Positions 1-64,000 of a DNA stretch of 64,000 bases are shown one piece after another (positions within the stretch are counted from its first letter, which is position 1; every line of letters begins with the position of its first letter). The position numbers and the translations under genes are program-made. A model generated the notes under the pieces. It saw only the letters and a program-made list of their open reading frames with translations, searched no databases and was not told the origin of the DNA. The stretch spans positions 20,530 through 84,529 of the forward strand of contig JBBTUV010000004.1 of the NCBI GenBank assembly GCA_038063535.1, in the 5' to 3' direction. The stretch comes from Patescibacteria group bacterium (GTDB lineage: Bacteria; Patescibacteriota; Minisyncoccia; Phycocordibacterales; UBA9973).

Positions 1-69
1 TTGCGCTACAGCCCCGGTGCCCCATATCCTTATGAACTTCGTGAATTATTACCATAATAAAAAAATAAA

Positions 70-672
70 ATGAGTTGCGATACAATTTCTGGACTAAGTG
101 GTGTCATCTGCAGGATCAGCGATGTTCTCGGCGCCCTCCTTCCTTTTCTTGTCGCGCTCGGGGTTATCTACTTTGTTTGGGGAGTAGTCCAGTATTTTAT
201 CGGCGACTCTGACGAGGCGAAGAAGAAGGGGAGAGACCGGATCATATATGGCCTTATCGGCCTTGCGATTATCATTAGCGTCTGGGGGCTTGTCTATATT
301 CTTCAGGATACTTTCGGCTTGACTCAAGATGCGGCTCCGAATGTATCTAATCTAGTTACGACCTCAAGCACGTCCGGCTCCGGCTGTACCCTCCAGTCAA
401 AACTTCAGGGCCTCATAGGCTACGTGATATGCATTATCGGGAGCTCTGTCATACCGCTTATGTTTGCGCTTGCGGTGGTGCTCTTTGTCTGGGGGGCGGT
501 AAAGTACTTCCTGCTCTCCGGGAGCGAGGAACAAAAGAGAAGTGAAGGCAAACAGTTCATGCTCTGGGGTATAATCGCCTTGGCGGTCATGATCTCGATC
601 TGGGGCTTGGTGAAAATTTTGGGCGAAACGTTCAATATCGGTACCAGTACCCTCCCACAAGTGAAGCCCTAG
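70..672 (+). CDS. Small membrane protein with two tandem TrbC/VirB2-like (T4SS-pilin-like) two-helix domains
   Basis: 200 aa. Residues 1-100 and 101-200 are internal repeats, each a hydrophobic helix, a charged loop (GDxxEAKKKGR / SGSEEQKRSEGK) and a second hydrophobic helix ending WGLVxIL. It is homologous to the next two ORFs. Confidence 0.6.
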   Translation: MSCDTISGLSGVICRISDVLGALLPFLVALGVIYFVWGVVQYFIGDSDEAKKKGRDRIIYGLIGLAIIISVWGLVYILQDTFGLTQDAAPNVSNLVTTSSTSGSGCTLQSKLQGLIGYVICIIGSSVIPLMFALAVVLFVWGAVKYFLLSGSEEQKRSEGKQFMLWGIIALAVMISIWGLVKILGETFNIGTSTLPQVKP

Positions 673-699
673 GTTTCCACAGGCCACTATCTTGACGCG

Positions 700-708
700 T
701 GGTATAAT
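700..708 (+). promoter_or_regulatory. Extended -10 promoter element TGgTATAAT upstream of the second pilin-like gene
   Basis: TGGTATAAT sits about 48 nt upstream of the ATG at 757. TTGACG lies immediately upstream but the spacing is non-canonical. Confidence 0.4.
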
Positions 709-756
709 TAAAAGGTTAAAATTAAGGTCGTTTACATTATCAACAACATTATTATT

Positions 757-1134
757 ATGAAAAAGAAACTTTTGACACTGGGTCTTACACTCTCGCCGCT
801 TGCAGCTTTGGCGCAGGTGACCGGCGGAACACCTAGTGTTTGCGGATCGGGTTCGATCCAGACTGTTCAAGACGTTATCTGCAAGTTGAACGAGATTCTG
901 GGCGCAATCCTCCCGTTCCTGGTTGCCGTCGGCGTTATTCTCTTCGTTTGGGGGGTACTTCAATACGTCATCGGCGGCGATGAAGAAGCCAAGAAAAAGG
1001 GCCGAACCAAGATGATCTACGGCATCATCGGTCTTGCGGTCATCATCGCCCTTTGGGGACTGGTGAAGATCTTGACCAATACCTTCGGGCTAAGGAACGT
1101 CCAGAACATTGAATATCCGACCGTACCGTATTAA
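757..1134 (+). CDS. TrbC/VirB2-like (T4SS-pilin-like) small membrane protein with N-terminal signal peptide
   Basis: 125 aa. The N-terminus MKKKLLTLGLTLSPLAALAQV looks like a Sec signal. It is followed by the same ILPFLVAVGVILFVWGVLQY...AKKKGR...IYGIIGLAVIIALWGLVKIL hairpin as the ORF at 70-672. Confidence 0.65.
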   Translation: MKKKLLTLGLTLSPLAALAQVTGGTPSVCGSGSIQTVQDVICKLNEILGAILPFLVAVGVILFVWGVLQYVIGGDEEAKKKGRTKMIYGIIGLAVIIALWGLVKILTNTFGLRNVQNIEYPTVPY

Positions 1135-1136
1135 GC

Positions 1137-1460
1137 GTGAGTAGGTTCGATACATTTCTCGTTAACTTAAACAGGGAGATCATAAATCCTCTGATACTCC
1201 TTCTCTTTGCGCTGGCGGTCGCCATTTTCCTCTTCGGCATGCTTCAGTTTTTCCTAAGCGCGGCGAATGATGAGAAGAAAACTGCCGGCAAGCAGCACAT
1301 GATTTGGGGAGTGATCGGGATGACGATAATGATGGGGGTGTTCTTTATCTTAAACCTGATACTCGGCACGCTGAATATTTCTAAGGGCGAAATAGATCCG
1401 GCTAACCCGGGCGGCGTGAATCTCAAAGAATACACTCCTCCGCCGTTCCCGCCGCAATAA
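1137..1460 (+). CDS. TrbC/VirB2-like (T4SS-pilin-like) paralog, GTG start, no signal peptide
   Basis: 107 aa. The two-helix hairpin (LLLFALAVAIFLFGMLQFF...DEKKTAGKQ...IWGVIGMTIMMGVFFILNLIL) is homologous to the upstream paralogs and the C-tail is proline-rich. It starts 2 nt after the stop of the previous gene. Confidence 0.55.
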   Translation: MSRFDTFLVNLNREIINPLILLLFALAVAIFLFGMLQFFLSAANDEKKTAGKQHMIWGVIGMTIMMGVFFILNLILGTLNISKGEIDPANPGGVNLKEYTPPPFPPQ

Positions 1461-1468
1461 TCCGTCCT

Positions 1469-1513
1469 GAAACGAAGAAAGGGAGTCTCGAAGGAGACTC
1501 CCTTTTCGTTTTC
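1469..1513. terminator. Bidirectional intrinsic terminator hairpin between convergent genes
   Basis: The sequence GAAACGAAGAAAGGGAGTCTC-GAAG-GAGACTCCCTTTTCGTTTTC forms a near-perfect ~20-bp stem with A/T tracts on both sides. It lies between the + gene ending at 1460 and the - gene ending at 1533. Confidence 0.6.
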
Positions 1514-1532
1514 TGTAAACCTCCTTTCCAAT

Positions 1533-1967
1533 TTAGGGCCACATAATGACCTGGACCCCTGTGGCCGAAGGATCTTCAGGGCGCCACTTCCATTTTCCGG
1601 CCGGGCATCCTCGGTCCGGCTGGTCAACACCGGGGGTGTCGACGTACGGTGCGCCGCAAGGCGGTTCAACGTAAACGCTACCGCCCTTCGGATAGATCCA
1701 CACCTTGCGCGGGAGGTTTTTCTCAATCTCCCTCCCGTATTCCGCAAACGTGAAGAGTGAGTCCGTAGGACCCACCTTCACTTGCCGGGTGACTTGCCCG
1801 TACGTCGCCGGAGCGGGCACAGAGTCATGCTGCTGGCCCGTACCGAGATCCGGCGTGTCGTCGCCAGGACGGAAAACGAGGAAACCAGTGAAGATGATTA
1901 TGCCGGCGATAACTGCCGTTACCACCCACACTGCACTCTTCCTGCTTGTTGAAGTTGCCATGGTCAT
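1533..1967 (-). CDS. Hypothetical membrane-anchored protein, a possible NfeD-like partner of the upstream SPFH protein
   Basis: 144 aa with one N-terminal TM helix (AVWVVTAVIAGIIIFTGFLVF) and a soluble C-terminal domain. Its start overlaps the SPFH gene stop by 4 nt (ATGA). Confidence 0.5.
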   Translation of the reverse strand: MTMATSTSRKSAVWVVTAVIAGIIIFTGFLVFRPGDDTPDLGTGQQHDSVPAPATYGQVTRQVKVGPTDSLFTFAEYGREIEKNLPRKVWIYPKGGSVYVEPPCGAPYVDTPGVDQPDRGCPAGKWKWRPEDPSATGVQVIMWP

Positions 1968-2869
1968 TTTCCCCTTATTCCTGCTGCAAACCTGCCGATG
2001 ATCTCAGCGGCAATAGGGTCCAGCGATATGTCCTTGCGGTCGATGGTCTTCGTGGCTTTCTCCGTCGCGAGCTGGACTTGTTCTAATGCCTGCTCCCGGG
2101 TGAGCCCAGCGCCACCCTCAGCCTTTGGAGCCTGAAGGAGATTGATCATCTCGGCGCCGAACACGATCTCCACCCTCTGTCCTTTCCGCTGATAGGTCTC
2201 TCGCTCTTGAAGAGCTAGATCCTTCGCTACCTCGGGGTCAAGGGTGATCTCCGGCATGATGACTTGCCGAATGGTGACACCCCAGTGCTCCTCGCTTGCT
2301 TCACAGAGAGCTTGTTCCACTTCCTTGCCGAGCTCCTCATGCATGCCCAACACTTCCTCTTGATGTTTTCCCCGGATGCTCTTCCTGAGAATTTGCTTCC
2401 GGGTACTCTCGAGCCACCCGTCAAGGTCATCGGGGACGACGCTGAAGTATGTGTCAGGGTTGGTGATGGCATAGACCACCGATCCACCAATGGTGACGTT
2501 CACGTTGTCCTTCGTGAGAGCCTGAAGGGGGGTGAAGTTGTGGGTTTGCCTTCGGCAATCCGCCGGCTTCTTCGAGAAGGGAAGCGGAGTCCACCACCAC
2601 CCTTCAGTGAAGACAATGCCCGGCACTCGCTGCCCAAAGAGCAGGAGTTGTGCTTTCCAGCCGACTGGTACTTCCTTCCATCCAATGTCGTGCCATGTTC
2701 CCCAGCCCTGCCATGCCCAGGCCACAATCGCCGCCAGCCAAAGCAGGCGTAGAAGGCTGAGGTCTGAGAACACGGCCCAACCCAGGATCAAGAGGACCAC
2801 AACAAAACCAATCCCCAAGATCCGGTTGATACCCAAGTGACCTTCTCTCTCTTCCGTGTGTGACATCGT
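1964..2869 (-). CDS. SPFH / band-7 (stomatin-prohibitin-flotillin-HflK/C) family membrane protein
   Basis: There is an N-terminal TM helix, a body alignable to the band-7 domain, and a coiled-coil Ala/Glu-rich C-terminus. The start is set at the internal Met that follows the strong AAGGAGATGAAACG-ATG SD; the longer ORF to 3007 is probably upstream read-through. Confidence 0.8.
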   Translation of the reverse strand, partial: TMSHTEEREGHLGINRILGIGFVVVLLILGWAVFSDLSLLRLLWLAAIVAWAWQGWGTWHDIGWKEVPVGWKAQLLLFGQRVPGIVFTEGWWWTPLPFSKKPADCRRQTHNFTPLQALTKDNVNVTIGGSVVYAITNPDTYFSVVPDDLDGWLESTRKQILRKSIRGKHQEEVLGMHEELGKEVEQALCEASEEHWGVTIRQVIMPEITLDPEVAKDLALQERETYQRKGQRVEIVFGAEMINLLQAPKAEGGAGLTREQALEQVQLATEKATKTIDRKDISLDPIAAEIIGRFAAGIRGK

Positions 2870-3071
2870 TTCATCTCCTTGCGCCCGAGGCGCGTTTGTG
2901 TGCGCCCCGCTGAGCGCGGGAAATTGTGTGACAGAGTTGTCACGGTTAGCGGGCAAGGGGGTCGAAAGGGGATTGCAACCACTTAGCCCGCCAACCGTCC
3001 AATTCAATTAGAAAGGATTTCAATGTGCTAAATTCTCAAATAGTATATCACAAAAGAAGCCAAAAGTCAAT

Positions 3072-3120
3072 CCCGTTTAGAGGCAGAGGGTCGCTGCGAG
3101 CCCTCGCGGCCTCTAACGGG
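3072..3120 (-). terminator. Long imperfect hairpin (CCCGTTTAGAGGC...GCCTCTAACGGG) downstream of the minus-strand gene
   Basis: It has ~12-bp outer arms enclosing an inner GAGGG...CCCTC hairpin, in tandem with the terminator at 3125-3158. Confidence 0.35.
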
Positions 3121-3124
3121 ACTA

Positions 3125-3158
3125 GCAAAACCAAAACCTCCCCTGACAAAAGGGGAGG
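3125..3158 (-). terminator. Intrinsic terminator of the 3180-3941 gene
   Basis: On the minus strand CCTCCCC-TTTTGTCA-GGGGAGG is followed by TTTTGGTTTT. Confidence 0.6.
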
Positions 3159-3179
3159 CTAAGGTGGGGTTATCAATAA

Positions 3180-3941
3180 TTACGCGTGCTTGAGTGGCGT
3201 GGAGTGATATTTGTTCTCAAGATAGAGCTTGCGCACAACGATCACTACCAGAAGGACGAGTATCGCGAAGATGAGCCACTGGGTAAGCCCCGAAGGCATG
3301 AGTCCGTAGCTGGAGCCGTAGAGCGCGTTTGATACAAGCTGGCTCGAGGTCGGTTCGTTCTCCTGGCTTGCTCCCATCACCTCGCCGTTTTGCACGGTGC
3401 TTGTCGAGCGGGAAGTCGAGACAGAAGGAGCCTGGTAAGCTGAGGTGGAAGTGCCGGAACTTGCGCCGACCACCTCGAAGCGTACTCCGTTCGAGTATCC
3501 ACCGCCGGGGCCGGGATTATATACCGAGACATACTTTTCGTTAGCGCCGTAGAGGTCCCCAGACTGAAGATACATTACCAAGTGCGACGGGTCGATGAAA
3601 GAAGTCGTGCGGTTCAAACCGTTCCAGCGGGCCTGTGATCTCGAAGTGAAGCCGCTGCCGGTGACGTTTACGGTGAGCGAGCTTCCGCTTATATTTGCGG
3701 ACTTGGGACTCAACGAGCTTACGCTTGGGGACGGATTCTCACTGGCGGTTGTTATGACACCAGTGTCCTCATCGGTGTCCGGCTCGTTGTAAGAGCTGTA
3801 ATAACCCCGATTTGCCGCTGCTGCGCTTCGCGGGATGACCGAGAAGGCGAGGCTCACAACCAATCCGATTGCCAAAAGGATCAATATTCCCAAGCTCAAA
3901 TTCCTATTTACGCTATTTAATTTTGCCTTATTTTTACTCAT
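3180..3941 (-). CDS. Predicted surface protein with an Ig-like (IPT/TIG-like) domain and both N- and C-terminal TM helices
   Basis: 253 aa. There is an N-terminal signal-anchor (LGILILLAIGLVVSLAF), a Ser/Thr-rich linker, a ~90-aa beta-rich segment (LTVNVTGSGF...YVSVYNPGPGGGYSNGVRFEV) and a C-terminal TM plus basic tail (LIFAILVLLVVIVVRKLY). Confidence 0.6.
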   Translation of the reverse strand: MSKNKAKLNSVNRNLSLGILILLAIGLVVSLAFSVIPRSAAAANRGYYSSYNEPDTDEDTGVITTASENPSPSVSSLSPKSANISGSSLTVNVTGSGFTSRSQARWNGLNRTTSFIDPSHLVMYLQSGDLYGANEKYVSVYNPGPGGGYSNGVRFEVVGASSGTSTSAYQAPSVSTSRSTSTVQNGEVMGASQENEPTSSQLVSNALYGSSYGLMPSGLTQWLIFAILVLLVVIVVRKLYLENKYHSTPLKHA

Positions 3942-3977
3942 GCTAGTAGTATAGCATATTCCACCTTAAAAGTCAAG

Positions 3978-4061
3978 TGCCGTGGGGGAGATTTGAACTC
4001 CCAAGAGATTACTCTCAATAGCTCCTGAAGCTATCGCGTATACCAATTCCGCCACCACGGC
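3978..4061 (-). tRNA. tRNA-Leu (anticodon CAG), long variable arm, no encoded CCA
   Basis: The cloverleaf was folded manually. The acceptor is GCCGTGG/CCACGGC, the anticodon loop is TTCAGGA and the T-loop is GGGAGTTCAAATCTCCC. Confidence 0.85.
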
Positions 4062-4065
4062 TCTG

Positions 4066-4147
4066 TGGGCGAGAGAGGACTCGAACCTCCAAGTCTTTCG
4101 ACACGTGCTCCTAAGGCACGCGCGTATACCAATTCCGCCACTCGCCC
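4066..4147 (-). tRNA. tRNA-Leu (anticodon TAG), long variable arm
   Basis: The acceptor is GGGCGAG/CTCGCCC, the anticodon stem-loop is CGTGC-CTTAGGA-GCACG and the T-arm is GGTTCGAGTCC. Confidence 0.85.
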
Positions 4148-4151
4148 TCTG

Positions 4152-4224
4152 TCCGCCCTGTAGGATTCGAACCTACGACCTTCTCCTTAAGAGGGAGCAG
4201 CTCTACCAGCTGAGCTAAGGGCGG
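4152..4224 (-). tRNA. tRNA-Lys (anticodon CTT)
   Basis: 73 nt. The acceptor is CCGCCCT/AGGGCGG, the D-arm is GCTCAGCTGGTAGAGC, the anticodon loop is CTCTTAA and the T-arm is GTAGGTTCGAATCCTAC. The anticodon stem carries one G-A mismatch. Confidence 0.75.
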
Positions 4225-4227
4225 ATG

Positions 4228-4309
4228 TGCCCGGGGTGGGCATCGAACCCACATCTCTTGCGAGACACGATCTTAAGTCGTGCGCGTATACCAATTCCGC
4301 CACCCGGGC
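4228..4309 (-). tRNA. tRNA-Leu (anticodon TAA), long variable arm
   Basis: The acceptor is GCCCGGG/CCCGGGC and the anticodon stem-loop is CACGA-CTTAAGA-TCGTG. Confidence 0.85.
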
Positions 4310-4341
4310 AATATTCTTTTTTCGATCTACATTCTTCTCCG

Positions 4342-4416
4342 TGGAGGCCTAGGTGGGAATCGCACCCACGTATAAGAGTTTTGCAGACTCTTGCCTTACT
4401 ACTTGGCGACTAGGCC
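4342..4416 (-). tRNA. tRNA-Cys (anticodon GCA), CCA encoded
   Basis: The acceptor is GGCCTAG/CTAGGCC, the anticodon stem-loop is AGAGT-CTGCAAA-ACTCT and the T-arm is GTGGGTGCGATTCCCAC. It is the only tRNA in the cluster with a genomically encoded CCA. Confidence 0.8.
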
Positions 4417-4435
4417 ATAAGGAAATTATATCTTA

Positions 4436-4714
4436 TTATTTTTCAATTTCGATTTCAACAAAGGGAACGTTTTTCACCTGCATGTTAGCTTTGAGGTAAT
4501 CGCGCAAGTCACTCCGCTTGCGCCTTGCGAACTCCAGTGCTTCAAGGGCTTGCTCTTCCGGAAGCACGCTTATGTAAACAGTCGCGTTCCGGAGATCCGA
4601 GGACACGTCGGCCCTGGTTACGGTGATGAGCGAGACGGAATTATTCTCGCGCTCGAGGAACACGGCCGCAAGCTCTTTCACCAGGTTCGCCGCTTTTTCA
4701 TCTCGTCTGCCCAT
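4436..4714 (-). CDS. rbfA: Ribosome-binding factor A
   Basis: 92 aa. It matches the RbfA family by eye and sits downstream of infB in the conserved infB-rbfA arrangement. Confidence 0.85.
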   Translation of the reverse strand: MGRRDEKAANLVKELAAVFLERENNSVSLITVTRADVSSDLRNATVYISVLPEEQALEALEFARRKRSDLRDYLKANMQVKNVPFVEIEIEK

Positions 4715-4724
4715 GATTTTTGGT

Positions 4725-6203
4725 TTATTTCTGTACCAGGCTGAAAGATTCTATCGCATCTCCCGGGACTACATTGATTTTCGATTCAAGGAGCATGCCG
4801 AATTCTTCGCCTTCCGCGGCGCTCCCTACTTTGTCTTTGTTCTTTTGCATGTTCACGATCCTGCCGCGCCCGATCTCGAAGTCTCTCCGGAGAATTTTGA
4901 CGTTGCTCTCGACGCGGATTTCGCCTTCGAGCACTTTTCCTCCGAGAACTTGCCGCTCTTTTGTCCGGCCGAAGATTTTCAAAATCTTGGCGCGCCCGGT
5001 CGATTCTTCGGTTTCCACGCGCGGCCGGCGTTTCTCAAGCTCTTCCGTGAGCCACTCGGTCATTTTATAAATGATGTCGAAGAGCGATATGGTAATTCCC
5101 CGTGCTTCCGCGATTTCCGCAACGCTTCGATCCGTCTTCACATGAAAGCCGAGCACTATCGCATCTGACGGAGCGTTCTTCGCGTCGCCTTCGCCGATCG
5201 GCCCCACTCCGGAGAGAACCACGCGAAACTCCGCGTTCTCGGCGGAGATTTTCTCTATCTCCCGCTCGATCGCTTCGAGGGAGCCGAGAGTATCGGCCTT
5301 GAGCACGATCGGGATAATTTTCTTGTTCCCGGATTCCTCGTTCCTACTCGGAATATTCTTCACGACCAAGGCAGACTTTGCAAATTCTGCCGCTTCTTCT
5401 TTTTCTATGAAAGCTCGGAAACGGCTACCGACCTTGGGAATTTCATCGAAGCCGACCAGCCGCACCGGGGAAGAAAAAGAAGCCTGCTCGATAGATTTGC
5501 CGAGAAAATCCTCGATGATTTTCACACGACAGATCGCGCCCTCTGCGCCCACAGTCGTTCCTTTTCGGAGCGTGCCGTCCTTTATGATAATGGTAGCCTG
5601 GATGCCGCGGCGCGGATCGAGATTCGTTTCGATCACCGAGCCCTCTGCAGGAGCGTTCGGGTCGCCGGAGAAATTTTCAAGTTCCGCCAGGACCAGTATT
5701 AAAGAAAGAAGTTCGTCTACACCCTCACCGGTCTTGGCGGAGATAAGGGCGAAGGGCACGTTCCCGCCGTAGCCCTCGAGATAAATTCCCGCTTCGGCGA
5801 GTTCGCCCTTTGTTTTCTCCACGTTTGCCTCAGGTTTGTCGATCTTGGCCAGGGCGACGATGAAAGGAGTGCCCGAGGCCGCGATCGTTTTATATGCCTC
5901 GATCGTTTGTGGCTTCACCCCGTCTTCGGCGCTGACGACGAGGATCGCGATGTCGGCGGCTTCTGCGCCACGCTCGCGCATCTTCGAAAACGCTTCATGA
6001 CCGGGAGTATCGAGGAATGTTATTTTCCCAGAGGTGGTTGTGACTTCATACGCGCTGATGTGCTGGGTGATTCCGCCGATCTCACTCTCGACTACGTTCG
6101 TTTTTCGGATATAGTCGAGGAGCGTCGATTTCCCATGATCGATGTGCCCCATTACTACCACTACCGGCGGGCGGCTTATTCGGTTTTCTTTTTGGCTTTC
6201 CAT
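4725..6203 (-). CDS. infB: Translation initiation factor IF-2 (compact form without the long N-terminal region)
   Basis: The G-domain motifs are GHIDHGKST, DTPGH and AKID, and the IF-2 C-terminal domains are present. 492 aa. Confidence 0.95.
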   Translation of the reverse strand: MESQKENRISRPPVVVVMGHIDHGKSTLLDYIRKTNVVESEIGGITQHISAYEVTTTSGKITFLDTPGHEAFSKMRERGAEAADIAILVVSAEDGVKPQTIEAYKTIAASGTPFIVALAKIDKPEANVEKTKGELAEAGIYLEGYGGNVPFALISAKTGEGVDELLSLILVLAELENFSGDPNAPAEGSVIETNLDPRRGIQATIIIKDGTLRKGTTVGAEGAICRVKIIEDFLGKSIEQASFSSPVRLVGFDEIPKVGSRFRAFIEKEEAAEFAKSALVVKNIPSRNEESGNKKIIPIVLKADTLGSLEAIEREIEKISAENAEFRVVLSGVGPIGEGDAKNAPSDAIVLGFHVKTDRSVAEIAEARGITISLFDIIYKMTEWLTEELEKRRPRVETEESTGRAKILKIFGRTKERQVLGGKVLEGEIRVESNVKILRRDFEIGRGRIVNMQKNKDKVGSAAEGEEFGMLLESKINVVPGDAIESFSLVQK

Positions 6204-6640
6204 AGTGCTTCTTTTTCCTCTTCGGTAAGTTCGTATTCGGATTTTCCACCCTTCACCGGCTTGGCAAAGACGCTCATTCTCTCCCTGGCATAAAGGGAAG
6301 AAAGCACCACTCCGTCGCCGCCCTCGTCAACCATTCCGATGGCAAAACTCTGGTTCGAGCCCTGGTCCGGAAATGGATTGAAGCGCACCGTCTCAAGGCC
6401 GCGGATGCTCCCGGCGAGTTTCTTGTTCATCACCGCGATCTCGGCCCCTGATTTTTCGTTTGCCGATTTCAAACTCAAAATGTCGCTGGAGAGTTTCTCA
6501 ATGGTCTCCTCGAGGTCCTTTCCCTTTTTCCCGAGGAAGAACTTTTTCAGGCGCTTCTCGGTGCGGAATAGCCAAAAGAGTTCGACAAGAATTACGAGCC
6601 CGGCCAAAACAAAAAAAGCCATCTCAAGCTTGGTGTTCAT
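6176..6640 (-). CDS. Hypothetical membrane-anchored protein
   Basis: 154 aa with an N-terminal TM helix followed by a coiled-coil/charged region. It overlaps the infB start by 28 nt. No confident family assignment. Confidence 0.5.
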   Translation of the reverse strand: MNTKLEMAFFVLAGLVILVELFWLFRTEKRLKKFFLGKKGKDLEETIEKLSSDILSLKSANEKSGAEIAVMNKKLAGSIRGLETVRFNPFPDQGSNQSFAIGMVDEGGDGVVLSSLYARERMSVFAKPVKGGKSEYELTEEEKEALWKAKKKTE

Positions 6641-6664
6641 GATTTTTCAATATATACTATTTCG

Positions 6665-7753
6665 GTGCGAAAATCAAAGGAAATCTATTTAGATTATGCT
6701 TCAGGTACTGAGCCGAACCCGAGCGCAATACACGAGCTTGGCGTCGGAGAGAAAAAAAAGCTCGAGGTAGCGCGCGAGTGCATTGCGCGAGTTTTTAGAG
6801 CGAGAGCGAGCGAAATAATTTTCACCTCTGGAGGCACCGAGAGCAATAATTTGGCCATTCTTGGGATGCCGAGAGGGCATGTTGTCACCACCAACATAGA
6901 ACATGCTTCAGTGCTCGAAGCTGCAAAGCAGAGGGGCAAGGTGACATTCGTTCCCGTCGAAAAAAATGGCATCGTCGACCCCCGAAAAATCCGAGACGCA
7001 CTTCGGGGTGATACGGTGCTCGTCTCGGTTATGTATGCAAACAACGAGATCGGAACTATCCAACCTATCCGAGAAATTGCAAAAGAGATCCGGCACTGGA
7101 ATAAAAATCACAGCAAAAAAATATATTTCCACACGGACGCAGTCCAGGCGGTGAATTATTTGCCCATCAATGTTGAGAAGCTCGGCGTGGATTTGATGAG
7201 CCTGAATGCTGCAAAAATTTACGGCCCGAAAGGGGTCGGTGCGCTTTACGTCCGGCAGGGTACACCGCTTCACCCGATTATGTTCGGCGGCAATCAGGAA
7301 GGGAAGCTTCGCCCAGGGACGGAAAATGTCGCCGGCGCTGAGGCACTTGCCGAAGCGCTCGAAGAAACAGAAAGAATAAAAGAAAGGGAGATAAAACGCC
7401 TCACCAAACTCCGAGATTATTTTCTCCACCAATTGGCACGGTTTGATTTTGTCGTAAACGGCGACTTGGAAGCAAGGCTTCCAAACAACGTGAATGTCTC
7501 GGTGACCAAAATCCCAAGCGATCTTTTGGTGATTGAACTCTCCGCGCGAGGGATCATGGTTTCCGGCAAGAGTGCCTGCAAATCAGGCGACGAGAAAGCT
7601 TCGCACGTACTTAGAGCGATTCGCGGGCGCGTGGCCGAGAGCGAGGGGTCCTTGCGATTTTCCCTAGGGCGGGGGACGACAAAAAAGGATATCGAGCGGA
7701 CAGTCCAGGTGCTCGCCCAGATATTTGCAAAGCTAGAAAAGTGGTATCATTAA
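6665..7753 (+). CDS. Cysteine desulfurase (class V aminotransferase, IscS/NifS-like), GTG start
   Basis: The fold-type I PLP enzyme signatures are present, including the PLP-lysine region SLNAAKIYGPKGVGALY and a C-terminal active-site Cys loop (SGKSAC). Confidence 0.85.
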   Translation: MRKSKEIYLDYASGTEPNPSAIHELGVGEKKKLEVARECIARVFRARASEIIFTSGGTESNNLAILGMPRGHVVTTNIEHASVLEAAKQRGKVTFVPVEKNGIVDPRKIRDALRGDTVLVSVMYANNEIGTIQPIREIAKEIRHWNKNHSKKIYFHTDAVQAVNYLPINVEKLGVDLMSLNAAKIYGPKGVGALYVRQGTPLHPIMFGGNQEGKLRPGTENVAGAEALAEALEETERIKEREIKRLTKLRDYFLHQLARFDFVVNGDLEARLPNNVNVSVTKIPSDLLVIELSARGIMVSGKSACKSGDEKASHVLRAIRGRVAESEGSLRFSLGRGTTKKDIERTVQVLAQIFAKLEKWYH

Positions 7754-7756
7754 GAA

Positions 7757-8176
7757 ATGCACGGCGAGGAGAATGTTATCAAGAAGTTTCATCCTCATCC
7801 TCTGTTTTATCTTGGCTTTTACCTTGGCGGGCCCATTCTCTCCGGGGTGGGATATTATTTCTTCACTCCGCTCGCATGGGCGGGACCCCTCATTATAATT
7901 CTTGGAGAACTCCTCCGCCGCGCGGAGACATACTATGTGACCGAAGATGGCGTGGTCCACGAATTTCATTTTCTCGCCACTCGTAGAGTTTCCGCTGAGT
8001 ATCGGAGGATACAAAACATCGAGGTCACTCAGTCGTTCTTGGAGAATTTGCTGGGGGTGGGGAATATTCACTTCGATACTGCTGGCGCCGACAGGACCGA
8101 AGTTAATTTCCGCGGGGTAAAGAATCCATACCGCATTGAAAAGATCGTCCGCGAAAGAATTGCCAGCTCAGCTTAA
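7757..8176 (+). CDS. Bacterial PH-domain (bPH_2/YdbS-like) membrane protein
   Basis: 139 aa. Two N-terminal TM helices are followed by a YYVTEDGV...NIEVTQSFLENLLGVGNIHFDTAG motif typical of the bPH_2 family. Confidence 0.7.
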   Translation: MHGEENVIKKFHPHPLFYLGFYLGGPILSGVGYYFFTPLAWAGPLIIILGELLRRAETYYVTEDGVVHEFHFLATRRVSAEYRRIQNIEVTQSFLENLLGVGNIHFDTAGADRTEVNFRGVKNPYRIEKIVRERIASSA

Positions 8177-8191
8177 ATTTTGTGCTATAAT
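8160..8191 (+). promoter_or_regulatory. Putative promoter (TTGCCA ... TGcTATAAT) giving a leaderless start for the next gene
   Basis: The extended -10 TGCTATAAT ends 6 nt before the ATG at 8198, and the -35-like TTGCCA lies 20 nt upstream of the -10 hexamer (long spacer). Confidence 0.35.
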
Positions 8192-8197
8192 GCGCTT

Positions 8198-8965
8198 ATG
8201 GACATCAAGGACCTGAATAAATCACAGCTCATTCTGCTTACCCTTTTACTTTCCTTCATCACCTCGATCGCAACCGGGATCACTACGGTCACGCTTCTTC
8301 GGGAACCTCCATCAGCCACAACTACTCCGATCAGCCGGGTGATCCGGCAGACCGTGGAGAGAATCGAACAAGTGCAGGGCAAGACCGTGACCGAGACGAT
8401 TGTCGTCAAAGAAGAAGATCTGGTGGTGGACACGATCGCGAACAATCAGTCCGCGGTTTTCTCCGTTTCTAAGGAGGGATTTAACGAGCTCGGAGCTCAA
8501 GCAGAAGTTTCCGCCGGCCGCGGGTTTGCGGTGACTCCCGAGGGAATTGTCGTCGTTGATTCTGCCCAAGTGTTCGAAGGAGGGACGTATTATCTTACGA
8601 ACGCTAGCGGAAAATTCCATGCCGCATTCCTTGCAGCAAATAACGCGGGTTTCAGCCTGCTTGAACTCGGGGCGCCATTTGAGGAAGGAGTAAAGGCAAC
8701 CTTCAGCGTTCCCGTCGCCGGCGATCTCTCTGCGATGAAGCCCGGGCAGAAGGTCATAATCTTGGGTGAGACGATCACTTCTTTCATTCTTGACAGCAAC
8801 CAGAACATGAAGATAAATACCAGCAAGTCAAATGCCGGAGGATTGGTTCTCAATCTTGACGGCCAAGCGCTCGGCATTGCGCTTACAAGCGAGACCGCAT
8901 CCTTTGCTCCAATTTCGGCGATAGACGAGGCAGTCAAGGCTCTTGCCCCTCCCCCAAATCCCTAA
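8198..8965 (+). CDS. Membrane-anchored trypsin-fold (HtrA/S1C-like) protein with catalytic residues apparently substituted
   Basis: There is an N-terminal TM helix. The S1 fold motifs are recognisable ([46 protein letters not shown]) but the GNSGGP serine is Ala and the His-box reads VDSAQV. Confidence 0.55.
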
Positions 8966-9009
8966 AAAAGCTTTACAAATTGAAATTTATAGTATATAAT
9001 GGCCCGAAA

Positions 9010-11700
9010 ATGCCTCCCCTTAACCGTTTTACAACCAAAGCGAAAGACGCGATCAAGAAAGCTCACGAGCTGGCGATAGAGCGCGGCCAAAACCACGTCT
9101 CTTCGCTTCATCTCTTGGCAGCGCTCTTGCTCCAGGAAGAGAGCATGGTGAACTCGATTCTCGACAAGATCGAGGTGGATACGATGTTGCTTACCGACAA
9201 CGTGCTTGAGGCGATCGAACTCCCAGAAACCCGCAGCACACTCTCGCCTTCCTATCAGATATATTTGAACCCTGACCTCGCGCAAGTGATCGAGGCAAGC
9301 GCGAAGCTCGCTGAATATCTCAAAGACGATTTTGTTTCGACCGAGCACCTTTTCATCGCGATGCTCGAGGTTCCCGGGGAGGCGAAGGAAACTCTCTCCC
9401 GTCACCGTATCGGCAAAGATGGGGTCATGAAGGTGCTTGAGGAACTTCGCCGCGAGAATGTTACTGATGTCTCTGAGCCGAAACGCTTCCGCCTGCTTTT
9501 AAAATACACCCGCAACCTTACCAAACTTGCGAAAGAAGACAAGCTTGACCCGGTGATCGGCCGCGAAAACGAGATCAGCCGGATCATGCAGATCCTTTCC
9601 CGCCGGACGAAGAACAACCCGATTCTAATCGGAGAAGCCGGCACCGGGAAGACCGCGGTGGTAGAAGGTTTGGCTCAGCGGATCTCGAAAAACAGCGTTC
9701 CGGAGTCGCTACGGGATAAGGAACTTGTTTCTCTTGACCTTGGCTCTTTGATCGCCGGCACGAAGTACCGCGGCGAATTCGAGGAGAGGCTCAAGGGCAT
9801 AATGAAAGAGATCGAACGCGCGGAAGGGAAGGTCATTCTTTTTATCGATGAGATTCACACGATTGTCGGCGCCGGAGGCGCGGAGGGGACACTCGATGCC
9901 TCAAACATGCTCAAACCCGCACTCTCGCGCGGAGAGCTTCGCGCGATCGGGGCGACAACTCTGAAAGAATACCAGCGACACATCGAAAAGGATCCCGCGC
10001 TCGCGCGGCGTTTCCAGCCGGTCTACATCGATGAGCCTTCAGTTGAGGACGCGATTGCGATCCTTCGCGGCCTCAAAGAAAAATATGAGCTGTTTCATGG
10101 AGTCCGTATCACCGATGATAGTATCCTCGCGGCGGTAAATCTCTCCGCGCGTTACATCACCAACCGATTCCTGCCGGACAAAGCGGTGGACTTGATCGAC
10201 GAAGCATCTTCCTCTCTGAAAATTGCGCTCGAGAACAAACCCCCGGTGCTTGAAGACGCCCACCAGCGGATCATGCGTCTGGAGATAGAAAAGGAGGCAC
10301 TGAAAAAAGAAACCGAGAATAAAGAAGCCAGGAAGCGTATAAAGGAGATCGACAAGGAGATCGGAAACCTGAACGAAAAAACAAAAGAGCTCGAGCTCAA
10401 GTGGCAGAACGAGCGCAGGGCGGTGATCGAGATCCGTTCGATCAAGAAGGACCTCGAGACGATGCGCCTGGAGGCCGAGAACGCGGAGGCCCGGGCGGAC
10501 CTCGCGCGCGCAGCAGAGATCCGCTACGGAAAGATCCCGGAAGCGAAGAAAGAACTGGAGACGAAACTTACACGCTTGAAAAAACTGCAAAAGTCGCGCC
10601 GCATCCTCAAAGAAGAAATTACCGCCGAGGATATTGCCGAAGTTGTTTCTCGCTGGACCGGGATACCGCTTACCAAGATGCTGGAGGAAGAGCGGGCGAA
10701 ACTCGAACGGATGGAGGAGGAACTCCGGAAGCGCGTGGTTGGCCAAGATGAGGCGATCAAGCGGGTGGCGGATGTTATTCGCCGCTCCCGCGCGGGCATT
10801 TCCGATCCCTCGCGGCCGATCGGCTCGTTCATATTCTTGGGGCCGACCGGTGTTGGGAAAACAGAGCTTACCAAAGCGCTCGGGCAGTTCATGTTCAACT
10901 CTGACTTAGCCGTCATTCGCGTGGATATGAGTGAGTACATGGAGCGACATAGCATTTCGAAATTAATTGGCTCGCCCCCAGGCTATGTCGGATACGAAGA
11001 AGCGGGTCAGCTGACCGAAGCGGTGCGGCACCGGCCGTATGCAGTTGTCCTTTTCGACGAAGTGGAGAAGGCGCATCCGGAAGTTTTCAATATGCTCCTT
11101 CAGGTGATCGACGAGGGCAGGCTCACCGACGGCAAAGGCCGGGTGGTCAATTTCAAGAACACCATTATTATTCTCACTTCGAACATCGGTTCGCAATTCG
11201 TTGAGAAAATGGAATCGATCGGGTTTTCCAATAATTCGGATATGCAGGATTACGGCCGAACCAAGGAGAAAGTGCTCGAGGCATTGAAGGACCACTTCCG
11301 CCCGGAATTCTTAAACCGACTAGACGAGATCATTGTCTTCGATATTCTCTCGCCTGCGGCGATCAGGGAGATCGTGGATCTGCGCGTTCAAGTGGTGAAA
11401 GACAGGCTCGAGGGCAAAGGCATCGCTTTCAAAATTTCGGAGGAAGCGCTCCTCTTCCTGGCGCAGGCTGGCTATGACCCGCATTACGGCGCGCGGCCCT
11501 TGAATCGCCTGATCCAGAACAAGATATTAAATCCTGTCGCCACTCATATCATCTCAAACGAAGTAAAGAAAGGGGACACGGTAGTGGTTTCCGCTAAAGC
11601 GGGCGAGCTCGTCATCCAAACTCAAAAAGGCGGCCCCGCCAAAGGACGGGCAGGTAGCGTTAAAAGCCCGATCCGCGTCCAGCCGAAATCTTCAGCCTAG
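9010..11700 (+). CDS. clpB: ATP-dependent chaperone ClpB (AAA+; two NBDs, middle coiled-coil domain)
   Basis: It has a Clp N domain, Walker A motifs GEAGTGKT and GPTGVGKT, an M-domain coiled coil, and a short basic C-terminal extension. The start is set at MPPLNRFT; the ORF extends 30 nt further upstream. Confidence 0.95.
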
Positions 11701-11943
11701 AACGTACACCTCCGAGCCTTCTGGAGACTTCTGGGAGAGCTTGACCGCAACCTCTTGGCCCTTCTTACCTGCTTTTATCACCTGATGATCAAGCTGTATT
11801 GACTCCACGGTGTCTTCAAATTCTTGCTCACCGTGCCTGACCATAACTTTGTCTCCCACCCCCAAAGCACCGGAGAGTTTGATTACCCCGACGCTTATTT
11901 TGTCGTACCAGTGGACGACTTTTCCAACCAATTTTTCCGCCAT
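11692..11943 (-). CDS. Small beta-barrel protein (EF-Tu domain-2-like / translation-factor-like small protein)
   Basis: 83 aa with a G-x-V pattern typical of translation-factor beta-barrels. It overlaps the 3' end of clpB convergently by 9 nt. Confidence 0.45.
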
Positions 11944-12011
11944 ATTTTTATCGACGTTTAACTACGACCTTTTTTATAGACTATTACAAACTGCCCAATA
12001 AGTCCAATTTG

Positions 12012-12094
12012 TGCGCCGGGAGGGATTCGAACCCCCGTAGCCCGAAGGCGATTGGTTTACAGCCAATTGCAATTGACCACTCTGCCACCGACGC
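12012..12094 (-). tRNA. tRNA-Tyr (anticodon GTA), long variable arm
   Basis: The acceptor is GCGTCGG/CCGGCGC, the anticodon stem-loop is ATTGG-CTGTAAA-CCAAT, the variable arm is CGCCTTCGGGCTAC and the T-arm is GGGGGTTCGAATCCCTC. Confidence 0.85.
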
Positions 12095-12170
12095 ATGCCT
12101 ATAAAATAACACAAAAAAACCCTTCGCGCATCTTTTTTGTTGTTATTTCTGTAAAATATGTTATTATTTC

Positions 12171-12192
12171 AAAAAGCCCCCGGGCTTTTTTT
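12171..12192. other. A-tract/GC-stem/T-tract hairpin immediately upstream of the typA start codon
   Basis: AAAAAGCCCCCGGGCTTTTTTT ends 2 nt before the ATG at 12195, giving a terminator-like palindrome with flanking A and T runs. Confidence 0.35.
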
Positions 12193-12194
12193 AT

Positions 12195-14006
12195 ATGGAA
12201 ATTAGAAATATAGCTATAATCGCCCATGTGGACCATGGCAAGACCACTCTAACCGATGCTCTAATGAAGCAAAATGGAATACTCTTGGATGAGGGAGTGT
12301 CTATGGACTCAAACGCTCTGGAAAAAGAGCGCGGTATTACTATATATTCCAAAAACACATCAATCTATTACAAGGGTACAAAGATAAACATCGTAGATAC
12401 TCCTGGCCACGCGGATTTCGGAAGCGAAGTGGAACGCGTTTTGCGAGCCATTGATTCGGTACTTCTTTTAGTGGACGCCGTTGAAGGTCCCATGCCTCAA
12501 ACCAGGTTCGTTCTGAAAAAATCTTTAGAGCTGGGACTCCAGCCGATTGTGGTTATAAATAAGATAGACAAGTCAGCTTCAGATCCGCACCGAGTGCACG
12601 ATGAAATTCTGGGATTGTTTTTTGAACTGGGTGCTTCTGAAGAGCAAGCAAATTTTGAGACGATTTATGCTATTGGGCGAGAGGGGAAAGCCTTTAAAAA
12701 TCTTGGTGATACGTCGGCAGACCTGTCTCCACTGCTAGACTTGATTCTAGAAAAAGTTCCACCAGCTTCAAAGAAAGAAAATGAAAAGATGTCGGCACAG
12801 GTTTTCAACTTAGCTTATGACAATTTCCTAGGCAGAATGGCAGTCGCGCGAATTTATTCGGGTCAAATGAAATCCCCCGCCGCTGTTTTTGTGAAGGGCG
12901 AGAAGGGAAGTCGTGCAGGTAAGATCACGAAACTTTTTACCTTCGAGGGAATAAGCAGGAAAGAAGTCGAGAAAGCTTTATCGGGCGACATAGTGCTCTT
13001 GGCTGGTATTCCAGACATATATATCGGTGAGACCATTTGTGAAGATGAAACGGTAGAGGAAATGCCACACATTGCTATCGACGAGCCGACGCTCTCACTC
13101 AATTTTTTGGTTAACGACTCTCCATTTGCTGGTCGGGAAGGAAAGTTTGTAACTTCAAGACAGCTTAAAGAAAGATTAGAAAAAGAACTTGAGATAAATG
13201 TCGGTCTTAGAATCAATTTTTCACCGGATCAGGGTGAAAAAATGGGGCCGAGCTTTTTTAAAGTTTACGGTCGCGGTGAATTACACATTGCTATCCTTCT
13301 CGAAAATATGCGACGCGAAGGATTTGAAATGCAGGTTTCGGAACCAGAAGTAATTATCAAAGAGAATGATGGCGAGCTTGTCGAACCATATGAAGAACTA
13401 GTTATTGACGTACCTGTAGAATCAAGCGGAAGCGTTATTGAAAAAATTGGCAAGCGTAGAGGCATCATGAAAGACATGGTAGAGAAAGAGGGCATAGCTC
13501 GAGTTATTTTTGATATCCCAACTCGCGGACTTCTGGGGTATCGTAGTGAGTTTATCATCGACACCAAAGGGGAAGGTATCATGTCTTCTCGTGTCACTGG
13601 CTTTCGAAAGTACGCAGGGGATATAAATAAGCGCGAATTCGGCTCGATGGTTTCGATGGTGTCCGGCAAGGCAGTCACCTTCTCCCTTGCAAATTTACAA
13701 GAACGTGGTATTATGTATATCGAGCACGGAGCCGAGGTATATGAGGGCATGGTCATAGGGAACGTGTTAAAAGGGGAGGATATGTCAGTAAACCCTACCA
13801 AAGGCAAGCAGCTTACCAACATGCGTGCTTCCGGTACCGATGAGGCTTTGTTTTTAAAGCCTGCTTTTACTTTAAACATAGAAAGGGGCCTAGAAGTTAT
13901 GAATAGAGAAGAATATCTCGAAATCACTCCCGAGTCCGTGAGACTTCGCAAAAAGTACCTCACCGAACTAGATCGGACAAGGCAGGGGAGGCAAAGCAAG
14001 AGATAG
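12195..14006 (+). CDS. typA: Translational GTPase TypA/BipA
   Basis: [11 protein letters not shown] and DTPGHADF are present and the architecture is EF-G-like. 603 aa. Confidence 0.95.
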
Positions 14007-14011
14007 TAGAT

Positions 14012-14039
14012 TTGACACTGGGCCGGCATTGTGTATAAT
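14012..14039 (+). promoter_or_regulatory. Consensus sigma-70-type promoter (TTGACA-16 nt-TATAAT)
   Basis: Both hexamers are perfect with a 16-nt spacer, 25 nt upstream of the ATG at 14064. Confidence 0.6.
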
Positions 14040-14063
14040 TAAGGGGTAGACTTTCTCAAATTT

Positions 14064-15095
14064 ATGGCAAAGGTATCCTTCAAACCCAAGCAAGTCACCA
14101 AAAGAATCACTTCCCATCTTCATGACCGAGCGAACGATGTTATCATGAGCCGCTTCGGTCTCACTCCGGACGCGGTCCGGAAGACTCTCGAGGAGATCGG
14201 CAAGCGTTACAACATTACCCGCGAGCGAGTCCGTCAGATCGAAGACGCGGCCATCGCGCTTATCAAAAAGTCCGAAGCCTACAAACGGGAACAGGTAGCC
14301 TTCGATGAACTCAAAGAGCTGATCGTCTCACTCGGTTCGATCGTCGCCGAGCACGAGTTGCTTTCGCACATAAGCGATGATAAAGCGACCCAGAACCATA
14401 TTCATTTTTATCTTGTCTTGGGCGATACTTTCAAAAAACATCGTGAGGACGAGCATTTTCATGCGCGTTGGAGCGTGAACGACGCGGTGGCGGAGAAAGT
14501 ACACGACGCACTGAAGCGTCTTTATGCCTCCCTCTCGGACGAAGATCTTGTCCCGGAGTCTGAGATGATTAAAAGATTCCTCGAGCATTTGAAGGACGCC
14601 TCGGATCATTATCGGGACGAGGAGATTGCCCGCAGATGGCTGCGTATCTCAAAGACCATCAAGAAGAATCCCTTGGGCGACTGGGGCAAGGCGAGCTCTC
14701 CGAACGTCCACACTCGTGGCGTGAAAGATTACGCGTTCCTGGTGATGCGCAAGCACGGCTCGCCGATGCATTTCCGGGAAGTTGCCGACGCGATCTCGAA
14801 AACTTTCGGGAAGAAGACTCACTACGCCACTTGCCACAACGAACTGATCAAAGACCCGCGCTTCGTCTTGGTGGGGCGGGGGATCTATGCGCTCGCCGAG
14901 TGGGGCTACAAGCCCGGCATCGCTCGCGAAGTCATCAGGGATATCCTCAAGCGCGAAGGTCCGATGAACAAGGACGACGTCATCGAGCGGGTGATGAAAG
15001 AGCGCTACTTCAAGAAAAATACTATTCTCGTCAACCTGGTGAACCCGAAGTATTTCAAGAAAAACAAGAACGGCCTCTATTCGCTCGCCGCATAG
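14064..15095 (+). CDS. DNA-binding protein with an N-terminal sigma-70 region 4 HTH and a C-terminal HARE-HTH-like winged helix
   Basis: The N-terminus has the sigma region 4.2 signature (LEEIGKRYNITRERVRQIEDAAIALIKK). The C-terminal ~90 aa resemble the RpoE-delta N-terminal HARE-HTH (FREVADAISKTF...GRGIYALAEWGY). There are no sigma regions 2 or 3. Confidence 0.65.
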   Translation: MAKVSFKPKQVTKRITSHLHDRANDVIMSRFGLTPDAVRKTLEEIGKRYNITRERVRQIEDAAIALIKKSEAYKREQVAFDELKELIVSLGSIVAEHELLSHISDDKATQNHIHFYLVLGDTFKKHREDEHFHARWSVNDAVAEKVHDALKRLYASLSDEDLVPESEMIKRFLEHLKDASDHYRDEEIARRWLRISKTIKKNPLGDWGKASSPNVHTRGVKDYAFLVMRKHGSPMHFREVADAISKTFGKKTHYATCHNELIKDPRFVLVGRGIYALAEWGYKPGIAREVIRDILKREGPMNKDDVIERVMKERYFKKNTILVNLVNPKYFKKNKNGLYSLAA

Positions 15096-15107
15096 TAAAA
15101 TATAGAA

Positions 15108-15284
15108 ATGCCCATTTTCCCCATAGTTTTCATGCTCTTCGTCCTCCCGTTCCTGATCATCCAGGAGGGGTATAAGATGCTCAAGGGTGCTCTCTCCCGC
15201 CCGGGTTTCGCCAGGAATTTTCTCTATATTTTGGTGCTCTTGCTTGCGCTAGTCGGCATCTCTCTCTTTCTCGCCGGCTTCTAG
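15108..15284 (+). CDS. Possible small two-helix membrane protein (58 aa, below the ORF-track cutoff)
   Basis: This is an ATG-initiated ORF (MPIFPIVFMLFVLPFLIIQEGYKMLKGALSRPGFARNFLYILVLLLALVGISLFLAGF) in the gap between two plus-strand genes. Confidence 0.3.
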   Translation: MPIFPIVFMLFVLPFLIIQEGYKMLKGALSRPGFARNFLYILVLLLALVGISLFLAGF

Positions 15285-15313
15285 ATTTCCTCTTTTTATA
15301 CTAAAATATAGGC

Positions 15314-16666
15314 ATGGACGAGCTTTTTGATTTCCTCGAGCATCATCTCCCCAAGATCCTCCTGGTCGTTATCGTCGCATTCCTTGCCTGGGTGCTTTTC
15401 CGAGCCGAACTTCTTTTTCCGCTTCTGGGTACGATTATCCTCGGCTGGATCGGCTGGAAGGTATGGGTGCATTACGTCCAGCAAGACTTCATCTCCGGCA
15501 TCGAGTGGGTGCTCCTTGAGATAGTGCCACCGCGGGAGGTCATGCGCTCTCCGAAAGCGATGGAGCTTTTTATCACCAACGCTCTCTATCACCTTTCTTT
15601 CAAAGGGGGCAAAGAAGAGTTCTGGCAGGGCGCGGTCTGGTTCTGGCATTCGCTCGAGATCGCTTCGATCGAGGGGCAGGTGCATTTTTATGTCCGCAGT
15701 CCGTCGCGCCTCCGGGGCCTCATTGAAACACAGTTGTACGCGCAGTACCCCCAGGCGCAGGTGCGGGTGGCGGAAGATTACACGCTCGCCGTGCCGGAAA
15801 TTTCCCAAAATAGTGAATGGAACGGCTGGGGTTGTGAATTCAATCTTGTAAAAAGCGAGGCTTACCCGATCAAGACCTACACCGATTTCGGTTTGGACAA
15901 AGATCCCAAAGAAGAATACAAAGTGGACCCGATCTCTCCGGTGATCGAGTTCTTCGGCGCACTCGGCAAGAATGAGCAGGCGTGGCTCCAGTTTGTGATC
16001 AAGCCCGCGGGAGCCACCGGCGGCACGAAACATAAACGGGATTGGGTGAACCAGGCGAACGACACCATGAAAGATTTGCTCCGGCCCTACACTCGTACGC
16101 AAAGAGGCATAGAAGAGGGAGAAACTGCACTCGAGATCCGCGCGCCGAAATTCTACGACAACGTTATCACCGCTATGAACATGAAGACAGGCAAGCTCGG
16201 TTTCGAAACGGGCATCCGGCTCGTCTACGTGGCCAAGAAAGAACACTTCAGCATGAACAATCGCCGCGACATCCGTCTTATTTTCCGCCAATACGCCAAG
16301 CCCGATTGCAACGAGCTCCTGCGCATAAATTCCGCGCAGGCGGACCGCTACAGCGGCGTCTTTTCCGCCTCGCCGAAGACCGTCATGATGCTCGCAAACA
16401 GGATGGTGCATGAATTCCGCGACCGGGCATTCTTTCACCTCCCACTCCGGCACCACATTTTCTCCCAAAAGTATTGGAGCTGGCCCTTTCCGACGTTTAT
16501 CTCCATAGACGGCATCATCAAGGCTTACATTCATCACCATACCTTTATCCTGAACACCGAAGAGCTCGCGACCCTCTGGCATTTCCCGGGCCAGATCCTG
16601 AAAGTCCCGTCCCTCGAGCGCATCGAATCGAAAGAAGCTTCTCCGCCTCCAAACTTGCCGACATGA
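15314..16666 (+). CDS. Hypothetical membrane protein (two N-terminal TM helices plus a ~390-aa soluble domain), family not recognised
   Basis: 450 aa with credible TM helices and protein-like composition. The antisense 462-aa ORF has Arg/His-rich shadow composition. Its stop overlaps the mltG start (ATGA). Confidence 0.65.
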   Translation: MDELFDFLEHHLPKILLVVIVAFLAWVLFRAELLFPLLGTIILGWIGWKVWVHYVQQDFISGIEWVLLEIVPPREVMRSPKAMELFITNALYHLSFKGGKEEFWQGAVWFWHSLEIASIEGQVHFYVRSPSRLRGLIETQLYAQYPQAQVRVAEDYTLAVPEISQNSEWNGWGCEFNLVKSEAYPIKTYTDFGLDKDPKEEYKVDPISPVIEFFGALGKNEQAWLQFVIKPAGATGGTKHKRDWVNQANDTMKDLLRPYTRTQRGIEEGETALEIRAPKFYDNVITAMNMKTGKLGFETGIRLVYVAKKEHFSMNNRRDIRLIFRQYAKPDCNELLRINSAQADRYSGVFSASPKTVMMLANRMVHEFRDRAFFHLPLRHHIFSQKYWSWPFPTFISIDGIIKAYIHHHTFILNTEELATLWHFPGQILKVPSLERIESKEASPPPNLPT

Positions 16667-17544
16667 TTTTTTACCAGAAAGCATTTCCGCTTGCGCTCGG
16701 CGCTGTTTTACTCATCGCGGGCGTGAATTATTTTCTCATCTCTCCGCCCGGCGATTTTCCGGAGGGGCGCATTGTTTCTCTCGAGCAGGGGATGAGCCTG
16801 CGAGCCGTATCGGCCAAGCTCAAAGAGGAAAATTTTATCCGCTCGCGAGTGGCGTTCGAAGCGTTCGTCATCATCTACGCCGGTGAGCGGCATGCCGTCG
16901 CGGCCGATTACTATTTCGAAAAGAAACTGCCGGCTTTTGAAGTTGCGCGCCGGGTCGCATTCGGCAAAAGCGCTCTGGCGCCGATCCGCTTCACCATCCC
17001 CGAGGGCTTCACCAACCAAGAGATCGCCGCCTCCGCCGCGCGCCTGCTCCCGAACTTCGTTCCGGAAATATTTCTCAAGGACGCGAGCGACAAAGAGGGT
17101 TACCTTTTTCCCGACACTTATTTTTTTATTTTCCGCGCAAGTTCGGAGGACGTGCTCGGGGCTCTGGAGAAAAATTATGAGAAGAAAATAGTACCGCTCC
17201 GGCCGGAGATTGCTGAATCCGGGAAAAGTGAAGACTCGATAATCACCATGGCCTCGCTCATCGAGCGCGAGGCCAAAGGCCTCGAGCGCGCTGTAATCTC
17301 GGGAATTTTGTGGAAACGCCTTGCGCTCGGCCGAGCGCTCGAGGTTGATGCTGCGCCGGACACTTACCAAAAGCGGGGTTTGCCGGAAGCCCCCATAGCC
17401 AACCCCGGCCTAGCTTCGATCAAAGCGGCCATCCACCCCGAGAACTCGCCCTATCTTTACTACCTGCACGACTCGGAAGGCAATATTCATTACGCCCGCA
17501 CTTTCGAGGAGCACAAGAAGAATAAAGCGCTGTATTTAAAATAA
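16663..17544 (+). CDS. mltG: Endolytic murein transglycosylase MltG/YceG family
   Basis: There is an N-terminal TM helix and a YceG-like domain (DTYFF, LASIIEREA-like motif SLIEREAKG). The start is set at MIFYQKAF. Confidence 0.85.
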   Translation: MIFYQKAFPLALGAVLLIAGVNYFLISPPGDFPEGRIVSLEQGMSLRAVSAKLKEENFIRSRVAFEAFVIIYAGERHAVAADYYFEKKLPAFEVARRVAFGKSALAPIRFTIPEGFTNQEIAASAARLLPNFVPEIFLKDASDKEGYLFPDTYFFIFRASSEDVLGALEKNYEKKIVPLRPEIAESGKSEDSIITMASLIEREAKGLERAVISGILWKRLALGRALEVDAAPDTYQKRGLPEAPIANPGLASIKAAIHPENSPYLYYLHDSEGNIHYARTFEEHKKNKALYLK

Positions 17545-17546
17545 GC

Positions 17547-18074
17547 ATGAAGAAACTCAACCTCGCTTTCATAGATATGGAGATGACCGGGCTAAACCCA
17601 ACCGAACACGAGATCCTCGAGCTTGCAGCCATCATAACCTCGCCGAATTTGAAAGTCCTCGACGAGTTCGAGGTGAAAGTAAAGCCCGAGCATATCGAGA
17701 CCGCGGACCAGACATCGCTTAAGATCTCAAATTATAGCGCGAAAGAGTGGGGGAGCGCCGTCTCACTTCGCGAAGCGATGGAAACTCTGAACGCAAAGGC
17801 GAAAGATTGCGTCATGATCGCTCACAATGTCGCTTTCGACTCGCTTTTCATTGAAGCCGCGTTTGCGAAGCTCGGTATCGCAAACGCTCTGCACTATCAC
17901 AAGCTCGACACTGTCTCGGTCGCCTGGGCGAAACTCCACCGCGAGCCAGATCTCGAGCATTTTTCCCTGCGCGAACTGTGCCTGCGCTTCGGCATCGAAA
18001 ACCCGAAAGCGCACACTGCTCTCTCCGACGCCCGCGCCACTTACGCGCTTTACAAGAAACTCATGGAGCTCTGA
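17547..18074 (+). CDS. DEDDh 3'-5' exonuclease (DnaQ/epsilon-like)
   Basis: Exo I is FIDMEMTGL, Exo II is HNVAFD and Exo III is HTALSDARATY. Confidence 0.8.
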   Translation: MKKLNLAFIDMEMTGLNPTEHEILELAAIITSPNLKVLDEFEVKVKPEHIETADQTSLKISNYSAKEWGSAVSLREAMETLNAKAKDCVMIAHNVAFDSLFIEAAFAKLGIANALHYHKLDTVSVAWAKLHREPDLEHFSLRELCLRFGIENPKAHTALSDARATYALYKKLMEL

Positions 18075-18094
18075 CGTAGTATAATTAGGAAGTT

Positions 18095-18454
18095 ATGTCG
18101 GAAGGACCACCGAAAAATCCGAGAGATCGAATTCTCCATGAAAAGGAGCTCGCAAGGCATGGTGTCATCAGAGATCCTTTCAATGACTGGGCCGCAGTTT
18201 TAATGTTTGCTCGCCCCGGTTCGGACTCAGGTCTTCTTGCAGCGATCCCCACTTACGAAGCGAGCGTTCGCGCCCATCCTCTTTTTGCGCCGCATGCCGA
18301 TTTTATTCTTGAGGCGAGCGATCCGGAGAAAGTCCGTAAGTACAACGAACTTGCGGCAATTTACAACCAGGAACTTCCTGCCATCAAAAGATCAAAGGAC
18401 TATAAGCGGGCGAACGAGTTGGCACACGAAGCCATGGCACTTATCAAGCTCTAA
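18095..18454 (+). CDS. Hypothetical protein
   Basis: 119-aa ORF with protein-like composition and no recognised domain. Confidence 0.45.
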   Translation: MSEGPPKNPRDRILHEKELARHGVIRDPFNDWAAVLMFARPGSDSGLLAAIPTYEASVRAHPLFAPHADFILEASDPEKVRKYNELAAIYNQELPAIKRSKDYKRANELAHEAMALIKL

Positions 18455-18617
18455 AATTAAAATTCATGCCCGAGCGATTCAATTTTTTCAAAAACCCGAA
18501 CGGCGCCTCGCGCCTAGTGGGTTATACTATGATGTAAGTAATCGACCTGTCCCGTATGAGGCTTCGCCTTCGTTCGGGACTACGTAATACTTTAAGTAAA
18601 TGTTATAATATATTCCT

Positions 18618-19013
18618 ATGAGCACAGCATCTCTCCTCTATCTCTTCGGGACACTAGGCGCGCTCGACACCCTTTATCTTATATATCACAAGATCCGGGG
18701 GACTGATGTTGCCTGCCCTTTCTTTCCGAAAGAGTGGTGTCGGACGGTGCAATACAGCCCCCAGAGTAAAACGCTCGGTATTCCCAATTCGTTTCTCGGC
18801 TTTGGCATGTATGTTGCGATTCTCGCGCTCACCTATCTCCATGCCGGCGGGGCAGTGGCCTTTTGGCCGATTCAGGCGATCGTAACTTTCGGCTTTTTGT
18901 TTTCCCTCTACTTTACTTACGTGCAGGCCTTTGTGCTTCGGGCGTTCTGCACCTGGTGCGTCATTTCCGCGATAAATTTCACAATCATGTTTCTCGCGGT
19001 CTGGTTTTCATAA
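18618..19013 (+). CDS. Vitamin K epoxide reductase (VKOR) family protein
   Basis: It has four predicted TM helices, loop cysteines (CPFF...C) and an active-site CTWC (CXXC) at the start of the last helix. Confidence 0.75.
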   Translation: MSTASLLYLFGTLGALDTLYLIYHKIRGTDVACPFFPKEWCRTVQYSPQSKTLGIPNSFLGFGMYVAILALTYLHAGGAVAFWPIQAIVTFGFLFSLYFTYVQAFVLRAFCTWCVISAINFTIMFLAVWFS

Positions 19014-19022
19014 CTGCGAACA

Positions 19023-19292
19023 ATGCCTGATCCGATAGAACATATCGATAAGACGCTGCGCGACGCGCAAGAGATGGCAGGGAAGTATACTCAGCCGGTC
19101 CTTAGGCGCTATCCGTTACTTTTCGCTCTTCTCCTTGCCTTCGGCGCGGCGGCTCTTTTTACCGGCTTTCACCTCTGGGCCGAGACGGTTCCACTTTTTC
19201 ACGAACGGCCCGCGATTCTCATTTTCATCGGTGTAATCGTCCTTTTCCTCACCGGCACTCTCTACAAAACCCTCGACAAAGGCCCCCACTAA
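19023..19292 (+). CDS. Small membrane protein (two TM helices)
   Basis: 89 aa, immediately downstream of the VKOR gene. Confidence 0.45.
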   Translation: MPDPIEHIDKTLRDAQEMAGKYTQPVLRRYPLLFALLLAFGAAALFTGFHLWAETVPLFHERPAILIFIGVIVLFLTGTLYKTLDKGPH

Positions 19293-19375
19293 CCCTACAT
19301 CCCTACAAACTGGAGTTTGTTAGGATGTTGTTGCACTCTTGATATGTTACAATCTTCCGTTTTTCCACTTTTAAA

Positions 19376-19384
19376 TGATATAAT
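19376..19384 (+). promoter_or_regulatory. Extended -10 element TGaTATAAT, leaderless start for the downstream ORF/metK transcript
   Basis: TGATATAAT ends 6 nt before the ATG at 19391. Confidence 0.4.
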
Positions 19385-19390
19385 CCCGGT

Positions 19391-19594
19391 ATGAAAGGTT
19401 ATGTGGACAATATCGAGAAGCTCGCGCTTGCGAACGACAATTTTCGCAAGGTCCTTATCGTAAACGGGAGGGCGGAGCCGATGAAGCTCTATACTCTCTA
19501 TATGCCCCCGCACCACAGAGACGGGGTTGTCCACAAGACGAAGGCGGAAGCCGAAGCGGACACCGAGCACTGGCAGGGAGAGACGACCGAATAA
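19391..19594 (+). CDS. Small hypothetical protein upstream of metK (alternatively part of a metK 5' leader)
   Basis: 67-aa ORF ending 3 nt before the metK ATG. No family recognised. Confidence 0.3.
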   Translation: MKGYVDNIEKLALANDNFRKVLIVNGRAEPMKLYTLYMPPHHRDGVVHKTKAEAEADTEHWQGETTE

Positions 19595-19597
19595 CCG

Positions 19598-20536
19598 ATG
19601 ATTAAAACCGCTGAATTTGTGAGCCCGAAGCATCCTGATAAGCTCTGCGATTTTATCGCCGATTCGATCCTTGACGTGTATCTTGCGAAGGACAAAGAAA
19701 GCCGCGGAGCGATCGAGGTGATGGGCGGGCACGGCTTGCTCACGATAAACGGAGAAGTTCGGAGCGGCGAGCGTCCAGATGTCGAGAAAATAGTGAAAAG
19801 GATAGTCGGCGAGGCTTATAAGGTGATAGTCAATATTGCTATCCAAAGCCCGGAAATCGCGCGCGGAGTGGATGCGGGCGGCGCGGGCGATCAGGGTATA
19901 ATGCGCGGGTACGCCACGGCCGAGACCGCGAGCATGATGCCGCTTGAGTACGAACTTGCGCGGAACTTATGCATGAAGATTTTCGAGCGTTATCCTTACG
20001 ACGGAAAAACACAGGTGACGGTCGAGAACGGCAAGGCCAAGATAGTGGTCGCGAGTTTTCAGAACACAAAGAACACCGAGCTTCTGCCCTATGTAAAAAG
20101 TATTATCGAAGCGGAGGAATATTTAATTAATCCCGCCGGCGAGTGGTCGCTCGGGGGGTTTGACGCTGATGCGGGGCTCTCCGGCAGAAAAATAATCGTG
20201 GATAATTACGGGCCGGAAGTTCCGGCGGGCGGCGGGTCTTTTTCCGGGAAAGATTACACGAAAGTCGATCGCTCCGGCGCGTATATGGCAAGGAAGATCG
20301 CGGTGGATTACCTCAAAAAATTCAATGCGAAGAAAGTCAAAACCGCGCTTGCCTACGCGATCGGGAAAGCCGAGCCGGTCGCGGCCGTCGCGAGAGTGGA
20401 CGGAAAAGAGATCCCGATCGAGGGCTATGATCTCTCGCCTCTGGGGATCAAGCGGTTTCTCAAGCTTGATCAGGTGAAATTTGCGGAAACTGCGAACTGG
20501 GGCCACTTCGGGAGAGGATTTTCTTGGGATAAATAA
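19598..20536 (+). CDS. metK: S-adenosylmethionine synthetase, minimal 312-aa form
   Basis: It has HPDKLCDFIADSILD, GAGDQGIMRGYATAET, GRKIIVDNYG..GGGSFSGKDYTKVDRSGAY and a C-terminal GHFGR. It is about 70 aa shorter than canonical bacterial MetK. Confidence 0.9.
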   Translation: MIKTAEFVSPKHPDKLCDFIADSILDVYLAKDKESRGAIEVMGGHGLLTINGEVRSGERPDVEKIVKRIVGEAYKVIVNIAIQSPEIARGVDAGGAGDQGIMRGYATAETASMMPLEYELARNLCMKIFERYPYDGKTQVTVENGKAKIVVASFQNTKNTELLPYVKSIIEAEEYLINPAGEWSLGGFDADAGLSGRKIIVDNYGPEVPAGGGSFSGKDYTKVDRSGAYMARKIAVDYLKKFNAKKVKTALAYAIGKAEPVAAVARVDGKEIPIEGYDLSPLGIKRFLKLDQVKFAETANWGHFGRGFSWDK

Positions 20537-20554
20537 CTCTGGTATAATCTCGGG

Positions 20555-21610
20555 GTGAAAAAGGTGGTTTTTGTAGGATTATCCGGCGGGGTTGATAGTG
20601 CCGTTTCGGCGGCGCTCTTGAAACAGAAAGGCTACGAAGTAGTCGGGGTCTTTATGCAGACTTGGCATCCGGAATTTTTGGAATGCAACGAGGAGGAAGA
20701 GCGCCGCGACGCTATGCGCGTCGCGGCTGCGCTCGACATCCCGTTCCTTACTTTCGATTTTGAAAAAGTTTATAAAAAAGAAGTGGCGGACTATATGATA
20801 GCCGAGTACCGCGCAGGACGGACGCCGAACCCGGATGTGATGTGCAACAAGGAAGTGAAGTTCGGCGCGTTTTTGCGCAAGGCGCTCGCGATGGGGGCTG
20901 ACTATGTTGCGACGGGGCATTACGCCAAGCTACGCAAATATAGCAAAAATTCGCCTTTGCTACACTTGCTGCGCGGGCGCGACGGCGCCAAGGACCAAAG
21001 CTATTTTCTTTGGACGCTCACGCAAAAACAGTTAAGTAAAATCTTGTTTCCCGTGGGGGATCTGAAAAAGAGCGAAGTGCGCAGGCTCGCGAAGAAGCTC
21101 GGGCTTCCGGTCTCGGAGAAAAAGGACAGCCAAGGCATCTGCTTCCTCGGCGAAGTTGATCTCAAAAAATTTCTTAAGCATTACATCAAAGAAAAAAAAG
21201 GAAAAGTTGTGAGCGATATGGGGGAGGTGATCGGCCGGCACGACGGAGTCTTTTTTCATACGCTCGGGGAGCGGCGCGGTTTTACTATCACCAAGAAAAG
21301 TCCAAAGGACAGGCCTTACTATATCGTCGGTAAGAATGTAAAAAAGAATATTTTAGTCGTTTCACAGAGATTTCCCCCTGACAAGGGGGAAGCAAAAGGG
21401 GTTCTGGAACTTAAAAATATTAATTGGATTTCGGGAGTTCCCAAAGAAAATAAAAAGTATACAGCGCAAGTCAGGTACCACGGGGAAAAAGTCCCATGCA
21501 AAATAAGCGGGAGGGGAGTCGTCTTCGAAAAGCCGGTCCTTGCGGCCGCGGGGCAGTCGGCGGTGATCTATGACGGGGATGTTTGCCTGGGCGGGGGAGT
21601 TATCATATAA
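20555..21610 (+). CDS. mnmA: tRNA-specific 2-thiouridylase
   Basis: It has a PP-loop SGGVDS, conserved Cys and the MnmA C-terminal domains. Confidence 0.9.
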   Translation: MKKVVFVGLSGGVDSAVSAALLKQKGYEVVGVFMQTWHPEFLECNEEEERRDAMRVAAALDIPFLTFDFEKVYKKEVADYMIAEYRAGRTPNPDVMCNKEVKFGAFLRKALAMGADYVATGHYAKLRKYSKNSPLLHLLRGRDGAKDQSYFLWTLTQKQLSKILFPVGDLKKSEVRRLAKKLGLPVSEKKDSQGICFLGEVDLKKFLKHYIKEKKGKVVSDMGEVIGRHDGVFFHTLGERRGFTITKKSPKDRPYYIVGKNVKKNILVVSQRFPPDKGEAKGVLELKNINWISGVPKENKKYTAQVRYHGEKVPCKISGRGVVFEKPVLAAAGQSAVIYDGDVCLGGGVII

Positions 21611-21617
21611 TTAGACA

Positions 21618-22061
21618 ATGGAACAATTTTTCTCTATCGACGGCGATATAGTTCTCCGACTCGTGGTTGCGCTCGCGCTCGGCATGGTGATCGGCGCGGA
21701 GCGGTATCTCGTGCATAAAGAAGCGGGAGTAAAGACGCATGCGCTCATCTCGCTCGGCTCGGCGATCTTCGTGATCATCGGCCTCGCCGGGCCGGAGCCG
21801 GCGCGTGTCGCTTCGCAAATCATCGTCGGCATCGGATTTCTCGGAGCCGGCTCGATCATTTTCCAAGGTTCACGCTTGACCGGGCTTACTACGGCTGTGG
21901 GCTTTTGGGTTACCGCCGGCATCGGCATGGCGGCGGGGTTTAAATTCTATTCGCTTGCCGTTTTGGCGACAATCCTTACGCTTTTCGTGCTCGTCGCCGG
22001 CAATTTTATAGAGAAACCGATCAGAAAAATTTCAGAAGAGGCAGATCAAAACAAGGTTTAG
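21618..22061 (+). CDS. MgtC/SapB family membrane protein
   Basis: The GAERY..HKEAGVKTH..LGSAIF..GFLGAGSI signature is present. 147 aa. Confidence 0.8.
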   Translation: MEQFFSIDGDIVLRLVVALALGMVIGAERYLVHKEAGVKTHALISLGSAIFVIIGLAGPEPARVASQIIVGIGFLGAGSIIFQGSRLTGLTTAVGFWVTAGIGMAAGFKFYSLAVLATILTLFVLVAGNFIEKPIRKISEEADQNKV

Positions 22062-22062
22062 C

Positions 22063-23673
22063 ATGGATGCAAATGAGGTCAGAGATAAGTTCCTAAAGTT
22101 TTTCGAAAAGAGAGGTCATAAAATAATTCCTTCTTCTTCACTTGTGCCGGAAAACGACCCGTCGGTGCTTTTTACCACCGCCGGCATGCAGCAATTCAAG
22201 CCCTACTACACGGCGCCCGAGAACGCGGTCCGTGATTTCGGCGCGAAGAACGTCGCCTCGGCGCAGAAATGTGTCCGTACCTCGGACATCGACGAAGTCG
22301 GCGACGACACTCATCTGACATTTTTCGAAATGCTCGGGAATTTCTCTTTCGGCGGATATTGGAAAGAAGAAGCAATAAAATACGCGCACGAATTTATCAC
22401 CAAAGAGCTCGGGCTCAGGATAGATTACGTTTCTGTTTTCGAAGGAGATGCAGAAACTTCTGCCGACGAAGAATCGCGAGCAATTTGGGCGGAAATCGAT
22501 TCGAGCCTGGAAATCAAGAATCACAATCGAGCAGATAATTTCTGGGGTCCGACCGGGGAGGAAGGCCCCTGCGGTCCGACGACGGAGATATACGTAAATG
22601 GAGTGGAAATTTGGAATCTTGTTTTCAACGAATTTTATAAAACCAAAGACGGAAAGTATGAAAATCTAGAAACAAAAGGAGTAGATACAGGCATGGGTCT
22701 AGAGCGTCTCTTGGTGCAGATCCAAAAGAAAACTAATGTCTATGAGACCGATCTCTTTGGCGGAGAGAAAACGAGGGAAGAAAGAATTATCGCCGACCAT
22801 GTAAAGGCATCACTTTTTTTAATAGCTGACGGCGTGAGGCCTTCGAACACCGGTGCGGGCTACGTGCTTCGCCGTCTGATACGTCGAGCAGTCCGGCTTT
22901 CTGAAAGACCGCTGGCGGAGGCCGCGAACAAAATAAAAAATATATATTTAAATATATACGATCTTGATGACGAGGGAGTTATCGAGAAAGAAGAAAAAAA
23001 ATTCCGGGAAACACTCGCGAAGGGGCTCAAGGAGTTCGAGCGCGGCACGGACCCCTTCGTTCTTTTCACGACCTACGGCTTTCCGATCGAGCTTACGCTT
23101 GAGCTTGCAAAAGAAAAAGGAAAAATAATCAACCTCGAGAGTTTCGAGCAAAAAATGGTGGAGCATCAGAAGCTCTCGCAAACCTCGAGTGCCGGCATGT
23201 TCAAAGGGGGGCTTGCCAACAGCGAACCGAAAACCATTCGCAATCATACTGCGCATCACCTGCTCCTCGCTGCGCTTCAAGCAATTCTAGGGAAAAGCGT
23301 AAAACAGCGCGGCTCAAACATAAACGAAGAGCGCTTGCGGATGGATTTTTCATACGAGCGCAAATTGAGCGATGAAGAAAAGAAAAAAGTCGAAGACTGG
23401 GTAAACGACAAGGTCAAGCGGGGTTTAAAAGTAGAGAGGCGGGAGATGCCGCGCGAAGAAGCTGAGAAGCTCGGCGCGGAGATGGAATTCGGCGCGAAAT
23501 ATCCGGCGATTGTGTCCATATATATGATACTCGACGAGAAAGGTAACCCTCTTTCGAAAGAATTCTGCGGCGGACCGCATGTCGGAAACACCCGGGAGCT
23601 TGGAGAGTTCAAGATCCAAAAAGAAGAGGCGGTCTCGGCCGGGATTCGCAGGATAAAGGCTATTTTGCTATAA
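22063..23673 (+). CDS. alaS: Alanine--tRNA ligase, compact form (catalytic + tRNA-recognition + editing core, no C-Ala domain)
   Basis: It has FTTAGMQQFKPYY and FEMLGNFSFGGYW, the editing motifs HTAHHLL and CGGPHV, and only 536 aa. Confidence 0.9.
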   Translation: MDANEVRDKFLKFFEKRGHKIIPSSSLVPENDPSVLFTTAGMQQFKPYYTAPENAVRDFGAKNVASAQKCVRTSDIDEVGDDTHLTFFEMLGNFSFGGYWKEEAIKYAHEFITKELGLRIDYVSVFEGDAETSADEESRAIWAEIDSSLEIKNHNRADNFWGPTGEEGPCGPTTEIYVNGVEIWNLVFNEFYKTKDGKYENLETKGVDTGMGLERLLVQIQKKTNVYETDLFGGEKTREERIIADHVKASLFLIADGVRPSNTGAGYVLRRLIRRAVRLSERPLAEAANKIKNIYLNIYDLDDEGVIEKEEKKFRETLAKGLKEFERGTDPFVLFTTYGFPIELTLELAKEKGKIINLESFEQKMVEHQKLSQTSSAGMFKGGLANSEPKTIRNHTAHHLLLAALQAILGKSVKQRGSNINEERLRMDFSYERKLSDEEKKKVEDWVNDKVKRGLKVERREMPREEAEKLGAEMEFGAKYPAIVSIYMILDEKGNPLSKEFCGGPHVGNTRELGEFKIQKEEAVSAGIRRIKAILL

Positions 23674-23684
23674 TAAAAGGGATT

Positions 23685-24851
23685 ATGGGAATTTTTTCTC
23701 GCGGGAGTAAAAAGACATTGGCGGCGGTTTTTGACATTGGTTCGTCTTCCGTCGGGGGAGCGCTAGTCGCGCTTTCGAAAGGTAAGGCGCCGGAGATACT
23801 CTTTGCCGCGCGTGAGCCGATACTCGTTCTTCCTGAACTTGACCCGGATCAATTCCTTTCGCTTACCCTGAAATCTCTCGAGGCCGTGGCGGCGGCTGTC
23901 GCGGCCAGTAAAGCAGGAGCACCGGAGAAAATTTTCGCTGTCCTCGGTTCACCCTGGTACAGCTCGCAGACTCGGATGATCCGGATGGAGAAGAACAGCG
24001 AATTTGCTTTTTCCGCGAAGTTGGCGGACGAACTGGTCGCCAAGGAACTTACTCAATTTAGAGAGGAGCACGAGCTCAAATATCTCGCTGACGAGGAAAA
24101 GGTTGTGCCGATCGAACTGAAAAACATGAGGATCGCCTTAAACGGATATGTTACGCCCGAGCCGATCGGCAAACGCGCTTCAAAGCTCGAGATGACGATA
24201 TTCGTTTCAATGAGCGGCCGGCAATTTCTCAACAAAGTGAGAGAAACGATGGGAAAACATTTTCACCGGGACGAGGTTAAGTTCTCGTCTTTCCTTATGG
24301 CGTCTTTCACCGCGGTGCGTGATCTTTATCCAGCTTCGCAGTTTCTCCTCTTAGATGGGGGAGGCGAGCTGACCACGGTTTCGCTCGTGAAAGGGGATAT
24401 TCTCTCCGAGTCGGGCACCTTTGCCATTGGGCACAACTTTATTATCCGGGAAACAGCACGGGAGCTGGGAAAGACCCTTCCCGACGCGAAGACACTTTTC
24501 ATGCTTTTCAAAGAGGGGCATGAGAGCGAACGGCAGAAAGTGAAGCTTGAGAATGCGATCGGCGCAGCGCGGGCCAAATGGCTCGAAGCTTTCCAGAAGT
24601 CGCTTGCCACTCTCTCGGGAGATATCTCCATTCCCTCGGATGTTTATGTGACGGCAGACCCGGACTTCGCCGAATTTTTCGCCGATGCGATCAAGGGCGA
24701 GCAACTCTCGCAGTACACGCTGACCGATTCGAAACTCCAGGTCCATCTCTTCAATCCGGATTCGATCACCGGCAAAATGTCGTTTTCGGCGAACGCCCGG
24801 CATGACCCGATCCTCTCGCTTGAGTCGGTTTATATTAATCGCTATCTTTGA
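23685..24851 (+). CDS. Actin-fold ATPase of the FtsA/PilM family
   Basis: The phosphate-1 motif is AAVFDIGSSSVGGAL and the phosphate-2-like motif is LLLDGGGELTTVSLV. 388 aa. Confidence 0.6.
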   Translation: MGIFSRGSKKTLAAVFDIGSSSVGGALVALSKGKAPEILFAAREPILVLPELDPDQFLSLTLKSLEAVAAAVAASKAGAPEKIFAVLGSPWYSSQTRMIRMEKNSEFAFSAKLADELVAKELTQFREEHELKYLADEEKVVPIELKNMRIALNGYVTPEPIGKRASKLEMTIFVSMSGRQFLNKVRETMGKHFHRDEVKFSSFLMASFTAVRDLYPASQFLLLDGGGELTTVSLVKGDILSESGTFAIGHNFIIRETARELGKTLPDAKTLFMLFKEGHESERQKVKLENAIGAARAKWLEAFQKSLATLSGDISIPSDVYVTADPDFAEFFADAIKGEQLSQYTLTDSKLQVHLFNPDSITGKMSFSANARHDPILSLESVYINRYL

Positions 24852-24863
24852 TAAAATATACCA

Positions 24864-26147
24864 ATGCCTAAAAATTTGCTTCAAGACTTCCGAATGAAAA
24901 AGGGTTCCCCCGAGGAAAAAGCCCCGCCACTCTCTCCGACTCCGCCAGCGAGGAATACGGAAAGCTATGAAAACTATTCCGACTTTTCCTACTCAGGAGA
25001 GGAGCCCGCTCCAGGCAGCCGGTCCAAGTACGGTCTCTGGGTTGTGGCGCTGGTTTCAGTCGGTTTTCTTCTCTTCGCCCTCTCCTTTTTATTTACGAAG
25101 GCGAAAGTCGTAGTTGTTCCGAAAAGCTTCGATGAAAATTTGAGCTTGAACCTTTCTGCGACGAAAGATTCGGCGGATCCCACCGCACTTTCTTACGATT
25201 TGGTAGTGCTTGAGGGCATCGAAGAAAAAAGCGTGGCGGCTGGTACGGAGGAAGATGTCCGCGTGCCTGCGACCGGACGAGTGGTGATTTACAATGCTTT
25301 CAGTACGGCTCCGCAGCTACTGGCGATCGAGACGCGTCTCGAGGGCTCGAATGGGAAAATTTACAAAACCGATACCAAGCTCACAGTCCCTGGCATGAAA
25401 GGAAGCTCCCCGGGCTCGATCGAAGTCGGCGTCTACGCAGCCGAAGCCGGGCCGGATTACAATTCCGAGCCGCTTGATTTTAAGATATTCGGATTCAAAG
25501 GAACACCGAAGTATACGAAGTTCTACGCGCGAGGGAAGGGCGAGATCTCAGGAGGATTCATCGGCAAGCGTACGGTGGTCGCTCCGGCGGACCGCGATCG
25601 GGCGGTAGCTGAGCTCAGGATCGGCCTCCAATCAAAACTTTACAAGAAGGCAGCGGATCAATTGCCCGCCGGATTTATTCTTTTCAAGGGCGCAACGGTG
25701 CTCGATGTGCCTGAATCAGGAATTTCCGCGGAGCCAGACGCGAGCGGTGGAACAACGCTCTCGATCAGGGGCACTCTCTCCGGAGTTCTTTTTGACGAGA
25801 AGAAACTCGCGAAGAAAATTGCGGAGAATACCGTCCCGAAATACAACCAGGAAGATGTTTTTATTCCGAACTTCGGCTTGCTCGACTTTTCCCTGACCGG
25901 ACTTGTCGGGGCGCTGGCGGAAGCGAACAACGTGGTTTTCAATCTCACCGGCCCGGCCAAGATCGTTTATGGGCTAGATCAGAAGAAAATAGCCGAAGAT
26001 CTTGCCGGAAAGGCGAAAAAAGAATACAATGCGATTCTCTCCACTTACCCCGTCGTCTCCGCCGAGCTCGTCCTGCGACCTTTCTGGAAAACCTCTTTCC
26101 CCGAGAAACCGGAAGACATCGAGATCAAGGTGAACTACCCGCAGTAA
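24864..26147 (+). CDS. Bitopic membrane protein (cytoplasmic N-tail, one TM helix, ~340-aa extracytoplasmic domain); partner of the FtsA/PilM-like gene
   Basis: The TM helix is YGLWVVALVSVGFLLFALSFLF. This is the topology expected of FtsQ/PilN/PilO-type partners but larger. No family recognised. Confidence 0.55.
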   Translation: MPKNLLQDFRMKKGSPEEKAPPLSPTPPARNTESYENYSDFSYSGEEPAPGSRSKYGLWVVALVSVGFLLFALSFLFTKAKVVVVPKSFDENLSLNLSATKDSADPTALSYDLVVLEGIEEKSVAAGTEEDVRVPATGRVVIYNAFSTAPQLLAIETRLEGSNGKIYKTDTKLTVPGMKGSSPGSIEVGVYAAEAGPDYNSEPLDFKIFGFKGTPKYTKFYARGKGEISGGFIGKRTVVAPADRDRAVAELRIGLQSKLYKKAADQLPAGFILFKGATVLDVPESGISAEPDASGGTTLSIRGTLSGVLFDEKKLAKKIAENTVPKYNQEDVFIPNFGLLDFSLTGLVGALAEANNVVFNLTGPAKIVYGLDQKKIAEDLAGKAKKEYNAILSTYPVVSAELVLRPFWKTSFPEKPEDIEIKVNYPQ

Positions 26148-26156
26148 ATATTTATA

Positions 26157-26381
26157 ATGAACGAACGCAAAAATGAAATGACGGTGCGGGGAGTGGTGAC
26201 CGAAGCTCTACCTTCGACTTTGTTCCGGGTAAAAACCGGGAACGGCGGTGAAGAGAAAGAAATTTTGGCGTACCTCTCAGGGAAAATGCGGATGCACCGG
26301 ATCAAGGTACTGATCGGCGACGCGGTCGAGATAGTACTTGACCAATACGGGGGAAAGGGCCGAATAGTGAAAAGGCTTTAG
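26157..26381 (+). CDS. infA: Translation initiation factor IF-1
   Basis: The S1-like fold (GVVTEALPSTLFRV...LSGKMRMHRIKVLIGD) aligns to IF-1. Confidence 0.9.
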   Translation: MNERKNEMTVRGVVTEALPSTLFRVKTGNGGEEKEILAYLSGKMRMHRIKVLIGDAVEIVLDQYGGKGRIVKRL

Positions 26382-26387
26382 TCAAGA

Positions 26388-26416
26388 TTGTAATAATTAT
26401 AGGGATAGTGTATAAT
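26388..26416 (+). promoter_or_regulatory. Promoter TTGTAA-17 nt-TATAAT (extended TGt) ahead of rpmJ-rpsM-rpsK-rpsD-rpoA
   Basis: The -10 is perfect with an upstream TG, the spacer is 17 nt, and it lies 80 nt upstream of rpmJ. Confidence 0.55.
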
Positions 26417-26495
26417 ACCGGGGCAGTATAAACGAATAGTTATACGTTGAAAAATAAGGGTCTTTCCCTTGTTTTTCTCTTACACTGATTGAGTT

Positions 26496-26606
26496 ATGAA
26501 AATTAGGTCGGCCGTGCAAAAAATTTGCGAGAATTGCAAGATCGTCAGACGCAAAAGACACTTGTGGGTCATTTGCACGAACCCCAAACACAAACAAAAG
26601 CAATAA
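26496..26606 (+). CDS. rpmJ: Ribosomal protein L36 (below the ORF-track cutoff; found by translation)
   Basis: It translates to [36 protein letters not shown], the canonical L36 zinc-ribbon signature. Its stop overlaps the rpsM ATG (TAATG). Confidence 0.9.
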
Positions 26607-26986
26607 TGAGAATATCGGGCATCACAGTTCCAGATGACAAGCGTCTTCTAATCGGTCTCACCGCTTTTTACGGCATCGGCAGATCAAAAGCAAGGCAAAT
26701 TTTAACGACTGCCGGGGTTTCTCCAAGCAAGCGCGCCAAGGAGCTTACTCCGGAGGAAGAGAGCAAGATCCGCGTGATCGTGGAAGCTACTTCGATCGAG
26801 GGAAATTTGAAAAGAGAGATCGCCGCGAACGTGAAGCGCTTGAAGGACATTAAAAGTTACCGCGGCATTCGGCATCTGCGCCGCCTGCCGGTGCGGGGTC
26901 AGCGAACCAAGACTAATTCCCGAACAGTAAGAGGGAACGTCCGAAAGACGATGGCCTCGGGAAGACGCAAGGAGAGCAAAACATAA
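26606..26986 (+). CDS. rpsM: Ribosomal protein S13
   Basis: [25 protein letters not shown] and the C-terminal YRGIRHLRRLPVRGQRTKTN are present. The start is set at the Met overlapping the rpmJ stop. Confidence 0.95.
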   Translation: MRISGITVPDDKRLLIGLTAFYGIGRSKARQILTTAGVSPSKRAKELTPEEESKIRVIVEATSIEGNLKREIAANVKRLKDIKSYRGIRHLRRLPVRGQRTKTNSRTVRGNVRKTMASGRRKESKT

Positions 26987-26992
26987 TTAGCG

Positions 26993-27430
26993 ATGGGTAA
27001 AACAAAGATCGTAGAAGAAAAAAAAGAAGCGGAAGGAAACGCGAAACCGGAAGCAAAAACTTCAGCAAAAAGCTCGAAGAAGAAAATAACCTCCGGGGTC
27101 GTTTACATTGATGCCACTTTTAATAACACGAAAGTTCTCTTCACGGATAAAATCGGTAACACGATTTTTTGGTCTACCGCCGGGGCACTTGGATTCCGTG
27201 GAGCAAAGAAAGGAACACCTTTTGCCGCCGGTAAAGTGGGTGATCTGGTCGGCGGAAAAATGGCCGCGGCCGGGGTGGCGAATGCGGATGTAGTTGTGCG
27301 CGGAGTCGGATCTGGCCGGGAACCGGCGATCCGCTCGGTATCGGCGCACGGGATCGAAATAACTTCGATCCGAGATGCAACCCCGATCCCGCATAACGGT
27401 CCGAAACCCAAAAAGCCAAGGAGAGTATAG
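26993..27430 (+). CDS. rpsK: Ribosomal protein S11
   Basis: The Lys-rich N-tail is followed by the conserved S11 core (VYIDATFNNT, PFAAGKVG, GREPAIR). Confidence 0.95.
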   Translation: MGKTKIVEEKKEAEGNAKPEAKTSAKSSKKKITSGVVYIDATFNNTKVLFTDKIGNTIFWSTAGALGFRGAKKGTPFAAGKVGDLVGGKMAAAGVANADVVVRGVGSGREPAIRSVSAHGIEITSIRDATPIPHNGPKPKKPRRV

Positions 27431-27432
27431 AT

Positions 27433-28035
27433 ATGATAAAGAAACCGAAATATAAAATCGCAAGAAGGTTGGGAGCAGGCGTTTTTGACAAGACACAGAC
27501 TCCGAAATTTTCCGCTGTTTCCGGGCAATTCACGCGCGGCGGCAAGCGTCCGAAAGCGCTTTCCGAATACGCCAGCCAGCTCCTGGAGAAACAGAAGATC
27601 CGATTTTCTTACGGTATCACCGAGCGGCAACTCTCAAACTATGTTAAAAAAGCCACCGAAAAAGCGGGCACTCAAGCGGCGGTCAAATTCTATGAAGAAC
27701 TCGAATCGCGCCTCGATAATGTCCTATATCGGATGGGGCTTGCGCCCTCCCGCCGAGCGGCAAGGCAGATGGTTTCCCACGGGCATTTTACAGTCGGCGG
27801 AAAGAGAGTGACCGTTCCTTCCTACCGAGTACGGCCGGGAGATGCCATCCGAGTCCGTGAAGGATCGAAAGGAAAGAAGATTTTCGAGGGTCTCGCGGAG
27901 AGACTCAAAGAATACAATTTTCCTACGTGGCTTTCGTTCGATCCGGGAAAGATGGAAGGGGAAGTAAAAGCTGCCCCGGAGAACACACAGACATTTATCG
28001 ATATCGAATCAGTGCTTGAATTTTATAGTCGTTAA
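27433..28035 (+). CDS. rpsD: Ribosomal protein S4
   Basis: S4 N-terminal and S4 RNA-binding domain motifs are present (QMVSHGHFTVGGKRV). Confidence 0.95.
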   Translation: MIKKPKYKIARRLGAGVFDKTQTPKFSAVSGQFTRGGKRPKALSEYASQLLEKQKIRFSYGITERQLSNYVKKATEKAGTQAAVKFYEELESRLDNVLYRMGLAPSRRAARQMVSHGHFTVGGKRVTVPSYRVRPGDAIRVREGSKGKKIFEGLAERLKEYNFPTWLSFDPGKMEGEVKAAPENTQTFIDIESVLEFYSR

Positions 28036-28075
28036 CTTTTAGCTTTATAAACTTTATAACTTTTAACTAACAATT

Positions 28076-29062
28076 ATGCCTGAATATAAAATCATTTTAC
28101 CATCGAAGCCGAGAATTGTGAGCGAAGAGGGGAATAAGGGAGTCTACGAAATAGACGGCCTTTACCCGGGCTACGGGCACACTCTCGGAAATTCGCTCCG
28201 CCGGATCGTCCTCTCATCTTTGCCGGGAGCTTCGATCACTTCGATCAAAATCGACGGCGTAAGCCACGAGTTCCAGGCGCTTGACGGCATCCGCGAAGAC
28301 GTAGTGGTGATGATACTCAATTTGAAAAAAGTCAGGTTTAAAATGCTCTCGGACGAGCCGCAAACGGTTACGCTTTCGGTCAAAGGTCCCCGAACGGTCA
28401 CCGGGGGCGATATAGAGATCGGCGGTCAGGTGGAAGTGCTCAATCCGGAGCAGTATATCGTTGAAGTTACCGGCAAGGTCAATTTGAACGTCGAAATGCG
28501 GGTGGAGAAAGGTTTGGGCTTCATCCCGAAAGAAGTTATGCAGAAAGAAAAAGTGGATATCGGTACGATCGCGGTTGACGCGATCTTCACCCCGATCCGC
28601 CGGGTTTCTTATGAAGTCGAGAACATGCGCGTCGGCGACAAGACTAACCACAACCGGCTTCGGATCGTGATCGAGACGGACGGCACGCTCTCACCGCGTG
28701 AAGCGCTTTCTGAATCTATTACGATAATGATCCGGCAGCTCTCCGCGGTCGTGGATTTCAAAGAGGCTGAGCCGGAAACCGAAGCGGCTCCGACGGCCCA
28801 GGAACTTGGACTCCCGAGCACTCCGATGGCACCTTCGGGGGAGGCAGGGAGAGATTTCACTGATGTACTGAAGACCCGTACCGACAGCTTGGAACTTTCC
28901 ACTCGAACGATGAACGCGCTCGTGGCTGCCGGAGTACGGACGCTTGGGGGCCTTGCCAGGAAGAAAAGGGAAGACCTACTTGAAATAGAAGGGATAGGGG
29001 AGAAGGGAATCACCGAGATAAAAAAGGTGCTCAATTCCTTCAGCCTTAATTTGAAAGAATAA
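28076..29062 (+). CDS. rpoA: DNA-directed RNA polymerase alpha subunit
   Basis: It has an N-terminal dimerisation domain and a C-terminal alphaCTD (LELSTRTMNALVAAGVRTLGGL). Confidence 0.95.
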   Translation: MPEYKIILPSKPRIVSEEGNKGVYEIDGLYPGYGHTLGNSLRRIVLSSLPGASITSIKIDGVSHEFQALDGIREDVVVMILNLKKVRFKMLSDEPQTVTLSVKGPRTVTGGDIEIGGQVEVLNPEQYIVEVTGKVNLNVEMRVEKGLGFIPKEVMQKEKVDIGTIAVDAIFTPIRRVSYEVENMRVGDKTNHNRLRIVIETDGTLSPREALSESITIMIRQLSAVVDFKEAEPETEAAPTAQELGLPSTPMAPSGEAGRDFTDVLKTRTDSLELSTRTMNALVAAGVRTLGGLARKKREDLLEIEGIGEKGITEIKKVLNSFSLNLKE

Positions 29063-29063
29063 A

Positions 29064-29414
29064 ATGCGGCACCATAACGTCAATCGAAAATTCGGACGAG
29101 TACGCAAGCAAAGGAAAGCACTTCTTTCCTCGCTGGCTCTCAATCTCATGGTGCGCGGGAAAATAAGAACAACGGAAGCGAAAGCGAAAGAACTCCGGCC
29201 ATTCGTGGAGAAGCTAGTAACCCTCGCGAAAAGCGGCTCGCTCGCGTCGCGGCGGCTTATCATCTCACGGCTTTCGAACCGGAGCCGAGAGACAGGGAAG
29301 CTCTTTACTCTTGCGGAACAATACAAAGAAAGAAAAGGCGGCTATACACGAATATTGAAACTTGGAAGGCGGGTGTCCGACAGCGCGAAGATGGCGATAA
29401 TAGAATTTGTATGA
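29064..29414 (+). CDS. rplQ: Ribosomal protein L17
   Basis: MRHHNVNRKFGR and the conserved core are present. 116 aa. Confidence 0.95.
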   Translation: MRHHNVNRKFGRVRKQRKALLSSLALNLMVRGKIRTTEAKAKELRPFVEKLVTLAKSGSLASRRLIISRLSNRSRETGKLFTLAEQYKERKGGYTRILKLGRRVSDSAKMAIIEFV

Positions 29415-29752
29415 AAAAGATCGATGCAAAAGGAAGAACCCTTGGCAGAGTCGCCTCCGAAGCGGCGGTAATTCTTATGGGGAAGGACAAAGCGAAATTC
29501 GAACGCAATGTTTATTCCGGTGAAGCGGTAGAAATCATAAATTCTTCGAAAATAAGGATTACCGCAAAAAAACTTGACCAAATCATGCACTTGCGCTATT
29601 CCGGTTATCCAGGGGGATTACGAAGGATGAAGGGGACGGAAGTGCGGGAAAAGAAAGGCATGAAGGAGCTCCTCTCTCATGCAATATACCAGATGCTTCC
29701 TTCCAACAAACTGCGAAGAGAAATGATGAAAAATCTAAAGATAGAAGAATAA
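29411..29752 (+). CDS. rplM: Ribosomal protein L13 (short form)
   Basis: GRTLGRVASEAA...GK aligns to L13. 113 aa, overlapping rplQ by 4 nt. Confidence 0.8.
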   Translation: MKKIDAKGRTLGRVASEAAVILMGKDKAKFERNVYSGEAVEIINSSKIRITAKKLDQIMHLRYSGYPGGLRRMKGTEVREKKGMKELLSHAIYQMLPSNKLRREMMKNLKIEE

Positions 29753-29753
29753 T

Positions 29754-30152
29754 ATGGCCACAAATCAGACAAAATATTGGGAGGCGATCGGGCGAAGGAA
29801 AACTTCGACTGCTCGCGTGCGGATTTCTTCAAGCACGAAAAATTCACTTACGGTAAATGGGCGAGAAGTGAAAGATTATTTCAAGACAGATTCGGAGAAG
29901 AAAATAGTGAACGCGCCTCTTACTTCTCTCGAAACAAAATGGAATGTCTCTGTGAAAGTCTCCGGCGGAGGGACGCACTCGCAGGCGGAAGCTGTGCGGC
30001 ACGGCCTCGCCCGGGCGCTTTCTCTCTTCGACCAGGCGCTGCGCCCGCCGCTTAAATCTCTTGGATATCTCAAACGCGACCCGCGAGCCAAAGAGCGCAG
30101 AAAATTCGGACTGAAGAAAGCCAGGAAAGCGCCGAAGTGGAGCAAGAGATAA
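29754..30152 (+). CDS. rpsI: Ribosomal protein S9
   Basis: GGGTHSQAEAVRHGLARAL and the C-terminal KRDPRAKERRKFGLKKARKAPKWSKR are present. Confidence 0.95.
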   Translation: MATNQTKYWEAIGRRKTSTARVRISSSTKNSLTVNGREVKDYFKTDSEKKIVNAPLTSLETKWNVSVKVSGGGTHSQAEAVRHGLARALSLFDQALRPPLKSLGYLKRDPRAKERRKFGLKKARKAPKWSKR

Positions 30153-30172
30153 TTCTGTGTTAGTATAAAATT

Positions 30173-30751
30173 ATGGCTGACGAACCCAGACAAAACGACG
30201 AAACAGCGCCGGAGGAGGATGACGTTGTCGAATTTGAATTTAACGAGGATGGGGAAGAGGATCTGAAGAAAACCTTGAAGAAACTGCGGGCGGACCTCAA
30301 GCAGACGAAAAAAGAAAAAGAAGAATACTTGACCGGTTGGCAGAAGGAGCGGGCGGATTTTATCAATTACAAAAAGGAGGAGGATAATCGCAAGGCGCTT
30401 TTCTCGGAAGCGGTGCGCGAGCGCATACTTACTCGTTTTCTTTCTATCATAGACAACTTCAATATGGCTATGGGCGATCGGGCGGCCTGGGAGAAGGTGG
30501 ACAAGAATTGGCGCGTGGGGATTGAGCACATATATTCAGAGCTCGGTAAAATTTTCGAAGAATATGGAGTCAAAGCAATTGGCGAAGTCGGAGAAATTTT
30601 CGACCCGAGCATTCATCAGTCTATTGACGTTGTGCCGACTCCCGATAAAGAAAATGATCACAAAGTCGCCGATGTCATCCAGAGGGGCTACCGCCTCGGC
30701 GAGCGCATCCTCCGCCCCGCGCGAGTGAACGTATATGAGCACAAAGGGTAA
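30173..30751 (+). CDS. grpE: Nucleotide exchange factor GrpE (no adjacent dnaK)
   Basis: An acidic N-terminus is followed by a coiled coil and the C-terminal beta domain (DFINYKKEEDNRKA..., VIQRGYRLGERILRPARV). Confidence 0.9.
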   Translation: MADEPRQNDETAPEEDDVVEFEFNEDGEEDLKKTLKKLRADLKQTKKEKEEYLTGWQKERADFINYKKEEDNRKALFSEAVRERILTRFLSIIDNFNMAMGDRAAWEKVDKNWRVGIEHIYSELGKIFEEYGVKAIGEVGEIFDPSIHQSIDVVPTPDKENDHKVADVIQRGYRLGERILRPARVNVYEHKG

Positions 30752-31511
30752 ATCCAAGAGACCCAAAGCGATCGTGATGTCCGGGTACGGGCTTAATTGC
30801 GAGGAGGAGACGGCGTTCGCATTTGGGCGTGCCGGTGGAGGAGTGGATATTGTGCATATCAATGACTTAATAAAGAAGCCTAAAATGCTCGCAGGTTACG
30901 ATATTCTCGCTTTCCCGGGCGGCTTTGCCTACGGCGACGATACGGGGAGTGGCAAGGCCTATGCGCTCAAATTCAGGAACCATTTGGCGAAGGAGCTAAA
31001 GGCGTTCCTCGCGCGCGACACTCTTATCATCGGCATTTGCAACGGCTTTCAGATAGTCACGAATCTCGGCATTCTCCCCGGCGCGCTTACTTACAATAAA
31101 AATCCTATCTACATGGACAGATGGGTGGATCTCAAGGTTGTCGGAAAGTCCCCGTGGCTTACCGGCATAAAAAATATTTCATTACCGATTGCTCACGGGG
31201 AGGGCAGGTATGTGGTAGGTAGAGGCAAGAAACCATCTGTCGCTTTAAAATATGTTAAAGGAGAGATTTGTAAATTCCAGAGTCTCGAACCGAACCCGAA
31301 CGGCTCGGAGAGTGCGATTGCAGGGGTTCTCGGTTATAATGGAAGAGTGCTCGGCCTTATGCCGCATCCCGAGCGGGCGATGTTTTTCCACCACTCGCCG
31401 CTCTGGCAATTGAAGAAGGAAAAATTAAAAAGGGGAGCCGCGAAAATTCCGGAGGATGGCGACGGAATTCTTTTATTTAAAAACGCAGTAAACTATTTTG
31501 TCGGAGCTTAA
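30735..31511 (+). CDS. purQ: Phosphoribosylformylglycinamidine synthase, glutamine amidotransferase subunit
   Basis: A class-I GATase triad is present (GICNGFQ Cys, HGEGR, MPHPER). Confidence 0.85.
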   Translation: MSTKGKSKRPKAIVMSGYGLNCEEETAFAFGRAGGGVDIVHINDLIKKPKMLAGYDILAFPGGFAYGDDTGSGKAYALKFRNHLAKELKAFLARDTLIIGICNGFQIVTNLGILPGALTYNKNPIYMDRWVDLKVVGKSPWLTGIKNISLPIAHGEGRYVVGRGKKPSVALKYVKGEICKFQSLEPNPNGSESAIAGVLGYNGRVLGLMPHPERAMFFHHSPLWQLKKEKLKRGAAKIPEDGDGILLFKNAVNYFVGA

Positions 31512-32922
31512 AGAAAAATGCGGAATAGTTGGAATTTACGCTCCGGGTCGGCCGGTTTCCCGCCTATGCTTTTTCGGTCTCTTCGCGCTCCAGCACCGTG
31601 GGCAAGAAGCTTCGGGGATTACTACGAATGCGGATGACAAACTGAAAACCCACATCGGGGCGGGTCTCGTAGGGCAAGTTTATAAAGAAGAAGATATTGA
31701 TAATCTCTCTGGCTACATCGGCATCGGGCATAATCGATATTCAACTTCGGGCGGGAGCGTCTTCAAGCACGCCCAGCCAGTTTTAAATGATGACGAAACG
31801 TTCGCTCTGGCTCACAACGGAAATCTCCCGAGCGTTACAGCCCTCAAAGATTTTTTGAAATCCGAGCGAGCGCTCAAGGAGGACAGGAACGACTCGGAAC
31901 TTATCTCGGACGCCGTAGATGTTTATCTCAAGAAGGGAATGCGGCTCGAGGGTGCGGTGGAGAAAGTTTTCCCCCTTCTTACCGGCGCATATGCGCTGGT
32001 GATGATGACGCGTGACACGCTTGTGGCCCTACGCGACCCGTTTGGCATGCGGCCGCTTTGTATGGGAAGTCTAGGTTCTTCAGGGGAAGGTTTTGTGGTC
32101 GCATCGGAGACCTGCGCTCTGAAGACGATCGAGGCCGGCTTTATTCAGGAGATTCTACCCGGTGAGATGGTGGTGATAAACCAGGAAGGACTTAAGTGCC
32201 ACACCCTCGCCCCCGCGACGCCTAAGCATGATATTTTCGAATACGTTTACTTCGCCCGGCCGGATTCCGTGATGAACGGAAAGCTTATATACAGTGTCCG
32301 CAAGGACTTCGGCAAAGCCCTGGCCCGGGAATTTATAAAGAAGCACGGTAAAAAGTTCGAGATAGACGCTGTCGTGCCCGTGCCCGACACTTCCATGCCT
32401 GTGGCGATCGGCTTTTCCGAAGCGAGCGGGATACCGCTCGAGCTTGCGCTCGTCAAGAACCGCTACGTACACCGGACATTTCTCGAGCCGGACCAGGAGT
32501 CGCGCCGTGCGAGCGTTGCCCTCAAGCTCATACCTCAGCCTGAAGTACTCGCAGGCAAACGCATCGCTGTGATAGACGACTCCATCGTGCGCGGCCATAC
32601 TTCAAGGAAATTGGTGCAGAGGCTCTATGAGAACGGCGCCAAAGAAGTGCACCTGGTCATCTCTTCGCCACCGATAAGATATCCGGATTTTTACGGCATC
32701 GACACGCCGAAGCAGACGGAACTGATAGCGGCCGGTAAGACTGTGGAAGAAATGCGGGAATGGCTTGGCGTGACCTCGCTTATGTTTCTCTCGCTCGAAG
32801 GCTTAGTGGAGGGGGTAGGCATACCGAAAGAAAATCTCTGCACCTCGTTTTTCACCGGCGAGTACCCTATAGACTTGAAAGAGCGCAAAAGTGAGGTCAG
32901 CTACGATGTCCCAAAAGATTAA
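31498..32922 (+). CDS. purF: Amidophosphoribosyltransferase
   Basis: An N-terminal nucleophile CGIVG follows the initiator Met, and there are Ntn and PRTase domains (VIDDSIVRGHT). Confidence 0.95.
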   Translation: MSELKEKCGIVGIYAPGRPVSRLCFFGLFALQHRGQEASGITTNADDKLKTHIGAGLVGQVYKEEDIDNLSGYIGIGHNRYSTSGGSVFKHAQPVLNDDETFALAHNGNLPSVTALKDFLKSERALKEDRNDSELISDAVDVYLKKGMRLEGAVEKVFPLLTGAYALVMMTRDTLVALRDPFGMRPLCMGSLGSSGEGFVVASETCALKTIEAGFIQEILPGEMVVINQEGLKCHTLAPATPKHDIFEYVYFARPDSVMNGKLIYSVRKDFGKALAREFIKKHGKKFEIDAVVPVPDTSMPVAIGFSEASGIPLELALVKNRYVHRTFLEPDQESRRASVALKLIPQPEVLAGKRIAVIDDSIVRGHTSRKLVQRLYENGAKEVHLVISSPPIRYPDFYGIDTPKQTELIAAGKTVEEMREWLGVTSLMFLSLEGLVEGVGIPKENLCTSFFTGEYPIDLKERKSEVSYDVPKD

Positions 32923-33438
32923 ATTGGCATTGCTGGTTCACGCAGGAGGAACCCAAACAAACTTGAAAGCGATACAAGAAGCCGTCCAGAAAGAGCGGGT
33001 CAATGCCGAAATTGCCGCCGTAGTTTCGGACGCGGAAGCTGTCTTGCCTGCGCTCACAGAAGCATCGCCCGACTATATCTGCCTGGCGGGGTGGAAAAAA
33101 ATTATTCCCGATGAATTAGTCCAAAAATATCAGAATCGAATTTTGAATATTCATCCGGGTTTAATTCCGGATAAAATGGACGGGCAAGTCTTGAATCCCG
33201 ACGGGACGTATGCTCTCTGGAACAAAGGCATGTATGGCGAGAGAGCGATCCAGAATTTTCTCGACAAGAAAGCAACCTATGCTGGCTCCTCAATCCATTT
33301 TTTGACTACAGAATTTGATTTCGGGCCAGTCCTAGGCAGAACATTTGAGAAAATTGAAGAGGGAGACACGGTAGAAACTTTGTATACTCGTCTGAAGAAA
33401 AAAGAAAATGAATTGTATGTAGAGGTGCTGGAAAAATT

Positions 33439-33451
<13 letters not shown>
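32906..33451 (+). CDS. purN: Phosphoribosylglycinamide formyltransferase
   Basis: The formyltransferase motif ILNIHPGLIP is present. The start is set at MSQKIKLALL. Confidence 0.85.
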
Positions 33452-38688
<5,237 letters not shown>

Positions 38689-38689
38689 T

Positions 38690-40138
38690 ATGGAGAAGAA
38701 AAAAATCAAAACGGCGCTGATTTCGGTTTTTAATAAAGAGGGTCTTACGCCCGTTACCGAGCTCCTCAAAAAAAACGGCGTAAAAATTATTTCTACCGGC
38801 GGCACGGCGGAATTTATACGGAAGCTCGGTGCAGATGTCACAGAAGTGGAAAGCCTAACAAATTTTCCTTCAGTTTTCGGCGGGCGAGTGAAGACATTGC
38901 ACCCAGCGATCTTCGGGGGGATCTTGAATCGCCGAGATAATCCTGAAGACCAAAAATCCAAATATGCCCATAAAATAGAGGATATTGACTTGGTTATTGT
39001 GGATTTGTATCCATTCGAAGAGAAACCAGAGATCGAGACTATAGACATCGGCGGGGTGTCGCTTATCCGCGCGGCGGCAAAGAATTATGAGGATGTGGTG
39101 GTAATCTCTTCTCGCGAGCAATACAAAGACCTAAAAATCGAAACGACGCTCGAAGAAAGGAAAAAACTGGCAGGGGAGGCGTTTGCGCGGACTTCAAGTT
39201 ATGATTTTGCTATCCGAGAATATTTCCAGAGTATACCGCTTCGTTACGGCGAGAACCCGCACCAGAACGCGAGCTTTGTCGGCGACTTAACCGAAAGTTT
39301 TTCGCAACTTCATGGCAAAGAACTCTCTTACAACAACCTCCTCGACACCGAAGCGGTGATTGCCGTAATAAATGATTTCAAAGAGCCAGCTTTTGCGATC
39401 GTAAAGCACATGAATACTTGCGGGCTTGCGGTACGGCCGGAAGGGAAACTTTTGGAAGCATATCAGGCCGCGTATGCAGCTGATCCGGTTTCGGCATTTG
39501 GCGGGATTCTTGCGGCGAATCGTGAGATAGGGGAGGATGTTGCCAAACTCATCCGCGAGCAGAAACTTTTTGTAGAAGTCGTAATCGCGCCCGGTTTTTC
39601 CGAGGAGGCGCTTAAAATTTTAGAACAGAAGAAAGATTGCCGTATTTTACTTTGGCACGAGCCCCAACTACCCAAGAAACAAATTCGCAGTTCTTTTACT
39701 GGAATGCTCGTGCAAGATCGGGATATGCATGTTGAAACTGAAAAAGATTTGAAAGTTGTAACAACGAGAGCGCCGACAGAAAGAGAAAAAGAAGACTTGC
39801 TTGTGGCAGCTGTCGCCGTGAAGCATTTGAAATCAAACGCTATCGCGCTTGTCAAAGACAAAACACTTATCTCGATGGGCTGCGGACAGACTGCGCGCGT
39901 GGACGCGCTCAAACAGGCGATAGAGAAAGCTAAGAATTTCGGCTTACTACTCGAGGGCGCGGTAATGGCATCGGAGGCGTTTTTTCCTTTCCCGGATTGC
40001 GTGGAAATTGCCGGCGGGGCTGGTATCAGTGCCGTCATCCAGCCAGGTGGCTCCAAGAATGATCAAGCCTCAATTGACATGGCAAACAAGCTCGGTATGG
40101 CTATGGCCACCACAGGATATAGGCATTTTAAGCATTAA
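38690..40138 (+). CDS. purH: Bifunctional AICAR transformylase / IMP cyclohydrolase
   Basis: It has an MGS-like N-domain (ALISVFNKEGL) and an AICARFT C-domain. 482 aa. Confidence 0.95.
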   Translation: MEKKKIKTALISVFNKEGLTPVTELLKKNGVKIISTGGTAEFIRKLGADVTEVESLTNFPSVFGGRVKTLHPAIFGGILNRRDNPEDQKSKYAHKIEDIDLVIVDLYPFEEKPEIETIDIGGVSLIRAAAKNYEDVVVISSREQYKDLKIETTLEERKKLAGEAFARTSSYDFAIREYFQSIPLRYGENPHQNASFVGDLTESFSQLHGKELSYNNLLDTEAVIAVINDFKEPAFAIVKHMNTCGLAVRPEGKLLEAYQAAYAADPVSAFGGILAANREIGEDVAKLIREQKLFVEVVIAPGFSEEALKILEQKKDCRILLWHEPQLPKKQIRSSFTGMLVQDRDMHVETEKDLKVVTTRAPTEREKEDLLVAAVAVKHLKSNAIALVKDKTLISMGCGQTARVDALKQAIEKAKNFGLLLEGAVMASEAFFPFPDCVEIAGGAGISAVIQPGGSKNDQASIDMANKLGMAMATTGYRHFKH

Positions 40139-40155
40139 TATGGTAGGATATTTTC

Positions 40156-40680
40156 ATGATATCCAAAAATCCGCTGGTGGGCATAATCATGGGCTCGGAT
40201 TCGGATTTGGAGGTGTTCGCCGAGGCGGCTAAGGTTCTCGAAGAATTCGGCATCTCTTATGACATGACGGTGGGCTCCGCGCACCGCTCGCCGGAGCGAG
40301 TGCAAAAATATGCTGGAGGAGCAGCGGGGCGCGGTATCAAAGTTCTCATTGCCGGCGCCGGAGGCGCCGCGCACCTAGCAGGGGTCATCGCTGCGCACAC
40401 GACCCTCCCCGTCGTGGGCCTCCCGGTCAAAGCAAAGTCGCTCGACGGACTTGATTCGCTCCTCTCAACCGTTAACATGCCGCCGGGTGTGCCGGTCGCG
40501 ACTGTGGGTATCAATGCCGGCAGAAACGCCGGATTACTTGCAGTACAGATTCTCGCCCTCTCTGACGCGATCCTTGTAGACAAACTTTCCTCATACAAGG
40601 AAAAAATGGCGCGCGAAAATGAAGAAAAAGGCAAAAAAATGAGCGAACTCGGCTATAAAAAATACCTCGATAATAAATAA
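40156..40680 (+). CDS. purE: N5-carboxyaminoimidazole ribonucleotide mutase
   Basis: The motifs GSDSDL, AHRSPE and AGGAAHLAGV are present. Confidence 0.9.
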   Translation: MISKNPLVGIIMGSDSDLEVFAEAAKVLEEFGISYDMTVGSAHRSPERVQKYAGGAAGRGIKVLIAGAGGAAHLAGVIAAHTTLPVVGLPVKAKSLDGLDSLLSTVNMPPGVPVATVGINAGRNAGLLAVQILALSDAILVDKLSSYKEKMARENEEKGKKMSELGYKKYLDNK

Positions 40681-41684
40681 TGAAGAGCGATTATGCACAA
40701 GCTGGAGTGGACATAGATAAAGGGGAAGAAGTAGTGCGAAGAATAAAGAAATACCTGCCCGATATAGGAAGCTTCGGCGGGCTTTTTGATTTAAGTGGAA
40801 TTTTGAAATCCTACAAACGTCCCTTCTTGGTGCAGAGTATCGACGGCGTCGGTACCAAGCTCACCGTGGCCAAGATGATGAATAAATACGATACGGTCGG
40901 CGAGGATATCGTAAACCACAGCGCCAATGACATTGTGGCTATGGGCGCGCGGTCCCTCACGTTCCTCGATTATGTCGCCAATGAAAAACTGGAGCCCGAT
41001 GTGATGGAGCAAATTGTCGCGGGTATGGTCCGGGCTTGCAAAGAGGCGGGCATAGCTCTCGTCGGCGGAGAAACCGCGGAGATGCCGGGGACTTATGCGC
41101 CGGGCGAGCACGACATCGCCGGCTGCATCACCGGCATCGTTGAGAAAGATAAAATTATTACCGGGGAAAAAATTAAAGAAGGTGACGTAATTTTTGGATT
41201 TCCTTCTTCGGGTCTGCATACCAACGGCTATTCTCTTGCCCGCAAATTACTTTTCGATGTTGCTGGGCATGATGTAAGCACGCAAGTTCCCGAACTCGGC
41301 GAATCGGTGGGCGAGGCTCTGCTTCACGTCCACACAAATTACAGCGGGCCTGTCCTCTCGCTCCTTGGTGCTGGCGTGGACGTAAGAGGTATTGCGCATA
41401 TTACCGGTGGGGGATTTATCGAGAATATTCCTAGGGTTCTGCCAAAAAATTTGGACGCGGAAATCAGAAAGGGAACCTGGCCGATACTTCCGATATTTTC
41501 ACTTCTGCAAGAAATTGGCAAAGTTCCCGATTCGGAGATGTATAGAACATTTAATATGGGGATTGGGCTTGTTTTTGTAGTTGCTCCGGCGGATAAGGAA
41601 AGGGTTGAAAAAATGCTTAAAGGTTATAAAATTTACGGGATTGGTAAAATTATCAGGGGGGAGAAGAGAGTTAAATTTATATGA
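40680..41684 (+). CDS. purM: Phosphoribosylformylglycinamidine cyclo-ligase (AIR synthetase)
   Basis: The AIRS N and C domains are present with DGVGTK. Confidence 0.95.
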   Translation: MKSDYAQAGVDIDKGEEVVRRIKKYLPDIGSFGGLFDLSGILKSYKRPFLVQSIDGVGTKLTVAKMMNKYDTVGEDIVNHSANDIVAMGARSLTFLDYVANEKLEPDVMEQIVAGMVRACKEAGIALVGGETAEMPGTYAPGEHDIAGCITGIVEKDKIITGEKIKEGDVIFGFPSSGLHTNGYSLARKLLFDVAGHDVSTQVPELGESVGEALLHVHTNYSGPVLSLLGAGVDVRGIAHITGGGFIENIPRVLPKNLDAEIRKGTWPILPIFSLLQEIGKVPDSEMYRTFNMGIGLVFVVAPADKERVEKMLKGYKIYGIGKIIRGEKRVKFI

Positions 41685-42649
41685 TCGACATCGAAACAAT
41701 AAAAAAACACATCGGGGACGTGGTAAGGGAAACGGATTTTCCGTTTCTCGGCGAGAAAAAGGTCGGCAAGGTGCGGGACGCTTATGCCAAGCCCGATCGC
41801 ATCACTCTTGTCTCTACTGACCGGCATTCTTCCTTCGACCGCATTATCGCGCATATTCCCTTCAAGGGAGAAGTTCTCAACCGAACGAGTCTTTTTTGGT
41901 TTGATAAAACCAAAGATATTATTCAGAACCACGTTATTTCCTCACCCGACCCGAATGTAGTGATGGTGAAAAAGTGTAAAGTGATCCCTGTCGAGATGGT
42001 AGTGCGTGGATATATTACTGGCGTAACTTCCACAAGTCTTTGGACGCACTACGCGGCGGGCGAGCGCGATTTCGGGGATTTTGTGCTTCCGGATGGAATG
42101 AAAAAGAACGAGAAATTAATTGAGCCGGTGTTAACGCCCACCACCAAGAGCGAGGACCATGACCGGCCGCTCACCTCGAAAAAAATCTTGGAAGAGGGAA
42201 TAGTTGAGAAAGATTTATGGGAGAAGATGGCAGATACCGCACTCAAACTTTTTAGGCGCGGACAGGAGATAGCGTTTCGGCAAGGACTCATCTTGGTGGA
42301 CACCAAGTATGAATTCGGCTTGGATGAGAAGGGGGAGCTGACATTAATCGACGAAATTCACACCCCGGATTCTTCGCGCTGGTGGAAGGCAGTTTCCTAC
42401 GAAGGGCGCTTCAACGCCGGCGAAGAACCGGAATATTTTGATAAAGAATTTTTGCGACTCTGGTTCAAGGACCACTCCGATCCCTACAAGGACAAAGTTC
42501 TGCCGCCCGCGCCGCCGGAGCTAGTAGCGGAACTCTCCCGGCGATATATCGAAATATATGAGATGCTCACCGGCAAGAATTTCGACCACGATCTCTCGCA
42601 GACGACTCTTGAGCGCATTGCCAAGAATTTAAAAAACTATGTCGCTTAA
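41681..42649 (+). CDS. purC: SAICAR synthetase (long form)
   Basis: The SAICAR synthetase fold motifs (GKVRDAY, LVDTKYEFG) are present. Confidence 0.9.
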   Translation: MIDIETIKKHIGDVVRETDFPFLGEKKVGKVRDAYAKPDRITLVSTDRHSSFDRIIAHIPFKGEVLNRTSLFWFDKTKDIIQNHVISSPDPNVVMVKKCKVIPVEMVVRGYITGVTSTSLWTHYAAGERDFGDFVLPDGMKKNEKLIEPVLTPTTKSEDHDRPLTSKKILEEGIVEKDLWEKMADTALKLFRRGQEIAFRQGLILVDTKYEFGLDEKGELTLIDEIHTPDSSRWWKAVSYEGRFNAGEEPEYFDKEFLRLWFKDHSDPYKDKVLPPAPPELVAELSRRYIEIYEMLTGKNFDHDLSQTTLERIAKNLKNYVA

Positions 42650-43994
42650 TTCCAGCTTAAATTCTCTGTCGCCGATAGACGGAAGGTACAGGAAGTTCAG
42701 CGAAGTTCTGGCGCCGTATTTCAGCGAGCGAGCGCTTATGCGCCATAGGATCATAGTGGAAGGGGAGTATCTGATCGCGCTTTCGGAAGCAAGAGGAGTT
42801 AACCTCCGTAGGCTCTCGACCAAAGAGAAGAAATTTATTCGTGGGCTATATAACCTCAAGGAAAAAGATGCGGAGCGAATCTCGGAGCTGGAAAAGACAA
42901 CCGATCATGACGTCAAAGCGCTCGAATACTATATGAAAGAGAAGTTAACACGGACGTCGCTTAAAGATGTCTCCGAATGGCTCCATTTCGCGCTTACCTC
43001 CGAGGACACGAACAATATCGCTTACGCGCTCATGCTCTCGGAATCGCTCGAGAAAGTTATGGTCGCGAAAATAGAAGAGATTGCCAAGGTACTTAACAAT
43101 CTTGCAAAACGATACAAGAGTCTCCCGATGCTTGCACGCACCCACGGCCAGCCGGCCAGCCCCACCACCTTCGGCAAGGAGATGAAAGTTTTTGCCGGGC
43201 GGCTCGAGAAGCAACTAAGTGTTTTACGAAATACTAAAATAGAAGCTAAGTTGAACGGCGCCACGGGAAACTGGAATGCGCATGTGATCGCATATCCAAA
43301 AGTAAACTGGATTAAATTCTCTGAAAATTTTATCCGAAAGCTCAAACTTGAGCCCAACTCGATAACTACCCAAATCGAATCACACGATAGCTATATTGCA
43401 GTCTTCGACACATTACGCCGGATAAATACGATCCTAATCGGATTCAATCAAGATATCTGGCGCTACATTTCAGATGATTGGATAGGGCAGACTTCAATTG
43501 GCTCGGTTGGTTCCTCCACCATGCCGCACAAGATTAATCCGATTAAATTCGAGAACAGCGAGGGGAATCTCGGTGTCGCGAACGCACTCTTTGAATTCTT
43601 CGCCCGCAAGCTCCCAATTTCGCGTCTGCAGCGCGACCTTTCCGATTCAACCGTCGAGCGGAATTTCGGAGTCGCTTTTTCTCATTCGCTAATTGCTTAC
43701 GAGTATTTACTGAAAGGCCTAAGCACGATAAAAGTAAATGAGAAAAAGGTAAAAGAAGACTTAAATAATCATCCGGAAGTTATCGCCGAGGCGATACAGA
43801 CAATTCTGCGACGCGAAGGCGCAAGGATGCCGTATGAAGAGTTGAAAGCCCTGACCCGCGGGAAAAAAGTTACCCTCGAAGATTTCCGAAAATTCATCGA
43901 TAATTTGGATGTCTCCGAAAAAGTCAAAAAAGAATTACGTAAAATTACTCCCGCGAACTACACTGGGCTCGCTTCTCGTTTGACTTCTCCCTAG
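42639..43994 (+). CDS. purB: Adenylosuccinate lyase
   Basis: Fumarate lyase family with the SSTMPHKINP signature. 451 aa. Confidence 0.95.
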   Translation: MSLNSSLNSLSPIDGRYRKFSEVLAPYFSERALMRHRIIVEGEYLIALSEARGVNLRRLSTKEKKFIRGLYNLKEKDAERISELEKTTDHDVKALEYYMKEKLTRTSLKDVSEWLHFALTSEDTNNIAYALMLSESLEKVMVAKIEEIAKVLNNLAKRYKSLPMLARTHGQPASPTTFGKEMKVFAGRLEKQLSVLRNTKIEAKLNGATGNWNAHVIAYPKVNWIKFSENFIRKLKLEPNSITTQIESHDSYIAVFDTLRRINTILIGFNQDIWRYISDDWIGQTSIGSVGSSTMPHKINPIKFENSEGNLGVANALFEFFARKLPISRLQRDLSDSTVERNFGVAFSHSLIAYEYLLKGLSTIKVNEKKVKEDLNNHPEVIAEAIQTILRREGARMPYEELKALTRGKKVTLEDFRKFIDNLDVSEKVKKELRKITPANYTGLASRLTSP

Positions 43995-44095
43995 GCATCT
44001 AACTTCTTCACTTTAGTAAACTAGAGTACTTTACTTGGATAAAGTCAACAGGTTGGACCATCGCGGGGCTTCTTGTTTTATGGTAAAATATTTAC

Positions 44096-44455
44096 ATGAA
44101 GAAGTTGGCAATAATTTTTCTCCTGGTGGCAATTGTAATTCCCGCCATTTCTTTTGCTCAAAGCGGTGATACGGTAGATCGAGCCGGGGATCCGAACCCC
44201 GACGTGCCGACGAGCTATATACGAAGTTCGGAGATACGAAATATCCAAACGATAGTCGGCGAGAAAACTCCTGATTTCATTAAAAAGCCGATAATAGCCT
44301 CGATAACCTGGCTTGAGAATTTTCGCCTTACCGGAGCAGAGAGGAGCGAAGGCCAGTTCTACCATTTCGTTTTCGCAAACGTATACGTCTTCTACGGCAT
44401 ATTTATCGTGATCGTCCTTTTGGTGCTCCGCACGATTTGGCGTATAATTTTTTAA
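44096..44455 (+). CDS. Hypothetical secreted/membrane protein (signal peptide plus C-terminal TM helix)
   Basis: 119 aa with an N-terminal MKKLAIIFLLVAIVIPAISFA and a C-terminal hydrophobic helix. Confidence 0.5.
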   Translation: MKKLAIIFLLVAIVIPAISFAQSGDTVDRAGDPNPDVPTSYIRSSEIRNIQTIVGEKTPDFIKKPIIASITWLENFRLTGAERSEGQFYHFVFANVYVFYGIFIVIVLLVLRTIWRIIF

Positions 44456-44724
44456 TGGCCCGGCGGATCGCGTTCTCCCTAATACTTCTTACCTCGGTAC
44501 TCTTTTTTCCTTTCTGGCTCTCGGTTATTTTAGCCTTATTCGGTATGATTTATTTCCGGCTTTATCTCGAAGCAATCACAGTTTTCTTCGTCTCCGACCT
44601 TCTTTTTGGAGTTCCGCAGGCGAGATTTGGGGGCATCACTTTTCTCTCCGCGCTCGTTTCTGCAGTTGTTCTCTTTTTAATAGAATTCATTAAAAGGCGT
44701 TCAATCTTATCTGCAAAGCAATGA
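44437..44724 (+). CDS. Small polytopic membrane protein upstream of PBP2 (possibly MreD-like)
   Basis: 95 aa with three hydrophobic segments. Its position immediately upstream of the PBP2 gene matches the mreD-pbpA arrangement, but no sequence-level call is possible. Confidence 0.45.
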   Translation: MAYNFLMARRIAFSLILLTSVLFFPFWLSVILALFGMIYFRLYLEAITVFFVSDLLFGVPQARFGGITFLSALVSAVVLFLIEFIKRRSILSAKQ

Positions 44725-46394
44725 TTCGAAAATTTTTTACGAAAAGGAAAGTCAAGGAAGCAAATTTTTTCGTTGAGCCGGACGAGATATTTCTCGATTC
44801 CAAGAACATCGGCAATTTCGACCGCCAGCAATTCGAGGGCAGGCTTGAAAAATCCATTTCGAAAAATACCGTTCTCTTTCTCGGGCTAGCATTCCTTCTT
44901 GCCACTTTTATTTTCGGAACACGCCTAGGGTACCTCCAAATCGTGAAAGGAAACGCCTATCTCCTACGCAGTGAGAAAAATGTTCTCTCCCAAGACATAA
45001 TTTTCGCCGACCGGGGAATCATCTACGATCGCAATAGAGTAGAACTTGCCTGGAACAAGGAATCGACCCGCGCCTATTTTTCGCCCGGATTCTCCCACGT
45101 TCTAGGCTATGTGAGCTACCCGGCGCGAGACTCAAGCGGGGTCTGGTGGCAGACGGAATTTATCGGGCGTGACGGCCTTGAGAAAGAATACAACGACAAG
45201 TTGAATGGAGTGAACGGTTCGAAAATAGTGGAAGTCGACGCGGCCGGAGAAGTGCACTCGGAAAACATCGTGAACGCTCCGGTGCGAGGGGAGGACTTGG
45301 TTACCACTCTCGATTCGCGTCTCTCGAGTGAGCTTTACCGCTTGATCAAGGGTCTCGCGGAAGGCAACGCGTTCACCGGGGGCGCGGGAGTGATCCTCGA
45401 TGCGAGAAACGGGGAAGTGCTCGCCGCGACCAGTTTTCCGGAATACGACTCGGAAGTGCTTTCTCGCGGAGAGGATTCAAATCTGATCGATGGCTACATT
45501 TCTGACAAGAGAAAAGTTTTCCTTGATCGTACCATCTCTGGGCTTTACACTCCGGGCTCGATCGTAAAGCCGTTCCTCGCGCTTGGGGCGCTCGCGGAAA
45601 AAATTATCGACCCAGCCAAGAAAATCCTCTCAACCGGATCGATAGCGATACCGAACCCATATGACAAGACCAAAGAAACCATCTTCAGGGACTGGAAAGC
45701 CCACGGCTGGACTGACATGCGCCAGGCGCTTGCCGTGTCTTCGGACGTTTATTTTTATACGATTGGCGGCGGGTTTAAAGACCAGAGGGGTCTAGGAATT
45801 TTAAACATTAAAAAATATCTAGAGCTCTTCGGGATCGGGCAGAAATCTGGCGTGGACTTGCCTGACGAGAAGGGCGGGACGATCCCAAGCCCGGAGTGGA
45901 AGATAAAAAATTTCCCCGGCGACCCTTGGCGAGTAGGCGACACCTACAATACTGCGATTGGGCAGTACGGATTCCAAGTTACGCCTATGGAAATGGCTCG
46001 CGCTTCTGCTACGATCGCGAATTACGGAAAGTTAGTGACACCGCATTTCCTCGCGGGAGATAAAGCGAAAGAGGAGGTGGTCGTTGACCTAGGACTTCCG
46101 CAGGAATATTTCAAGGTGGTGTATGAAGGAATGCGAGGGTCAGCCACCTATGGCACTGCCAGTATTCTTAATGTCCCGTATGTTGAAGTTGCGGCAAAGA
46201 CCGGAACTGCGGAGCTCGGCGCCGCCAAGAACCGCATCAACTCTTGGATAGTAGGGTTTTTTCCTTACGAGGATCCCAAGTACGCCTTTACTGTCCTGAT
46301 GGAATCGGGCCCGACCGGCGCCTCCGGCGCCTCCGGCGTCATGCGCGGACTTCTCGACTGGATGAGCATAAATACCCCGGAGTATTTCGAGTAA
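44721..46394 (+). CDS. Penicillin-binding protein 2 family transpeptidase (PBP2/FtsI-like)
   Basis: There is an N-terminal TM helix and the transpeptidase motifs SIVKPF (SxxK), SSD (SxN-like) and KTGTA. Confidence 0.9.
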   Translation: MIRKFFTKRKVKEANFFVEPDEIFLDSKNIGNFDRQQFEGRLEKSISKNTVLFLGLAFLLATFIFGTRLGYLQIVKGNAYLLRSEKNVLSQDIIFADRGIIYDRNRVELAWNKESTRAYFSPGFSHVLGYVSYPARDSSGVWWQTEFIGRDGLEKEYNDKLNGVNGSKIVEVDAAGEVHSENIVNAPVRGEDLVTTLDSRLSSELYRLIKGLAEGNAFTGGAGVILDARNGEVLAATSFPEYDSEVLSRGEDSNLIDGYISDKRKVFLDRTISGLYTPGSIVKPFLALGALAEKIIDPAKKILSTGSIAIPNPYDKTKETIFRDWKAHGWTDMRQALAVSSDVYFYTIGGGFKDQRGLGILNIKKYLELFGIGQKSGVDLPDEKGGTIPSPEWKIKNFPGDPWRVGDTYNTAIGQYGFQVTPMEMARASATIANYGKLVTPHFLAGDKAKEEVVVDLGLPQEYFKVVYEGMRGSATYGTASILNVPYVEVAAKTGTAELGAAKNRINSWIVGFFPYEDPKYAFTVLMESGPTGASGASGVMRGLLDWMSINTPEYFE

Positions 46395-46416
46395 TTGATA
46401 AATATGAGTCAATATC

Positions 46417-47400
46417 CTAAATTTCTAGGCTACTTTCAAATTTTTTCTTCAGAGTGCCGAGTTTCATTCCCGCATTAAGAAGATGACCTATTGATACTTT
46501 GGTTAAAAACGCTTCAGATAACTTTTTCTGTATATAGAACTCTACGCCATGAAGTACGATGCCGAAAATGTAACAATGCATTGCTCCTAATAAAGCAGAT
46601 TTTTCTTCTTTGCCTAATTCTCTGACGGTCATATATCCTTTATATAAACTTCGTAGCTTTGCGAAATCAAACCTCCCATTACTGTATCCGAACCAAACAA
46701 GCGCGCCCCCTAGATCAAGCACGAGAGGCCCCTTGTATGAGTTATCAAAATCCACCACCCCAGTAAGTTTCTTGCCAGAGAATAGAACATTGCTGGGACT
46801 AATATCTAGGTGCATTGCACCATTTGGCAAACTACGGGGCAATTTGTATTTAAATGCGTCTCTCTTTATGAGAGATATGGCTTTTTTTATCTTTTGATTA
46901 GAAATATTTTTCCCGGCCTTTACGGTATAATTTATTTTTTTCTCGGTAATGGAGTACAACTTCACTCTGCTGATTTTTGAATTAAAATTTTCTGTTTGTA
47001 TATGCAATTTACCCAAAAACACCCCAATTTCATATGCCATTTTCTCATCAATATTATCAGCTATATATCCTTGCAAATATTTATAAAGCATCGTTTGGTG
47101 TTTTTCGTAAAGAACTAGATATCTATCGTTTTGAGCCTTTATTAGTTTAGGTGTCGGAAGTTTTTTTATTTTATTTAGGAGTTCGACTTCGTATTTAACA
47201 CGATGAGGGTTGTTTCTGACAGCAATTTTCAAAATGAAATACCCTTTTGTTGTTTTCACTTTATAGGCATAGTTTGCCACCCCTCCCTCAAGTTTTTTGA
47301 AATTTATTAATCTGCCAAGCCCAGGATATTGCCTTAAATGCTTTTTGAGTGTTTCAAAAGTAAAAGCTGGTGCTTTAAGAATGTTCTCTCGAATCTTCAT
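46417..47400 (-). CDS. Phosphotransferase of the APH/choline-kinase/homoserine-kinase-II family; compositionally AT-rich
   Basis: The Brenner motif HLDISPSNVLF and DFDNS (the DxD of the kinase fold) are present. The gene is Lys/Ile/Asn-rich with low GC relative to its neighbours. Confidence 0.7.
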   Translation of the reverse strand: MKIRENILKAPAFTFETLKKHLRQYPGLGRLINFKKLEGGVANYAYKVKTTKGYFILKIAVRNNPHRVKYEVELLNKIKKLPTPKLIKAQNDRYLVLYEKHQTMLYKYLQGYIADNIDEKMAYEIGVFLGKLHIQTENFNSKISRVKLYSITEKKINYTVKAGKNISNQKIKKAISLIKRDAFKYKLPRSLPNGAMHLDISPSNVLFSGKKLTGVVDFDNSYKGPLVLDLGGALVWFGYSNGRFDFAKLRSLYKGYMTVRELGKEEKSALLGAMHCYIFGIVLHGVEFYIQKKLSEAFLTKVSIGHLLNAGMKLGTLKKKFESSLEI

Positions 47401-47403
47401 TTC

Positions 47404-48006
47404 TTATTGCCTATTTTTTAGCGCGTTTCGGAGGGTTTCGTTGTCCGAGTACTCGAGCTCGGTGCCGGTCGAGAGGCCGCGGCCCAATGAAGAAATCTTG
47501 AAAGAGATTTTTGCGCTGGCTTCTTTCAATTCGCTCCGCACATATTGGTCAGTGTGTTCTCCGTGGGGATTCAGGGAAAATGCGAGAATCACTTCTTTCG
47601 GTTTCTCTTTTTGAATTTTCTTTTTTAATGCTTCTATGCGAACTTGCTGTTTGGTGTTTTTTTCCACGATCGGGACAGTTCCGCCCAAAATAAAGTATTT
47701 TCCGTGGTAGGTTCCGCTCTTCCGTACGCTTTCGAGATCCGAATCTTTTTCAACCACCATGAGCGTTTTGCCCTCGATATTCGGGTCGGCGCAGATCTCG
47801 CAAACCTGCCCTTTTTTTGATATAAAAAATCTGTAACACTCTCTGCATTGGGCGACCTCCTTTTTTAATTCAGCGATTAATCGGGTTAAATTTTCCGCGT
47901 AAACATCGCCACGAGACATGAGATAATAAACAAACCGCCGAGCCTGCCGCTCGCCGATGCCAGGAAATTCCTTGAAGATCTCTGAGAGCTTATCTATGAT
48001 ATCCAT
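47404..48006 (-). CDS. recR: Recombination protein RecR
   Basis: It has HhH, the zinc finger CxxC...CxxC and a Toprim domain. 200 aa. Confidence 0.95.
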   Translation of the reverse strand: MDIIDKLSEIFKEFPGIGERQARRFVYYLMSRGDVYAENLTRLIAELKKEVAQCRECYRFFISKKGQVCEICADPNIEGKTLMVVEKDSDLESVRKSGTYHGKYFILGGTVPIVEKNTKQQVRIEALKKKIQKEKPKEVILAFSLNPHGEHTDQYVRSELKEASAKISFKISSLGRGLSTGTELEYSDNETLRNALKNRQ

Positions 48007-48021
48007 CCCGTTAGAAAATTC

Positions 48022-49434
48022 CTAAAATTCATCCAGTTCGCCGCCGGTTTTCGAAGGCGCGAATTCCGAGAGGGTGCTTTTTTCGAGGTTCAGGAATGTA
48101 GTCGTCTTCTCGTTGAAATAAAGTTCCACCTGCCCGACCGGCCCGTTTCGGTGTTTGGCGACGAGGAGCTCCGCGATGTTCGTCTTTTCCGATTCATCGC
48201 GCACCTTGTCTTCGCGGTGAATGAAGATAACCACGTCTGCGTCCTGCTCGATCGAGCCGGAATCTCGGAGGTCTGAAAGGCGGGGCTTGCCGCCGCGCGA
48301 CTCGATTGCGCGGGAGAGCTGAGAGAGGGCGAGGACCGGCACGTTCAATTCTTTGGCGAGGGCTTTCAAGGAACGGGAAATTTCTGTCACTTGGTTCACC
48401 ATCGAATCGTAATTTTTATTCGTGGTCATGAGCTGGAGGTAATCGACGACGATTAGGTCTAGCCCTTTTTCGACCTTAAGCCTGCGCGCAAGCGCTTTCA
48501 TTCGGACGATGGTATTGCCGGGTTGATCATCGATGAAGATCTTTGCCTTTGCGAGCTTGTCGAGCGAGTCACGGAGCTGGGAGAATTCCCGGTCAGAAGA
48601 AAGGCGGCCGGTGCGGAGGTTCCAGGCGTTCACTTTCGATTCGGCAGAAAGCATCCGGTCCACCAGCTGCTGCGAGGACATTTCCAGGGAGAAAACGAGC
48701 ACCGATTTGTCGTCGCGGGTGGCGGAGAGGCGCGCCATATCAAGTGCCAGCGTGGTTTTTCCCATCGAGGGGCGTGCCGCCAGTATAATCAGGTCGGCTT
48801 TCTGAAGACCGGAAAGAAGGGTATCGAGGTCGCGAAAGCCGGTGGAGAGCCCGCGAAGCATGCCTTTGTGTTCGTGCAGTTTCTCGAGGCGCTCCCAGGC
48901 TTCCGGCAGAGCGTCCTTCAAACTCGTGTATTTCTGATTTTTCGGGCTGGAGATGACGCTGAAGATTTTTTTCTCGGCGTGATCGAGAACTTCGGCGATA
49001 CTCTCATCACCTTCTTCGAAAGCAAGCTCGGAAACGTAATCGGCCGCCTCGATCAGGGAACGCAGCACGTATTTTTTCTGGACTATTTCCGCATAATGCC
49101 GGGCGTTGGTGGAAGAGGGAACTTCGTTCACAAGTTCGGTGAGGTACGAGTTTCCGCCGACCCGTTCGAGGTTCTTCTGCTCGGTGAGCTTGGCGGAGAG
49201 GGAAAGCATATCGATCGGCTCGCTTTGGGCGGACAGATCCAGCATCGCCCGGAAGATTATCTTATGTTTTTCGGCGTAAAAAGAGTCCGGTGTGAGCACG
49301 TCCTCTACCTCGTGCATCGCGTCTCTCCGAAGCATGATAGAGCCGAGCACGGCGCGCTCGGCTTCAAGATTTTGAGGCGGGATCCGGAGCTCGGTCCGGG
49401 AGGGAGTATTCCTCTTTGCCTTTTCCTTGGCCAT
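48022..49434 (-). CDS. dnaB: Replicative DNA helicase DnaB
   Basis: It has an N-terminal domain and a RecA-like core with Walker A ARPSMGKTT. There is no intein. Confidence 0.95.
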   Translation of the reverse strand: MAKEKAKRNTPSRTELRIPPQNLEAERAVLGSIMLRRDAMHEVEDVLTPDSFYAEKHKIIFRAMLDLSAQSEPIDMLSLSAKLTEQKNLERVGGNSYLTELVNEVPSSTNARHYAEIVQKKYVLRSLIEAADYVSELAFEEGDESIAEVLDHAEKKIFSVISSPKNQKYTSLKDALPEAWERLEKLHEHKGMLRGLSTGFRDLDTLLSGLQKADLIILAARPSMGKTTLALDMARLSATRDDKSVLVFSLEMSSQQLVDRMLSAESKVNAWNLRTGRLSSDREFSQLRDSLDKLAKAKIFIDDQPGNTIVRMKALARRLKVEKGLDLIVVDYLQLMTTNKNYDSMVNQVTEISRSLKALAKELNVPVLALSQLSRAIESRGGKPRLSDLRDSGSIEQDADVVIFIHREDKVRDESEKTNIAELLVAKHRNGPVGQVELYFNEKTTTFLNLEKSTLSEFAPSKTGGELDEF

Positions 49435-49517
49435 GGAGCCATTCTAGCACAAACGTATCGGGGCGAAAGTTCCATTCTTGGAAAATATGTTATTAAAATG
49501 TTAATATAATAAAGACG

Positions 49518-50465
49518 ATGAAAAAAGTGTTTTTATCGGGGATTCAGCCCTCCGGCAAGCCGCATATCGGCAATTATTTCGGAATGATAAAGCAACTTCT
49601 TGAGGCACAGGGAGAGTATGATGTCTATGCCTTAGTCGTTGACTACCACGCGCTCAAGTCGATACAGAGCCTCGAGGAGATGAAACAAAACATCATTGAT
49701 GTCACGCTCGACTACCTGGCGCTTGGCCTCGACCCAAAAAGAGCGATATTTTTCAAGCAGAGCGACGTGTCCGAGCATACCGAGCTGGCCTGGATTTTCG
49801 ATACCATTACCACCATGCCGTACCTCATGCGGGCGCATGCTTTCAAAGACGCGGAAGCCAAAAATAAAGAAATAGATGTTGGCACCTTCAATTATCCTAT
49901 GCTTATGGCCGCGGATATCCTGCTCTATGCTCCCGACGTAGTGCCGGTCGGCGCTGATCAAAAACAGCATATCGAGATCGCCCGCGACACTGCTCTTAAG
50001 TTCAACAGAATCTATGGAGAGACTTTTAAAATTCCGGAGGCAATGATCCTCGAGAATGTGGCAGTAGTGCCTGGCACGGACGGGCGTAAGATGTCGAAGA
50101 GCTACGGCAACACGATTCCGCTATTTGCCGAGTATGAAGAGATAAAAAAATGCGTGATGAGCATCGTTACCGACTCAGGAGAGGGAATCCCGAAGAATGT
50201 TTTTGAGATTCATAAATTGTTCCGTACAGAAAGTGAATTAAAAAAGATTTATGAGAGCAAAGCAGGGAAGTATCAAGAACTAAAAGAGGCGCTCATAGAA
50301 GACATCGAAAAATTTGTCGCACCAATGCGGGAGAAGAGAAAAAAACTTGAGAAAGACATACCTGTAGCGTTAGCAGTACTAAAGGAAGGAGGCAAAAAGG
50401 CCAAAACCGTCGCTTCGGCCAAAATGGATGAAGTTCGCAAAAAAATCGGGGTGCACGTTTACTAA
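49518..50465 (+). CDS. trpS: Tryptophan--tRNA ligase
   Basis: It has a class-I HIGH-type region (GKPHIGNYFG) and KMSKS. Confidence 0.95.
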   Translation: MKKVFLSGIQPSGKPHIGNYFGMIKQLLEAQGEYDVYALVVDYHALKSIQSLEEMKQNIIDVTLDYLALGLDPKRAIFFKQSDVSEHTELAWIFDTITTMPYLMRAHAFKDAEAKNKEIDVGTFNYPMLMAADILLYAPDVVPVGADQKQHIEIARDTALKFNRIYGETFKIPEAMILENVAVVPGTDGRKMSKSYGNTIPLFAEYEEIKKCVMSIVTDSGEGIPKNVFEIHKLFRTESELKKIYESKAGKYQELKEALIEDIEKFVAPMREKRKKLEKDIPVALAVLKEGGKKAKTVASAKMDEVRKKIGVHVY

Positions 50466-50466
50466 T

Positions 50467-50757
50467 ATGAAAAGTAATTCGAAAGAATATAAAAAGGAAA
50501 TCGTGGAGGTCCTTTCCAGGGTAGGGGATAAGAGGGCCTTAATGCGGGATTTCATTGAGGACCTTTTAACTCCGCATGAATTTGAGAACATTGGTTTTCG
50601 CTGGCAAATAGTGAAGCGTTTAGCGAAAGGAGAAACTCATCAATCTATCGCAGAAGATCTGCGCCTTGGCGTAAGCACGGTGACTCGGGGTTCTCGAGAG
50701 ATGCGTAACAAGGAAGGGGGCTTTCATAAAGTTCTCCGGCTTCTCAAGCTGGAATAG
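50467..50757 (+). CDS. TrpR/YerC-YecD family transcriptional regulator (Trp-repressor-like)
   Basis: LLTPHEFENIGFRWQIVKRLAKGETHQSIAEDLRLGVSTVTRGS aligns to the TrpR-family HTH (LTPDE...SQREI...LG.S.ATITRGS). The ATG sits 1 nt after the trpS stop. Confidence 0.75.
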   Translation: MKSNSKEYKKEIVEVLSRVGDKRALMRDFIEDLLTPHEFENIGFRWQIVKRLAKGETHQSIAEDLRLGVSTVTRGSREMRNKEGGFHKVLRLLKLE

Positions 50758-50815
50758 GTAGAAAAAGAAAGGGCAAGGGAACAGCGAGGTTATCCACACC
50801 TTGCTTTTTCTGCCC

Positions 50816-50855
50816 TTGACTTCTCCCACTATTCCATACTAGTATACTAGTATGG
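50816..50855 (+). promoter_or_regulatory. TTGACT -35-like hexamer plus a perfect 22-bp palindrome CCATACTAGTATACTAGTATGG, proposed as a TrpR-type operator
   Basis: The palindrome at 50834-50855 is perfect. Its two CTAG cores lie 8 bp centre-to-centre, as in the E. coli trp operator GTACTAGTTAACTAGTAC. It lies between the trpR-like gene and the 478-aa gene, overlapping a promoter-like region. Confidence 0.6.
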
Positions 50856-51045
50856 CAAGGATAGAAAGAAACGGAACGGAAATAAGTTCTAAAGGGAAGT
50901 GGTGGAGCGCAAACACACTTGTTTTTGCGTCTATCTTTTGATTTCTCTTTATTTTCTAAACTAAAAAAGGAATCCAAAAATCGGCGCATGAGCGTCGATT
51001 TTGTTCTTTAACAGTATACATAAACCTAAACAAAAAGGAGAAGAC

Positions 51046-52482
51046 ATGAAAATAGTTTCAGTTGGTGGACGCATTAAGTCAGCAAGTGTGGGACTTGATG
51101 TGTTCGTGCCGGGGAATGATAATTTCCAGACGCAGATGAAGCAGGCGCGAGACAACCCTCCGATGCCAATCTTGAGCGCATTCTTTCCTTCAGACAAAAA
51201 CCGTATGAAGCAAATGATGCAGGGTATCGGCTTCTATCGCCCGATGCTCAAGACAGATCAAGGAATGGGCGGAAACTTTCTCCCGTTCTACGTAGACCCA
51301 GTTCTAAGGACAACAGACCTCTCGCCCCGGCAGATCGTCCGAGAAGAGGGTTTGATCATCCCTGAACTCTACCTGGAGCATGACCCAGGGACACTTCAAG
51401 AACTTCGGGAAACGTTCCAAAGATTAGATCTATGGAACGCTGACCGGATTCTCACTCCACTACTCACGCAGTCCCGCGAAGCGGAGAAAGGAAGAACACC
51501 GTTCTTCTTTATCCGCCCAGCCTTGCTTTCGTCACCAATTGTGTTTGGTGATGACATCGTGAAGAAGGTCAACGAAGTTGTAGGACAGTTGCTGAAAACA
51601 GTTGAAGACCATGCGACCGGAAAGGCGGGCTTCAACCAAACAGGCAACTATCTCTACTTTCTCGCGGACGTATTCGTGACGACTGAAGGCGAGGTGGTAG
51701 TCGAGAAACTCCACTTCCCCGATGTCGGATTCTTCATGAGTGAGTTGGAGCTCAAGGACTCGATCGCTTTCGAAACTCAAGGTGTAGTACGCCAGATTCT
51801 AGATCAAGTTTTCGGACGGGTTCTAGGTATGGTCAACTCTCGGGTGGTCTACATAATCACTCGAGATGAAGTACTACAACGAAACGAGGATGTTTTGGAA
51901 ATCTTCGAGATACGAAGCATCTCTCGTAAGTTCTGTGAGGCGGGCATTCAGGTAGAAGTACGAAGTGTCAGCCAGGCGGGAGAAATTCCTTCTGGAGCAA
52001 CCTGTCTGCTTCTCAACATAGCCGAACACGGCTCTGTACTCCTAGAGCGCTACGGACGCGGAGAACTCGTCTGCTATCCGAGCCCGTATCTCCAGTTGGC
52101 ATCACGTGAGTTGACGGGGCTGAGAGAAAGCGTCGTTCCCCGCCAGTTCATGAGCAAGTTCATCAGTCTCATCGACTGTAGTCCGAAAGAACATGAGGAT
52201 GCCGAGACCGTAGTGTCAAAAATCAACGTTATACTTTCAAAAGATGGAGTTGTCTCGGAGCTACTTCATGTTGAAGTTGACGGCGAAACTGTTCCTGTCC
52301 ACCGAAGGATTCACCACTCGTGGAAGCAGTTGGTGAAAAGAGTTCACAGACATAGGGGTGATAAACCTCTTGAAGATGTAGCTCTCAAAATCCGCGAGCT
52401 TCCACTCACGCATCGGAACAGTATGGTAACAAGTACCACTGGTCCAAGGCTCCATGTGTTCAGGTTTACGTTTACTGCTTAG
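51046..52482 (+). CDS. Uncharacterised 478-aa soluble protein downstream of the TrpR-type operator
   Basis: The RBS is AAAAGGAGAAGAC-ATG and composition is protein-like. No family is recognisable by eye; an ATP-grasp-like enzyme was considered but is unsupported. Confidence 0.7.
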   Translation: MKIVSVGGRIKSASVGLDVFVPGNDNFQTQMKQARDNPPMPILSAFFPSDKNRMKQMMQGIGFYRPMLKTDQGMGGNFLPFYVDPVLRTTDLSPRQIVREEGLIIPELYLEHDPGTLQELRETFQRLDLWNADRILTPLLTQSREAEKGRTPFFFIRPALLSSPIVFGDDIVKKVNEVVGQLLKTVEDHATGKAGFNQTGNYLYFLADVFVTTEGEVVVEKLHFPDVGFFMSELELKDSIAFETQGVVRQILDQVFGRVLGMVNSRVVYIITRDEVLQRNEDVLEIFEIRSISRKFCEAGIQVEVRSVSQAGEIPSGATCLLLNIAEHGSVLLERYGRGELVCYPSPYLQLASRELTGLRESVVPRQFMSKFISLIDCSPKEHEDAETVVSKINVILSKDGVVSELLHVEVDGETVPVHRRIHHSWKQLVKRVHRHRGDKPLEDVALKIRELPLTHRNSMVTSTTGPRLHVFRFTFTA

Positions 52483-52525
52483 TCTCCGATTAAATTATGG
52501 AGACAGAAAAGGAGGTATCAAGGAC

Positions 52526-52566
52526 GGGGGCTCGTTCATTGCAACAGCCCCCAACCTTTTTATGTT
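52526..52566 (+). terminator. Intrinsic terminator after the 478-aa gene
   Basis: GGGGGCT-13 nt-AGCCCCC is followed by AACCTTTTATGTT. Confidence 0.5.
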
Positions 52567-52599
52567 AAAATTAACAATGAGTAAATTTAAATATAAAAA

Positions 52600-53010
52600 A
52601 TGAAAAATCTTGCGGAAATAAAAAAAGAAAACATGTGGCGCGCAGTAATGTCTCAAATTTACAAAGCAAAAAAGGAAATTTTAGCCACTATGGATATAGC
52701 TGAAGAGCTAAAAAATCCTTTACCTAAAAAATATTTTTCTTTATTATATAAAAAACACAAAGAAGGTATTAAAATTAAACGAGTAATTTTTGGTTCCACA
52801 AAACAATATAAACATTTATTAAAAGAAGCTGTAGATAAGAATTTGTTTTTTATAGGCAAACATACAAAATCAACAAATTATAAAAGGATGATTCTTATTG
52901 ACCGAAGCAAACTTTTTTTCTCCAGGGGGCATGGAGGTAAAAAAAAGTTTTATTTCACAACTGATGAGATCTATCTGAAGGAATATCTGGATTATTTTAA
53001 TGAGATATAG
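52600..53010 (+). CDS. Hypothetical Lys-rich protein in a strongly AT-rich segment
   Basis: 136 aa. Local GC is about 30 percent against about 55 percent in the flanks. No family recognised. Confidence 0.5.
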   Translation: MKNLAEIKKENMWRAVMSQIYKAKKEILATMDIAEELKNPLPKKYFSLLYKKHKEGIKIKRVIFGSTKQYKHLLKEAVDKNLFFIGKHTKSTNYKRMILIDRSKLFFSRGHGGKKKFYFTTDEIYLKEYLDYFNEI

Positions 53011-53577
53011 AGTTTTCCGCAGGTGCTTGTCAAAAAATGAAATAACTGATACAGTTAAAGAGTGAGTAAAAGTACACAGCCGAAGAATGTTATCCTTGCC
53101 AGCCTTTAATCTAGAAGGCTGATCTTTGCGCTGTAAAAATCTCTCAACACTTACAACCCAAACACCAGCCTTCTAAACCTAGAGGCTGGTGTTCTCGTTT
53201 ACGAGAATAGTTGTTCTTCCCAAGCTCCGAAAGAGAGACAATAATGCCCAAGTCGTCCAGTTTGGAAGAGTGGTTCGTAGGGGCAATCAGATCGGGGAGA
53301 GACTTTCTGACTGTGCCTCCCCACATCACGGAACTTCCGTGCGGGCATCGACGAGCCCGCACTGATAGACCCTTCGAATTACGAAGGATACTGTTCCAGC
53401 TGGTTTGGGCCCACCACAACAGAGAACACCAGGGTCAGGGTTGTTTCTTGCCTCTGTCTTCAATTCTTCGGGAGAGCAATCTCCCGGAGAGAACAGACCA
53501 GCAGGAACGACCCCGTTACATGGCCGACGTTGGACGACCACGCTGAGTTCCGCCAGTGCAAGCAGTATGCGGAACAC

Positions 53578-53620
53578 GGGGGGCTGTCGCGCGCGACAGC
53601 CCCCCTATTATTTTTTATTC
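53578..53620 (+). terminator. Strong intrinsic terminator at the end of the ORF-poor 53.0-53.6 kb stretch
   Basis: The palindrome GGGGGGCTGTCGCG/CGCGACAGCCCCCC forms a 12-14-bp GC stem and is followed by TATTATTTTTTATT. It is plus-strand specific and lies 30 nt before the aspS promoter. Confidence 0.75.
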
Positions 53621-53649
53621 CGCTTTTTTTATGCTAAAATACTTTTACC

Positions 53650-55071
53650 GTGAAAAAAAGGATTTATATAAAAGATTTGAAAGACAATGTCGGCAAAGAA
53701 ATCACCATCGCCGGGTGGGTGGATGTCAGGCGCGATCAGGGCAAAATGGTATTTTTCGATATGCGGGATATGACGGGTAAGGTGCAGTGTGTGGCACTAC
53801 CAAGCCATGCCGAAGTAATTGAAACGGCGAAGGAGATAAGGCCGGAGTGGGTTTTGAAGATCATCGGGAAGGTAAACAAACGGCCGGAGAAAAATGTAAA
53901 CAAAGAAGTGCTAAATGGCGACATTGAACTTGAGATTACCAGCATCGAAGTTTTAAATAAATCTGAAACGCCGCCGTTTCCGATTGATGCTGACACTCGC
54001 GAAGTGGATGAAGATTTGCGTCTGAAGTACAGATATCTTGATCTAAGGAGCGACAGGATGCAGAAAAATGTCCGCATGCGCGACAAGGTTATTTCTTTTT
54101 TCCGCGACCACATGCACCAGAACGGCTTTGTCGAGATAGAAACCCCGATACTTATGCGCGGTACGCCTGAAGGCGCGCGCGAGTACGTAGTGCCCTCGAG
54201 GGTGTGGCAGGGAAAGTTCTATGCTCTGCCGCAATCGCCCCAGCAGTTCAAGCAGCTCTCGATGGTTGCCGGCTTTGAAAAATATTTCCAGATTGCTCGC
54301 TGCATGCGCGATGAGGACACAAGAGGGGACAGGCAGCCGGAATTCACCCAGCTCGACTATGAGATGTCATTCGTCGAGCGCGATGAGGTCCTGGAATACA
54401 CTGAAGGTATGTTCATTAAATTGATTGAAAAAGTTTATCCGGAAAAGAAAATTTCACAAATTCCGTTCCCGCGGCTCACTCACGCTGAATCAATGGAAAA
54501 ATACGGTTCGGACAAGCCGGACTTGCGTAAAGATAAAAACAATCCCGACGAGCTTGCATTTCTCTGGGTTGTTGATTTCCCGATGTTTGAAAAGACTGAT
54601 GAGGGAGACCCCGCAACGCAGGCTAACGGGGCAAGATTACAAGCGGTGCACCACCCTTTCTGCTCGATTCACCCGGAGGACAAGGAGAAATTCATGAAAG
54701 GCAAGGACATTTTCTCTATCCGCGCGAATGCTTATGACTTGGTCTTAAACGGCTACGAACTTTCTTCCGGCTCGATCCGCATCCACGACAGCGCCGAGCA
54801 AAAGAGGGTTTTTGATTTGCTGGAAATCAGCGAAGAAACTCAAGCAGCGAAATTCGGCCACATGCTCGAGGCTTTCAAATACGGCGCGCCGCCGCATGGC
54901 GGTTTTGCGCCCGGCATCGACCGCATTGTCATGATTCTTCAAAATGAACCGAATATCCGCGAAGTGATTCCTTTTGCCAAAACCGGCGAAGGCAAGGACC
55001 TCCTCATGGGCTCGCCGGCTGAAATTTCCGATAAGCAATTGAAAGAGTTGGGAATAAAATTAGGCAAATGA
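53650..55071 (+). CDS. aspS: Aspartate--tRNA ligase, compact bacterial-type lacking the GAD insertion domain
   Basis: It has an anticodon-binding OB fold, motif 2 QPEFTQLDYEMSF and motif 3 GGFAPGIDRIVM. The length is 473 aa against about 590 typical. Confidence 0.95.
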   Translation: MKKRIYIKDLKDNVGKEITIAGWVDVRRDQGKMVFFDMRDMTGKVQCVALPSHAEVIETAKEIRPEWVLKIIGKVNKRPEKNVNKEVLNGDIELEITSIEVLNKSETPPFPIDADTREVDEDLRLKYRYLDLRSDRMQKNVRMRDKVISFFRDHMHQNGFVEIETPILMRGTPEGAREYVVPSRVWQGKFYALPQSPQQFKQLSMVAGFEKYFQIARCMRDEDTRGDRQPEFTQLDYEMSFVERDEVLEYTEGMFIKLIEKVYPEKKISQIPFPRLTHAESMEKYGSDKPDLRKDKNNPDELAFLWVVDFPMFEKTDEGDPATQANGARLQAVHHPFCSIHPEDKEKFMKGKDIFSIRANAYDLVLNGYELSSGSIRIHDSAEQKRVFDLLEISEETQAAKFGHMLEAFKYGAPPHGGFAPGIDRIVMILQNEPNIREVIPFAKTGEGKDLLMGSPAEISDKQLKELGIKLGK

Positions 55072-55376
55072 TTCGCGACATTGTCAGAAAGGGCAGGGGA
55101 TACGGTAAGAAGATTGGATACCCGACGATAAATATAAATAATAAATCTAAGATTAAACACGGAGTATATGCGGGAGTTGTGCGGCTCGGTAAAAGAAATT
55201 ATCGAGCTGGGATAGTGATAGGGGAAAATGCGGAAGCGTATTTGGTGGGGTATAGAGGTAATGCATATGGAAGAACGGCAACAATGGAAGTGGGCAAATT
55301 CATCCGCAAATTTAAAAAATTTAAAACCGAAAAAGAATTAATCGCACAAATTAAAAAAGATCTAGAGAATGTCTAA
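55068..55376 (+). CDS. Stand-alone riboflavin kinase domain (RibF C-terminal-domain-like)
   Basis: GRGYGKKIGYPTININ...GVYAGVV matches the flavokinase PTAN-type motif. 102 aa, with no FAD-synthetase domain. Confidence 0.65.
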   Translation: MIRDIVRKGRGYGKKIGYPTININNKSKIKHGVYAGVVRLGKRNYRAGIVIGENAEAYLVGYRGNAYGRTATMEVGKFIRKFKKFKTEKELIAQIKKDLENV

Positions 55377-56265
55377 CTACTCCGGCCCAATTTTCATTAT
55401 CACTGCGGCGCTTCTCTGGGCCTTTGACGGGCTTATCCGCCAGCATCTTTACACCCTGCCGCCTATCACTATCATATTCTTTGAGCATCTCTTCGGGCTT
55501 GTCATCCTTTTCCCGTTTGTCGTAAAGCTGGTTCTCCGGACCCGATTCACGAAGCGAGAATTCTGGCTACTCGTTTTGATTTCCGTTCTCTCTGGACTTC
55601 TGGGAACACTTTGGTTTACCACGGCGCTTGGAAAAGTGCATTTCATCTCGCTTTCGGTCGTATTTCTTCTCCAAAAACTCCAGCCGATTTTTGCGATCTC
55701 ATCTGCGTCACTTCTCCTGAAAGAGAAATTCGAGAGGGGATACATTCCTTGGGCGGTGCTCGCGCTTGTGGCTGCATACTTTGTCACTTTCCCGACAGGC
55801 AAAGTTGACCTCGCAACCGGCGCAGGTACCGCAGTAGCCGCGCTTTATGCGCTCGGTGCAGCATTCGCCTGGGGAACCTCTACCACGTTTTCAAAAATGC
55901 TCCTCGGAAAAGTTGAAGCAAAAGCGAGCACTTTTTTCAGATTTCTTTTTACTCTCATTATCGCGCTTTCCGTCCTCTTGATTTTCGGCTACGGCTCATC
56001 GCTTTCGGCCCCAACCACCACACAATTCGGATTTCTCGCGCTCATCGCCGTCTCAACTGGCATGGTCGCGCTTCTAATTTATTACAAAGGTCTTGCCAAG
56101 ACTCCCGTCCACATTTCAACGATTCTTGAGCTTACGTTTCCATTTATCGCGATTATCCTGGATAAAATAGTTAATGGCACAAGCCTAAATGCCGTTCAGT
56201 GGGTTGCAGCACTGGTTCTCGTCTATAGCATTTATAAAATTTCTAAACTGCGCGAGGGAGTTTAA
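55369..56265 (+). CDS. EamA/DMT-superfamily transporter
   Basis: There are about 10 TM helices in two EamA repeats. Confidence 0.8.
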   Translation: MSNYSGPIFIITAALLWAFDGLIRQHLYTLPPITIIFFEHLFGLVILFPFVVKLVLRTRFTKREFWLLVLISVLSGLLGTLWFTTALGKVHFISLSVVFLLQKLQPIFAISSASLLLKEKFERGYIPWAVLALVAAYFVTFPTGKVDLATGAGTAVAALYALGAAFAWGTSTTFSKMLLGKVEAKASTFFRFLFTLIIALSVLLIFGYGSSLSAPTTTQFGFLALIAVSTGMVALLIYYKGLAKTPVHISTILELTFPFIAIILDKIVNGTSLNAVQWVAALVLVYSIYKISKLREGV

Positions 56266-57022
56266 GGATTTTTACGCCTTTTATTTTTTGTGGAATCGAA
56301 TCAGTCACGAAAAGTTCTCCGCAGTTTCTTTTTATTTTGTCAGCCATACTAGGTATAGCGAAAACCCCATGCGTCGCCCCGACGATTATTTTCTTCGCGC
56401 CGAGTCGCTTCAGGTGCTTGATCGCGTGGAGGATGGTGCCGCCGGTCGAGATGATGTCGTCCAGGATGCAGACGTTTTTGCCGCGGGCGTCCACCTTACT
56501 TTCCATCTTATGGATCTCGTGCGCATCCTTGCGAGTTTTCTTAAAGGCATGTTCGGACATATATGCGGTGCCGTGGTCCGGGGAGATGATCAGAAATTCT
56601 TCCTTTCCGAAAAATTTTTTCGCGTGAGCGCGAAGTAGCGGTCCGGCGGAGCGATTCTCGATTAGAAGCCCCGTCCGCACGAACCTGCCGGGGCGGGGGA
56701 GGAAGTGGCAGTCGTAAGTGATTAATCTCTTAACTCCGGCACTTTTGAGAAGTCTGCACAGCACGTCTGCACTTACTGCTTCGCCTTTTTTGTTTTCCTT
56801 ATCCTGCCGGGCGTAGGGGAGATAGGGGACGAGGACGGATATCTTGCGCGTCGATTTTCTAACTGCGGAAAGAGTAAGCAGAAGCTCGAAAATATTTTTC
56901 TCGGGGTCGGGGTAGAGCCTTTTGAACAGAGTGACTTTTTTGTTCTTTAGAGAACTTACGTTTGCGACCCGAATATAAGATTCGCCGTCTGGGAAAAGCT
57001 TCGATAAAATAATCGGGCGCAT
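56243..57022 (-). CDS. prs: Ribose-phosphate pyrophosphokinase (PRPP synthetase), short form
   Basis: YLPYARQDK and the PRPP-binding site DDIISTGGT are present. 259 aa. Confidence 0.85.
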   Translation of the reverse strand: MRPIILSKLFPDGESYIRVANVSSLKNKKVTLFKRLYPDPEKNIFELLLTLSAVRKSTRKISVLVPYLPYARQDKENKKGEAVSADVLCRLLKSAGVKRLITYDCHFLPRPGRFVRTGLLIENRSAGPLLRAHAKKFFGKEEFLIISPDHGTAYMSEHAFKKTRKDAHEIHKMESKVDARGKNVCILDDIISTGGTILHAIKHLKRLGAKKIIVGATHGVFAIPSMADKIKRNCGELFVTDSIPQKIKGVKILKLPRAV

Positions 57023-57039
57023 TGTGTTACTATTATAAT

Positions 57040-57366
57040 ATGGATTTGCTTAAGAAAAAATGTATTCCTTGCGAAGCTGGAGCTGAACCACTGGGCGAGA
57101 AGCAGGCGAAGGATTATTTGGTAGAGGCGCCAGGCTGGACGCTCGATGAGAACTATAGAAGAATTTCCAAAGAATACAAATTTAAGGATTTCATCGGCGC
57201 GATGAATTTCGTGCAGCGTGTAGCAGACCTCGCCGAAGAAGAGGGCCACCATCCGGACATCCATATTCATTACAACAAAGTTAGGCTAGAACTCTGGACG
57301 CACGCCATCGGCGGCCTCTCCGAGAACGATTTCATCCTCGCCGCCAAAATCGACGCCAGTAAATAA
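57040..57366 (+). CDS. Pterin-4a-carbinolamine dehydratase (PCD/DCoH)
   Basis: The EEGHHPDI active-site motif is present. The start is set at MDLLKKK. Confidence 0.8.
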   Translation: MDLLKKKCIPCEAGAEPLGEKQAKDYLVEAPGWTLDENYRRISKEYKFKDFIGAMNFVQRVADLAEEEGHHPDIHIHYNKVRLELWTHAIGGLSENDFILAAKIDASK

Positions 57367-57402
57367 CTTTGCCTTTTCTCAAAAAATCTATATAATATAA
57401 GT

Positions 57403-58776
57403 ATGAAATTTGCTTTTATTAAAGTCCAAAAAGAAGCGCCGAAGGACGCTCTTTTGGTGTCGGTGGGAACTAAAAACAACGATGAAATAATTAGGGAAGA
57501 CAGGGTAAAGACCCTATACCTGAAATCCGACGAGAAAATGAACCTCCGGAAGCTATATTTGCTGGCGCGGAAAATGGTTGCGCTTGCGAAAGGCGCGAAA
57601 GCGAGCAAAATCGCTTTTGATTTTAATGATTGGAAATTGGCAAAAGCCTCTGATGCCGAGCTTGGCGAGCTCATCGGCACTCAGCTTGACTTTGCGAATT
57701 ATGAATTTACCGAATATAAAACTCCGCCGGAAGAAGGATTCTCTTTTATAAGAGAAGTTTATGTTACCGGCGCAGGCCTCGTAGCCCGAAAAGCGATGTT
57801 AAGAGGCCATGCTATCGCAGAAGAAGTTAACAAGACTCGCTCGCTTGCGAACACGCCCGGCGGAGATATGACTCCGACTATACTTGCCCAAAGGGCAAGA
57901 GAAGCAGTCAAGGGACTGCCTGTAAAAGTCACGATCCTCGGCGAGAAAGAGATGGAGAAGCAAAAGATGCACGCAATACTTTCTGTGGGCAAGGGAAGCG
58001 ACGAAGAATCGAAGTTCATCATCATGGAGTATTGGGGGACCTCGAAAAAAGTTAAACTGATAGTTCTCGTAGGCAAGGGCGTCACCTTCGACACCGGCGG
58101 AATCAACTTAAAGCCGACACCGTCACTCCTTGGCATGAATATGGATATGTCCGGAGGTGCGGCTGTCATCCATACTGTCGCGCTAGCCGCCCGCATGAAA
58201 CTCAAAAAAAATATTATTGCCCTTGTGCCTTCGGTAGAGAATATGGCTTCAGGCAAAAGTTACCGCCCCGGCGACGTAATTCGCTCGCTCTCCGGCAAAA
58301 CTATCGAAGTTTTGAATACCGACGCGGAAGGACGGGTCATCCTCGCGGACGCGCTTACCTATGCCGAGCGTTACAAGCCGGAAGTAGTGATAGACACGGC
58401 GACACTCACCGGTGCGGCGGCGGTCGCGCTTGGCGAGCGTGCCAGCGCGCTTTTTACTCCAGATGATACTCTGGCAAAAGCCCTTGAAAATGCTGGTGAA
58501 GAAATGGGAGAATATGTATGGCGCTTGCCGCTTTGGGAGGAATATGAGGCGGACATAAAGGGCAACCTAGGCGACTGGGCCAACATACACAACAAAGATT
58601 CCAAATACGGCGGGGCGATTCACGGGGCGATGTTCTTATACCAGTTTGCCAAGAATTACAAATGGGCGCACATCGATATTGCTCCAAGGATGACATCGAT
58701 TCCAGGCGAATATTTAGCTCCGGGCTCGATCGGGACGCCTGTCCGACTTCTCCTTAAATTTATCGAAGAGAATTAG
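57403..58776 (+). CDS. pepA: Leucyl aminopeptidase (M17)
   Basis: NTDAEGR and the M17 metal-binding residues are present. 457 aa. Confidence 0.9.
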   Translation: MKFAFIKVQKEAPKDALLVSVGTKNNDEIIREDRVKTLYLKSDEKMNLRKLYLLARKMVALAKGAKASKIAFDFNDWKLAKASDAELGELIGTQLDFANYEFTEYKTPPEEGFSFIREVYVTGAGLVARKAMLRGHAIAEEVNKTRSLANTPGGDMTPTILAQRAREAVKGLPVKVTILGEKEMEKQKMHAILSVGKGSDEESKFIIMEYWGTSKKVKLIVLVGKGVTFDTGGINLKPTPSLLGMNMDMSGGAAVIHTVALAARMKLKKNIIALVPSVENMASGKSYRPGDVIRSLSGKTIEVLNTDAEGRVILADALTYAERYKPEVVIDTATLTGAAAVALGERASALFTPDDTLAKALENAGEEMGEYVWRLPLWEEYEADIKGNLGDWANIHNKDSKYGGAIHGAMFLYQFAKNYKWAHIDIAPRMTSIPGEYLAPGSIGTPVRLLLKFIEEN

Positions 58777-59481
58777 ATGGAAACGGCATACAAGGTGAAG
58801 ACCCGGGTATTTGAAGGGCCTTTCGGTCTACTTCTCGACCTGGTGGAGAAGAGAAAGCTTTTCATCAACGATGTCTCGCTTGCGGAAGTGACCGAAGACT
58901 ACCTGGCCTATGTAAAGACCGCGCCACCCGCGGAAATTTCGAGTTTCATCGTCGTCGCGGCCACGCTCATCCTCATTAAATCAAAGTCGCTCCTGCCGTC
59001 ACTTGATCTCTCGAGCGAGGAAGAGGGAGACATCCGAAGTCTCGAGGAGCGCCTACGGCTCTACGAACTTTTTCGCCGGCTCTCGGCCGGGGTGAAGAAA
59101 AGATTCGGGCAGGATATGATCTTTCACGCCGAAGAAAGAAAAAACGAAATGGTGGTATTCTTGCCCGATGAGCAGATCACCCGGGAGCGCATGATGGAGC
59201 TTGCGCGAGGCGTGATCGGCGCGATGCCGAAAGTTACAGCGCTTCCGGAAGTGCCGGTAAAAAAAATAGTGACGATCGAGGAGATGATAAAACGGCTCAC
59301 TGAGCGGATAGAAAAATCGATAAAAGTGAGCTTCAGAGATTTTACCCGCGGAGGCAAGGGGAAAGAAGGGAAAATCAGCACAATCGTGGGGTTCCTGGCG
59401 ATGCTCGAGCTCGTGCGGCAAGGACTGCTTCGTGCGGAGCAGGAGGGAAATTTTGAAGAGATAATGATAGAAAAAGCATGA
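58777..59481 (+). CDS. scpA: Segregation and condensation protein A
   Basis: ScpA family. It starts 1 nt after the pepA stop and overlaps scpB by 4 nt. Confidence 0.85.
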   Translation: METAYKVKTRVFEGPFGLLLDLVEKRKLFINDVSLAEVTEDYLAYVKTAPPAEISSFIVVAATLILIKSKSLLPSLDLSSEEEGDIRSLEERLRLYELFRRLSAGVKKRFGQDMIFHAEERKNEMVVFLPDEQITRERMMELARGVIGAMPKVTALPEVPVKKIVTIEEMIKRLTERIEKSIKVSFRDFTRGGKGKEGKISTIVGFLAMLELVRQGLLRAEQEGNFEEIMIEKA

Positions 59482-60026
59482 CCCTGGAAACTAAACTAGA
59501 AGCGATATTGTTCTTTAAAAATGAACCGCTCTCGATTAAAAAATTGGCGGAGATCTTGAAGGCTAAGGAAGGGGAAGTCAAAGATGCGATCTTCAATCTT
59601 AAACGGAATCTCGAGGGAAGGGGGATAGTCTTACAGGAGAAAGATGACGAGATCTCTCTCGGAACCGCCCGGGAGTATTCGGCCCTTATTGAAAATTTAC
59701 AAAAAGAGGAACTCTCCAAGGAGCTTTCGAAGGCATCACTTGAGGCGCTCTCCATCGTACTTTACAAAGGGGGAGCGAACCGCGCCGAGATCGACTATAT
59801 CCGAGGGGTTAATTCGAGCTTTACCTTGCGAGCGCTCTCGGTGCGAGGGCTCGTCGAGCGGATAACCGATCCCAGAGACGCTCGACGTTTCTTCTACCGG
59901 CCGAGTTTTGGTCTCTTGTCGTACCTCGGAATAAAATCAATCGAAGAGCTTCCAGAATTCGCTGAAGTGAACAAGGAACTTCTTGGCGCGGAGGAACAGG
60001 CGAAAGAGGCAGGAAAGGATGAATGA
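59478..60026 (+). CDS. scpB: Segregation and condensation protein B
   Basis: ScpB with tandem winged helices. 182 aa. Confidence 0.85.
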   Translation: MTLETKLEAILFFKNEPLSIKKLAEILKAKEGEVKDAIFNLKRNLEGRGIVLQEKDDEISLGTAREYSALIENLQKEELSKELSKASLEALSIVLYKGGANRAEIDYIRGVNSSFTLRALSVRGLVERITDPRDARRFFYRPSFGLLSYLGIKSIEELPEFAEVNKELLGAEEQAKEAGKDE

Positions 60027-60888
60027 TGATGCGGACAATCGTTTTCTCGTTTTTCTTTTGGCGTTTTTTCTTCTCGTAGCAGGATTGTTCTCAGCGGGCA
60101 ATTTCAAATCAAACGGAATAATTCGTTTGGAGGACATCCAAGCGATGCAAGCTGAAAGATCCCTTGCCGGGCTCGCACTCGAAGCAAAAGCAGTTTCGGT
60201 TTACGATTTCACCGCGAATAAAAAAATTTACGGGGGGGGCGACGAGCTGCCGCTTGCGATGGCGTCGCTTGCAAAGTCGATGACGGTTACGCTTGCGCTC
60301 AATGTTTTGGGTGAGGATGGTGCGGTACGCATTTCCAAAGAAGCGGTTTCTCAATCGGGGGATTTCGGGCTTACGGTCGGCGAGAGCTGGCGAGCGGGGG
60401 AGCTTGCGAAGCTTACCCTTATCGCTTCCGCGAACGACGGCGCTTATGCTCTGGCAGAGGCAGCCGGAGGAAATTTCTTGGATAAGATGAATGAGAAAAC
60501 GCGGAAAATAGGCATGGAGCACGCGGTCTTTCTCTCCGTGACCGGACTCGATGAATTGGAAGAGGGCGTCCCGGTCCTTGCCAGCGGGTTCGCATCAGCC
60601 TCAGACTTGAACACTCTCGCGTATTACGCCCTCCGCTCGCATCCGGAAGTTTTTACGGCTACAACCTCCGAAGGAGCCTATGGTTTTCAGAATACCAACC
60701 CCGCCGCGGGGAAAATCCCGAATCTTCTTTTTTCCAAAACCGGCTTCACTGATCTCGCCGGCGGGAACCTCTCGATAATTTTTAAAAATCGCGACGAGCA
60801 CATTATCGCCGTCACGATCCTCGGCTCCAGCTACGAGGGACGATTTTCCGACATGGAAAAGATCGTGAGCGTGTTGTATAGTGAGTAA
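59983..60888 (+). CDS. D-alanyl-D-alanine carboxypeptidase (S11, PBP5/6-like)
   Basis: There is a signal anchor and the motifs SLAK (SxxK), SAN (SxN) and KTG (KTGFT). Confidence 0.85.
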   Translation: MARRNRRKRQERMNDDADNRFLVFLLAFFLLVAGLFSAGNFKSNGIIRLEDIQAMQAERSLAGLALEAKAVSVYDFTANKKIYGGGDELPLAMASLAKSMTVTLALNVLGEDGAVRISKEAVSQSGDFGLTVGESWRAGELAKLTLIASANDGAYALAEAAGGNFLDKMNEKTRKIGMEHAVFLSVTGLDELEEGVPVLASGFASASDLNTLAYYALRSHPEVFTATTSEGAYGFQNTNPAAGKIPNLLFSKTGFTDLAGGNLSIIFKNRDEHIIAVTILGSSYEGRFSDMEKIVSVLYSE

Positions 60889-60890
60889 AT

Positions 60891-62627
60891 ATGGAGGCAC
60901 AAACTAGAAAGTGCCAGAATTGTAAGCACGACTTCACTATCGAGCCCAACGATTTCGGTTTCTATGAAAAAATAAAAGTTCCCCCGCCGACATTTTGCCC
61001 TGATTGCCGAAGGCAAAGGCGTTGGGCTTGGAGAAACAATGTTTCGCTTTACAATCGCAAGTGCAATCTCTGTGAAAAATCTGTTATCTCGATCTATGCG
61101 CCTGATTCAGGGCTTACTATTTATTGCAATAAATGCTGGTGGAGCGACAAATGGGATCCGAAATCCTACGGCGTTGACTATGATTTTTCTAAACCTTTTT
61201 TCACGCAATTTCGAGAACTTTTACAAAAAGTTCCGCAAATGGCAATTGTAAATGACGACGGAATTGCATCGCTCAATTGCGAATACACGCATGATTGGTG
61301 GTTTTCTAAAAATTGCTACATGTGTATCTCGGGGTGGCACACAGAAAATACTATGTATAGTCACTTTATACTTGCAGGCAAAAATATGGTGGATTGTAAT
61401 ATTATTCGATCAGAGAGCGAATGGCTTTATGAATGTTTTATGTGTTCACATTGTTATCAAGTTAAAAACTCTGAATACAATCTTGCGTGCATAGATTCAC
61501 AATTCATTTTTGACTGCAGGGATTGCTCAAATTGTTTTATGTCATATGGGCTTCGTGGAAAAAAATATCATTTTAAAAATAAACTTTATTCTAAAGAACA
61601 GTACGAAGAGATTATAAAAAATTATAATTTAGATACTTGGGTTGGGGTTGAACAAGCTCAAAAAGAATTTGATTTATTTCTTCTTTCTTATCCTCGCAGA
61701 TTTACTCAAATTTTTCAGAGTCTCAACTGCACGGGCAACCTCATTTCTCAAGCAAAAAACTCAAAAAATTGCTTTATAGTAAAAAACGCAGAAAATTGCA
61801 GCTATTGTGATTATGTGGGAGACACTACAAAAACCACAAAGGATTGCTATGACCTTACGACCTCGGGGGGCTTGTCAGAAAGTTATGAGGGAATGGTTTT
61901 GGATCATTCCCAGCTAAATCTATTTGGAGTTTTTTCGGTCAAAAGCCAAGATATTCAATATACCCAGCATTGCCACAATGTGAAGCACGCGATTGGTTGC
62001 GTGGGGGTTCGGAGTTCAAATTATTGCATTTTCAATAAGCAATACACAAAAGAGGAGTATCAGAGACTTTTACCGAAAATTATAGAGCACATGAATGAGA
62101 TGCCATACACAGATAAGCAGGGGATAGAATATAAATATGGCGAATTTTACCCGATTGAACATTCGCCGTTTGGTTATAGCGAAACATTTGCACAAACACT
62201 TGTGCCATTAAAAAGAGAGGAAGCGCTAAAGAGGGGATACAAGTGGCAGGATAATATCCAGCGCACGACAGGGAAGGAAACTTTGAAGCCTAAGGATATT
62301 CCCGAATCAATCAATGACGTGAAAGACGATATATTAGAAGAAGTACTCGCCTGCATCGATTGCGGAAGAAATTACAAAATTGTCGTGAACGAACTCAATT
62401 TTTACCGAAAAATGAACATCCCGATCCCGCGCCGCTGTTTTCACTGCCGGCACGCCACGCGCCTGGCGCGGCAGAACCCGCTCAAGCTCTGGCACCGGCA
62501 GTGTATGTGCACCCTAGAAACTCATGACCACAGGGATAAATGCCCAAATGAATTTGAGACCAGCTACGCACCCGACCGACCAGAGATGGTTTACTGCGAA
62601 AAGTGCTACCAGAAGGAGGTATATTAA
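60891..62627 (+). CDS. Cys-rich repeat protein with homologous N- and C-terminal double zinc-ribbon modules; AT-rich
   Basis: 578 aa. The N-terminal (CQNC...FYEKIKVPPPTFCPDCRRQRRWAWRN...YAPD...YCNKC) and C-terminal (CIDC...FYRKMNIPIPRRCFHCRHATRLARQN...YAPD...YCEKC) modules align. The centre has about 20-aa Cys-containing repeats. GC is about 35 percent. Confidence 0.7.
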   Translation: MEAQTRKCQNCKHDFTIEPNDFGFYEKIKVPPPTFCPDCRRQRRWAWRNNVSLYNRKCNLCEKSVISIYAPDSGLTIYCNKCWWSDKWDPKSYGVDYDFSKPFFTQFRELLQKVPQMAIVNDDGIASLNCEYTHDWWFSKNCYMCISGWHTENTMYSHFILAGKNMVDCNIIRSESEWLYECFMCSHCYQVKNSEYNLACIDSQFIFDCRDCSNCFMSYGLRGKKYHFKNKLYSKEQYEEIIKNYNLDTWVGVEQAQKEFDLFLLSYPRRFTQIFQSLNCTGNLISQAKNSKNCFIVKNAENCSYCDYVGDTTKTTKDCYDLTTSGGLSESYEGMVLDHSQLNLFGVFSVKSQDIQYTQHCHNVKHAIGCVGVRSSNYCIFNKQYTKEEYQRLLPKIIEHMNEMPYTDKQGIEYKYGEFYPIEHSPFGYSETFAQTLVPLKREEALKRGYKWQDNIQRTTGKETLKPKDIPESINDVKDDILEEVLACIDCGRNYKIVVNELNFYRKMNIPIPRRCFHCRHATRLARQNPLKLWHRQCMCTLETHDHRDKCPNEFETSYAPDRPEMVYCEKCYQKEVY

Positions 62628-62651
62628 ACTCTAATCTGTTATAATTTCTAG

Positions 62652-63707
62652 ATGGATTTCATGAACCTGGTGAAGATATTTTTGCCTACGGCGGTGGCGT
62701 TCTTTCTAGGCCTCGCCTTTACGCCGATTGCGACACATTTTTTCTACAAATACAAGATGTGGAAAAAATACTCCAGGAACGGCGCGGTAGATGCGCCGGA
62801 TTTTCCCAGGATTCACGACGAGGTGAGGGAACTCAACACTCCGCGCATCGGAGGCATAATCGTCTGGACCTCGGCGCTCCTCACCACTTGCCTTTTTTCT
62901 TCGATTGCCGTACTTTGGCCTAATCCAGTCACCGAGAAGCTCAATTTTCTCTCACGTAGCCAGACCCTCATCCCATATTTTACCCTCCTTCTGGGGGCGA
63001 TGCTTGGCCTCTGGGAAGACCTGGCGCAGATCTATGGCGATGGGAAACTTGCCCGGGACGATTCCTCTTGGCGCAAATGGAAGGTGTTGCTTGTTTTTAT
63101 TCTCGCCCTTCTGGTCGGGGTCTGGTTTTTCTATAAGCTCGAGCTCACCGGATTTCACATTCCCTGGGGCGGTGAAATCGAGCTAGGTCTTTTGATCATC
63201 CCGTTTTTCGTATTGGTCGCGCTCTTCACTTGGTCTGGGTCCGTGATCGACGGCATCGACGGCCTCGGGGGCGGGGTGCTCGCATCCATCTTCGGTGCAT
63301 ACTCGGCGATTGCCTTTGCCAACAATCAGATCGATCTGGCCGCTTTCTCCGGAGTTATCACCGGGGCGCTTCTCGCATTCCTTTGGTTCAATATCCCGCC
63401 GGCGCGCTTCTATATGGGGGAGACGGGCATGATGGGGCTTACCATCACCCTGGCCACGCTCGCGTTCCTGACCGACTCGGTGCTCATCCTTCCGATCGTA
63501 TCTTTTGTTCTGGTGATTACGTCGCTTTCGGTGATCCTTCAGTTTTTTTCAAAAAAGTTCCGCGGCAAGAGGTTGTTTCGGCTGGCGCCACTCCATCACC
63601 ACTTCGAGGCGATCGGTTGGCCGCCGTACAAAGTGACAATGCGTTTCTGGGTGCTCTCTGTCGTTTTTGCGATTATCGGCATAATCTTAGCCATAATCAG
63701 CCGATAA
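62652..63707 (+). CDS. mraY: Phospho-N-acetylmuramoyl-pentapeptide transferase (MraY; GT4 family, WecA-like not excluded)
   Basis: There are 10 TM helices and the motif DGIDGLGGG. 351 aa. Confidence 0.8.
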   Translation: MDFMNLVKIFLPTAVAFFLGLAFTPIATHFFYKYKMWKKYSRNGAVDAPDFPRIHDEVRELNTPRIGGIIVWTSALLTTCLFSSIAVLWPNPVTEKLNFLSRSQTLIPYFTLLLGAMLGLWEDLAQIYGDGKLARDDSSWRKWKVLLVFILALLVGVWFFYKLELTGFHIPWGGEIELGLLIIPFFVLVALFTWSGSVIDGIDGLGGGVLASIFGAYSAIAFANNQIDLAAFSGVITGALLAFLWFNIPPARFYMGETGMMGLTITLATLAFLTDSVLILPIVSFVLVITSLSVILQFFSKKFRGKRLFRLAPLHHHFEAIGWPPYKVTMRFWVLSVVFAIIGIILAIISR

Positions 63708-63708
63708 A

Positions 63709-64000
63709 ATGAGGCACGCAAGGAGCGAAAGGAAAAAGAAGGTAGACAAATTTTTTCTGACCGTGGTCTTGCTCTTGGCGGGAATCGGGATCGCGATCTT
63801 TATCTCCGCCTCGCTCGGAGTGCTGGCCCGAAGTAAGGACACTTTTTATCAGGTCCTTATAAGCCAGATCGGGCTTGGGATTGGGCTCGGAATCGTCGCG
63901 ATGTATTTCACGAGTAGGATAAACTACAAATTCTGGCGCAAGTCCGCCCTGTTTATTTTTATCGGCACGCTCTTTCTCACCGCGGCGGTTTTTATCCCAT
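63709..64000 (+). CDS. ftsW: SEDS-family protein (FtsW/RodA), N-terminal fragment running off the window
   Basis: A basic N-tail is followed by TM helices typical of FtsW/RodA. It starts 2 nt after the mraY stop. Confidence 0.7.
   Translation, partial: MRHARSERKKKVDKFFLTVVLLLAGIGIAIFISASLGVLARSKDTFYQVLISQIGLGIGLGIVAMYFTSRINYKFWRKSALFIFIGTLFLTAAVFIP

Follow-up and report, generated by a model that had tools for sequence, protein, structure and literature searches.

Patescibacteria, whose genomes measure ~1 Mb, account for a large share of bacterial diversity, and no role is known for most of the proteins specific to their lineages. The protein analyzed here comes closest, at its ends, to two described zinc-finger families. 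The zf_Tbcl family (PF13451, "probable treble clef domain", at NCBI "zinc-ribbon domain containing protein") typically consists of small or single-domain proteins with no defined function, which carry the pattern CxxC...FY.K....P..C..CR..R. The CxxC-x17-CxxC domain (TIGR04272; zf_Tbcl_2, PF23477) forms stand-alone fingers of ~40-60 aa in small proteins of Methanosarcina mazei, where it binds zinc as determined by ICP-MS (PMC12704099). The LIM domain is likewise a tandem two-finger zinc module for protein docking. For the central part, the nearest solenoid comparisons are the Tenebrio molitor antifreeze protein (TmAFP; PDB 1ezg), a beta-helix with 12-residue coils, curli CsgA (8c50), and the LbH acyltransferases. 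Finally, Patescibacteria harbor about two orphan homologues of the VirD4-type coupling protein (T4CP) per genome, which are suspected to have an exapted function (PMC12102498).

The gene under study, hereafter X, lies at positions 60891-62627 of a 64-kb stretch of a Patescibacteria contig (the window), on the + strand like all the features given below. It is a complete ORF of 578 aa plus stop placed between a PBP5-like carboxypeptidase gene and mraY, exactly as described in the earlier note. X belongs to a same-strand, operon-like run that includes upstream scpA (58777-59481), scpB (59478-60026), and a Peptidase_S11 D-Ala-D-Ala carboxypeptidase (59983-60888), past whose stop X starts by 3 nt, and downstream mraY (Glycos_transf_4; 62652-63707), which follows the end of X after 24 nt. 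In longer contigs encoding an identical X protein, the genes after mraY are ftsW, murG, gltX, and one for an M23 peptidase. A promoter and terminator scan around X gave counts only at chance level, and an Rfam search over the whole window returned only tRNAs. The protein contains 36 cysteines (6.2% of its residues), and not about 50 as first estimated; similarly, the initial figure of ~35% GC in a ~55% background has to be replaced by 40.3% for X, while the window has 49.6% and the adjoining genes 47-53%; at 61400-61800, within X, GC reaches a local low of 31%.

Two Cys4 fingers form each end of X, first a basic treble-clef finger of the zf_Tbcl type and then a CxxC-x17-CxxC finger, which together make up a module. 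The N-module (aa 1-95) and the C-module (aa 479-578) are homologous to each other (Smith-Waterman score 136 versus 28.3 +/- 4.9 for 500 shuffles, z = 21.8), which bears out the proposal made from the sequence, including the motifs on which it was based. In the N-module, finger 1 (aa 1-50; 60891-61040) contains C8-x2-C11 and C36-x2-C39, the motif FYEK..VP.PT.CP.CRRQRR, and a charge of +4, while finger 2 (aa 51-95; 61041-61175) has the exact arrangement C58-x2-C61-x17-C79-x2-C82. In the C-module, finger 1 (aa 481-532; 62331-62486) contains C488-x2-C491 and C516-x2-C519 and has a net charge of +6 (family mean +6.3), and finger 2 (aa 533-578; 62487-62624) keeps C538 and C551-x17-C569-x2-C572, its first knuckle being opened by a variable His-containing insert of 12 residues (C540, H545, H547). 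Sixteen of the 36 cysteines make up the four CxxC...CxxC sites, all in the end modules; they are invariant or nearly so in orthologues, and have frequencies of 0.58-0.99 in a divergent alignment of 148 sequences, the lowest being those of C61, C79, and C82. X most likely binds four zinc ions. Because some X paralogues have lost finger-1 cysteines, the fold does not require zinc at all of its sites. Neither a signal peptide nor a membrane segment is present in X (the highest Kyte-Doolittle value of any 19-mer is 0.86), and this lack of a hydrophobic segment, together with the Cys4 zinc sites, argues for a cytoplasmic location.

The zf_Tbcl pattern is present in both first fingers, with the same spacing (C8xxC11-x24-C36xxC39 and C488xxC491-x24-C516xxC519), FYEK or FYRK, and CRRQRR or CRHATR, and this core is conserved in our alignments A1-A4. 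PF13451 nevertheless scores X at 14.4 bits (E = 0.037), below the gathering cut-off of 24 bits, with a weak match also at C-module finger 1, and the top family member tested reaches 23.1 bits against the same cut-off. Precomputed PF13451 matches are on record for many relatives, and matches to PF13451 and PF23477 are seen repeatedly in the respective halves of both modules, sub-threshold in X and on record for relatives. Membership of X in zf_Tbcl would rest on this transitive homology. In addition, phage proteins in BFVD annotated as "putative zinc-ribbon domain" superpose over ~41-43 residues at 0.5-0.8 A, with 32-37% identity. Unlike in typical zf_Tbcl proteins, the finger is paired in X, is present twice, and caps a solenoid body of ~390 residues.

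As for the second finger, TIGR04272 gives X only 9 bits (E = 1.1) against a cut-off of 36, and PF23477 at most 19.3 bits in family members against a cut-off of 27. When a profile of X finger 2 was compared with 1,086 non-family ORFs, the only match was the bona fide TIGR04272 finger of VirD4/TraD-like ATPases (E down to 1.3e-6), which neighbor X genes elsewhere and whose own finger scores 53 bits against the cut-off of 36. With respect to the stand-alone fingers of M. mazei, X differs by the opened first CxxC knuckle of its C-terminal copy. The LIM domain is also distinct, with ~55 aa and a C2HC-C4 arrangement versus ~75 aa and four CxxC pairs in an X module; there is no Pfam LIM match in X, and searches of the PDB by sequence and family profile found no resembling solved structure, but only non-significant LIM matches, such as a weak one between C-module finger 2 and avian CRP LIM (E = 0.21). 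More generally, neither X nor divergent members of the family had a significant match in Pfam, NCBIfam, PADLOC, or PHROGs beyond these sub-threshold zinc-finger matches, phrog_15341 (function unknown) being weakly matched at E = 3e-4.

Between the end modules, X has a rigid body formed by two duplicated beta-solenoids with 12-residue coils, a helical hairpin, and a small alpha/beta domain. The AF2 model has a pLDDT of 88.0 and a pTM of 0.89 (all five models lie at 84-88), and the overall architecture is well supported. A conserved linker helix (aa 96-120; 61176-61250; DYDFS.PFF.QF.EL...VP) leads to solenoid A (aa 121-232; 61251-61586), which is built from ~9 coils, each 12 residues long and following the motif x-[KE]-[ND]-C-h-[YD], is modeled with a confidence of 60-79, and ends with C209-x2-C212-x2-C215 and the cap LR.K.Y.F.N..YSKE.Y. 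The helical hairpin (aa 233-268; 61587-61694) separates it from its internal duplicate, solenoid B (aa 269-385; 61695-62045), also of ~9 coils of 12 residues, and both share a cap FGC.G.R...YCI.NKQY.KEEY (aa 374-397 matching 222-245). A long helix and the small alpha/beta domain follow (aa 386-480; 62046-62330), marked by YGEF(F/Y)P.E.SPFGYNE..A and W452 and modeled with high confidence. The middle of the protein is repetitive, as had been noticed, yet not in the form of about ten units of ~20 aa each. The repeat length is 12 residues, with maxima of the profile autocorrelation at lags of 12 and 24 on top of a period of 3, and the repeats fall into two blocks of ~9 coils each (aa ~127-234 and ~277-386) around the hairpin. 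The proposed beta-solenoid is retained by structure prediction, whereas the cysteine ladder that went with it is only partly conserved in X and more regular in the family consensus.

The central ~390 residues fall outside every Pfam and NCBIfam family. We rejected a TmAFP-like beta-helix, which would combine 12-residue coils with paired Cys in intracoil disulfides, a TCT face, and secretion, and equally a hexapeptide left-handed beta-helix, pentapeptide-repeat, or bactofilin solenoid, as X has neither a period of 6/18 or 5/20 nor a match to the DUF583 HMM.

Several invariant, orthologue-specific motifs (VNDDGIAS, DHSQ, and HCH) would count against an adaptor, since they could belong to a site for catalysis or for a ligand instead of a passive scaffold. 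X would then be an enzyme with its active site on the solenoid, composed of the DDGIAS loop plus D168, D321, D338-H339-S340, and H360-C361-H362, the zinc modules serving only for stability or docking. The invariance across orthologues of the loop residues, which sit at the start of solenoid A (VNDDGIAS, aa 120-127), speaks for this reading, to which we give a low probability.

X has more than 6,180 matches, of which more than 6,000 count as close homologues, and there are 3,706 clusters at 50% identity; all those with a source name come from Patescibacteria. They span several classes, with Paceibacteria/Nomurabacteria, the ABY1 groups Falkow-, Magasanik-, and Uhrbacteria, as well as Peregrini-, Gracili-, and Abawacabacteria. 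No relatives were found in viral contigs, and a search of the literature on CPR cysteine-rich, beta-helix, or zinc families yielded no paper on this family. X is the conserved single "core" orthologue of a Patescibacteria-wide multigene family without described relatives.

To place the gene in its context, we used 80 genomic loci gathered with alignment A1, a sample skewed to close orthologues. In the 23 fully informative loci, X is embedded in the order scpA-scpB-(S11 or VanY peptidase)-X-mraY-ftsW-murG with all five marker genes kept, and the order is preserved in part in about 35 of the 80, with intergenic gaps of 2-24 nt. Median identity is 66% for X, compared with 65% for FtsW, 65% for MurG, and 67% for ScpB, and X has the slow pace of a housekeeping gene, on a par with FtsW and MurG. 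X is vertically inherited, and forms a compact cluster of one orientation with scpAB and dacA-mraY-ftsW-murG. Small streamlined genomes may also keep gene neighborhoods without functional coupling.

This synteny and housekeeping-like conservation would fit a cytoskeleton-like or division/segregation scaffold, similar to the beta-helix polymers of bactofilin, that would work alongside ScpAB and MraY-FtsW-MurG from the cytoplasmic side. The cell-envelope role considered in the earlier note would thereby move to the cytoplasm. Beta-solenoids can indeed stack into filaments, and the ATPases associated with the family are members of the FtsK/HerA superfamily, as are septal DNA translocases. However, scpAB/mraY synteny is limited to one clade (Nomurabacteria/Paceibacteria relatives), and elsewhere members of the X orthologue cluster lie downstream of dnaK, near dnaK/dnaJ and VirD4-like ATPases, in arrays, or beside tRNA-modification genes. 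Moreover, Pfam gives no match to bactofilin or any other cytoskeletal family, and up to 10 paralogues per locus would be unusual for a structural division protein, so that we hold a division scaffold to be unlikely.

The same conservation bears on the lateral acquisition of an AT-rich gene that had been suggested by the composition of X. Most of the AT-rich signal comes from a tract of low GC3 at codons 151-350 (61341-61940), where GC3 is 0.20-0.40 versus 0.54-0.68 in neighboring genes and 0.50-0.72 at the ends of X. This tract is also the divergence hotspot of the gene, with saturated dS, its best matches come from low-GC genomes, and it shows phylogenetic incongruence. These features, along with the gap of 40% to 50% GC between X and its surroundings, would favor a recently acquired island gene. 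By contrast, the ends of X have host-like GC3 and are closest to the true sister genomes, no mobility or mobile-element genes flank X, and the gene occupies the same position in relatives, including those of mid-GC (L006-L008), which have a like central GC dip. Furthermore, the GC content of X in relatives is 37-43% where the flanks are at 34-42%. The earlier note had itself set a common family with typical composition in relatives against acquisition, and this is what we found; synteny and the typical composition in low-GC relatives led us to reject transfer of the whole gene, and recent acquisition appears highly improbable. At most, segment exchange could have occurred, confined to the centre of X. 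Nor does X behave as a target of a diversity-generating retroelement: across the 64 kb of the window there is no template repeat, and no part of X occurs a second time, chance matches extending to 16-18 nt at most.

We counted 203 family ORFs in 87 loci, with same-strand tandem arrays of up to 10 copies, and in some genomes a single array occupies at least 15 kb. VirD4/TraD-like ATPase genes are concentrated in array loci (26 per 428 kb, versus 5 per 435 kb of single-copy loci); they lie on the strand of the nearest X in 39 cases out of 39, and within 300 nt of it in 18. None of 40 such ATPases has a membrane segment, and 19 of 40 carry a CxxC-x17-CxxC finger. The pairing of an array with an ATPase is repeated in a complete genome of Peregrinibacteria, while on a second distant contig an array lies beside a TrmB regulator and an unannotated ORF of 704 aa. 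The orphan T4CP homologues of Patescibacteria are recurrent neighbors of X arrays and have finger 2 in common with X, but they are partners of X rather than relatives, and those seen lack the N-terminal membrane anchor of canonical VirD4/TraD. Within the 64-kb window there is neither a paralogue of X nor such an ATPase, and dnaK and dnaJ are likewise missing.

Same-strand arrays of up to 10 paralogues adjoining VirD4/TraD-like ATPases in several CPR classes recall the bep genes of Bartonella, which lie beside virD4, and X proteins might be effectors translocated by type IV-like secretion into the hosts of these episymbionts. The end modules, being the best-conserved parts among paralogues, would agree with this, as would the fact that T4SS are widespread in Patescibacteria and are thought to serve functions other than conjugation (PMC12102498). 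A coupling-protein gene lies next to paralogues and to some orthologues of other genomes, and not next to X in the window. On the other hand, only 148 of 5,713 T4CP genes in Patescibacteria are near virB4, and one T4CP homologue is dispensable where T4SS genes are essential (PMC12102498). The ATPases considered here lack a membrane anchor, and the core copy evolves slowly, in contrast to typical effectors. The C-terminus of X is a folded Cys4 finger (AF2 pLDDT 90-96) and not a disordered charged secretion tail. A tightly folded, zinc-stabilized solenoid would also be a poor T4SS substrate. Translocated effectors consequently seem quite unlikely.

In six loci, the order is PaaX-like regulator(-)/dnaK/X/ATPase/X/X/ATPase/dnaJ, which could point to a thiol or metal stress protein, i.e. 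a zinc/redox buffer, holdase, or Fe-S carrier cooperating with DnaK/DnaJ. Cys4-zinc chaperones have precedents in DnaJ and Hsp33, and X combines a cysteine content of 6.2% with CxxCxxC runs in the solenoid. Yet most solenoid cysteines are not conserved family-wide (frequency 0.22-0.5 at many positions), on which grounds we rejected a metallothionein or Fe-S carrier, and X has no match to ferredoxin, Fe-S, or metallothionein families. The dnaK context is restricted to some lineages and absent from the window, and the strict architecture of 550-600 aa indicates a specific structure rather than a buffer. We consider a stress function very doubtful.

Our preferred reading, to which we assign a probability of about 0.4, is that X, a soluble protein of the cytoplasm with four zinc ions, works together with VirD4/TraD-like ATPases as a scaffold or adaptor. 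X would have no enzymatic role: its basic fingers would attach it to nucleic acid or to an acidic partner, while specificity would come from the surface of the solenoid. The partners would be the soluble "orphan" VirD4/TraD-like (FtsK/HerA-superfamily) ATPases that bear the CxxC-x17-CxxC finger, a partnership we infer because a finger of the X type is present in these ATPases and because they occur in or beside X arrays in distant CPR classes. Since X in the window has only scpAB and cell-wall genes as neighbors, this partnership is transferred to it from paralogues and from orthologues of other genomes. The core copy might tie an ATP-driven step of DNA or protein handling to chromosome segregation and division, and the arrays of paralogues would represent diversified versions of the adaptor.

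Treble-clef fingers and beta-solenoids are known folds, and the novelty lies in the X family itself and in its association with the ATPases. The latter provides a testable handle on a published puzzle, the presence of about two coupling-protein homologues per genome away from any T4SS. Arrays of at least 15 kb also represent a large investment for such small genomes. More speculatively, and with the odds well against it, the X family may be the missing partners of thousands of orphan soluble ATPases, in a CPR-specific ATP-driven cytoplasmic machine where zinc-finger-capped solenoid adaptors would pick out the DNA or protein cargo of a hexameric motor of the FtsK/HerA type, the core copy being tied to segregation and division and the arrays constituting a repertoire of specificities.

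A genuine ORF at 60891-62627 (+) encodes a 578-aa Cys-rich protein (here X). As the earlier note had stated, it lies between a Peptidase_S11 carboxypeptidase gene upstream and a Glycos_transf_4 (MraY) gene downstream; beyond the S11 gene are ScpA, ScpB, an M17 aminopeptidase and other genes. Two figures in that note need correction: X has 36 Cys (6.2%) and not ~50, and the GC contrast, put at 35 against 55, was overstated, being 40.3% for X versus 49.6% for the window. The flanking genes have 47-53% GC, and the minimum within X, in a sliding window, is ~31% at 61400-61800. The S11 carboxypeptidase ORF, in its longest form (TTG start at 59983), shares 44 nt (59983-60026) with the end of scpB; since contigs with an identical locus have this gene annotated as 12 codons shorter (289 aa), its true start is probably downstream of 59983. 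Elsewhere in the 64-kb window no Rfam family other than tRNA was found: five tRNA genes form a tight cluster at 3977-4416 (-) (Leu-CAG, Leu-TAG, Lys-CTT, Leu-TAA, Cys-GCA), and tRNA-Tyr stands apart at 12011-12094 (-).

On contigs that encode a protein identical to X, the gene order is scpA-scpB-S11-X-mraY-ftsW-murG-gltX-M23, and this order recurs in relatives, with a VanY peptidase sometimes replacing S11. The closest named genome, 'Candidatus Nomurabacteria bacterium RIFCSPLOWO2_01_FULL_46_18' (L008), has the same synteny and an X that is 77% identical. In the 23 loci keeping scpB, X, mraY, ftsW and murG, compared with the window genome's proteins as reference, median identity is 66.0% for X, 71.8% for MraY, 66.7% for ScpB, 65.2% for MurG, 64.7% for FtsW and 57.2% for GluRS. 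The X gene is vertically inherited and evolves at a housekeeping rate within a run of segregation and cell-wall genes. Such a position would suit a division or segregation scaffold, which we consider rather unlikely; the orthologue group of the window protein at 50% identity (88 sequences, 80 loci) occurs both in the scpB...mraY slot and within tandem arrays. The window, at ~50% GC, is itself high for its clade, most relatives recovered having 34-42%. The low GC of X in this setting had suggested an island or laterally acquired gene, an idea that is refuted because X belongs to a common family whose composition is typical in low-GC relatives (X-gene GC 37-43%, typical or slightly high, with flanks of 34-42%); transfer of the whole gene is very improbable.

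The low GC is concentrated in the middle of the gene. GC3 of X per 50 codons is.50,.46,.40,.24,.20,.26,.40,.44,.36,.50,.72 and.59, and that of the neighbouring genes.54-.68. The tract of codons 151-350 (61341-61940; GC3 0.20-0.40) is a hotspot of divergence as well. Three mid-GC sister genomes (L006-L008) share the central dip; their identity to X is 0.48-0.76 in this tract versus 0.74-0.96 at the ends, and they are mutually as divergent there. In three of its four 50-residue blocks the sisters rank only 5th to 16th, orthologues of low-GC genomes being closer, while in block 201-250 the best match is still a sister. Values of dN are 0.28-0.38 in the tract versus 0.06-0.11 at the ends (~4x), and selection is unreadable because dS is saturated. 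Segmental exchange, that is, gene conversion from AT-rich paralogues or other lineages, would fit these data, as would locally relaxed or diversifying evolution. A diversity-generating retroelement (DGR) acting on X is not indicated, as no template-like repeat was found in the window.

Homology between the N-terminal (1-95) and C-terminal (479-578) modules, as had been proposed, is clear (Smith-Waterman score 136, z = 21.8; shuffle control 28.3 +/- 4.9, n=500 shuffles); each module contains two Cys4 sites. Finger 1 (C8xxC11...C36xxC39 and C488xxC491...C516xxC519 in the N- and C-module, respectively) is basic, with the motif FY.K..(V/I)P.P..C..CR..R and net charges of +4 and +6 (family means +2.0 and +6.3). 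Matches of finger 1 to Pfam zf_Tbcl (PF13451) recur in the family, the window protein scoring 14.4 bits and the top-scoring of the relatives tested 23.1 bits (cut-off 24); numerous remoter members also have precomputed PF13451 matches, and NCBI names some of these 'zinc-ribbon domain containing protein'. Finger 2 (C58xxC61-x17-C79xxC82 and C538...C551-x17-C569xxC572) has exactly the spacing of the CxxC-x17-CxxC domain (TIGR04272 / PF23477), which is zinc-binding in purified small proteins of Methanosarcina mazei (PMC12704099); the window protein falls below the cut-offs of both models. A family finger-2 profile run on 1,086 non-family ORFs of related loci had as its sole match the TIGR04272 finger of neighbouring P-loop ATPases (E down to 1.3e-6), a bona fide one at 53 bits (cut-off 36). 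By pattern and transitive homology, the fingers of X, sub-threshold in the window protein, belong to the zf_Tbcl and CxxC-x17-CxxC families. Sixteen Cys, invariant or nearly so among orthologues, are arranged as four Cys4 sites, which represent two described zinc-finger types.

Profile autocorrelation of the region between the end modules reveals a 3-residue period that peaks at lags 12 and 24. Arranged in rows of 12, residues ~127-234 and ~277-386 both yield ~nine coils bearing the motif x-[KE]-[ND]-C-h-[YD], and the shared cap that closes both blocks, (F)GC.GLR.K.Y.I.NKQYSKEEY followed by a helix, marks them as an internal duplication. AlphaFold2 gave pLDDT 83.5 and pTM 0.85 with 120 orthologues, and 88.0 and 0.89 with 123 more diverse sequences (five models spanning 84-88). 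Confidence exceeds 90 in the fingers, the helices and an alpha/beta domain (aa 405-480), and is 60-79 in solenoid A and 67-93 in solenoid B; DSSP places short strands at ~12-residue intervals. The beta-solenoid with a Cys ladder proposed in the earlier note therefore holds in outline, with the ~20-aa repeats replaced in the predicted structure by 12-residue coils in two blocks, and a patchy ladder: at many solenoid positions Cys frequency is merely 0.2-0.5 among 148 aligned, more divergent family members. Four Cys4 sites with a duplicated 12-residue solenoid body are, as an architecture, very probable. X has no signal peptide and no hydrophobic segment (maximum KD 19-mer 0.86), and is predicted to be cytoplasmic.

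A word-indexed search with X returned more than 6,180 matches, the best 120 of which are all full length, 63-87% identical, annotated 'hypothetical protein' and from Nomurabacteria, Paceibacterota or Patescibacteria. When 50%-identity representatives were searched exhaustively, clusters numbered 3,706 at E <= 1e-3 and 1,455 at E <= 1e-30, the majority being 540-600 aa long with the X architecture end to end. A second search, with a 36%-identical member as query, extended the family to Falkow-, Magasanik-, Uhr-, Peregrini-, Peri-, Gracili-, Abawaca- and Brennerbacteria. The central ~390 residues matched no family of known function in Pfam (2025 copy), NCBIfam, PADLOC or PHROG, and no solved structure past generic solenoid likeness. 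An enzyme acting through its DDGIAS, DHSQ and HCH residues is an improbable reading of X.

Two peptide patterns specific to orthologues (VNDDGIAS, CNKCWWS) served to retrieve related loci, so that close relatives are over-represented among the 80 obtained; a family HMM identified 203 members in the 87 loci fetched. In many loci, family genes (550-600 aa) are arrayed in tandem on one strand at ~1.7-kb spacing, with ten copies in L086 (1-17686), eight in L014 and L038 (1050-16173), and seven in L040, L081 (933-13661) and L082. The window has a single copy, and copies outside its orthologue group fall into 44 other clusters. Among paralogues, conservation is highest in the end modules and lowest in the solenoids and hairpin. 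A complete Peregrinibacteria genome (L088) has at least eight copies in 17 kb (2919-17451). Its paralogues (2919-4568, 11866-13359, 13359-15017 and 16660-17451 among them) include some with finger-1 Cys replaced (C..S and CPEE, for example) and truncated copies of 263 aa, ending after solenoid A, and 497 aa, without finger 1; HicAB, a PIN gene and transposase genes also occur in this region.

The top non-family neighbour of X genes is a P-loop ATPase of 460-1,027 aa (39 genes, 24 loci), for example at L037 14651-17008, L044 10200-12635, L040 13227-16307 and L088 17464-19707. These ATPases match T4SS-DNA_transf, DUF87/HerA and TrwB_AAD_bind in Pfam, and TraD (E = 7e-15), VirD4-like and CedD in NCBIfam; a Peregrinibacteria example combines DUF8128, N-terminal in some ATPases, with TraG-D_C. 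All 39 share the strand of the closest X gene, and for 18 the distance to it is within 300 nt. There are 26 genes per 428 kb of array loci versus 5 per 435 kb of single-copy loci, the baseline being these loci and a literature average rather than whole genomes. About half (19/40) carry the CxxC-x17-CxxC finger, and membrane-like segments are absent from all 40. In 13, a long low-complexity region (Pro/Lys/Glu-rich) leads into a conserved C-terminal tail of PEEVLRKILE type. X is linked genomically, at the level of the family, to soluble VirD4/TraD-like ATPases that have finger 2 in common with it. A 2025 survey counted 5,713 VirD4-type T4CP homologues in 2,918 Patescibacteria genomes, 148 of them near virB4, reported one as dispensable in 'Ca. 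Southlakia epibionticum', where T4SS genes are essential, and could not exclude exaptation (PMC12102498); it does not mention the X family, 'cysteine' appearing there solely in an unrelated VirB1 peptidase-domain context. That X is a T4SS-type effector, as the kinship of its neighbours might suggest, seems slightly less probable still than an enzymatic role.

A recurrent order is a PaaX-like (PaaX_M-type) wHTH gene (-) followed by dnaK / X / ATPase / X / X / ATPase / dnaJ, and family and ATPase genes lie between dnaK and dnaJ in L014, L018, L028, L068, L082 and L085; in L088 and a second distant contig, a divergent TrmB-family regulator is upstream of the array. These neighbours would accord with X as a thiol/metal stress or chaperone partner of DnaK/J, which we judge quite improbable. 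We favour, with a probability of about 0.4, a reading in which X is a zinc-stabilised, non-enzymatic scaffold or adaptor, whose basic fingers would dock onto nucleic acid or an acidic partner and which would cooperate with the VirD4/TraD-like ATPases. For the window copy itself, such a partnership is possible but doubtful.

What first drew attention to X, an AT-rich insert and possible lateral transfer, is largely ordinary, and the interest lies in the family. Its part folds are familiar and its sequences are already abundant in databases as 'hypothetical protein'; we found no description of it in the literature searched, and regard both the family and its link to orphan T4CP-like ATPases as outside any described kind. 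For genomes of ~1 Mb, the arrays represent a large share of coding capacity.
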